Source: a virus (lineage: Duplodnaviria > Caudoviricetes). Taken from it: 34,768 nt of DNA. The position numbers and the translations under genes are program-made. Numbering within the stretch: position 1 is the first letter of the stretch; every line of letters starts with the position of its first letter. Below, piece by piece: positions 1 through 34,768 of the stretch. Under the pieces are notes generated by a model. That model saw nothing but the letters and a program-made list of their open reading frames with translations, made no database searches and was not told the DNA's origin. Where the stretch lies: positions 1 to 34,768 of the IMG/VR virus record IMGVR_UViG_3300030330_000585. One strand, written 5' to 3'.

Positions 1-1
1 T

Positions 2-1006
2 GAAACGCATGTGGAGTTAGTTGACGGGGTGCAGTTTGACTGCGGGCTTACGTCGCCGCACTTCGTCACTAACACTGACAAGCATTTAGCAGAGCTAGAT
101 AACCCTTATGTATTAATTGTATCTAGCGAAATACCTAACGTGCGTAAGATACAAAATGTATTAGAGCACGTCATTAAAAAAGGGCGTGCTTTACTTATTA
201 TAGCGCCTGTGGCTTCAGGGGTTAAGTCAGCGCTCATGATGAACAAGGTGAAAGGTAACATCAAAGTCAATATCGTCGACTTACCAGGCTTTGGTCCTAC
301 TAAGCAAGATGCTACTGAAGATTTAGCTATAATGACTGGTGCTACTGTTATTAATGAAGAACTAGGTGATGACTTAGATCTTATAAGTGTAGAGCACCTT
401 GGTGAAGCTGAGTATGCAGTAACTAGTGATAGCTCTACTACTATAACGCTTGAAGATATGACACCAGAGATCGAAGAGCGTGTAGATCAAGTTGTAGGTA
501 AAATAGCTGAAGAGAAAAACGGCTTTATGAAAAAGAAACTTGAAGAACGCTTAGCTATGTTATCAGGTTCTGTAGGTATTATCAAAGTAGGTGCAGCGTC
601 AAAGGTTGAGCTTAAAGAAAAGAAAGACAGAGTTGAAGATGCTATATACGCTACTAAAGCCGCGTTAAAAGAAGGTATAGTACCTGGTGGCGGTTCGGCG
701 CTATGGTGGGCTGCTCAAAAAATTTCTCCCGCTAACGCGGGTGAGGAAGTATTGTTAGAAGCTATCAAAGCTCCTTTCAATACAATACTAGATAACGCAG
801 GCATTACAGGCATAATATGCGATGATCAAGAGTACTGCGGCATCGATGTAATAACTGGTGAGTGCGTAGACATGGTTGAAGCAGGTATTGTAGATCCAGT
901 ACTTGTAACTAAGTCTGCGCTGAAAAACGCTGTATCAGTAGTATCGACTATTATATCAGCTGATTGTGTAATTTCAAACGCTAGAGCAGATGAGAGCAAT
1001 CAATGA
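2..1006 (+). CDS. groEL: Phage-encoded group I chaperonin GroEL (5'-truncated by window)
   Basis: Frame is open from base 2 (ETHVELVDGVQFDCG, compare bacterial EVVEGMQFDRG). It carries PGFG, KLEERLAMLSGSVGIIKVGA, ELKEKKDRVEDA, EGIVPGGG and GIVDP..VTKSALKNAVSV. The GTG at 11 is internal, not the start. There is no GGM tail. Confidence 0.96.
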   Translation, partial: ETHVELVDGVQFDCGLTSPHFVTNTDKHLAELDNPYVLIVSSEIPNVRKIQNVLEHVIKKGRALLIIAPVASGVKSALMMNKVKGNIKVNIVDLPGFGPTKQDATEDLAIMTGATVINEELGDDLDLISVEHLGEAEYAVTSDSSTTITLEDMTPEIEERVDQVVGKIAEEKNGFMKKKLEERLAMLSGSVGIIKVGAASKVELKEKKDRVEDAIYATKAALKEGIVPGGGSALWWAAQKISPANAGEEVLLEAIKAPFNTILDNAGITGIICDDQEYCGIDVITGECVDMVEAGIVDPVLVTKSALKNAVSVVSTIISADCVISNARADESNQ

Positions 1007-1247
1007 TTATATAGTAGTAGACGTAGAGAAAGTAGGTCCTAAGAAAGTTGGAGGCTTACTTCTTACAGAAGAACTAGACGAAACGAATAGGTATGTTAAA
1101 GCTACGATTATCTCTACAGGTAATTTAGTTGAAGGCCTAAAAGATAACGATATTATATATTTCGACAAGCATGCTGGACATGGCATAACCTGGGCAGATA
1201 CAATGTACCATGTAATCCGAGCAAGAGATGTAGTACTCGTAGAGTAA
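990..1247 (+). CDS. groES: Co-chaperonin GroES
   Basis: 85 aa with the Cpn10 pattern: MRAINDYIVV, mobile loop KKVGGLLL, ATIISTG, LKDNDIIYF, YHVIRARDVV. Overlaps the groEL end by 17 nt. Confidence 0.9.
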   Translation: MRAINDYIVVDVEKVGPKKVGGLLLTEELDETNRYVKATIISTGNLVEGLKDNDIIYFDKHAGHGITWADTMYHVIRARDVVLVE

Positions 1248-1255
1248 CTACTTCG

Positions 1256-1279
1256 CTAAACGTGTGATATAGATATTAG
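1256..1279 (+). promoter_or_regulatory. Candidate phage promoter/regulatory motif, copy 1 (CTAAACGTGTGATATAGATATTAG)
   Basis: Intergenic and similar to 23764-23787; both precede gene blocks. Only two copies seen. Confidence 0.35.
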
Positions 1280-1282
1280 ACC

Positions 1283-1317
1283 TAAACCTTAAATCATAAA
1301 CCTTAAACGGTAAATCA
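1283..1317. repeat. Five 7-nt tandem repeats TAAA(C/T)NN
   Basis: TAAACCT TAAATCA TAAACCT TAAACGG TAAATCA, with TAAA at 1283, 1290, 1297, 1304 and 1311. Confidence 0.75.
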
Positions 1318-1348
1318 ATAAATAATTAACAATTAAAAATTTTTAAAC

Positions 1349-1630
1349 ATGAAATTATTACACTTTGTAGTCACAGCTGGCGCTGAAGAATATTTTGTTA
1401 ATGCTGGAGACGTAACTATGGTAACTGTAGGAGATAACGCTTCTGTTAACGTTTTCTTTAAAAACAGCGGTAACGAAGCTGATCATTCAATAGATTGTAC
1501 TACAGCAACAGATAAAGCTGATGAAGTTGCTTCTAGAATATCTCAAGAGATAGCTCAAGGAAACAATGACGTCTTTGTAGTTACAGCTCTTTCTGATGTA
1601 TCTGCAGCAGCATTTAACGCTGGCGCATAA
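1349..1630 (+). CDS. Hypothetical small acidic protein (possibly structural)
   Basis: 93-aa ORF with an AT-rich leader and beta-strand-like composition; no recognisable motif. Confidence 0.75.
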   Translation: MKLLHFVVTAGAEEYFVNAGDVTMVTVGDNASVNVFFKNSGNEADHSIDCTTATDKADEVASRISQEIAQGNNDVFVVTALSDVSAAAFNAGA

Positions 1631-1636
1631 TAATAA

Positions 1637-2077
1637 ATGCGATTAACAGCGCAAGATCTGCGTGATATGAATATCCTTAAGTACTACAGGCTCACGCGTA
1701 AGTGGGCCTGTAAGACTTATGGATTAACTGATGCTGATCTAGAATTACTTATATATCTAGATCACAAGGGCAGATTTACCCGCAACGAATTTATCGAGGG
1801 TGCTTACACATATTCTTGGGATAAGAAAAGGTGGGAGAAACTACGATCAGCTGGCTGGATAGAGGTTTGGCGACATAGAAACAGAACAAGTATTAAGTAC
1901 TCTGTTTATAAGACGTCGTTTAAATGCTCACAGCTAGTTACACGAATATATCGCATACTGCTAGGCGAAGAAGACATGCCGACTTCTGAACGCAGCATCT
2001 TTTACAACAACAAGTCGTATACAGATAAAGTCTATAACAAAGCTATAGATGATATGATACGAGATAAAGACAGATAA
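1637..2077 (+). CDS. Probable winged-helix (MarR-like) DNA-binding protein
   Basis: GLTDADLELLIYL...FTRNEF...WEKLRSAGWIEV...VYKTSFK follows the helix-HTH-wing pattern. Confidence 0.55.
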   Translation: MRLTAQDLRDMNILKYYRLTRKWACKTYGLTDADLELLIYLDHKGRFTRNEFIEGAYTYSWDKKRWEKLRSAGWIEVWRHRNRTSIKYSVYKTSFKCSQLVTRIYRILLGEEDMPTSERSIFYNNKSYTDKVYNKAIDDMIRDKDR

Positions 2078-2078
2078 C

Positions 2079-2579
2079 ATGGCTTTCAAAATGAAACCTA
2101 AAAGTCCTCTTACAAAAAAGTTAGTAGGCAAACAACATAAACTACCTGCAGAATTAAAAGCCGCAATTAAAGCTGCGCCTGAAAAATCTGCTATGAAAAA
2201 AACAACTTACGACGAAGAGACTAATACGTACTATAAAGACGGTAGAGCCCTTAGGCATAACGTGAGAAGTGAAACACGTTATAGTGGCAAGGAAGCAGAA
2301 GCAGCTGAACAACTTGGTAGCGGAAAAGTAGATAGAGCGCATAGAAAACACAAGAGAAAAGCCGGTAAAATGGGAACTGCAAAAGGATTATCTCAAAAAG
2401 CTGTAAGAAGAAGAAACACAAGAAAAGCAGAAAGAGCAAGAAAAGCTAAAGATAGAGCTGAGGAATTAACAGAAAAGCGTTTTGCAAGAACTGAAAAAGT
2501 TGGTCAAGACGCGTATAACACAGTTATAGAAAGGTACAACAAGAAAGCTAAGGATAGAGCAGCTCAAAAAAATAAATAA
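2079..2579 (+). CDS. Highly basic Lys/Arg/Ala-rich protein, possibly a DNA-condensing internal virion protein
   Basis: 166 aa, strongly K/R-rich, starts MAFKMKPKSPLTKK; coupled to the next gene by TAATG. Confidence 0.7.
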   Translation: MAFKMKPKSPLTKKLVGKQHKLPAELKAAIKAAPEKSAMKKTTYDEETNTYYKDGRALRHNVRSETRYSGKEAEAAEQLGSGKVDRAHRKHKRKAGKMGTAKGLSQKAVRRRNTRKAERARKAKDRAEELTEKRFARTEKVGQDAYNTVIERYNKKAKDRAAQKNK

Positions 2580-2929
2580 TGTCTTACAAAATGGGTAAAG
2601 AGCGTAGAAAGATACGCACACCTAAAAACACAAAGATAGTTAGAAAAGACCTTGATCCAGGCATACTAGGCGAAGCTAATATGGACGGAAGCATCTTTAT
2701 AGATAAAGACGTACCAAAAGGCAGCGCGTTAGAGAAAAGAGTTATACGCCACGAAAGCGTACACGCTAAAGAGATGAAGCAAGGCAAAATAGCATATGGT
2801 GATGATTATGTAAGAGATGGTAATAAAACTTACCACAGAAAAGACGGTAAGATTAAATATAACGGCAAGTGGCATGAAGAAGGAAGCAACGTGTTTCCTT
2901 GGGAAAAGAGAGCTAAAAAAGCAGAGTAA
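2579..2929 (+). CDS. Small zincin-like metallopeptidase
   Basis: GEANMDGSIFI strands, HESVH (2750-2764) and distal PWE (2897-2905) as a candidate third zinc ligand. Confidence 0.7.
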   Translation: MSYKMGKERRKIRTPKNTKIVRKDLDPGILGEANMDGSIFIDKDVPKGSALEKRVIRHESVHAKEMKQGKIAYGDDYVRDGNKTYHRKDGKIKYNGKWHEEGSNVFPWEKRAKKAE

Positions 2930-3357
2930 TGAAAAAGATTAAAGAAACAGGCTTAGGCAAGTGGCTAGCTAATAAAGCGCCAAACGTACTTGATGTAGTT
3001 GGTGAGATGCTGCCAGATCAAGGAGCACTAGGCATAGTTAAAAACCTTATTGATAAAGATCCAGACGTAGATACAGAAGCTGGTATGGCTGCTGTAGATG
3101 CTGAGGTTGCTTTTCAAAATAACGTAAGCGAAAGGTGGAAAGCTGATATGGGTAGCGATGTAAAACTAGCTAAGCTTATTAGGCCACTAACGCTTATATG
3201 TTTAATGGGTATGTTCATGCTAACAATGGTTTTTGATAGTGTAGATACATTACCTTTCAATGTTAAAGATTCATATGTAGACTTGCTACAGATACTTATG
3301 CTAACCGCGTTTGGTGCATACTTTGCTGGTAGATCTATAGAAAAAGTAAAAAAATAA
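2929..3357 (+). CDS. Holin, GTA-type 3TM holin-like
   Basis: RWKADMGSD..LAKLIRP followed by two hydrophobic helices and the C-terminal YFAGRSIEKVKK signature. Confidence 0.75.
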   Translation: MKKIKETGLGKWLANKAPNVLDVVGEMLPDQGALGIVKNLIDKDPDVDTEAGMAAVDAEVAFQNNVSERWKADMGSDVKLAKLIRPLTLICLMGMFMLTMVFDSVDTLPFNVKDSYVDLLQILMLTAFGAYFAGRSIEKVKK

Positions 3358-3358
3358 A

Positions 3359-3763
3359 ATGGGAATTAATTCACAAGGAGTTGCATATAATTTTGGGCAA
3401 CTAGGCAGCGGTCACATAAAAGCTACTAACGTAGAGTTATTTGCTCCTACAGGAAAAGTAATAGTAGCAATAACAATGTTAGAAGCTATGAAGTTTACTA
3501 AGTTAATTGCTGACGATTCTTACATAGCTAATGGAAGCGCGACGATAGACGACGGTGTATCTTTTATAGGAACTGGAGCACAGTTTTTAGCAAACGGAGA
3601 AGACGATGACGGTGATACTGTAACTTCAGTACCTATTGCAAACACTGTAGAGTTTCCAGCTGGCTTAACTATTTATGGTAGATGGACAAGTCTTCAGCTA
3701 GTAGATCTTGCAGGTGGCGACGACACGAATACGCATGGTGTAATTGTATATTACGGTCACTAA
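3359..3763 (+). CDS. Hypothetical beta-rich protein, possibly virion decoration
   Basis: 134-aa ORF tightly packed between its neighbours; contains FPAGLTIYGRWT...GVIVYYG. Confidence 0.7.
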   Translation: MGINSQGVAYNFGQLGSGHIKATNVELFAPTGKVIVAITMLEAMKFTKLIADDSYIANGSATIDDGVSFIGTGAQFLANGEDDDGDTVTSVPIANTVEFPAGLTIYGRWTSLQLVDLAGGDDTNTHGVIVYYGH

Positions 3764-4125
3764 TGGCATTAGGTAACGCTAATACTTCAGCTCAGTCTAG
3801 AGGTAAAAATAAGCCTGTAGTAGTAAAGCGTAGAAAAGAAGTTGTATCTGCAAAAGGCTTTCATGCTATAACTGGTTCTATTGAAACCGGCGAAACAACA
3901 CATAGCGCAAGCTGTGGTACGTCAGAAGCGGTTAATCAAACTTATTATCATAACGCCGGTTCAGCTGGTGGTTATAGAGGTGGTACAACTTTTTACACTA
4001 GAGCTAGAGAAAACGATAGATATAAGTTAGCCAATGGGTACTACAAGGTAACTCATGACGGCTCTACATTTAAAAGTATACAAATAGTTAGTGGTAGAGT
4101 ATCTAGCATGGCTACTTGTAGATAA
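3763..4125 (+). CDS. Hypothetical protein (G/S/T/Y-rich)
   Basis: Start moved from 3682 to the ATG at 3763 (MALGNANTS), which overlaps the upstream TAA as TAATG. Confidence 0.7.
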   Translation: MALGNANTSAQSRGKNKPVVVKRRKEVVSAKGFHAITGSIETGETTHSASCGTSEAVNQTYYHNAGSAGGYRGGTTFYTRARENDRYKLANGYYKVTHDGSTFKSIQIVSGRVSSMATCR

Positions 4126-4153
4126 TAATAAACAATTTTAATTTAATTTAATT

Positions 4154-4435
4154 ATGGGAAAAAAGAAAAAAGAAAAGGTCATTGACCTAAAACCAGAAAA
4201 GATTTCTGAAGAAGAGCTTAAAGAATTGCAAAACGTAGTTGGGGCTATTAATAAGCTGCAGTTTGATATTGGAACTATTGAAGTTCAAAAGCATAATGCA
4301 TTACACGCCTTATTTGAAGGCAACGATAAGTTGAGTAAAATACAATCAAGTTTTAAAGAAAAGTACGGAACTGATGATATTAACATTCAGAGCGGTGCTA
4401 TTAAATACAAAGACGATGAGCCATCTGATTCGTAA
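4154..4435 (+). CDS. Hypothetical coiled-coil protein
   Basis: 93 aa, heptad-like ISEEELKELQNVVGAINKLQFDIG; preceded by a (TTTAA)3 leader. Confidence 0.75.
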   Translation: MGKKKKEKVIDLKPEKISEEELKELQNVVGAINKLQFDIGTIEVQKHNALHALFEGNDKLSKIQSSFKEKYGTDDINIQSGAIKYKDDEPSDS

Positions 4436-4637
4436 GATCACGATCGGTAAAGATTATAAAAATGACGCCATGCATTATTCTGTTGGACAGGAAGTGTATG
4501 GCGGTCATACCATCTGTGATATTTTAGAAGAAACTGAAAAGTACTCTATATACATTAGAAAAGATAAAGCTGTTATTCCGTGGAAGGACTTTAACAAGAA
4601 TATGGCTATATCTGTAGAGTATAATTTAGAGTACTAA
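4416..4637 (+). CDS. Hypothetical phage protein
   Basis: Likely start is the ATG at 4416 (MSHLIRKITIGKDYKNDAMHYSVGQ); TAATG-coupled to the next gene. Confidence 0.75.
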   Translation: MSHLIRKITIGKDYKNDAMHYSVGQEVYGGHTICDILEETEKYSIYIRKDKAVIPWKDFNKNMAISVEYNLEY

Positions 4638-5227
4638 TGCAGGCATTATACAACTTTATTGTAGAGCCTATTGGAGAGCGATACGACAACACTACTAAAG
4701 TTGGAGACAAAGAGTTAATACTTAATACAGACGTGTCAGATCACTCACACGTTAATAGGTTAGCTAAGGTTATATCTGTACCGAGGTTTACTAACTACGA
4801 TATAAAAGAAGGTGATACAGTCATCGTTCATTTCAACGTGTTTAGACGCTGGTATGACGTAAAAGGCCGTGAGCGCAATAGTAGATCGTACTACGAAGAA
4901 AATAGATACTTTGTAAATTACGATCAGATATTTTTGTATAAGCGTGACAAAGAGTGGATATGCCCACAAGGTTATTGCTTTGTACAACCTATTAAGGACA
5001 ATAGCAAACTAAGTGTTGAAACTGAAAAACCCTTAGTTGGTATTGTAAAACATACTGATGGCAGAGCAGAGCTAAACTCTCTTATAGGTTTTAGACCTAA
5101 TATAGAGTGTGAGTTCGTAATTGATGGTAAACGTTTATATCGCATACCATCTCAATTTATTACAATTAAATATGAATATCAAGGAGACGAAGAAGAGTAT
5201 AATCCAAGCTGGGCAGATAGCTGTTAA
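4637..5227 (+). CDS. GroES-like protein with apparently two tandem Cpn10-like domains
   Basis: N-half: FIVEP...KELIL...AKVISVP..IKEGDTVIVH...YFVNYDQIF. C-half: YCFVQPI...LVGIVKH...LIGFRP...FVIDGKRLYRI. Confidence 0.6.
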   Translation: MQALYNFIVEPIGERYDNTTKVGDKELILNTDVSDHSHVNRLAKVISVPRFTNYDIKEGDTVIVHFNVFRRWYDVKGRERNSRSYYEENRYFVNYDQIFLYKRDKEWICPQGYCFVQPIKDNSKLSVETEKPLVGIVKHTDGRAELNSLIGFRPNIECEFVIDGKRLYRIPSQFITIKYEYQGDEEEYNPSWADSC

Positions 5228-5450
5228 CGAGCTTATCAAAGTAGCAGAAGAAAAGATCATCACTAATACTGAAGATGACGTATCTGCTGATAGGCTTAAG
5301 AACGCGGCTGCCACAAAGAAGCTTGCTATATTCGATGCTTTCGAGATATTAGCTAGAATCCAAGAAGAACAGAACTTACTAGACGGTAAGTCTCCAGAAG
5401 AAAAGAAAGAGCGTGTCTTCAAGGGTTTTGCTGAAGGTAGATCAAAGTAA
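5172..5450 (+). CDS. Probable terminase small subunit (positional call)
   Basis: Helical 92-aa protein (likely start MNIKETKK at 5172), TAATG-coupled to TerL. Confidence 0.45.
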   Translation: MNIKETKKSIIQAGQIAVNELIKVAEEKIITNTEDDVSADRLKNAAATKKLAIFDAFEILARIQEEQNLLDGKSPEEKKERVFKGFAEGRSK

Positions 5451-7669
5451 TGTACGAGCAAGATCTAGTTAAGGTTGTAGCACCAATTAAGAAAACAACT
5501 ATCACGAGACTTAATCGTGGTAAAAAATGGAAATACGGTTATGATAAAGACCATGATATCGTTGTTATATCAAAGACTGGGCAAATCGGAGAAATCCTAG
5601 AAATCCAAGGGCTGCAAATCGCATTGCCGCGCGTGCCAACCTCTAATGTGTTTAAACATAAAAAAGACAAGTGGGTAAGAGCTGAATACCCAAAAGAGCT
5701 TAGCCGTATAAAAAATATATTCGACTGGAGAGATTATCCAGACGAACAAAAAGAAAAGTGGTACGACTATATTGACGAAGAGTTCAAGCGTAGAGACGAA
5801 GGATTCTGGTTTACTAACAAAGGCGTATCAACATACATAACAGGTGCACACTACATGTACCTGCAATGGAGCAAGATTGATGTTGGAGCTCCAGACTTTA
5901 GAGAGGCGAACAGACTATTCTTTATATTCTGGGAAGCTTGTAAAGCTGACAAGAGATGCTATGGGATGTGCTACCTTAAAAACCGTCGTTCAGGTTTCTC
6001 GTTTATGTCATCAGCTGAGACAGTTAACTTAGCCACTATATCGAGTGATAGTAGATATGGGATACTCTCTAAGTCTGGAGCCGATGCAAAGAAAATGTTT
6101 ACTGATAAGGTTGTACCTATATCTTTAAACTACCCTTTCTTTTTCAAGCCAATACAAGACGGTATGGATCGTCCAAAGTCTGAGCTTGCGTATAGAGTTC
6201 CGGCGAGTAAGTTTACTCGTAAGAAAATACAGAGCAACGAACAGCTTGAAGAGATAGTGGGTCTTGATACTACAATTGACTGGAAAAATACTGGCGACAA
6301 TAGCTACGACGGTGAAAAGCTAAGTCTGCTAGTACACGATGAAAGTGGTAAGTGGGAGAGACCTGACAACATATTAAACAACTGGCGAGTTACTAAGACT
6401 TGTTTAAGATTAGGTAGTAAAATCGTCGGTAAGTGCATGATGGGTAGTACTAGCAATGCACTTGATAAAGGTGGAGATAACTTTAAAAAACTATACAATG
6501 ATTCTGACGTCACACGACGAAATCGTAATGGACAAACGAAGTCTGGCCTTTATTCTCTCTTTATCCCAATGGAATGGAACTATGAAGGATTTATTGACGA
6601 ATACGGACTTCCAGTCTTTGATAGTAGAAGTGATGATGTACGATATGGACCGGACGGTGAATTAATAGATGTAGGCGTTGTTGATCATTGGGAAAACGAA
6701 GCTGATGGCTTACGTGATGATCAAGACGCGTTAAACGAATTTTACAGACAGTTTCCTCGCACTGAAGAACATGCGTTCAGAGACGAGACAAAGAATAGCA
6801 TATTTAATTTAATTAAGATCTACGAGCAGATCGATTTTAACGAAGGTAGTAGATACAACGCTCACGTTACTCGAGGAAGCTTTGGGTGGGTTAATGGTGT
6901 TAAAGATACACAAGTAGTGTTTCACCCAGATCCAAACGGTAGATTTAGTGTTAGCTGGGTGCCGCCTGCTAGCTTACAAAATAGGCAAATTATAAAAAAT
7001 GGAATTAAATACCCAGGTAATGATCATGTTGGCGCCTTTGGTTGTGATAGTTATGATATCAGTGGTACGGTTGACGGCCGCGGTTCTAAGGGCGCTTTAC
7101 ACGGACTTACGAAATTTTCTATGGAAGAAGCGCCGTCGAGTACTTTCTTCTTAGAGTACATAGCAAGACCACAAACCGCAGAGATGTTCTTTGAAGACGT
7201 TTTAATGGCTTTAGTGTTTTACGGCATGCCATTACTTGCAGAGAACAACAAACCTAGATTACTGTATTATCTAAGACGCAGAGGCTATAGAGGTTACAGC
7301 ATGAACAGACCAGACAAGTCTTGGAAAAAATTATCAACAGCTGAAAAAGAAGTTGGTGGTATACCAAACTCAAGTGAAGATATAAAGCAGGCTCATGCTG
7401 CAGCTATTGAAATGTATATCAATGATCACGTAGGTCACAAAGGTGATGGTGAGTACGGTACAATGTATTTTAACGATACTTTGCTAGACTGGTCTAAGTT
7501 TGATATAAACCGTAGAACAAAGCATGATGCTTCAATAAGCTCTGGTTTAGCTATCATGGCTTGCAACAAAAACCTATACGCACCTAACCCTAACAGAGAT
7601 AAAAGACCATTAAATTTAACTATATCAAAATACGATAACAAAGGATACACATCCCAAATAATAAAGTAA
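5450..7669 (+). CDS. terL: Terminase large subunit
   Basis: Walker A-like LKNRRSGFS, Walker B LLVHDESGKW, coupling motif MGST, and RNase H-like nuclease motifs FGCDSYD, LAENN and HDASISSGLA. Confidence 0.93.
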   Translation: MYEQDLVKVVAPIKKTTITRLNRGKKWKYGYDKDHDIVVISKTGQIGEILEIQGLQIALPRVPTSNVFKHKKDKWVRAEYPKELSRIKNIFDWRDYPDEQKEKWYDYIDEEFKRRDEGFWFTNKGVSTYITGAHYMYLQWSKIDVGAPDFREANRLFFIFWEACKADKRCYGMCYLKNRRSGFSFMSSAETVNLATISSDSRYGILSKSGADAKKMFTDKVVPISLNYPFFFKPIQDGMDRPKSELAYRVPASKFTRKKIQSNEQLEEIVGLDTTIDWKNTGDNSYDGEKLSLLVHDESGKWERPDNILNNWRVTKTCLRLGSKIVGKCMMGSTSNALDKGGDNFKKLYNDSDVTRRNRNGQTKSGLYSLFIPMEWNYEGFIDEYGLPVFDSRSDDVRYGPDGELIDVGVVDHWENEADGLRDDQDALNEFYRQFPRTEEHAFRDETKNSIFNLIKIYEQIDFNEGSRYNAHVTRGSFGWVNGVKDTQVVFHPDPNGRFSVSWVPPASLQNRQIIKNGIKYPGNDHVGAFGCDSYDISGTVDGRGSKGALHGLTKFSMEEAPSSTFFLEYIARPQTAEMFFEDVLMALVFYGMPLLAENNKPRLLYYLRRRGYRGYSMNRPDKSWKKLSTAEKEVGGIPNSSEDIKQAHAAAIEMYINDHVGHKGDGEYGTMYFNDTLLDWSKFDINRRTKHDASISSGLAIMACNKNLYAPNPNRDKRPLNLTISKYDNKGYTSQIIK

Positions 7670-7672
7670 AGC

Positions 7673-10033
7673 ATGGCTGAGTCAGTATATGTTAATTTTC
7701 CTTCTCAAGTTGTTAGCGACTTAGAAAAAATGAGTCCAGAGTATGGGCTTAAAATAGCTAAAGCTATTGAGCAGGAGTGGTTCAATGGGGTACAGTCTAA
7801 TAGATATGTAGATACGCAAAATAAGTTTCATAGACTAAGACTATACGCTAGAGGAGAGCAATCAATACAAAAATATAAAGATGAATTATCTATTAATGGT
7901 GATTTATCTTATCTTAATTTAGACTGGAAGCCTGTACCAATTATACCTAAATTTGTAGATATAGTTGTTAACGGTATGTCTGAGCGTATGTTTAATGTGA
8001 CTGCATATGCGCAAGATCAATATGGTGTTAGCAAAAGAACTGAATATATGGAGTCTCTTATTAGAGACATGCAGGCTAAGACTTATAACGATCAAGCCGG
8101 CAAGTTCTTCAACATGGACTTGTACGAAAACGATAAAGAAGAATTACCAGAAACTAAAGAAGAGCTAGAGTTACACATGCAGCTTAACTATAAACAAGCT
8201 GTTGAGTTAGCTGAAGAACAGGCTATAAACGTTTTGCTAGAAGGCAATAAATACGATTTAACTCGAAGAAGACTACTTCACGACTTGACTGTATTAGGCA
8301 TAGCTTGCGTAAAAACAGGTTTTAATACTAGCCAAGGTGTTACTGTTGATTACGTAGATCCAGCTAATATAGTTTACTCTTATACAGACTCTCCATATTT
8401 TGATGATATATATTATATAGGTGAAGTTAAAACTTTATCTATAAACGAACTCGTTAGAGAGTTTCCTAATTTAACTCAATCAGAGTTAGAAGAAATAAAG
8501 AAAAGCTCTTATAGGCCTAGACGTAAATACAATAGAGTAGAAGTACGTGATCAGAATAAAGTTCAAGTTTTGTATTTTAACTATAAAACTTATATGAACG
8601 ATACATATAAAGTAAAAGAAACTGGCACGGGAGGCGAAAAGGCTATACCTAAAGATGACACGTTTAATCCACCAGAAAACAAAGAAGGTGGATATATGAA
8701 ATTGCAGCGCGCCGTGGAGGTAGTTTATGAAGGAGCTGTTGTTATTGGTATTGACAAGCTTCTTAAGTGGAACATGTGCGAAAATATGATGCGTAGTAAA
8801 TCTGACTTCAATAAAGTCAAGATGAACTACAATATCGTAGCACCGCACTTATATGATAATCGTATTGAATCTTTAGTTAGCAGGATCACTGGTTTCGCTG
8901 ACATGATTCAGCTTACGCACCTAAAGCTGCAACAAGTTATGTCGCGTATGGTGCCCGATGGTGTATATCTTGACGCTGACGGTTTAGCTGAAGTTGACTT
9001 AGGTAACGGAACTAATTACAACCCACAAGAAGCGCTTAATATGTTCTTCCAAACAGGTTCGGTTATTGGCAGATCATTTACTCAAGACGGTGATCCTAAT
9101 CCAGGTAAAATACCTATTCAGCAAATAGCGAACGGCGCGGGCCAAGATAAAATTGGCAGCTTAATACAGACATACAACTATTACTTACAAATGATCCGCG
9201 ATGTAACCGGATTAAATGAAGCACGTGATGCTAGTATGCCTGATCCTAAGTCCCTTGTTGGTATACAGAAGTTAGCTGCTGCAAACTCTAATGTAGCTAC
9301 TAGACATATTCTTCTTGGATCTATGTATTTAACTTCTGAAGTTGCTGAATCATTATCGCTTCGCATATCGGATATATTAGAATATTCTCCAACGGCTGAT
9401 GCTTTTGTTCAAGCTATAGGCTCGCATAATGCGGCTACGTTGAAAGAAATGTCAGAGCTATACTTATATGACTTCGGTATATTTATAGAGCTCATGCCTG
9501 ATGCAGAAGAGAAGCAACTTCTTGAAAACAATATACAAACGGCTTTAGCGCAGCAGCTAATAGATTTAGATGATGCAATAGATATTAGAGAAATACGCAA
9601 TGTAAAGTTAGCAAATCAATTATTAAAAATAAAGAGAAAGCAGAAACAAGAACGTGATCAAAAAATCCAACAGGAGAACATCAAAGCGCAAGCAGACGCG
9701 AATGCGCAAGCTCAACAAGCCGCTGCTCAAGCTGAGATACAAAAAAATCAGGCAAAAACTCAAGCGGACCTGCAATTAGAACAAGCTAGAAACCAAGCTA
9801 GATTAACTCAGCTACAAGAAGAGGTTAGATTAAAGAAAGAGCTAATGCAATATGAGTTTGAATTGAACCAACAATTAAGAGAGCAAGAGCGCGGTGATAA
9901 GATGCAAGTGACACGCTTCAAAGAAGAAGCAAAAGATAAGCGAGAAACTGCTAAAAAGTTTGAGTCTTCAGGTAATGATATACTTGGAAGCGGAATAGGA
10001 TTAGACAAGTTTAATCCACAAGTAGGAAATTAA
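7673..10033 (+). CDS. Portal protein
   Basis: 786 aa immediately after TerL; contains IIPKFVDIVVNG and IRDVTGLNEARD, and ends in a long Gln/Ala coiled coil like a P22/crAss-type portal barrel. Confidence 0.88.
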   Translation: MAESVYVNFPSQVVSDLEKMSPEYGLKIAKAIEQEWFNGVQSNRYVDTQNKFHRLRLYARGEQSIQKYKDELSINGDLSYLNLDWKPVPIIPKFVDIVVNGMSERMFNVTAYAQDQYGVSKRTEYMESLIRDMQAKTYNDQAGKFFNMDLYENDKEELPETKEELELHMQLNYKQAVELAEEQAINVLLEGNKYDLTRRRLLHDLTVLGIACVKTGFNTSQGVTVDYVDPANIVYSYTDSPYFDDIYYIGEVKTLSINELVREFPNLTQSELEEIKKSSYRPRRKYNRVEVRDQNKVQVLYFNYKTYMNDTYKVKETGTGGEKAIPKDDTFNPPENKEGGYMKLQRAVEVVYEGAVVIGIDKLLKWNMCENMMRSKSDFNKVKMNYNIVAPHLYDNRIESLVSRITGFADMIQLTHLKLQQVMSRMVPDGVYLDADGLAEVDLGNGTNYNPQEALNMFFQTGSVIGRSFTQDGDPNPGKIPIQQIANGAGQDKIGSLIQTYNYYLQMIRDVTGLNEARDASMPDPKSLVGIQKLAAANSNVATRHILLGSMYLTSEVAESLSLRISDILEYSPTADAFVQAIGSHNAATLKEMSELYLYDFGIFIELMPDAEEKQLLENNIQTALAQQLIDLDDAIDIREIRNVKLANQLLKIKRKQKQERDQKIQQENIKAQADANAQAQQAAAQAEIQKNQAKTQADLQLEQARNQARLTQLQEEVRLKKELMQYEFELNQQLREQERGDKMQVTRFKEEAKDKRETAKKFESSGNDILGSGIGLDKFNPQVGN

Positions 10034-10050
10034 TTATATAATATTTTATT

Positions 10051-11250
10051 ATGGAAAATGAAAATCAAACAGACCTTGAAGATGTGATCCAAGAGGTTGA
10101 AAATGAAACACCAAAAGTTGAAGAAGTTGTAGAAGAACAACCTGAACTTGATTTAAGTAAATTTAATAGCGCGGAAGATCCTAGCGTTATTAAAGTAGAT
10201 TTATCTAAACCAAACGATGAAACTGAAGAAAGTAACACTGACGACGCAGGAGTGGTTAGAGTCGATGAAGACGCCCAGCCCGCACAAAGTGAAGACGAAG
10301 TACAACCGCAAGGAGAAGTACAAGAAGAAGTACCAACACTAGAAGAAGTAACTGAAGAGCAAGTAGAAGAATTTAAGGAAGAGGTTGCCGATGCTATTGA
10401 AGAAGCACAAGCTACAGGAGGTGAACTTCCAGAAAATGTAAAGAAGCTTATTGACTTCATGGCGGATACTGGCGGTGATCTTGAAGACTACGTTAGATTA
10501 AATAGAGACGTATCTAGTATAGACGATCAAGATGCTTTACGCGAGTACTATAGAGATACTAAGCCTCATTTATCTTCAGAAGAAATAAGCTTTTTGATGG
10601 AAGATCAATTTGCTTATGATGAATCAATAGATGATGAGCGTGATATAAAGAGAAGAAAATTAGCCCGAAAAGAGCAAGTTGCAGAGGCTAAAGCCTACTT
10701 AGACAGGCAAAAGTCTAAATACTATGAAGAAATTAAAGCCGGAAGCAAGCTCACACCTGAGCAACAGAAAGCTGTAGATTTTTTCAATAGATACAATAAA
10801 GAGTCTGAGCAGACGCAGAAGACTGTAGAAAAACAAAAGTTAGTTTTTAATAAGAAGACACAACAAGTTTTCAACGACGAGTTCAAAGGTTTTGACTACA
10901 ACGTCGGAGATAAGACTTACAGGTATTCTGTTAAAGACGCCGAGCAAATTAAAAACACTCAAAGCGATATTAACAATTTTGTCGGAAAGTTTCTTGACGA
11001 AAACAATACGATGAGTGATGCAAAAGGTTATCACAAAAGTTTATTTACAGCTATGAACGCAGATGCTGTTGCTAGACATTTTTACGAACAAGGTAAGGCT
11101 GACGCTTTAAAAGAAACAGTAGCTAAGTCTAAAAACATTAATATGGACCCAAGACAATCGCACGGTGTGGTTGAAGCAGGTGGTATTAAAGTTCGCGTGT
11201 TAGGTGACGATTCAAACTCTTTTAAATTTAAAATGAAAAGTAAAAAATAA
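10051..11250 (+). CDS. Probable head scaffolding/assembly protein
   Basis: Very acidic low-complexity N-terminus and helical C-terminus; lies between portal and major capsid genes. Confidence 0.65.
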   Translation: MENENQTDLEDVIQEVENETPKVEEVVEEQPELDLSKFNSAEDPSVIKVDLSKPNDETEESNTDDAGVVRVDEDAQPAQSEDEVQPQGEVQEEVPTLEEVTEEQVEEFKEEVADAIEEAQATGGELPENVKKLIDFMADTGGDLEDYVRLNRDVSSIDDQDALREYYRDTKPHLSSEEISFLMEDQFAYDESIDDERDIKRRKLARKEQVAEAKAYLDRQKSKYYEEIKAGSKLTPEQQKAVDFFNRYNKESEQTQKTVEKQKLVFNKKTQQVFNDEFKGFDYNVGDKTYRYSVKDAEQIKNTQSDINNFVGKFLDENNTMSDAKGYHKSLFTAMNADAVARHFYEQGKADALKETVAKSKNINMDPRQSHGVVEAGGIKVRVLGDDSNSFKFKMKSKK

Positions 11251-11263
11251 AAATTAAGAAAAA

Positions 11264-12745
11264 ATGGCAATTAATCCAGGAGATAATTTGAATAGCGTAC
11301 CTGCTGCATTACAGCAAACGCTATCTTCAAACTACTTAGACCTTTCATCTGCTTCTAACGCAGGTTGGGGTCAACAATATGTTCCAGATCTAATGGAGAA
11401 AGAAGCTGAGGTATTCGGACCACGTACTATCTCTGGTTTCCTTTCACAAGTTGGAGCTGAAGAGTCTATGACTGCTGACCAAGTTGTTTGGTCTGAGCAA
11501 GGTAGACTACACCTTTCGTACAAAGGTAACACAAGCGCAGACAACACTATCATTGTTCAACAAGATATTGATGGCGCTAAAGGCGCTGGTACTGGTACTA
11601 CTGGTATCTCTAACGGTCTAACTGGTACTCATCACGGTGTAAGAAAGAATGATACTATTATCGTTTCTAACGCTAACGGTATTTTTAAGTGTCTTGTAAC
11701 AAATGTATCTACTGATACTTTAACTGTTGCAGACTACAGCAACGCTACTTTAGCTACTTCTGGAGCAGCAGGTGCTTTAGGTACAACTATTCTAGTGTAC
11801 GGTTCTGAGTTTAAGAAAGGAGATAACTACCACGGCGACACTTCTAGAACAGCTAACGAACCAGCATTCACTACATTTACTAACAAGCCTATCATTATGA
11901 AAGACTACTACGAGGTATCTGGATCAGACGCATCTCGTATTGGTTGGGTTGAAGTGGCTGCTGAAGATGGTCAATCAGGTTACCTTTGGTACCTAAAAGC
12001 TGAGGCTGACACTCGCGCTCGTTTTAACGATTACGTTGAAATGTCTATGCTAGAGTCTGTTCGTGGTAGCAACTCTACTACTGTTGACACTACTTTAGGC
12101 GCAAGTTCTGATGCTGGTGTAGGTACTCAAGGTTTATTCGATGCTATCGAAGATCGTGGTAACGTTACTACTGGTGTTACTGGTGTTAACGCGGCTACTG
12201 ACTTAGCTGAGTTTGACGCTATCCTTGCTGAGTTTGACTCTCAAGGTGCTATTGAAGAAAACATGTTATTCGTTAACCGTGCTACATCTTTAGCATTTGA
12301 TGATATGCTTGCTTCAATGAACTCATACGGTGCTGGCGGTACTTCTTACGGAGTGTTTGAAAATGACGAAGACATGGCTCTAAACCTTGGCTTCTCTGGT
12401 TTCCGTCGCGGATCTTATGACTTCTACAAGTCTGACTTCCGTTACTTAAACGACAAAGCTACTCGTGGTGGTATTAACTCTGCTAACGCAGCTAACGCTA
12501 TCCGTGGAGTTATTATTCCAGCTGGTACTTCAACTGTATACGATCAGCAGTTAGGTAAAAACCTTAAGCGTCCTTTCCTACACGTACGTTTCAGAGCTTC
12601 TGCTACTGACGATCGTCGTATGAAGACTTGGGTTACTGGTTCAGTAGGTGCTGCTACATCTGCGCTTGACGCAATGCAGCTTCACTTCTTAACTGAGCGT
12701 TGCTTAATTACTCAAGGAGCTAACAACTTCATGTTGATGAAGTAA
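11264..12745 (+). CDS. Major capsid protein
   Basis: 493 aa after the scaffold, strong high-expression codon bias (CGT, GCT, AAC, TTC), followed by a strong terminator. Confidence 0.87.
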   Translation: MAINPGDNLNSVPAALQQTLSSNYLDLSSASNAGWGQQYVPDLMEKEAEVFGPRTISGFLSQVGAEESMTADQVVWSEQGRLHLSYKGNTSADNTIIVQQDIDGAKGAGTGTTGISNGLTGTHHGVRKNDTIIVSNANGIFKCLVTNVSTDTLTVADYSNATLATSGAAGALGTTILVYGSEFKKGDNYHGDTSRTANEPAFTTFTNKPIIMKDYYEVSGSDASRIGWVEVAAEDGQSGYLWYLKAEADTRARFNDYVEMSMLESVRGSNSTTVDTTLGASSDAGVGTQGLFDAIEDRGNVTTGVTGVNAATDLAEFDAILAEFDSQGAIEENMLFVNRATSLAFDDMLASMNSYGAGGTSYGVFENDEDMALNLGFSGFRRGSYDFYKSDFRYLNDKATRGGINSANAANAIRGVIIPAGTSTVYDQQLGKNLKRPFLHVRFRASATDDRRMKTWVTGSVGAATSALDAMQLHFLTERCLITQGANNFMLMK

Positions 12746-12758
12746 ACTATGTTTATCG

Positions 12759-12790
12759 AAACTACCTCACCTTCGGGTGGGGTAGTTTTA
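12759..12790 (+). terminator. Rho-independent terminator after the capsid gene
   Basis: 13-bp stem AAACTACCTCACC-TTCG-GGTGGGGTAGTTT (one G:U), cUUCGg tetraloop, T-rich 3' flank. Confidence 0.88.
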
Positions 12791-12812
12791 TATTATTTAA
12801 TTATATTATATT

Positions 12813-13640
12813 ATGGCAAAAAAGAAAACACAAGAGGTTGTAGAAGAGCCTCAAATAGAAACTGTAGTTGCTGAAGCACCGAAGCCTAAGCCAACTCCAG
12901 TTGTAGAAAAACCAAAGGATACTTGGGAGTTTAAAGACAGAATTTATTATTTAAAAGGTAGTAAAAAGCCGTTATCGTACAGCATAAGATCTTCTAATTT
13001 ATTTTATTTTGATAAAGATAAAGGATATGAAAGAGAGATTAAGTACTGTCAAAACCAAAGCACTTGCTTTGTAGACGAAATGAAAGGTGATCAGCGTTTA
13101 GAACATATTGTATTTAGAAGCGGAGCCTTGTTTGTACCGAAAGAAAAAGTAACTCTACAAAAATTTTTATCATTATACCATCCTCATAATAGTAAAACTT
13201 TTTACGAGCACAAGCCTGTAGAAATAGCAAAAACGCAGATTGATATTTTAGAAATGGAAGTAGAAGCTTTAGTAGCTGCTAAAAACATTGATATTGAAAT
13301 GGCGGAGGCTATAATGAGAGTAGAAGTTGGTTCTGAAGTATCTAACATGAGTTCTAAAGAGCTTAAACGCGATTTATTACTATATGCTAAGAGAAATCCA
13401 GCGGTGTTCTTAGAACTGTTAAATGATGACAACGTAGTTCTTAGGAACTTTGGTATCAAAGCTACAGAACTTGGTATTATCAAACTTTCAAATGATCAGC
13501 GTCACTTTATGTGGGGATCAAACGATCGAAAGTTAATGACAGTACCTTTTGACGAGCATCCATACACAGCTTTAGCGCATTGGTTTAAAACCGATGAAGG
13601 TATGGAAATATACTCTAATATAGAGAAAAGATTAAATTAA
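12813..13640 (+). CDS. Conserved-type phage morphogenesis protein, function unknown
   Basis: 275 aa with a Pro/Glu/Lys-rich N-terminal linker; lies downstream of the capsid gene between two hairpins. Confidence 0.75.
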   Translation: MAKKKTQEVVEEPQIETVVAEAPKPKPTPVVEKPKDTWEFKDRIYYLKGSKKPLSYSIRSSNLFYFDKDKGYEREIKYCQNQSTCFVDEMKGDQRLEHIVFRSGALFVPKEKVTLQKFLSLYHPHNSKTFYEHKPVEIAKTQIDILEMEVEALVAAKNIDIEMAEAIMRVEVGSEVSNMSSKELKRDLLLYAKRNPAVFLELLNDDNVVLRNFGIKATELGIIKLSNDQRHFMWGSNDRKLMTVPFDEHPYTALAHWFKTDEGMEIYSNIEKRLN

Positions 13641-13648
13641 CTAGTTAT

Positions 13649-13680
13649 GTGACTGCCCTTCGGGGCGGTCACTAAACTTT
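13649..13680 (+). terminator. Stem-loop, probable (weaker) terminator
   Basis: GTGACTGCCC-TTCG-GGGCGGTCAC, 10 bp with one G:U, followed by TAAACTTT. Confidence 0.7.
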
Positions 13681-13691
13681 AAAAACGAATT

Positions 13692-14441
13692 ATGGCAGTA
13701 AGTATAGACACGGTATATCAAAGAGTATTAGCTCTTGCTAATAAAGAGCAAAGAGGTTATATTACACCACAGGAATATAACTTACTTGCCAACCAGGCTC
13801 AAATGCAAATATTTGAGTCTTATTTTTATGCTAAAAATCAAAGAGAACGTACTGAGCCGAATAGATCTGCAGAAGTAGATGAAACTGATATTAGCGAGTT
13901 AATAGATTTAAAACTTAGACCGTTTGTTAACGTAGAAAACGTAGCGGGTGGAACTTCCTTTCCAACGGCGTTAGTTAACTCTGGCGTGTCTTACGATATA
14001 TATCAAACAGGCAAACTGTTTTACAACGGTCAAGTTTGTAGTAAGATATCTGTTAATGAACTAAATCGCATGTCTACTTCTGTTAGACACTATAGCACGA
14101 TGCAAAATCAAAGCCCGGTATTTATTGATAGCTACAACAACGGTGAAGATGTTTTAGTTTATGCTGGACCCACAGATACTGGTACCTTTGAAAATAAAAC
14201 TACAGGAGTAACCATCGAGTGTTTTAGAAAGCCAGTAGAAGTTGAGTGGGCTTACGTCGTAGTAAATGAAAAAGCTTTATATAACGCTAATGTAGCAGTT
14301 GATTTTGAGTTACATATATCAGAAGAAGATACGTTAGTCAATAAAATATTAGAGCTCGCTGGTATTATAATGAACAAGCCTGGATTGATCGCTGCAGCGG
14401 CTCAATACAGCGCTAACGAACTAGAAATACAAAAAGTGTAA
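13692..14441 (+). CDS. Probable head-tail adaptor / tail ring protein
   Basis: 249 aa; N-terminal helices (NKEQRGYITPQEYNLLANQAQ) and C-terminal FELHISEEDTLVNKILELAG; position before the tail genes. Confidence 0.6.
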   Translation: MAVSIDTVYQRVLALANKEQRGYITPQEYNLLANQAQMQIFESYFYAKNQRERTEPNRSAEVDETDISELIDLKLRPFVNVENVAGGTSFPTALVNSGVSYDIYQTGKLFYNGQVCSKISVNELNRMSTSVRHYSTMQNQSPVFIDSYNNGEDVLVYAGPTDTGTFENKTTGVTIECFRKPVEVEWAYVVVNEKALYNANVAVDFELHISEEDTLVNKILELAGIIMNKPGLIAAAAQYSANELEIQKV

Positions 14442-14444
14442 ACA

Positions 14445-15389
14445 ATGGGTATAATAAAATCAGCTCCTCAAACATATTACGATAATACTAATCCAGATTT
14501 TGGTAATTATCGATATGTACCGCTAAGTGATATTATAGGATCATTTAACGCGGCTTATGTAGGTAAAGGAAAAATATGTGAAGGCGTTTTAGGTATGGAC
14601 GTAAATTTCCATGCTATACGCGCTTTGCAAGAGTTGAGCTATGACACTCTTAAGTGCACTAAAGATTTAGAAGTAGAAGTGCCGTCATCACTGGTACTAG
14701 TTATGCCAGTAGATTACGTTAATTACGTGAGTTTGCAATGGGTTGATGATAACGGTATATTCCGTAGGTTATATCCTACGAATAAATCAGGTAATCCTTT
14801 TGATGTCCAAAACGCTGTAGAAGGTTACGGTGGTTTCACTACAACGCCAGTTTTAAACAGTGAGTCAGATGTTGACAGAGAGCCAGCTGACGCAGATGGT
14901 AATTTTAACTCTACAAGTTTTGATAAATTTAAAGCTCAAAACGTAAACGATATTGGTAATCTTGATGCAGACGAAATAGACGATGTGTACGGAGATTTAG
15001 TTGGTGGTAGATACGGCCTTGATCCACAATACGCGCAAAGCAACGGCACGTTCTTTGTAGATGAAACGCAAGGTAAGTTTCACTTTAGCTCGAGCGTAGC
15101 TGGTAAAACAGTGGTACTTAAGTATATTAGCGATGGTATTGTATCGACAAGTTCTGCTGGTATTGATCTCACAGCATGTGAAGTACCAAAGCTTGCTGAA
15201 GAAGCTATATACAAGCATATACTATACGGAGTGTTGTCTGCTAGAAAAGATACACCAGGCGGTTTACTTGGCCAACTCAAGAGGGAAAAGTTTGCTGAGA
15301 CAAGAAAAGCTAAGCTTAGGCTTTCAAATATTAAGCTAGAAGAATTAACTCAAGTACTTAGAGGAAGCTCTAAAATAATCAAGCACTAA
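14445..15389 (+). CDS. Probable tail tubular / ring protein
   Basis: 314 aa with MPVDYVNYV and LKYISDG...VPKLAEEAIYKHI, the pattern of tubular/adaptor proteins; directly precedes the stabilisation protein. Confidence 0.6.
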   Translation: MGIIKSAPQTYYDNTNPDFGNYRYVPLSDIIGSFNAAYVGKGKICEGVLGMDVNFHAIRALQELSYDTLKCTKDLEVEVPSSLVLVMPVDYVNYVSLQWVDDNGIFRRLYPTNKSGNPFDVQNAVEGYGGFTTTPVLNSESDVDREPADADGNFNSTSFDKFKAQNVNDIGNLDADEIDDVYGDLVGGRYGLDPQYAQSNGTFFVDETQGKFHFSSSVAGKTVVLKYISDGIVSTSSAGIDLTACEVPKLAEEAIYKHILYGVLSARKDTPGGLLGQLKREKFAETRKAKLRLSNIKLEELTQVLRGSSKIIKH

Positions 15390-15392
15390 CAT

Positions 15393-18300
15393 ATGGCAGA
15401 GTTGAGACAAGATTTCTCAAAAGCTCGTATGAATAAGGATATGGACGAACGTCTTGTTCCTAACGGCGAGTATAGAGACGCAAATAATATACAAATAGCC
15501 ACATCTGATGGTTCAGATATAGGTACAGTACAATCGTTGCTAAGTAATTATCTTCGAAATAGAACAGAACAAAACGCTTCGGAAGGTAATTATAATCATA
15601 TATATACCGACGGCAGCCAATCCACGGATTTTAAGCATACTGTAGTAGGCACAGTAGCTGACGCTAGTAAAGATAAAATATATTATTTAGTTTCTGGTGG
15701 AGATCTTTACAACGCTAATGGATACCCTTCTGTAAGAAAAGATTATATTATAGAGTACGATACTGTTACTGAAACTAATAAGTATGTTTTTGTAGATATA
15801 TTTGAGGTAGATACCACTGTATCAGGCGCTCCCGGCTCAACAACTACGTTTCACATAGCGTTAGGCGCTGGAGACTCTCAATACGACATAGGTATTAGAG
15901 TTGGTATGAATATTACTACTACAGCCACTACACCTAATACTACTTTAAATACAGATCTTGTTGTCACAGCTATAGCGTATGACACGGATGGTGGCACAAA
16001 CAAGTGGAAAATAACCACTAATAAAGCTCATGGATTATCAGATACTAACGCTATAGCTTTTGAAGCTAAAAGAGTATTAAATTTCTCTAAGTTTAATTTA
16101 ATCACAGGGATAAACATATTAGAAGATTTTATATACTTTACAGACAATGTTCATGAGCCTAAAAAAATAAGCATTAGTAGAAGCATAGCAGGTACTGGTG
16201 GTTTAGTAGAGCTTAACACAGAGCCTACAGACATATTTACTGGAAACACTCAGCATTTCCATACTAGATTAGTTAAAGATTCAAGTAGCTACGAAGAGTC
16301 TCAAAACACTTTGCGTGTAGTGGTAAATGACGCGGGTACTTTACCGGTGTATGTAGACGAAAGTCATGTAACGGTAATTAGAAAGTCTCCTACACAGCCT
16401 CTAAAACTTAAAATGTTTAGACAAGAGTCTAGCAAAATTAATAGCCAAGGAGAAGAAAACCCTGTTACAGGTACTATAGAAAACTTTATGCACGACTTTA
16501 ATGGTAACGTGCTGGGTCCTAGTGGACAACTTTTTTCTGATGCTGATGGTTTTTTCTTTACGTCTGAAATAGACATAAGGGAAGGAGATATAATACTTGG
16601 AACTTTAGAAGAAAACTTAGATTTAGAAACTGCAGAAGAAGATTACTTTGATTACAGGATGCTGTGTCTTGATAGTCCTGTTACAGGGCCTAATAACTTA
16701 ACAGCAGGCGCGTCGCCTAATAACACGTTTGTGTTTAGCTTATTATCTATGTCTAGTGCTGCACAGCAATACTTTGACGATCAGTTTCTTCCACTACAAA
16801 ATCTTCATGTTAAGATTCAAGAAAAAGACATAATATTTCAACATAAGTTTCCAAGATTTTCTTATAGATATAAGTACCAAGACGGTGAGTATTCTACGTT
16901 TGCACCGTTTTCAGAAGTAGCTTTTTTAACAGGTGACTACGAGTATAAGCCAAACAAAGGTTATAATTTCGGTATGTCAAACCAACTTAGAACTTTACAT
17001 TTAACTGATTTTGTTGGTCATGAAGACATAATGCCAGAAGATGTTGTTGAAATAGATATACTTTATAAAGAAACAAATAACCCTACCGTATATAGCGTAG
17101 AAACTTTAAAGCCAACAGATGACGGTTGGCCTGGCTCTCAACAATTACAAGATCAAAACAATGACAACCGCCGTGGCTTTATAGAGTTAGACACTGATCT
17201 TATACACGCAGTTATACCTTCTAATCAGCTTCTTAGGCCATATGATAATGTACCTAGAAAAGCTTTAGCTCAAGAAATAACAGCGAATAGATTAATATAT
17301 GGTAATTATGTTCAAAATTACACAATAGACTCTAACCCTCGTTTATCTGTCAACTATCAAAGAACTAAATATAGTGACGGAGGTTTTGAATACGCGCCAC
17401 CTTCAGTAAAATCTTTACGTAACTATCAGGTAGGTGTTGTGTTTAGCGATGAATATGGTAGAGAAACTCCAGTCTTAAGTTCTGACGCGTCTTCTGTATT
17501 TATACCTATTCAAGCTTCGGCTGATAGAAATAGATTAGCAGTTGCTTTAGATGTTAAAAATACTACTATACCTGATTGGGCAAAGTATTTTTCATATTAC
17601 GTAAAAGAACCAACTGCTGAGTACTATACTATGGCTATGGATCGTTGGTATAATGCTGAAGATGGTAACATTTGGATATCTTTCCCGTCTGCAGATAGAA
17701 ACAAAATACAAGAAGACGATACTATTATACTTAAAAAAGCGGCCGGATCAAACGAAGCTATTAAAGTAGACAATAGATACAAGGTTTTAGCTATATCTAA
17801 CGAAGCTCCCGACTTTATTAAAGAAACTAAAAAAGTTTTAGGCACAGTTGTTGCAAGTTTAGGTACTATTGGAAATACTAGTACTGGTAATCTGTACCCA
17901 TTGCCTGGTGTTAATAGAATATCAGTTACCTCTGCAGATTTTATTAAGCAGTTTGGGCACAACTTACATGTGATAACTCCAGATAAATTATTATTAAGAA
18001 TTGAAGGCGCTGGAGAAACTTCTGATTTATACGAAGTTGCTGCGTTAACTAGATTAATAGAGGGTACTGGTCCAATCGGAGGTGGTAACTTTGCTATTAC
18101 CACTAAAAAACCGTTTGGCGAAGACATGAGTTTTACATCTACAACCAATAGTGGTCTTGATGCTATAGATGAAATAAGATTAACGCTAATACAGGTAGAT
18201 GTTCTTAATAAACCTGAGTTTGATGGTAGATTTTTTGTAAAGATATTTAAAGACCCAACACTAGCTAAATACGTTTTAATTCAACAGCAAGAAGATTTAG

Positions 18301-21300
18301 TAGTCGGTAGAAGTTTTCCACTTAGATATATCAACAATAACGCTTATGATAATTTAGGCGCTAACGGAACTATAATGCCTCCTAGTATAAATCCCTTTGG
18401 TGAATACAATACTGATTTTAACGGAAACGAAATAACTGGATCTACACCTCTTGAGAATGATACTGTTACTGCTTCAGGAGATAGAGAAAACCACCCTACA
18501 GAGTACTCTTACAATACTGGTGGTACTATGACTAATAATAGTGGCGAACCAACAAATAATACTGGTACGTACACTTGGGGTTTTTTCTCTAACAATAATC
18601 CTTTTTCAGCAGGTGTCACCGCTAGCCACATAAGTAACAATCCTATTGGGGCTTTGAACAATAATCACCAAGACGGTGACTCTGAAAAGTACTGGGAAGA
18701 GGTAGCTAACCAAGACTCTTTCTTTATAGACGGATGCACGGCTTACGATTGGAATGGTAATATACAAGTCAATCACACTAGCAACCAAGGTAACATTATA
18801 TTTGATGAGCAGTTTGATGCCACTATACGAGCTTCTGACTATGACGATGGTTACGAAGGAAGTTACACTGGTAACTGTACTTCTTTTGCTAATCCTAGTA
18901 GGGCTATATGGGGTAGTGGACGTTTAATGGATATTTCTTGGTGTCAGTTTACTAGAAACCACACGCATAATAGTGGCTCAACACCATATGCGCAAAAGCT
19001 TCAAGACTCTGCATCTGGTGATGATCAAGCTGAAGCGCTTGCGTTTATACAAGAATTAGTCACACCAGGTACTAAGTTTAGATTTTCTCGAGATCCAGAT
19101 GCAATTATATATACTACAATAGGCACATATGGATATGGATCATCTAATATTGAAGGCACGTTGAAATACAACGATCCTCTTACGTGGGTGACTTCACAAA
19201 CTACAAATGAAACTGGTGCTTGGGGTATAAGAAACTATGCTAGTACTGGTGTTCCCATGAGTACTAGGGAGAAAAGGATGTTTAACTACGGTAACATAAG
19301 ACAACGTTGGACTATTAGAGTTAGTAATAGTGCTGGTGGTGGTATTGGATCTGCTGGGCATGGTTATGATCCTACGAGAGGTACTTTGCCTTTATCTCAA
19401 GGAGGTCCGCTTACGAACGCTCCAGAGTTTAGAAGGGCTTTGCACCATGATGGTACAGATGCTGACGCTATACAGATTATGATCCCTCTTCTCGACAATG
19501 TTAATAGCGAAGAGACTTTTGTTGATAACCCAGCGGTTTGGGAAATTGAACCTAGAGAAACTGTAGAACTAGATATATACTATCAAGCTTCACCGCTTAT
19601 ACCTATTGTATTAGATAAATCTACCAACGAAGAACTTTTACCTATAGGATCTACGTTTACTTTGCCAGCACAAGAAGCTGCTCAAGGTGTTCTTGAAACG
19701 CCAGAAACTACCCATACTATCACTGGTTGGAGCGATCAAACAATGACGTTTACACCAGCCGTTACAACTGGATTTGTTTTTGAAGAAAATCAATTAATAA
19801 CATTTAATAAATATAGCAACTATTCTTTAAACGCTAGATTAGATGTTACTGCATCAGCGTCAGCGGGTGTTACTCAACTCACTCTTCACGGTGGGCCTAC
19901 AACAAATGAGAATGTTCTTAAGATACCATACCAGACTCACTTTTTAGATTATAATAACTGCTGGTGTTTTGGAAACGGAGTAGAGTCAGATAGAGTAAGA
20001 GACATGTTTAACGATCCTCAAATGGATAACGGCGTTAAAGCGTCAACAGTTGTAGCAGATCCTTCTCTTTTAACTGAAGAGCGAAAAAAGCATGGATTAA
20101 TTTGGTCAGGAATTTACAGTAGTAATACTAGTACAAACGACACTAATCAGTTTATTGCTGCTGAGCCTATCACTAAAGATATAAACCCAGTTTACGGTAG
20201 TATACAGAGGTTGTTAAATAGAGAAACTAGATTAGTTATGTTCTGCGAAGACAAGGTTTTAAGAGCAGTAACAAACAAAGACGCTTTATATAATGCGGAT
20301 GGTAATCCTCAACTAGTATCTAGCAACGCCGTTATTGGTGATGTAACACCGTATGCTGGTAAATATGGTATAGCTACTAACCCTGAGTCTATGGCTGCTA
20401 CTCCAGAGAATACGTACTTTACTGACGTTATGCGCGGTAGAGTTTTAGTGTTGTCGAACTCAGGTGATGGTATTAGGCCTATATCTGACATAGGTATGAA
20501 AGATTATTTTGCTGACTTCATGGCTGACTATGTTGACACTGCTATAGGTAGCTACGATTCTCGTAAAAAAGAATACAATATAACTATAAGTAAAAAATAC
20601 GAGCCGTACCAAGCTCAATCACACGAGCAAACTACAGTGTCATATAGTGAGTATTCTAAAGGCTGGATAAGTTTTAAGTCTTATTATCCAGACGCTGGTA
20701 TTAGCTTAAATAACAAATACTACACGTTTAAAAACGGTTTAATATACGAGCATCACTACGAACAAGACGCTGGAACTATCTATAGTAGGAATCAATTTTA
20801 TGGAACTCAATACACGTCTGACATAACACCTATATTTAACGGCATGCCAGAGTCTGTTAAAGGCTTCAATTATTTTAAGTACGAAGGATCAAACGCTAAA
20901 ATCCCTCTTTTTCAAGAGCTTCATAATCAAAATTACTTTACAGGAGATTACAGTGTTAACGACGGTTTAATTGATACAGATAATGTTACTGATGGTGAGT
21001 ATTACAATATTTATTTTAAAGTAGAAAATCAACTTGGATGGTATATAGACAACGTAACTACTAATCTTCAGACATGCGGTAATGTGTATTTCTTAAATAA
21101 GGAGGGCAAGCACTACGCGTATCCTACTGGTGAAACAACTAGTTTATCTAATCTTGACACTAAAGAGTTTAGCGTACAAGGTATAGGTATGGCTAATATA
21201 GTTCATAACGATAACACCGTGGGAGATCAAGCTACGTTAACATTTACTAACAACTTGAATCCTGTTCAGAATTTTGGTGGCGCTGGTCAAAGTGATTTTA

Positions 21301-23369
21301 CCGGTAACGCGGATCAGTTAGGTTTAGGTAGATGGACGATTACTGATGCTACTTATAACGCTACTGTAGGTACCGCTCTAGGTAGTAGCCAAACTGTAGA
21401 AATGACTATAAGTCCTTTTTACGACGATGTTTATACTGGTTTCCCTGTTAGCGCTAGTAATTTTAAGCTTGACGGCGCGACAGAGAGTCCAGCAGGTACG
21501 TTTACTGTAGACAATAACACAGGTGTAAAAAGTTCAAGTGGAAGTGCAGGAGCTGGAGACGGCCTTGAATTAGATTCTGCTGTAGCAAGCGTTGTGTTTT
21601 CTGACAACGGTGTTGCTGGAGATCCTGCTAATACCGTAAAAGTGACAGTAAACTTAAATGCTAGCTTTATACCAACAGGAAGTGGCACTACTACTCTTGA
21701 TATAGATGAAGTTGTAGCTAAAACTGCAAGAGAAAGATCTTCTTGCTTGCTAGTCCAATATGATAATTTATCTAACGCAAGCGAAACCGCAAACGCAGTA
21801 TCAGGAATTACTACCGCTAACGTGCTAAACTTATCGCACGTTATAAATCAGCACAGTGGTAATGTTAACGAAGGAGAGTCTAACTTAATTGCTCACTATA
21901 CGTTTGCAACAACTGGTACTAGTTACTATGTTGGCGGTGTAGCTAGTCCTACTGTTAGTTTTGAAAGTTTAGGAGCATATGCGCCTTATTATTCTTACAC
22001 TATAGATCTTGCGCTTACAGGTAGTAATATAACTTCTTTTGTAGTTAAAATATATTACGACCCACCTGTTGTTAGTTATTTAAGCGTTGATCCGCCAGAT
22101 ATTTGTGCACTAGCGCATAAAGCTGTAGTTAGAGCTCAAGTAAAAACGCCTGACGTAGATCTTCATGATATTCGAAGCTTATCATATACGCCTGATGTGA
22201 GCTCTATTGGTGGTATTAAAACGATTACTGTTAGAGGCGCTAAAAACGCTAAATATAAGCTTTCAGTACAAAAAAAGCAAGGATTAAACAATCCTGTTAC
22301 TACTACCACAGGTGGTTATTATGATTTTAGTAAAAATTCTTTTGTAGATGATGAGTCAGGTGTGATAGGAACTATTGATGCGACCGGATTCGTTGATCAC
22401 CTTGTGTCTTTCCCAAGCGTAAGCGCTGATACTAGATATGACATTATTGTAGATGGTATAGTAAACGGCTCTACTTTTTCTTTAGCAGATTCGATACCAA
22501 CAATTGCTGGTGATGCAACTATTACGCAACATGGTACTAGAACACTAACGTTATCTCCTACGACTCAAACAGCAGCTAATTTTGGAACTTTACCTACTGT
22601 AGATATAATTAGACCTGCTAGACACAATCGTGATAGATATTATGATTTACCTTTCTTAAAAATAAATCAAACAGGTACTACTAAAAACGTAGCTTCTACT
22701 AGACTGTTGTTAGATAAAGAGAATAAAAACATCAAGCAAGGTATGTTTGTTATAGATCCGTCTAGTAATACATCTATACCACATAACACAACTGTTGTAG
22801 GTGTAAGAAGCAACGCTATAACCCTAAGCAACGCGTGTACTATACCTGACAACACTAGATTGACATTTATAAAAGGTAACGCTAGTTTTGTGCCGTTTAC
22901 TTTAACGATACCACCTGGAATTGGTAAAACTTTATATTTAAATTCTAGCGCTAGCGTAGTTGATTCATTAGCAACAGAATCTGTTTCTTTCGTTCCTCAC
23001 ATGCCTACGTCTGACGATATTACAATTAGACCAAGCACTTCGTTATATACACCGGCACAGCAATTTGAGTTTGTTAGCAGAGTGAATGTTGGAGACATAG
23101 TCTCTGGTAATAAAGTTAGCACTAATAATCTTACGGTGGCAGCAACAGACACTTCGGCGTTTACTATAACTTTAAATCAATCAGACATAGGCGCTGAGCA
23201 ATCAGACAAGTTATCATTTTCTGGTTCAGCAGCAGCCGCCAAAGTTGTGCACGCTACTTCCGCTATAACTGACGGAGATTTAATTATAAACGGTTATCTT
23301 AAAATTGATGACGTAAACACCAGGGCTAACATACCTGTATTTATTGATAATCTAGTAAACGTAAACTAA
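15393..23369 (+). CDS. Giant tail stabilisation (muzzle/nozzle-like) protein with inserted fibre-like domains
   Basis: 2658 aa, beta-rich. Core-looking blocks: MNKDMDERLVPNGEYRDANNI, ITGINILEDFIYFTD, FSYRYKY, RLIYGNY, YQVGVVFSDEYGRE, FGNGVESDR, YGSIQRL, YGIATNPES, GWISFKSY. Confidence 0.75.
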   Translation: MAELRQDFSKARMNKDMDERLVPNGEYRDANNIQIATSDGSDIGTVQSLLSNYLRNRTEQNASEGNYNHIYTDGSQSTDFKHTVVGTVADASKDKIYYLVSGGDLYNANGYPSVRKDYIIEYDTVTETNKYVFVDIFEVDTTVSGAPGSTTTFHIALGAGDSQYDIGIRVGMNITTTATTPNTTLNTDLVVTAIAYDTDGGTNKWKITTNKAHGLSDTNAIAFEAKRVLNFSKFNLITGINILEDFIYFTDNVHEPKKISISRSIAGTGGLVELNTEPTDIFTGNTQHFHTRLVKDSSSYEESQNTLRVVVNDAGTLPVYVDESHVTVIRKSPTQPLKLKMFRQESSKINSQGEENPVTGTIENFMHDFNGNVLGPSGQLFSDADGFFFTSEIDIREGDIILGTLEENLDLETAEEDYFDYRMLCLDSPVTGPNNLTAGASPNNTFVFSLLSMSSAAQQYFDDQFLPLQNLHVKIQEKDIIFQHKFPRFSYRYKYQDGEYSTFAPFSEVAFLTGDYEYKPNKGYNFGMSNQLRTLHLTDFVGHEDIMPEDVVEIDILYKETNNPTVYSVETLKPTDDGWPGSQQLQDQNNDNRRGFIELDTDLIHAVIPSNQLLRPYDNVPRKALAQEITANRLIYGNYVQNYTIDSNPRLSVNYQRTKYSDGGFEYAPPSVKSLRNYQVGVVFSDEYGRETPVLSSDASSVFIPIQASADRNRLAVALDVKNTTIPDWAKYFSYYVKEPTAEYYTMAMDRWYNAEDGNIWISFPSADRNKIQEDDTIILKKAAGSNEAIKVDNRYKVLAISNEAPDFIKETKKVLGTVVASLGTIGNTSTGNLYPLPGVNRISVTSADFIKQFGHNLHVITPDKLLLRIEGAGETSDLYEVAALTRLIEGTGPIGGGNFAITTKKPFGEDMSFTSTTNSGLDAIDEIRLTLIQVDVLNKPEFDGRFFVKIFKDPTLAKYVLIQQQEDLVVGRSFPLRYINNNAYDNLGANGTIMPPSINPFGEYNTDFNGNEITGSTPLENDTVTASGDRENHPTEYSYNTGGTMTNNSGEPTNNTGTYTWGFFSNNNPFSAGVTASHISNNPIGALNNNHQDGDSEKYWEEVANQDSFFIDGCTAYDWNGNIQVNHTSNQGNIIFDEQFDATIRASDYDDGYEGSYTGNCTSFANPSRAIWGSGRLMDISWCQFTRNHTHNSGSTPYAQKLQDSASGDDQAEALAFIQELVTPGTKFRFSRDPDAIIYTTIGTYGYGSSNIEGTLKYNDPLTWVTSQTTNETGAWGIRNYASTGVPMSTREKRMFNYGNIRQRWTIRVSNSAGGGIGSAGHGYDPTRGTLPLSQGGPLTNAPEFRRALHHDGTDADAIQIMIPLLDNVNSEETFVDNPAVWEIEPRETVELDIYYQASPLIPIVLDKSTNEELLPIGSTFTLPAQEAAQGVLETPETTHTITGWSDQTMTFTPAVTTGFVFEENQLITFNKYSNYSLNARLDVTASASAGVTQLTLHGGPTTNENVLKIPYQTHFLDYNNCWCFGNGVESDRVRDMFNDPQMDNGVKASTVVADPSLLTEERKKHGLIWSGIYSSNTSTNDTNQFIAAEPITKDINPVYGSIQRLLNRETRLVMFCEDKVLRAVTNKDALYNADGNPQLVSSNAVIGDVTPYAGKYGIATNPESMAATPENTYFTDVMRGRVLVLSNSGDGIRPISDIGMKDYFADFMADYVDTAIGSYDSRKKEYNITISKKYEPYQAQSHEQTTVSYSEYSKGWISFKSYYPDAGISLNNKYYTFKNGLIYEHHYEQDAGTIYSRNQFYGTQYTSDITPIFNGMPESVKGFNYFKYEGSNAKIPLFQELHNQNYFTGDYSVNDGLIDTDNVTDGEYYNIYFKVENQLGWYIDNVTTNLQTCGNVYFLNKEGKHYAYPTGETTSLSNLDTKEFSVQGIGMANIVHNDNTVGDQATLTFTNNLNPVQNFGGAGQSDFTGNADQLGLGRWTITDATYNATVGTALGSSQTVEMTISPFYDDVYTGFPVSASNFKLDGATESPAGTFTVDNNTGVKSSSGSAGAGDGLELDSAVASVVFSDNGVAGDPANTVKVTVNLNASFIPTGSGTTTLDIDEVVAKTARERSSCLLVQYDNLSNASETANAVSGITTANVLNLSHVINQHSGNVNEGESNLIAHYTFATTGTSYYVGGVASPTVSFESLGAYAPYYSYTIDLALTGSNITSFVVKIYYDPPVVSYLSVDPPDICALAHKAVVRAQVKTPDVDLHDIRSLSYTPDVSSIGGIKTITVRGAKNAKYKLSVQKKQGLNNPVTTTTGGYYDFSKNSFVDDESGVIGTIDATGFVDHLVSFPSVSADTRYDIIVDGIVNGSTFSLADSIPTIAGDATITQHGTRTLTLSPTTQTAANFGTLPTVDIIRPARHNRDRYYDLPFLKINQTGTTKNVASTRLLLDKENKNIKQGMFVIDPSSNTSIPHNTTVVGVRSNAITLSNACTIPDNTRLTFIKGNASFVPFTLTIPPGIGKTLYLNSSASVVDSLATESVSFVPHMPTSDDITIRPSTSLYTPAQQFEFVSRVNVGDIVSGNKVSTNNLTVAATDTSAFTITLNQSDIGAEQSDKLSFSGSAAAAKVVHATSAITDGDLIINGYLKIDDVNTRANIPVFIDNLVNVN

Positions 23370-23370
23370 C

Positions 23371-23760
23371 ATGCCATCAGCAACATTAAATTTTTCAGCA
23401 CCAATAAATGTGTCATGTCAAGTAGGTGACACCGCTTACTATGTAGACACTAACTCAGTAGGTGGTTTTACAGTATCTACTGACTCTATGGCAACTCAAG
23501 AAAACACTATTATAGAGATAGGTGAAATACGTGAAATACAAGGGCCAAAAACTAATACGCCGGCTATAATAGTTGAAACAACTTTAGGTTACAATGAGTT
23601 AAACGGGTTAAATAAGTTTATATTCTTTTCAAAAAACAATAAAGCTAATTTAAGCTCACCTTTAGGTTATTACGCTAGCGTTAAGTTCGTAAATGATAAC
23701 AACTATAGAACTGCAGAGCTCTACGCTATTGAGGCGGACATATACGAAAGTAGTAAATAA
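23371..23760 (+). CDS. Small tail-associated protein
   Basis: 129 aa starting 1 nt after the large tail gene; ends LGYYASVKFVND...AELYAIEADIYESSK. Confidence 0.65.
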   Translation: MPSATLNFSAPINVSCQVGDTAYYVDTNSVGGFTVSTDSMATQENTIIEIGEIREIQGPKTNTPAIIVETTLGYNELNGLNKFIFFSKNNKANLSSPLGYYASVKFVNDNNYRTAELYAIEADIYESSK

Positions 23761-23763
23761 ACA

Positions 23764-23795
23764 CTAAAAAGTGTAACTATATATCAGTACACTTT
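23764..23795 (+). promoter_or_regulatory. Candidate promoter/operator, copy 2, with an 8-bp inverted repeat
   Basis: CTAAAAAGTGTAACTATATATCAG resembles 1256-1279. AAAGTGTA (23768-23775) and TACACTTT (23788-23795) form a perfect inverted repeat. Confidence 0.4.
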
Positions 23796-23806
23796 AATTA
23801 AATTTA

Positions 23807-24280
23807 ATGACTGATAATAAGTTACAAAAAAACTTTAAGTCAGACGTAAAAAATCTACTTAACACATTAGCAAAACACGCTGACGGAGAAAATATAATTG
23901 TAGGTACGAAACAAGATCCTATAGTTACAAACTCAGATAAACTACCTATAGAACATTTTTTTATGGACGGAGTTTACGTTAGAAAAATGACTATGTATAA
24001 GGACTCTGCTGTTGTAGGCGCGATACATAAGCATTTGCATATGTGTTTTTTATTATCTGGGCACTTAACAGTGTCTAGCGAACATGGTGTTGTAGAATAT
24101 AAAGCGCCTTGCCATGTAATCGCTACACCAGGGACTCAAAGAGTTTTATACGCTAACGAAGAAAGCGTTTGGTACAACGTACATAAAAATACAACTAACA
24201 CTGAAGACGTTAAACAGATTGAATGTGATTTAGTGGTATTAAATCAAGAAGAGTATGAAGAATATATTAAAAATAAATAA
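23807..24280 (+). CDS. Cupin-fold protein
   Basis: HFFMDGVYVRKM...VVGAIHKHLHMCFLLSG.LTV...PGTQR...VWYNVH fits the double-stranded beta-helix motifs with His ligands. Confidence 0.72.
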   Translation: MTDNKLQKNFKSDVKNLLNTLAKHADGENIIVGTKQDPIVTNSDKLPIEHFFMDGVYVRKMTMYKDSAVVGAIHKHLHMCFLLSGHLTVSSEHGVVEYKAPCHVIATPGTQRVLYANEESVWYNVHKNTTNTEDVKQIECDLVVLNQEEYEEYIKNK

Positions 24281-24283
24281 ATC

Positions 24284-25072
24284 ATGGCATTTGCGTTAAG
24301 TACTGTAGCAATTGTAGGTGGAGCTATAGCCGCTGCCGGAGGCGTAGCTAAAGCTATTGATGGTGGTATTAAAGCTAAAGAAGCAAAGCTAGACGCTGAA
24401 AGGGCTGAAAAAGAGATGGAGAAGCAGAAGAATCTCTTTGCTAGTTTAGATACTAGTAATCCATACCTTAATATGGAGAACACTATGGAAGATCTTACGG
24501 TAAACCAGAAAGAAGCTCAGTTTATGGCTCAACAATCACAGCAGTCGCAAGCTAATATATTGCAAAGCATGCGTGGAGCGGCTGGAAGCTCTGGTATTGC
24601 AGCGCTAGCTCAAACACTGGCTAATCAAGGTGCTTTAGATGCGCAAAAAGCCGCGGCTTCAATTGGAGCACAAGAAGCAGCTAATCAAAAGTTACGTGCA
24701 GAAGAAGCTAGTAGAATACAAGGTCTTGAGCGTGAAGGCGAACTTATTAGTAGAGAAGCTGAAATGGGTAAAGTATCATCTTTACTTGGCATGGCAGCAG
24801 ACGAAGCTGCTGCAGCGCGTCAAGCACAGGCTGAGTTTAGAGACCAAATGTTTGAAGGTATATCAGATACTGGTGGCGCTCTCATGAGCATGGGTGGTGC
24901 TAAAGGTGGTGTTGGTGGTAGTGGTAGTAAAGGTGGCGTTGGTAGTGATATAGAAAAGTTGCTTGGAGATTTAAGCGAAGAAGAACTACAAGAGCTAATA
25001 AGAAAAACAGGTGGAGACGCTTCAGGAGGAGGTACAGGCTTACAATTACCAGGCGGTGATGGTTTAGTTTAA
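24284..25072 (+). CDS. Probable internal virion/ejection protein
   Basis: Gly/Ala hydrophobic N-terminus (AIVGGAIAAAGGVA), Gln/Ala coiled coil and Gly-rich tail; typical position after the nozzle. Confidence 0.65.
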   Translation: MAFALSTVAIVGGAIAAAGGVAKAIDGGIKAKEAKLDAERAEKEMEKQKNLFASLDTSNPYLNMENTMEDLTVNQKEAQFMAQQSQQSQANILQSMRGAAGSSGIAALAQTLANQGALDAQKAAASIGAQEAANQKLRAEEASRIQGLEREGELISREAEMGKVSSLLGMAADEAAAARQAQAEFRDQMFEGISDTGGALMSMGGAKGGVGGSGSKGGVGSDIEKLLGDLSEEELQELIRKTGGDASGGGTGLQLPGGDGLV

Positions 25073-25084
25073 ATTTTAAAAATT

Positions 25085-26239
25085 ATGGCAGAATCAACAA
25101 GATCATTAGATTACGGTTTAAGTGGAGATATATTAGACAGGGTTGCTGGCGCTAGAGAGGCTAAGTACGAACCTGGCAAAAGAACTATATACGACACAGC
25201 TGTAGATTTAGGCACAAAAGCTTTAGAAAAAGGTAAAGAAAAACAAGCTGCTCAACAAGAGTCTTTAGCTGATTGGGATAGTGCTTTCGACGCTATGGGT
25301 GATCGTGGTTCTTGGGCTTCACCTCAGTTATTCGATCAATTCCAGGAGTTAGAAAGAGGATATAGAGATGCTTATATAGAAGCTGTTAGATCTGGTAACA
25401 AAGCTGATCAGCAGAGAATGTTAAAAGAACAAGCAGCTAGATCATCATCTCTACAGGGTTGGAAAGACGTAATGGAAACAGCTAAACAAATAAACGATGA
25501 AGTTGGTTGGGGCGCGCTTGTAACTAGAAACTCTAAAAGTAAGGCTATATTACAAGCTTTAGCTAAAGGTGACGGTAGCGCTGTACCTGTTGTTGGTGAA
25601 AATGGAGAGTTGTTATTTCAAATAAACGGCGAAAGATATAGCCGTAGTCAAATAGATGATTTAGTTGCTAAAGGTACAAATCCGAAAGCATTAAGATCGC
25701 AATTTTTGAACGGCGCGGCTAGTCAAATGGAAGCTGGTTTAAAAAACGGTGTATTTGAATACAGTTTGGTTAACGAAACAAACTTAAATAGCCTTGATAA
25801 CGATAAAATGTATACATACATATATGATGCGTGGACAGGACCTAAGTCATTTGCTGAGGAGATTAAAGCTATTGAAGGAGCTACGTTTTCAATACAAGTG
25901 CCAGAGAATCACCCTTTAGACACAACTGGTGATGGCACGGTAGATATACAAGACTTTCAGGTTAAAGGCATAGATATTGATACTATGTTAGAAGCTATGC
26001 AAGATCCAGAAAATATAGACATAGCTAAGCAAGTTATTGCAGACTACATGACTATAAAGCAGAAAATTAATTACGAGAAAGGTAAAAAAATATATGACGA
26101 AAGACAGCAAGGTAGGTTTGCGAATATGACAGATAAACAGCAAATAGACGCTATGGTAGAAGCTGGTGGTATTACTAAAGACGCGCTTCTAGCAATGTAC
26201 CCAGATTCAGAAAGCTACATTAACAGTTTAAATCTATGA
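25085..26239 (+). CDS. Probable second internal virion/ejection protein
   Basis: 384 aa, helical; ATGA-coupled to the giant ORF; has an EF-hand-like loop DTTGDGTVDIQDF. Confidence 0.6.
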   Translation: MAESTRSLDYGLSGDILDRVAGAREAKYEPGKRTIYDTAVDLGTKALEKGKEKQAAQQESLADWDSAFDAMGDRGSWASPQLFDQFQELERGYRDAYIEAVRSGNKADQQRMLKEQAARSSSLQGWKDVMETAKQINDEVGWGALVTRNSKSKAILQALAKGDGSAVPVVGENGELLFQINGERYSRSQIDDLVAKGTNPKALRSQFLNGAASQMEAGLKNGVFEYSLVNETNLNSLDNDKMYTYIYDAWTGPKSFAEEIKAIEGATFSIQVPENHPLDTTGDGTVDIQDFQVKGIDIDTMLEAMQDPENIDIAKQVIADYMTIKQKINYEKGKKIYDERQQGRFANMTDKQQIDAMVEAGGITKDALLAMYPDSESYINSLNL

Positions 26240-29200
26240 ACGAAGAGTTAAAGCTACTAGTATCAAGACTTAGAGAGCAAGGTGTGCCTCAAGAGAAGAT
26301 CAACTTGCTAATCAACAAGTATATGTCTAAACAAGAAGATTTAGACTTAAACATACCTGACGCTAATGTTATACCTGTTAGTCAACGTGACTTAGACGAT
26401 GGTTTAAAGCCTGAGTCATATGTTAACTCTACTGCTTGGAGTTCATCAGGTTTAGATAGATCTATATACTATGATGAGCAAGGAAACTTACTTACGGTAA
26501 ATGCTGCCGGTGTTCCGTTTGATCCACTTACAGACGTTGGTTATTCTTTAGCATTAAAGGACGAAGAAAGAAGAGAAGAGTTGATAAGAGAGTCAGAAGC
26601 TCCAGAGATTACAACTACTGAAGGTTTATTTACTGTTACAGATAAAGATCAAGAGAACGCTGTTAACGCAGCTAACGCTACTTACGACAGCTATGAAGCT
26701 CTAGACCAGCCATACGACAGCTCTAATCTACGTTACGAAACAACTAATTATATAGGTGCTGAAGGTGCTAGTACAGAAACCGTAAGAATATCAACTTTAG
26801 CAGACGGAGAAACTCAGGTTAGAGATGTAATGGATCCTAGTCAACGTCTTTACTATGAAGGCTTAGACGTTGTAATACCTGGCGAAACTCCTCGACAAAG
26901 AGAAGCTAGATTTATGAGTATCTGGCTAAGTCAAGGCGAAGCAATGGTAAGAAATCCTAACTTACCTAGACCTCAAGCCTTTTCAAGCTCAGCTTCCGAA
27001 TTAACTTTTACCGCAGAACAATATGCTCAATGGAGACTTGGTTTAGCTAGAGATCCTAACAACGATTTATACGATCCGTATTTAGCTAGCAATGTTTATG
27101 ACAAGTTTGAAGAAGGTACTGATTTAAACAAATTATACCAAGTAGAAAAAACTTTACTAGCTATACAAAGGTTAGAAAAAGAAACCGGCGAAAAAATAAA
27201 CTTTACTCTAGGCGAAGATAAAGTAAGTGATTTTCCTGGTTTACAAGAGACAATTGACAACATATCTAACGATGATCCAGAGTTAAAAGATATGATTGTT
27301 AAAAGTGAATCTAGAATTAATAGAAGCAATCAGATCAGCCAGCAAGCTCTAGAATTAGCTGAGCAACAGATTGAAGAAGAGAAAGATTTTCCTTCAAAAC
27401 CAGGTATAGCAAACTATTTTTTTGAATCTCCTGAAGCTCAAGAAGAAGCCGCTAAGCAAGCTGAACAAGATTTAGATTTTCTTGAAGCAGACATCAAAAA
27501 AAAGTCTTTACAATACAACGCTATATCAGAGCAATATGCAGACGTTAACAGTCGATTAACAGATGTAAATAAAGAGCTTCAAAAAGAAGAATATAAAGAT
27601 CCTAAAGCTCATATAGAGAAAATAAAAGCCAAATACGATTTAACAACGCGAGAAGGTGTTGAAGCAGCTAATAAAGAAATACAAGAGTTTATTGGTAAGT
27701 ACTCTAATTTAATCGAAGAGTATAATACTCTAAGACCTGCGGTTCAAGACACAGCTAATGCTTTAATAAGATTAGAGCAAGAAATTAGCGATCTTGGAGT
27801 TAGAGAACAAGATTTAAACGCGTTTACAACTACAATTAGTAAAAACCATAGAACGGCTACTAAAATTGCTTTAGCTTTTGCTAACGAAACAGTTGATCTA
27901 GTTCAAAGCGCCGCTGAGTTTGTTTATATGGTAAATCCTTTAGGAGCTCTAGCTGATGAGTTAGTAGATTACGCGGGTGAAGATTCTTTGATTGGTACTA
28001 TTGTTGAAGTAGCAAGATACGCTACAGCTATACCTACTGGCGGAATAACTTTATACTCTGGAGAACGAAGAGAAGATGTAACTCAAGCTATTGACGGATA
28101 TCAGCAAAACGTAAGCTCGATGGTTGGCGAAGCTGTTCGCTTTGATGATATTGAAGGCGTTGGAGATGCTATAGAGTGGGCTTTAGTAACTGGTGCAGGT
28201 CAAGTTACGCAGCTAGCTTTACTTGCCGCTACAGGTGGTACAGCTGGTTTAATAGTCATGGGTGCTACAGCTGCTGGTCAAAAGTTCTCAGCTATGGATC
28301 AGCAAAGAGATTTATACAGGCAAACTGGTGGCATGTACGGCCAAAACCATAATTTTGCTACTATGTATGCTAACTCTATTACTACAGGTAGTATAGAAGC
28401 TTTATCTGAAAGAGTAACTTTAGGGCTATTAAAAGGAACTGGTGGTGTTGTGTCTAATAGAGTATTTAAAAGCGTAGGTTCTAAAAAAGCGACTGATATG
28501 TTTAGGCGTCGCTTGTTTACAAAAGAAAACTTAAGGTACTCTACTAAGAAACTTATTGACATAGCTGAGGAAGGCGGTTCTGAAGCGTTAGCCACTATAG
28601 GTGGTAATTACATTGATAGGTTAAGCGGGGATAAAACTGTAAATATATTTGATGACGTAGCAGAGTCTTTCGTGACTGGTGCGTTGATAGGCTCTACTTT
28701 ATCAATGCCACACGTGTTTAAAGACGCATACAGTGCTTTCCAAAGTGTAGAAGCATCTCAAGCTATAGCACAAAACTTTGACAGAATACAGGCTAATCAC
28801 GATGTAATAAACGATCCTAAATCTTCTCAACAAGCTAAGGACGCAGCGTTAGCGGCAATTGAAGAATTAACTGCACAAAACGCAGAGTTTATAGCGTTAG
28901 ATTTAAAAAGAGTTGATTCTCTTTCAAACGCTCAAAAAAGAGAGCTGGTTGAGATAGAAAAATCTCAAAGAAACTTAGAAGTACGGTTTGCCGAGATTAA
29001 TGCATCTGATATGACGTTAGAGCAAAAGCAAAAAATAGCTAACGAAATGAACGCTGGCTATAACAGAAACCTTGCTCGTAAAAACGAAATACTAAAAAGC
29101 ATACCTACAGATGAAGTTCTTAAGAACCACGAAAACGAAATAAAGCGTATAGAAGAAGAGAGCGCTAGATTAGTTGCTGAAGGTGGCCCAGCTATCAATG

Positions 29201-32200
29201 TTACTAGAGCAAATGGCAAGAACGACGCAGATATTGCAGAGCAGTTTAAAACGTGGAAGAATAACGCTAAGAAAAAAGGCAATGTAAAAATTGCAGCTTC
29301 GGAAGACGGTACGCAGGTTTATGGTGCTATGGTGCCAATTTTAGATAATAGCGGAAATGTTATTAACTACGAGATGTTCTTCAATGATAAGAACATTTAT
29401 GAAGACGGTGTCACTACTACTGGATCACACGAGCTATTACACGCGGCGGTATTTAACACTATAAGGGCTAATCCTGCCTTAAGAAATAGATTTGGTGATG
29501 CTATAAATAGAATACTAGAAGGGCCTGGTGTAAAGATATCTAATAAAGCTCAAAAAAAGTTAGACCGCGTTAATCAGTATAGCAAAGAACAGAGAGGTGA
29601 AGAGCTATTTGCGATAGTATCTGAACTAATGGTGTCTGGTGATATAACCATCGATAGTGGTGCTGTGGGTAGGTTTAAAGACCTATTACGTAGAACTTCT
29701 ATGCAGACAACAGACACTGACATAGAATTTAATGATGATACTGACGTTAGAAACTTCTTAAAAGATTATTCAAGATCAAGAAAGAAAGGTCTTGCTGATA
29801 AACGTATAACAAGCTTGTTTACTAAATCAGCTAAAGGTAAGTTAGTTGAAACTGAGATTAGTAGAGAAGAAGCTAAAAGAGTTGTTGAAGGTAGATTTGA
29901 AGAGGCTTTGCAAGAAAGTTATATGAATACGCTGTCTGCTAGTATTAGATCTAATCCAGACCTACGTCAAGAGTTTGATCAATTTACTAAAAACGAAGAT
30001 GGAACTCCTAAGTACAAAACTCAACAAGAGTGGGAGAGCAGTCAAGACTACTTAGATGCATACAAAAAGATAGTAGAAACTAACCTTCTAGATGGCTTAA
30101 TTCAGACCAAGATGGTAGAGCGCGGATTGCCGCCTGCTGCTCTCAGAGATTTTACTAGAAAGGTTAAAGACAATATAAGTCTAAGATTCTTACCTTCAAT
30201 AGATAAGAAAACAGGTAGAGTAAAACCTGATTCTGGTTATAGGATTTCAAACGATAGTTTGTTTGGCTGGTTAACAGGTGTTGCTGGTGGAGCTGGTAAG
30301 TCTGTTATATACAGAGCTAAAGGTGATGTTATGAACGAGTATAAAGAAAGCGGTAATCTTGAAACTGTTTCTCTTGATGCTCCTATAGGTGAAACAACTA
30401 CGTATGAAGCTACTATAGAAGCTGAAACTGACGCGTTCATGCAGCAGCTTGAAGAAGCTGATTTAAGTAAGAATCGTGCAGAGCGTGAAGCTAGAAAGCC
30501 AAAGAGAGTTGTTAACGAGCTAAACATCGACAGTGACGGTAAAGCCGCCATAAACAAAACTGTAGCAGACGCGGCTATTGACATAGCTGGATTACAGTAT
30601 AAAGACGTTAAAAAGCTTGGTAACTCTGTCGACGCGCCGCTATATAAAACACTACAGGTTATATCAGAAAAGTTTGGCGTAAATCCTAAAAACGTTATAA
30701 AATCTGCTAACTTAAATACTAAGCAGCGTAAAGCAGCGCAGCAGTTTATTAACAAAAATGCAGAGTTTTTATTAGAAATGTTACCTGATGGTGAGACTAG
30801 AAGCGGAGAAGCTACTGGTGTACCTAGAGTATTGTTAAATAATTTCTACGAAAAAGGTGAGAGATTAAAGTATAAAGACGGAGCTACGGCTGCGGGTAAA
30901 TTTACACAGCAAAAGCGAACTGACATAACACTTGAGCAGTTTAAAGAAGCTTTCGGTATTAGACCAGACGGTACTTTAGATAATAACAGAAAATACGACG
31001 GCGCTATAAACGCTTTAATTAATCAAGCTACTATGTTAGCTAACAACCAAGCTTTACGTGAGAACGCTATGAAGAGAGGCACTGTGTCAGAAGCGGTAGT
31101 TGCTAAATTAGGTGAAGGTAAAGCTGAGGTAATGTTTAGTGTTAAGGTAAGAGACAAAGTTAAAAACACTTTTGATCAACTATACCCTGATCTAATAACA
31201 GCTGTAGCAGCATCTAACACTGGCGATATAGACTCTATAAGAGTAGCTGTTGAGAGTGTTTACGGTAAGGTACTTAGTACGTCTGAAATTAATAGGCTAG
31301 TAAATGAAATATACGATCAAGCCGACGAGTACAACACTATAAACCAAGACCTTAAAGGTGTTGGCGTAGACGTGCCTGTGAGCTTAGAGCAGTTTTTACA
31401 AGATAAATACGAAGGCAAGAACGTAGAAAAAGGAATATTAAAAGCTTTAGAGCCAAAATTACCAAAAGATGAAGATGGTAAAACAATTAGAATAGGTACT
31501 CATTTCTTAAATGTAGATAGAATAAATAATCAACGATCTGTGCCTGGTCTATTTGTTGATGGAGCTAGAGCACAACTAGACAAAAACGGAAATAGAATTT
31601 ATTCAGACAAGCAAATAGCTGAAATGCTTATAGCTCACGTCGCACCTATGTTTGCTGGCTCGGGTAGAATAGCTGATCGTAGATTTATTGTACAAGAAAC
31701 AAAGCCTAGTGGTGAAAGAGTTGTGGTTAAAGATCCCAATTGGAAACCAACTAGAATAAATAAAAAAGGCCAAGAGGTACCTCAGAAAAATAGAAAACAA
31801 GCTTGCGAAAGTATGCCTGATTTTATTGGTATACTTAACACCCTTGGTTTAGGAAATATAGAAAAGGTTGGAACAGGACCTAACTCGTATTACACACTAG
31901 ATGGGGTTGCTTTAGATACAACCTTAATACCTGAAACGTCAGAGGCTAGACTGTCAAGGTCTAAGACAGAAGAGGCAGAAGCTGAGCTATTTGAGCAAGG
32001 TAAAAAGCAGGCTGAAGACGCGAGGGTTGTTACAAAAATTATACTAGATTCTTTGTACGCTAAAGTTATCGATCCTAACAGTAGTTACGACCATGTTGAT
32101 TTCGCTATGACTTTAACCAGCCTTGGCTCTAGTATGCAAGCACCTATGAGACGAGCTGCTTTGTTTGAGTACTTCATGGAAGGTATTGAAGATGTAGTTG

Positions 32201-34768
32201 CTAATAGAGGTGACAAAAGTATCGGATCTGTCACTGAGTTTGAGCATTTAAAACCTCAAGAAGAAGCTATTGGAGAGATTATACACTCTTACTTAACTAC
32301 TGGTGAGCTTGATATGCGTATATTTGAAGGCGGTGGACCTTATAGACCATATAAGACTGGGGTTATTAGCAAGAGCATGGATGATGCGGTAACAGATGCT
32401 GGTCATAAGTTTACTTCACCAAGACTAGGAAGAGGTGACAGTAGACAATACTCGTTCGAAGCTATTCGTGATAATAGAATTAGACCTATTAGAAGTATTG
32501 ATCCAGCTAAAAAAGGCACTAATAAAGAGTTTGTTGGTAGAGAGTGGGTGCAAATGAATGACGCTATAGCTAGAGACGATGGTACTGTAATAAGAGATAT
32601 GAAGGTTCTAGGTGGTATATTTGGAAACATATCTTTTTCGAAGCGACCTGCTAAAAACAAAGGAGCTAGCGTACTTGATTTTGATGACACATTAGCTACA
32701 ACTAAATCTAACGTGTTGTTTACTGCGCCTGACGGAACCAAAGGTAAGCTAAACGCAGAAGAGTACGCTAGAGATTACGTTGAGCTGCTTGGTCAAGGCT
32801 ATGAGTTTGATTTTTCAGAGTTTAACAAGGTGGTTGAAGGAGCTCCAGGTCCGTATATGGATAGGGCTAAAAAACTAGCTAAAAAGTTTGGCACTGATAA
32901 CATATTTATATTGACTGCTCGCGCACCACAATCTCAAGAAGCTATATTTGAGTTTATGAAATCGCAGGGCTTAGAGATACCTATTGACAATATTATAGGT
33001 TTAGGTAACTCTACTGGTCAAGCTAAAGCTAATTGGATCGCGGAAAACTTAATAAAAGAAGGTTATAATGATATAGAGTTTGCAGATGACGCGTTGCAAA
33101 ACGTCGAAGCTGTTAAAAACATGTTTGAGCTTTTTGACGTTAAAAGTAAAGTACAACAAGCTAAAGCAGAGTTTAGTAGGCGTGCGCCTAAACAAATGAA
33201 TGACATCATTGATGAAGGTGCCGCAGACCTTGATTCAGACTTTAACATTATACTAGAAGAAACTCAAGGTGTAGCTAGATTCAAGAAGTTCTCTGCTGGT
33301 AAAGCTAGACAGCGTGGTAAAAATAAAGGTAGATTTAAGTTCTTCATACCACCATCAGCAGATGACTTCGCTGGTTTGCTATATAGTTTCATGGGTAAAG
33401 GAAAGCAAGGAGATAAGCACCATAAGTTTTTTAAAGTTAACTTATTTGATCCGTTTAGTAAAGGCATAAGGTTATTAAATAGAGCAAATCAAATAGCTGC
33501 TAATGATTTAAAAAACCTACGTAAAGCTTTTCCTGATGTACGTAACAAGCTTAAAAATAAACTACCAGGCTTAGAATATACTACTGAAGATGCTATAAGA
33601 GTATACAACTGGAACAGACAAGGGTTTGATGTACCGGGTTTAGCACAAACAGATTTAAATGCTATTGTAAAAGCTATTGAAGGTGATGCTAAATTAAAAG
33701 CATTTGCAGATGGAGTTAGCGTTGTTAACATAAACGAGCCAATAGCTCCTGATGACTCGTGGCTTGGCGGAACTATAGCATCTGATATCAATGAAGCTCT
33801 TGAAAACGCTAGATCAACTTACTTGCAAGAGTGGATAGATAATAAGAACGCTATATTCACTGAAGCTAATATGAATAAAATTGAAGCCGTATACGGTTCT
33901 AATTTTAGAGAAGCTTTAGAAGATGTGTTATTCCGTATGGAAAACGGTGGTAATAGATCTCAAGGTCAAGGTAGATTAATGAACAACTTTACTAATTGGA
34001 TACATGGTTCTATTGGTACTACGATGTTCTTTAACGCTAGATCAGCTATGCTGCAAATGATATCTAACGTTAACTTTATCAACTGGAGCGACAACAATAT
34101 GCTAGCGGCTGCTAAAGCGTTTGCTAATCAACCTCAATACTGGAAAGATGTAGCAATGATATTTAACTCTGACTTCTTAAAACAAAGAAGAGGTAGAATA
34201 CAGACTGATGTAAACGCTGCTGAGCTACTAGCTGAGATACGTGATTCTAAAAACCCAATGAAGAAAGCTACAGCTTACTTACTTCAATTAGGTTTTACAC
34301 CAACGCAAATTGCGGATAGCTTCGCTATTGCAACTGGTGGTGCTACGTTCTACAGAAACAGAGTTAATTCGTATATCAAAGAAGGTATGTCTAAGAAAGA
34401 CGCTGAAACAAAAGCGTTTGAAGATATGATGGAGATTGCTGAAGAAACTCAACAGTCTACAAGAGAAGATAGAATATCTCAACAGCAAGCTTCACCTCTC
34501 GGTAAGTTTATACTTGCTTTCCAAAACACACCTATGCAGTACAATCGTTTGATGAAAAAAGCTGCTCAGGATTTAGTTAACGGAAGAGGTAGTGCTACAG
34601 CCAATGTCTCTAAGATCGTTTATTACGGTGCTATACAGAATATGATATTCTACGGGCTTCAGCAGGCTTTATTTGCCGCGATGTTCGGTGACGACGAAGA
34701 AGATAAGATCGATGATAAGCAGAAAGGGCGTATGATCAATGGTATGCTTGATACTGTATTAAGAGGTT
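26236..34768 (+). CDS. Giant polyvalent (probable ejection/cargo) protein, at least 2844 aa, 3'-truncated
   Basis: ATG at 26236 overlaps the upstream TGA (MNEELKLLVSRLREQG...). The frame reads open in the segments I translated, and the ORF track lists no closed plus-strand ORF here, consistent with no stop before the window end. Contains HELLH, sigma-like blocks and HAD motifs I-IV. Confidence 0.92.
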   Translation, partial: MNEELKLLVSRLREQGVPQEKINLLINKYMSKQEDLDLNIPDANVIPVSQRDLDDGLKPESYVNSTAWSSSGLDRSIYYDEQGNLLTVNAAGVPFDPLTDVGYSLALKDEERREELIRESEAPEITTTEGLFTVTDKDQENAVNAANATYDSYEALDQPYDSSNLRYETTNYIGAEGASTETVRISTLADGETQVRDVMDPSQRLYYEGLDVVIPGETPRQREARFMSIWLSQGEAMVRNPNLPRPQAFSSSASELTFTAEQYAQWRLGLARDPNNDLYDPYLASNVYDKFEEGTDLNKLYQVEKTLLAIQRLEKETGEKINFTLGEDKVSDFPGLQETIDNISNDDPELKDMIVKSESRINRSNQISQQALELAEQQIEEEKDFPSKPGIANYFFESPEAQEEAAKQAEQDLDFLEADIKKKSLQYNAISEQYADVNSRLTDVNKELQKEEYKDPKAHIEKIKAKYDLTTREGVEAANKEIQEFIGKYSNLIEEYNTLRPAVQDTANALIRLEQEISDLGVREQDLNAFTTTISKNHRTATKIALAFANETVDLVQSAAEFVYMVNPLGALADELVDYAGEDSLIGTIVEVARYATAIPTGGITLYSGERREDVTQAIDGYQQNVSSMVGEAVRFDDIEGVGDAIEWALVTGAGQVTQLALLAATGGTAGLIVMGATAAGQKFSAMDQQRDLYRQTGGMYGQNHNFATMYANSITTGSIEALSERVTLGLLKGTGGVVSNRVFKSVGSKKATDMFRRRLFTKENLRYSTKKLIDIAEEGGSEALATIGGNYIDRLSGDKTVNIFDDVAESFVTGALIGSTLSMPHVFKDAYSAFQSVEASQAIAQNFDRIQANHDVINDPKSSQQAKDAALAAIEELTAQNAEFIALDLKRVDSLSNAQKRELVEIEKSQRNLEVRFAEINASDMTLEQKQKIANEMNAGYNRNLARKNEILKSIPTDEVLKNHENEIKRIEEESARLVAEGGPAINVTRANGKNDADIAEQFKTWKNNAKKKGNVKIAASEDGTQVYGAMVPILDNSGNVINYEMFFNDKNIYEDGVTTTGSHELLHAAVFNTIRANPALRNRFGDAINRILEGPGVKISNKAQKKLDRVNQYSKEQRGEELFAIVSELMVSGDITIDSGAVGRFKDLLRRTSMQTTDTDIEFNDDTDVRNFLKDYSRSRKKGLADKRITSLFTKSAKGKLVETEISREEAKRVVEGRFEEALQESYMNTLSASIRSNPDLRQEFDQFTKNEDGTPKYKTQQEWESSQDYLDAYKKIVETNLLDGLIQTKMVERGLPPAALRDFTRKVKDNISLRFLPSIDKKTGRVKPDSGYRISNDSLFGWLTGVAGGAGKSVIYRAKGDVMNEYKESGNLETVSLDAPIGETTTYEATIEAETDAFMQQLEEADLSKNRAEREARKPKRVVNELNIDSDGKAAINKTVADAAIDIAGLQYKDVKKLGNSVDAPLYKTLQVISEKFGVNPKNVIKSANLNTKQRKAAQQFINKNAEFLLEMLPDGETRSGEATGVPRVLLNNFYEKGERLKYKDGATAAGKFTQQKRTDITLEQFKEAFGIRPDGTLDNNRKYDGAINALINQATMLANNQALRENAMKRGTVSEAVVAKLGEGKAEVMFSVKVRDKVKNTFDQLYPDLITAVAASNTGDIDSIRVAVESVYGKVLSTSEINRLVNEIYDQADEYNTINQDLKGVGVDVPVSLEQFLQDKYEGKNVEKGILKALEPKLPKDEDGKTIRIGTHFLNVDRINNQRSVPGLFVDGARAQLDKNGNRIYSDKQIAEMLIAHVAPMFAGSGRIADRRFIVQETKPSGERVVVKDPNWKPTRINKKGQEVPQKNRKQACESMPDFIGILNTLGLGNIEKVGTGPNSYYTLDGVALDTTLIPETSEARLSRSKTEEAEAELFEQGKKQAEDARVVTKIILDSLYAKVIDPNSSYDHVDFAMTLTSLGSSMQAPMRRAALFEYFMEGIEDVVANRGDKSIGSVTEFEHLKPQEEAIGEIIHSYLTTGELDMRIFEGGGPYRPYKTGVISKSMDDAVTDAGHKFTSPRLGRGDSRQYSFEAIRDNRIRPIRSIDPAKKGTNKEFVGREWVQMNDAIARDDGTVIRDMKVLGGIFGNISFSKRPAKNKGASVLDFDDTLATTKSNVLFTAPDGTKGKLNAEEYARDYVELLGQGYEFDFSEFNKVVEGAPGPYMDRAKKLAKKFGTDNIFILTARAPQSQEAIFEFMKSQGLEIPIDNIIGLGNSTGQAKANWIAENLIKEGYNDIEFADDALQNVEAVKNMFELFDVKSKVQQAKAEFSRRAPKQMNDIIDEGAADLDSDFNIILEETQGVARFKKFSAGKARQRGKNKGRFKFFIPPSADDFAGLLYSFMGKGKQGDKHHKFFKVNLFDPFSKGIRLLNRANQIAANDLKNLRKAFPDVRNKLKNKLPGLEYTTEDAIRVYNWNRQGFDVPGLAQTDLNAIVKAIEGDAKLKAFADGVSVVNINEPIAPDDSWLGGTIASDINEALENARSTYLQEWIDNKNAIFTEANMNKIEAVYGSNFREALEDVLFRMENGGNRSQGQGRLMNNFTNWIHGSIGTTMFFNARSAMLQMISNVNFINWSDNNMLAAAKAFANQPQYWKDVAMIFNSDFLKQRRGRIQTDVNAAELLAEIRDSKNPMKKATAYLLQLGFTPTQIADSFAIATGGATFYRNRVNSYIKEGMSKKDAETKAFEDMMEIAEETQQSTREDRISQQQASPLGKFILAFQNTPMQYNRLMKKAAQDLVNGRGSATANVSKIVYYGAIQNMIFYGLQQALFAAMFGDDEEDKIDDKQKGRMINGMLDTVLRG
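29310..29660 (+). other. Zincin metallopeptidase (MPTase-like) domain within the giant ORF
   Basis: YGAMV...YEMFFN strands, HELLH at 29428-29442, EELFA at 29599-29613. Confidence 0.75.
30058..30700 (+). other. Sigma70-like module within the giant ORF
   Basis: AYKKIVETNL, MVERGLP, GYRISNDSLFGWL, VSLDAPIGE and TLQVISEKFGVNPKNV occur in sigma region order 2.1, 2.2, 2.3, 3.2, 4.2. Confidence 0.5.
32662..33140 (+). other. HAD-superfamily phosphatase domain within the giant ORF
   Basis: Motif I VLDFDDTL (DFDDT 32677-32691), motif II ILTAR (LTAR 32911-32922), motif III K (33025), motif IV FADD (33079-33090). Confidence 0.85.

Follow-up and report, generated by a model that had tools for sequence, protein, structure and literature searches.

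The stretch of viral DNA analysed here in full (34,768 nucleotides, hereafter the window) ends within a giant gene, and the question raised by this locus is what so large a protein, encoded last in a block of virion genes, does for the phage that carries it.

Genomic setting and family of the giant protein

In gene content the window corresponds to the late region of a podovirus genome: it encodes GroEL/GroES, terminase, portal, capsid and ring-type proteins, and also a muzzle-like protein. Terminase identity is 46% with Elemovirus and 37-38% with Cellulophaga phages phi18:3 and phi38:1, and thus the phage fits with the 'group 2' marine Flavobacteriaceae phages, for which a sigma-70 gene is noted in the accessible text of PMC5332604. 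The genes that matter most here lie at the 3' side of the window:

15393-23369, + strand: virion protein of muzzle/nozzle type, by which the podovirus tail block is recognised (crAss_MUZ_C, E 6e-4; phrog_14478)
23753-23781, + strand: promoter-like site of class II, GTAAA-N14-TGTAACTATA, at the head of the ejection block 23807-24284-25085-26236
24284-26239, + strand: two smaller candidate ejection proteins of 262 and 384 aa (synteny with MS-detected gp120/gp121 of phi18:3)
26236-34768, + strand: giant ejection-type polyprotein, 2844 aa present and about 3,100 aa in full (translation; complete homolog L001)

The product of the gene at 24284 matches phi18:3 gp120 (E 3e-4), and the corresponding block also ends with a giant gene in the cultured phages phi18:3, phi38:1 and Elemovirus. 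In phi18:3 this giant is gp123, whose annotation as a virion protein rests on MS/MS data.

Several other features of the late DNA were recorded. The muzzle-like protein has 2658 aa with a long beta-rich extension, and its equivalent in G002 is split (1836 + 632 aa). Positions 11-1247 and 4637-5227, 5' of the terminase gene, encode a phage GroEL and two GroES-like proteins. Small Lys/Arg-rich ORFs starting MAFKMK or MAYK are clustered at 2079-2929 and at L082:15460-17620 and recur across relatives; they possibly encode DNA-condensing core proteins. C(T)TCGG hairpins between late genes (12745-12813 and 13648-13691), a type enriched in the late intergenic DNA of relatives, are likely terminators. 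The product of a phage gene at L082:10955-13168 has, at its C-terminus, a sorting domain for type IX secretion (Por_Secre_tail, E 3e-10), which supports a Bacteroidota host.

The first-pass annotation had described the giant as one ORF from 26236 to the end of the window, and translation confirms the single frame: 26236-34767 (+) is a single ORF of 2844 codons with zero internal stops, open at its 3' end. Its closest complete homolog, L001, has 3067 aa (86% identity across query residues 1-2844), a comparison that puts the part lost beyond the contig end at about 260 aa. In L001 the full-length protein closes with two Cys3-His zinc-finger-like repeats (DUF5763-like; L001:12760-12949), and such repeats are found in 20/51 relatives.

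Relatives were collected by searching viral contigs with the last 723 aa of the giant; 285 were confirmed, and among the best 80 of these 285, complete unsplit giant ORFs have 2,069-3,818 aa. The giant is split into two ORFs at loci L025 and L039, but L026, which has the same coordinates as L025, is intact, so that sequencing error is the likely cause of the splits. A profile of the EH domain (see below) matches 917 clusters (50% identity), and 114 of the best 150 are at least 1,900 aa long. Among these 114 long proteins, chosen by the EH profile alone, the zincin is present in 97, the sigma-like module in 91, S7 in 81, HAD in 73 and the C-terminal domain in 110. The domain order is the same in 65/65 giants having the zincin, sigma-like, S7, EH and C-terminal domains. 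The family to which the giant belongs is large; its members are proteins of 2,000-3,800 aa from uncultured podoviruses of the marine Flavobacteria type. Compared as a whole with Pfam, PHROGs and PDB sequences, the giant gives no useful match, tblastn of cultured phages returns one weak HAD match only, and profiles of five domain alignments yield nothing convincing among PDB sequences.

Domains of the giant protein

The giant (all on the + strand) is divided as follows:

26236-28032, +: variable N-terminus with coiled coil, aa 1-600 (profile matches in 8-12 of 83 family ORFs)
28033-29235, +: Gly/Ala-rich hydrophobic region and helical segment, aa 600-1000 (common to the last-gene virion giants of cultured phages)
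29353-29955, +: zincin-like metallopeptidase motif domain, HELLH...EE, aa 1040-1240 (motif, family profile)
29968-30390, +: predicted sigma70 domain-2-like module, then SLDAPIG linker, aa 1245-1385 (predicted model, fold search, HMMs)
30493-31143, +: S7, a conserved helical domain in place of sigma region 4, ending in the junction motif MFS
31213-32625, +: EH domain, aa 1660-2130, with an invariant Glu-His (motif, confident compact model)
32653-33180, +: HAD-type phosphatase, motifs I-IV (DFDDT, LTAR, K, FADD), with FS[KR] junctions on both sides
33193-34768, +: helical C-terminal region of no named family, ending with the contig (the most conserved domain, 110/114)

The motifs listed in the first-pass annotation (HELLH/EELFA, EHLKP, HAD I-IV and AEETQQS) were all found where it had placed them: HELLH at aa 1065 (nt 29428), EELFA at aa 1122, EHLKP at aa 2003 (nt 32242), DFDDTL at aa 2148 (nt 32677), LTAR at 2226, FADD at 2282 and AEETQQS at 2735, with SLFGW at aa 1341 and SLDAPIG at aa 1379. 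In alignments whose rows were chosen by profile, so that there is some circularity, H1065/E1066/H1069/E1123 of the zincin are invariant in 49/49 homologs, the EH pair in 26/26 and HAD motifs I-IV in 25/25. Judged by this conservation, the zincin, EH and HAD motifs are not due to chance.

The N-terminal 600 residues give weak Pfam matches of coiled-coil type. The region that follows contains one hydrophobic segment (aa 657-681, nt 28204-28278). In a 10-sequence database, profiles of aa 600-1000 match phi18:3 gp123 (iE 2e-20 and 1e-11), Elemovirus gp18 (7e-23) and phi38:1 gp101 (2e-15), scores that may be inflated because the segment is Gly/Ala-rich. Separate profiles of aa 600-860 and 860-1000 match the same three proteins in the same order (iE 7e-23 to 3e-6). 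This segment is likely a packaging/translocation module. The earlier reading of the giant as a virion or ejection-type protein is well supported by this homology to the MS-detected gp123.

The zincin profile also matches Elemovirus gp18, and matches the zinc endoprotease 1c7k weakly (E 0.78). HExxH is present in 91/97 zincin-bearing giants of the EH-profile set, and the invariant Glu lies 58 residues past the first His. HExxH with a Glu in a later helix is the MPTase signature given in the available part of PMC5512222 (section 8), and the protease motif read from HELLH...EELFA stands.

For the segment downstream of the zincin, the model of aa 1245-1650 shows two domains (pLDDT 82, pTM 0.59). 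In a VIA fold search of 48,161 chains, the top 14/14 and 29/35 rows are sigma factors or sigma-containing complexes; these include three rows with titles lacking 'sigma' that we assigned as sigma, and the sigma rows align to model residues 1-140. The best match is 7d7d_F (Z 5.9, rmsd 3.3, 96 aligned residues), which we take to be T4 gp55; Z values up to 5.9, being under 8, are in the range that VIA calls possibly a common helical arrangement. Foldseek against the PDB gives no match for the sigma-like/S7 model at E <=0.001. Among the members, Sigma70_r2 matches 1/48 (E 5e-4, below the curated cut-off), and NCBIfam sigma models of six different families weakly match 11/48 (E <=0.1, best 0.001). 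The window's own segment has no sigma HMM match, its profile finds no sigma among PDB sequences, and the module has no profile similarity to the phage's own stand-alone sigma (hhalign probability 0.2). No residue of the module is invariant, with 7-92% identity among members. The SLDAPIG linker after it is presumably region-3.2-like. A sigma domain-2 fold is predicted for aa 1245-1385 from the model, with moderate Z. Of the sigma70-like blocks first placed at aa ~1275-1490, the part to aa ~1385-1400 is retained as a sigma2-like fold, whereas aa 1420-1636 is the separate helical domain S7.

S7 is a candidate reader of an upstream promoter element. Pfam region 4 has no match in the giant or in the relatives examined, and S7 is scarcely covered by the fold search. 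A likeness of S7 to TIGR-Tas chains (VIA Z 4.0-4.2 only) was treated as noise. An S7 profile search of 110-457-aa proteins gave three matches.

The EH pair is further present in 114/114 long proteins. The EH model (aa 1660-2140) is one unit of high confidence (pLDDT 90.8, pTM 0.88), for which neither Foldseek against the PDB nor VIA gives a clear fold match. The model shows a strand-EH...strand-helix order. For a beta-beta-alpha fold of HNH or His-Me nucleases, the T5 SciA endonuclease alone came up, as a weak match at rank 27 (Z 2.5, rmsd 4.5, 104 aligned). The nuclease-like module of the first-pass annotation is not supported as a fold; the domain is nuclease-like by motif alone, and a nuclease function would be a guess. 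The one BFVD match to the model, A0A218MLT5, is probably a member of the giant family auto-named for its kinase, and ESM Atlas matches of the C-terminal and EH domains are unnamed viral clusters.

The HAD motifs were correctly read from aa ~2148 onward. Pfam HAD matches at E 0.03, DUF2608 scores above cut-off in relatives, and the HAD profile has no match among PDB sequences, Pnkp included. Stand-alone HAD relatives of ~180 aa exist. The domain is dispensable, as it is present in only 45/51 and 73/114 giants. In 8/51 relatives a P-loop kinase (AAA_33, E 2e-10) accompanies it, and in those displayed the insertion point falls between HAD motifs I and II. Such kinases (AAA_33/Zeta-like) lie in or beside the HAD cap at L022, L029, L037, L054, L057, L060, L066 and L067, and L008, L009 and L012 have other inserts of 67-88 aa at that position. 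Further cassettes (DUF6934-like; a 470-aa insert) enter directly after HAD. Cassettes between HAD and the C-terminal domain are seen at L011:10541-11038, L069:10520-10990 and L029:8699-10051 (DUF6934-like; an unassigned one of 450 aa), and the junction sequence is repeated at those of L011 and L069. F[SA]x/YS[KR] windows occur after HAD in 32/44, after S7 in 19/36, before HAD in 13/45 and from zincin to sigma-like module in 3/22, compared with 1,007/10,200 random windows, the junction counts being inflated by shared ancestry.

An LPD38-like C-terminus had been suggested, but 0/32 members match Pfam LPD38 at E <=0.1. The EH, S7 and C-terminal domains belong to no named family.

Promoter-like motifs in relatives and the proposed reader of class I

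A bipartite class I motif, TACAAA(CT)AAATACGA-N9-GATAATA, was searched for in 50 of 72 relative records. Its core is found in 30/50 records and in 14/14 records at least 90% complete, with 0-1 matches in the reversed-pattern control; G033, one of these 14, has only a weak match and carries the variant AAATATA; AAATACA is another genome-specific variant. In 19 genomes plus the window, 77 core matches were found at spacer 10, all 77 on the early strand and none on the late strand, and other spacers gave 0-1 matches. Relatives have 4-12 copies each, standing 5' of the outermost early genes, and flanking bases outside the search seed are also conserved. The window has no class I sites because it is late DNA from which the early region is absent. 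The nearest relative with an early region, G001 (giant 81% identical), has seven copies 5' of small early genes, and in 5/7 an ATG lies 6 nt past GATAAT, so that leaderless early mRNAs are predicted. Class I sites with an ATG 6 nt after GATAAT are also present at L083:9358-13322 (-).

TAnnTTTG, given as the Bacteroidetes promoter consensus in the part of PMC10309648 consulted, is near just 2/77 class I sites. A motif search of 1,307 ORFs in 19 genomes found no polymerase motif. Four relatives whose giants lack the sigma-like module (three cultured, and MW202828) have 0-1 stray class I matches. A link between a sigma2 subtype and class I absence was dropped, since five of the six contigs concerned do not extend into the early region, and the remaining one carries a variant motif.

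Matches to a second motif, class II (GTAAA-N14-TGTRAYTATA), number 22 on the late strand and 11 on the early strand; the reversed control is not clean, with 7 late and 0 early, i.e. 33 matches versus 7. Only the bipartite form was counted, as the half-motif TGTRAY alone has no strand bias. Eight of the 11 early-strand matches are directly 3' of a stand-alone sigma70 gene. This phage sigma (Sigma70_r4, E 6e-6) is present in 12/19 genomes with 51-73% identity, and in 13/13 copies a class I site lies upstream of its gene, at a distance of 381-8,380 bp. Being downstream of class I, with class II directly after it, the stand-alone sigma is poorly placed to start class I. At L083:5959-6714 (-), and in 11 other genomes, the stand-alone sigma70 gene is followed by a class II site and an ERF/replication operon. 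A profile, A9, matching 62/62 middle regions was set aside as circular.

These observations are best accommodated if the giant is a polyprotein that is injected and probably cleaves itself, and if its sigma2 module lets host RNA polymerase begin early transcription, the task of a virion polymerase in phages of the crAss/N4 type; we consider this reading probable. The giant would be packaged and ejected ahead of the DNA via the aa 600-1000 module, as homology and gene position suggest. The zincin may then free the modules at FS[KR]-type junctions, a cleavage to which the motifs point. The predicted sigma2 fold would melt GATAAT (-12 to -7, in assumed numbering), and S7 or the EH domain would read TACAAA..AAATACGA at about -37 to -22; in this step the motif is seen and its pairing with the module is presumed. 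Class I transcripts would include that of the full-length stand-alone phage sigma70, which would in turn drive class II for replication and virion genes, the block of the giant included. HAD, with the optional P-loop kinase, may serve in end-healing or as a nucleotide phosphatase against early host defence, the weakest step of the scheme. Class I sites are seen in relatives only and are known here from sequence. The 'host-takeover toolkit' of the first-pass annotation, a vague wording, can be narrowed to a factor for early transcription that has a promoter class to itself.

The main weakness of this scheme is that the class I motif is near-invariant while the sigma-like module is very divergent and the stand-alone sigma well conserved, which fits with a conserved class I reader other than the giant. 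Class I might accordingly be read by the stand-alone sigma70, in a loop of middle promoters that weak host-driven transcription would prime, with the module of the giant a degenerate or decoy sigma fold. The identity of that sigma over the 12 genomes is in keeping with an invariant motif, the gap from CAAACT to GATAAT is 17 bp, and in G033 the sigma gene is preceded, at 514 bp, by a loose class II match. However, class I precedes the outermost early genes, its best-conserved element, AAATACGA, would fall within the spacer, and class II, the second bipartite class that begins directly after the stand-alone sigma gene, also needs a reader; we regard this alternative as unlikely. Were the giant mainly a structural ejection/translocation protein and its sigma likeness a chance helical bundle, a Z below 6, the negative Foldseek result and the lack of an invariant residue would be accounted for. 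It would be harder to explain why 29/35 top VIA rows come from one family, why six sigma HMM families match 11 independent members, and why the module and a dedicated motif co-occur, and a chance bundle seems very improbable.

Class I could also be a Flavobacteriia host promoter or regulator site, the injected sigma2-like module inhibiting or competing for the host core polymerase. Near-perfect copies do occur in flavobacterial intergenic DNA, 5' of genes with no phage-ORF homolog (0/13), a count that also gives no support to their capture from these phages as morons. Several are aimed into genes whose products are small secreted or membrane proteins; examples among loci L224-L236 (G054-G063) are L229:5025, L224:5324 and L233:5050 and 6784. 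One downstream gene we take to be TerB-like, and one site lies 58 bp past a Zorya II operon. Yet scanning 596 Gb of prokaryotic genomes for the exact 21 bases yielded just 66 stretches, many on short MAG contigs, and 14 of 16 genomes chosen for a match have merely 1-2 sites at <=2 mismatches, mostly perfect. In the other two the sites are clustered, 10 in one and 4 in the other, and the cluster of 4 precedes phage-like early genes. Neither the scan nor the 16 genomes revealed a regulon-size set, no sigma gene is evident by eye in ORF listings beside host sites, and the phages have genome-specific variants (AAATATA, AAATACA), so that a host-site origin appears quite unlikely. Some single host sites are probably chance. 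One perfect site, at L237:6132 (G064 C9), is on a Prochlorococcus-assembly contig with unrelated phage-like genes, and precedes a gene with homologs among the early genes of the phage clade. An extension of the injected-factor reading is that the marine phage clade injects a polyprotein-derived chimeric sigma (sigma2 plus a new DNA-reading domain) and runs a cascade of two sigmas with no polymerase of its own, while hosts place perfect class I copies before island or defence genes as injection-triggered traps; this fuller version is tentative and rather doubtful.

Comparison with known systems

The polyvalent proteins of Iyer et al. 2017 (PMC5512222, as far as its text was available) are large multidomain proteins encoded near virion genes, with unrelated enzymatic modules, among them a zincin with HExxH and a downstream Glu for which autoproteolysis is proposed; a zeta-like kinase is also mentioned. 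The giant differs from them in that no LPD family passes, and the terms 'sigma', 'phosphatase', 'Flavobacteri' and 'Cellulophaga' have 0 occurrences in the main text of that paper, of which the supplements may list related architectures. Like polyvalent proteins, the giant joins several unrelated domains in one polypeptide with variable cassette insertions and is encoded among late virion genes, so that the modular polyvalent build first proposed for it is upheld.

Phages are known to reach early transcription by two routes, host promoters or a packaged polymerase. In crAss-like phages (PMC10172136; bioRxiv 2020.03.07.982082) and with the N4 vRNAP (PMC13434306), giant cargo solves early transcription, and the crAss-like cargo gene is likewise 3' of the muzzle gene, its product being ejected ahead of the DNA (PMC10172136). 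Unlike these polymerases, the giant is predicted from its model to be a specificity factor for the host enzyme. A label of crAss-like virion RNAP was rejected for it: there is no DFDxD, its DFDD[T] is HAD motif I with an invariant Thr, and there is no PDB sequence match.

The sigma factors of T4 (gp55) and phiEco32/7-11 are stand-alone proteins made during infection. As phage-encoded reduced sigmas that retarget host polymerase (PMC8948821), they resemble the sigma-like module, which differs in lying within a virion polyprotein and would act first. The giants phi18:3 gp123, phi38:1 gp101 and Elemovirus gp18 share gene order, the aa 600-1000 module and GroEL with this phage, with terminases 37-46% identical, but have no match to the sigma-like, S7, EH, HAD or C-terminal profiles, and their phages have no class I clusters. 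T4 Pnkp is a kinase/3'-phosphatase. Its HAD DxDxT phosphatase joined to a P-loop kinase is paralleled in 8/51 giant relatives; in these, however, the kinase is inside the HAD cap, it is absent from this giant, and there is no sequence or fold match.

A full-text literature search, with most subscription papers beyond its reach, returned no report of a virion-delivered sigma factor. If the proposed reading is true, packaging a specificity factor would add a third route to early transcription, used in a large family of marine Flavobacteria phages, and would offer an orthogonal sigma/promoter pair for Bacteroidota, for which the promoter sequence and a candidate module of 140-400 aa are now defined. 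What is known in the giant is its polyvalent cargo class and its crAss cargo slot; what is new is the predicted embedded sigma2-like module with a promoter class.

Follow-up and report, generated by a model that had tools for sequence, protein, structure and literature searches.

The window, that is, the whole stretch of DNA analysed, is 34,768 nt long and derives from an uncultured marine virus (Table 1). The IMG/VR record has a completeness of 53%, and the stretch covers the late half of a crAss-like phage, without the early region. Its genes are ordered GroEL/GroES, terminase, portal, capsid, ring genes, a 2658-aa muzzle, two to three small genes and a giant ORF. GC-rich hairpins with TTCG loops, terminator-like by eye, are located 3' of the capsid gene (12760-12790) and of the next gene (13648-13673). 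Between the muzzle block and the cargo genes there is a 157-aa gene on the + strand (23807-24280), with PHROG matches to 'short tail fiber/adhesin' families.

By best hits only, the closest cultured matches of the terminase are in Elemovirus (46%), and those of the portal in Elemovirus (40%) and phi38:1 (39%). Since the best cultured relatives, Elemovirus and the Cellulophaga phages, infect Flavobacteriaceae, the window phage is likely to have a host of this family too. The relation to Pervagoviridae, Pachyviridae and Elemovirus is one of best hits. GroEL-bearing genomes of such kind were termed 'group 2' Flavobacteriaceae phages, with a sigma-70 gene mentioned in one of them, in the available text of Nishimura et al. 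(PMC5332604). Most marine 'Crassvirales' calls fall beside Pachyviridae and Pervagoviridae, according to the available text of PMC13558084.

Table 1. Features of the window, with the evidence on which each is placed.
Feature	Position	Strand	Basis
DNA stretch (IMGVR_UViG_3300030330_000585, positions 1-34,768)	1..34768		Caudoviricetes virus, uncultured, marine
crAss-like virion module: terminase, portal, scaffold-like, capsid, ring genes, muzzle	5450..23369	+	PHROG and Pfam matches
TGTAACTA, candidate late-promoter motif	23772..23779	+	single window copy, upstream of the gene preceding the cargo genes
Giant probable virion cargo protein	26236..34768	+	ORF, 2844 aa, open at window end
Region common to 'structural proteins' of cultured relatives, aa 560-950	27913..29085	+	family profile: phi38:1 gp101 iE 4e-29; Elemovirus gp18 iE 6.5e-31
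HELLH zincin metallopeptidase motif, aa 1065-1069	29428..29442	+	H1065, E1066, H1069 kept in at least 90%
Sigma region-2-like domain, aa ~1242-1380 (blocks 1-3)	29959..30375	+	AlphaFold pLDDT mostly >80; VIA ranks; alignment to RpoD/RpoH/FliA
SLD-led acidic, disordered linker	30367..30477	+	pLDDT <50 over aa 1379-1415; region-3.2-like in this subtype only
Second conserved domain, aa ~1415-1636, with the block proposed as '4.2'	30478..31143	+	pLDDT 90, pTM 0.87
Putative HAD-like phosphatase domain; DFDDT at aa 2148, DDA at aa 2284	32671..33162	+	motifs read from sequence, conservation

The giant gene closes the virion module, just as gp18 does in the gene order of Elemovirus and gp101 in that of phi38:1; both of these are annotated 'structural protein' by their depositors. 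Its closest complete homologues measure 3055-3081 aa, and about 230 aa of the window protein lie beyond the window end. The protein has a single cysteine. Its zincin region is homologous to Elemovirus gp18; E1122 and E1123 are conserved like the metallopeptidase motif itself, and in 179 of 181 long homologues an HExxH sequence is found at most 450 aa upstream of the sigma-2 domain described below. In crAss001, the virion stores large cargo proteins including the RNA polymerase and presumably ejects them, according to the available text of PMC10172136. Synteny and homology with the 'structural proteins' make it likely that the giant protein of the window is virion cargo and is injected.

Towards the C-terminus lies a domain that we take to be HAD-like. 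A Pfam search gave no match there; motif I is present in 157 of 162 long homologues. P-loop kinase inserts matched by Pfam AAA_33/Zeta_toxin occur in part of the homologues (e.g. L027:565-11130), suggesting that the HAD-like domain and the kinase may form a polynucleotide kinase-phosphatase-like pair. An EHLKP string (aa 2003-2007; window 32242-32256, + strand), in which E2003 and H2004 are conserved, is presumably reminiscent of an HNH-type nuclease motif. In the relative G003, a 259-aa Hint-domain (Vint) gene is placed directly 5' of the giant gene (L026:18758-19537, + strand).

The sequence-only reading had proposed a sigma70-like module in this protein, composed of five blocks assigned to regions 2.1-2.3, 3.2 and 4.2. 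The five peptides are indeed found at the coordinates given, in frame and collinear in the ORF (aa 1275, 1293, 1334, 1378 and 1472), and their quoted sigma70 counterparts occur in E. coli K-12 RpoD at 375, 394, 424, 505 and 572. Structure, distant homologues and conservation bear out a region-2-like domain; the full sigma70 module is not supported, region 3 being absent and no sigma-4 match having been found.

An AlphaFold model of aa 1205-1640 was built from 52 sequences (pLDDT 82). When it was searched by VIA against 48,161 chains, ranks 1-26 were all sigma, aligned on model residues ~38-176; 22 are named sigma in the entry title and four are chains of transcription initiation complexes. Their Z scores (4.6-6.0) are in a range also reached by common helical arrangements, the first unrelated chain having Z 4.6, and the weight of the evidence is in the unbroken run of ranks. 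The nearest solved folds are CnrH (4cxf_A), SigW (5wuq_A), SigR (1h3l_B), SigB (8x6g_H) and sigma32 (8hkc_E), with 78-94 residues aligned, an rmsd of ~3 A and Z 5.6-6.0. In the structural search suggested at the outset, with the two-domain model, Foldseek returned nothing from the PDB at E<=0.001, and from BFVD a family member only. The top ESM Atlas match was a sigma-70 cluster (0.94, under the Atlas recognition threshold).

By sequence alone, none of the five blocks is convincing; the assignment of blocks 1-3 to regions 2.1-2.3 is recovered through structure and distant homologues. When profiles of these three blocks, built from 53 non-redundant close homologues, were run on seven sigma factors, they missed the proposed sigma regions. 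With the window protein as query, Pfam gave no sigma family at E<=1, and neither phmmer and a 15-sequence profile against the PDB nor a PHROG search gave a sigma match. Profile comparison, also suggested beforehand, was equivocal: HHalign against six E. coli sigmas reproduced the 2.1-2.3 register of the alignment, with a probability of only 4-5%. The distant homologues are far more sigma-like than the window protein. Their motifs are REQLVENNLGMV (2.1), DFIQEVKDGL and DEIETGKRGI (2.2), and FDPxKNxSLxGW and EYxPESGVPLAAYI (2.3); the canonical counterpart to the 2.2-2.3 strings is DLIQEGNIGL...KFEYRRGYKFSTYA. Pfam Sigma70_r2 is the top match in one of 22 distant homologues (E 9.2e-5; 22.6 bits, below the cut-off of 24). 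The family comprises two sigma-2 subtypes with strongly different 2.3-2.4 sequences. Sigma70_r2 matched none of 12 subtype-B fragments; a subtype-B profile against the PDB placed SigE first (E 0.16) and sigmaK fourth (E 0.53), and subtype B and P0210-like members retain a good 2.2 helix signature.

Block 3 (30235-30273) had been aligned with region 2.3 through a 'GYR' match. This match is false and the register was five residues off: aa 1326-1337, which contain the GYR, form an insertion absent from 75% of the 53 close homologues. In the true register N1339 corresponds to G424, L1342 to F427 and W1345 to Y430. The latter residue of region 2.3 stacks on the flipped -11 base, and an aromatic residue stands at its position in all 83 non-redundant sequences (W 57%, Y 31%, F 12%). 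In these 83 sequences, the F427 position is almost always hydrophobic and the D403 position (D1305 in the window) carries D or E in 71%. Q406 and E407 are replaced by R1308 and K1309 in the window subtype, the E407 position being K in 30%, E in 18% and D in 10% of the 83 sequences; the W433/W434 pair is absent. E407K is listed among substitutions altering sigma70-core interactions in the available text of PMC3326312.

The domain is conserved in the family. It occurs in 19 of 19 genomes and in 181 of 184 long homologues, a count biased upward because these homologues were gathered by the sigma-2 region itself. A word search yielded 162 homologues of the region and there are 174 among the 50%-representatives, nearly all of them proteins of 2000-4200 aa or fragments; one subtype alone is represented by 192 IMG/VR contigs. 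In these searches no cultured phage matched the sigma-2 region, and neither the giant proteins nor the separate sigma described below had a full-length match. A weak sigma-2 score in Elemovirus gp18 disappeared with a broader profile and was discarded. The modelled fold and the homologues support the view that aa 1242-1380 are a domain predicted to fold like sigma-70 region 2, the part that grips the polymerase and opens the promoter. It is not filed under the sigma-70 family because its score does not reach the Pfam cut-off, there is no recognisable domain 4, and its binding to the core is a proposal.

The claim that region 3 is missing was confirmed, since the SLD motif follows the G424 equivalent after 39 aa, as against 81 in RpoD. 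S1379 and D1381 of the linker are present in 100% of 53 close homologues (D/E in 79% of 83 diverse ones). Block 4, VSLDAPIGE (30367-30393), had been read as region 3.2; it lies at the start of the linker, and its profile falls on 3.2 of RpoD, RpoS and RpoH (p 0.03-0.08). The linker is region-3.2-like in the window subtype, and that of subtype B has no such likeness.

Block 5 (from 30649), presented as region 4.2, belongs to a separate, well-folded domain of ~220 aa without a sigma-4 match. Among the 50 best matches of the structure search no sigma-4 is found (best Z 3.9); Foldseek gave nothing against the PDB at E<=0.001, and ESM Atlas gave nothing. In the model the second helix of the '4.2' block has six residues only. 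The block profile settles for the most part on helix-turn-helix patterns of the sigma-3.1 type; on RpoD 4.2 it reaches only p 0.35. The sigma-4 identity was therefore rejected for want of support from structure search, HHalign and block profile. The domain has a conserved LPxG...G.xTG motif. Of 184 long homologues, 179 carry it together with sigma-2, and it comes after sigma-2 in 179 of these 179. In its structure search, ranks 1, 5 and 13 (Z 3.4-3.9) go to TasR, an IS110 recombinase and TasH. These three presumably share a Nop-like nucleic-acid-binding domain, and a Nop-like identity of the second domain may be taken as a lead only.

The searches for an RNA polymerase agree with the premise that the phage has no virion enzyme of this kind. 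PF00623, a model that may miss crAss-type enzymes, matched in none of 22 genomes, near-complete relatives included. The double-psi-barrel catalytic aspartate motif is absent from the 2844 aa of the window protein up to the window end, and a catalytic-type string was seen in one of 162 long homologues. An ordinary 251-aa sigma-70 with regions 2 and 4 (HHalign 98.5%) is encoded separately in 17 of 19 family genomes and in none of three cultured or reference relatives; it is 53-68% identical across genomes. G005, whose ORF list includes neither the separate sigma nor the primase-helicase, is probably cut at this locus. G014 carries two copies of the gene (3695-4444 and 64909-65658). The family sigma-2 profile and the phage's own separate sigma gave no alignment (probability 0.25%), which argues that the embedded domain is not a recent duplicate.

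A promoter-like motif, TACGR-N9-GATAAT, usually with ACAAA-N5 before it (in a fuller form, ACAAACTAAATACGA-N9-GATAAT), is repeated in the relatives. There are 7, 7, 7 and 5 copies in G001, G002, G003 and G005, all on the early strand (0-0.1 expected), and 3-11 copies in 10 of 14 further genomes that are at least 90% complete. Its strict form is found in the early region of 14 of 19 family genomes, and of 17 when variants are admitted: G017 has seven copies with the spacer one base shorter, G012 two near matches and G016 one. The remaining two, G018 and G019, both incomplete, have the sigma-2 domain and no copy of the motif. The window, being without the early region, has none, nor do Elemovirus, the Manatee Spring genome and phi38:1 (0/3), and neither sigma-like protein was found in the three cultured relatives. 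The contig stretch L030:10300-15200 (- strand) carries an early promoter-like ACAAA-N5-TACGA-N9-GATAAT. In four marine metatranscriptome assemblies, contigs are mostly of relatives, and many match only at early-motif sites; transcription starts are not visible in them.

An ATG begins exactly 6 nt 3' of GATAAT in 8 of 26 sites, a spacing that would suit a -10 box whose messages are leaderless. The motif is unlike any of the sigma motifs of F. psychrophilum given in the available text of PMC9723704, namely TAnnTTTG, TAnnTTGY, sigma-54 and the CGT box. The host-type TTTG..TAnnTTTG was rejected as early promoter: each of 7 genomes has 2-7 scattered matches and no early cluster. In G003, G001 and G004 the separate sigma gene lies downstream of an early-motif copy on the same strand, so that another factor must start its transcription. 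A second motif, TGTAAYTA, occurs in 15 of 114 late-strand upstream regions of relatives, where the background is 0.024 per region; it is the less specific one, with 6 of 79 early-strand regions and 3 of 34 in two reference relatives. GTGTGATATA, a variant of this candidate late motif, is seen near position 1262, after groES. As early motif, sigma-2 domain and separate sigma occur together in one clade, they are not independent observations.

These features led to the proposal, which we consider just on the probable side, that a virion-injected sigma-2 module docks on the host core RNA polymerase and opens early promoters; its fold is predicted, and packaging, injection and binding are inferred. 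The giant protein would be packed in the virion and injected upon infection. Its sigma-2 domain would dock on the host core enzyme and open the phage early promoters, likely the repeated ACAAA-N5-TACGA-N9-GATAAT sites, with GATAAT acting like a -10 box. Reading of the TACGA/ACAAA part further upstream may fall to the next domain (aa 1415-1636), which is not a sigma-4, and the neighbouring zincin may release the sigma-2 module. Early transcription would include the gene for the separate sigma-70, which would then read TGTAAYTA before late genes. Which factor reads which motif is something we infer. More tentatively, and on balance rather short of probable, an abundant marine crAss-like flavobacterial clade may have swapped a virion RNA polymerase for a virion-delivered minimal sigma. 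This sigma-2, with a new upstream-reading domain, would be cut by the zincin from a 3000-aa cargo polyprotein and would direct the host core to a non-host, often leaderless early promoter, initiating a two-sigma cascade.

The injected-sigma proposal draws on the run of VIA ranks 1-26, the 2.1-2.3 pattern of distant homologues, the aromatic Y430 position and the wide conservation. It is also favoured by the synteny and homology of the cargo protein, by the failure to find an RNA polymerase and by an early motif that is repeated in the family genomes and absent from the three cultured relatives. Against it stand the modest Z scores, the low HHalign probability, R1308/K1309, the lack of W433/W434, of region 3 and of a recognisable region 4, and the domain without the motif in the incomplete G018 and G019. 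The weightiest objection concerns the two divergent sigma-2 subtypes, which share a single early motif, while the separate sigma is 53-68% identical throughout.

This same objection nourishes another model, which assumes that the domain is a sigma-2 descendant no longer working with polymerase and having some other job in the ejected protein, e.g. gripping single-stranded or opened DNA at genome entry. The reader of the early motif would then be either the separate phage sigma, first expressed weakly by the host machinery, or an alternative sigma of the host. A motif constant across two divergent subtypes, together with a well conserved separate sigma, fits the separate sigma as reader. The R/K residues at the Q406/E407 positions, and the wide variation there, would also be understandable, and Flavobacteria have several ECF sigmas and incompletely known promoters, according to the available text of PMC9723704. 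However, the separate sigma gene itself lies behind a copy of the motif, a second motif is available for the late genes, and subtype B and P0210-like members have kept the 2.2 helix signature. We regard this model as unlikely, while giving it some weight.

Alternatively, the domain could be a decoy: by binding a host anti-sigma factor or the clamp helices of beta', it would displace host sigma-A and shut down or free the polymerase without opening promoters. Only region 2, the main core-binding domain, is retained, with no sigma-4 match, and injected modifiers of host polymerase are known, such as T4 Alt in the available text of PMC5512222. It is difficult to see, however, why the Y430 equivalent should be aromatic throughout while core-contact residues vary, and a phage without its own polymerase needs the host enzyme working at non-host promoters; decoy action appears distinctly improbable. 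Convergence of a small helical bundle within a long helical structural protein, compatible with Z<=6.0, the lack of a significant sequence match for the window protein and the scarcity of Sigma70_r2 matches among homologues (1/22 and 0/12), is very improbable given the sigma chains at ranks 1-26 of 48,161, the distant-homologue pattern in register with 2.1-2.3 and the independent language-model search (ESM Atlas) that likewise points to sigma-70.

If the injected-sigma reading, the best one, holds, the domain works like a minimal sigma. Infections are known to start from host-type promoters, with an injected polymerase, or with injected modifiers of the host polymerase; an injected sigma, if true, would be another way. 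It would explain early expression from non-host promoters, without a polymerase gene, in common marine phages, and a sigma-2 acting without sigma-4 would bear on the minimal requirements of promoter opening. Both the domain and a candidate promoter have been delimited. The literature covered, consisting of the main texts of freely accessible papers, yielded no account of a sigma domain carried in a virion. The word 'sigma' is absent from the main text of the polyvalent-protein paper (PMC5512222) and, in the available text of PMC11502894, occurs only as a supplier's name.

Like sigma-70 domain 2 (PF04542), the domain has a predicted helical bundle, an aromatic residue at Y430, a hydrophobic one at F427 and an acidic D403 position. 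It differs in being embedded in a protein of ~3000 aa, with no region 3 and no recognisable region 4, in its R/K at Q406/E407 and in remaining below the Pfam cut-off. Phage sigma factors such as T4 gp55, SPO1 gp28/gp34 and phiEco32 gp36 steer the host core polymerase to phage promoters, as is proposed here, and the clade also has a separate gene of this sort. Those factors are small, stand-alone and made after infection, whereas the window domain resides in a probable virion protein and would act before phage gene expression. Sigma factors are also encoded by group-2 jumbo phages, according to the available text of PMC7824862.

The polyvalent proteins (PMC5512222, in its available text) and T4 Alt resemble the giant protein in being large and multidomain, with a zincin and variable enzymatic inserts, and in their presumed delivery along with the DNA; the window protein, however, gave no match to a Pfam family of polyvalent proteins. 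Elemovirus and the Pervagoviridae (phi38:1) share the gene order and a giant structural protein homologous in aa 560-950, and Elemovirus also GroEL/ES, but their giant proteins are without the sigma-2 domain, and they have no separate sigma and no early motif. N4-like phages carry a virion RNA polymerase. With the crAss-like virion RNA polymerases, as they appear in the available text of PMC10172136, the window shares a giant protein at the cargo position, a zincin nearby and the same proposed purpose in early transcription. Unlike the crAss-like and N4-like enzymes, the window protein has no polymerase motif or Pfam match, and the phage would supply specificity rather than the enzyme.
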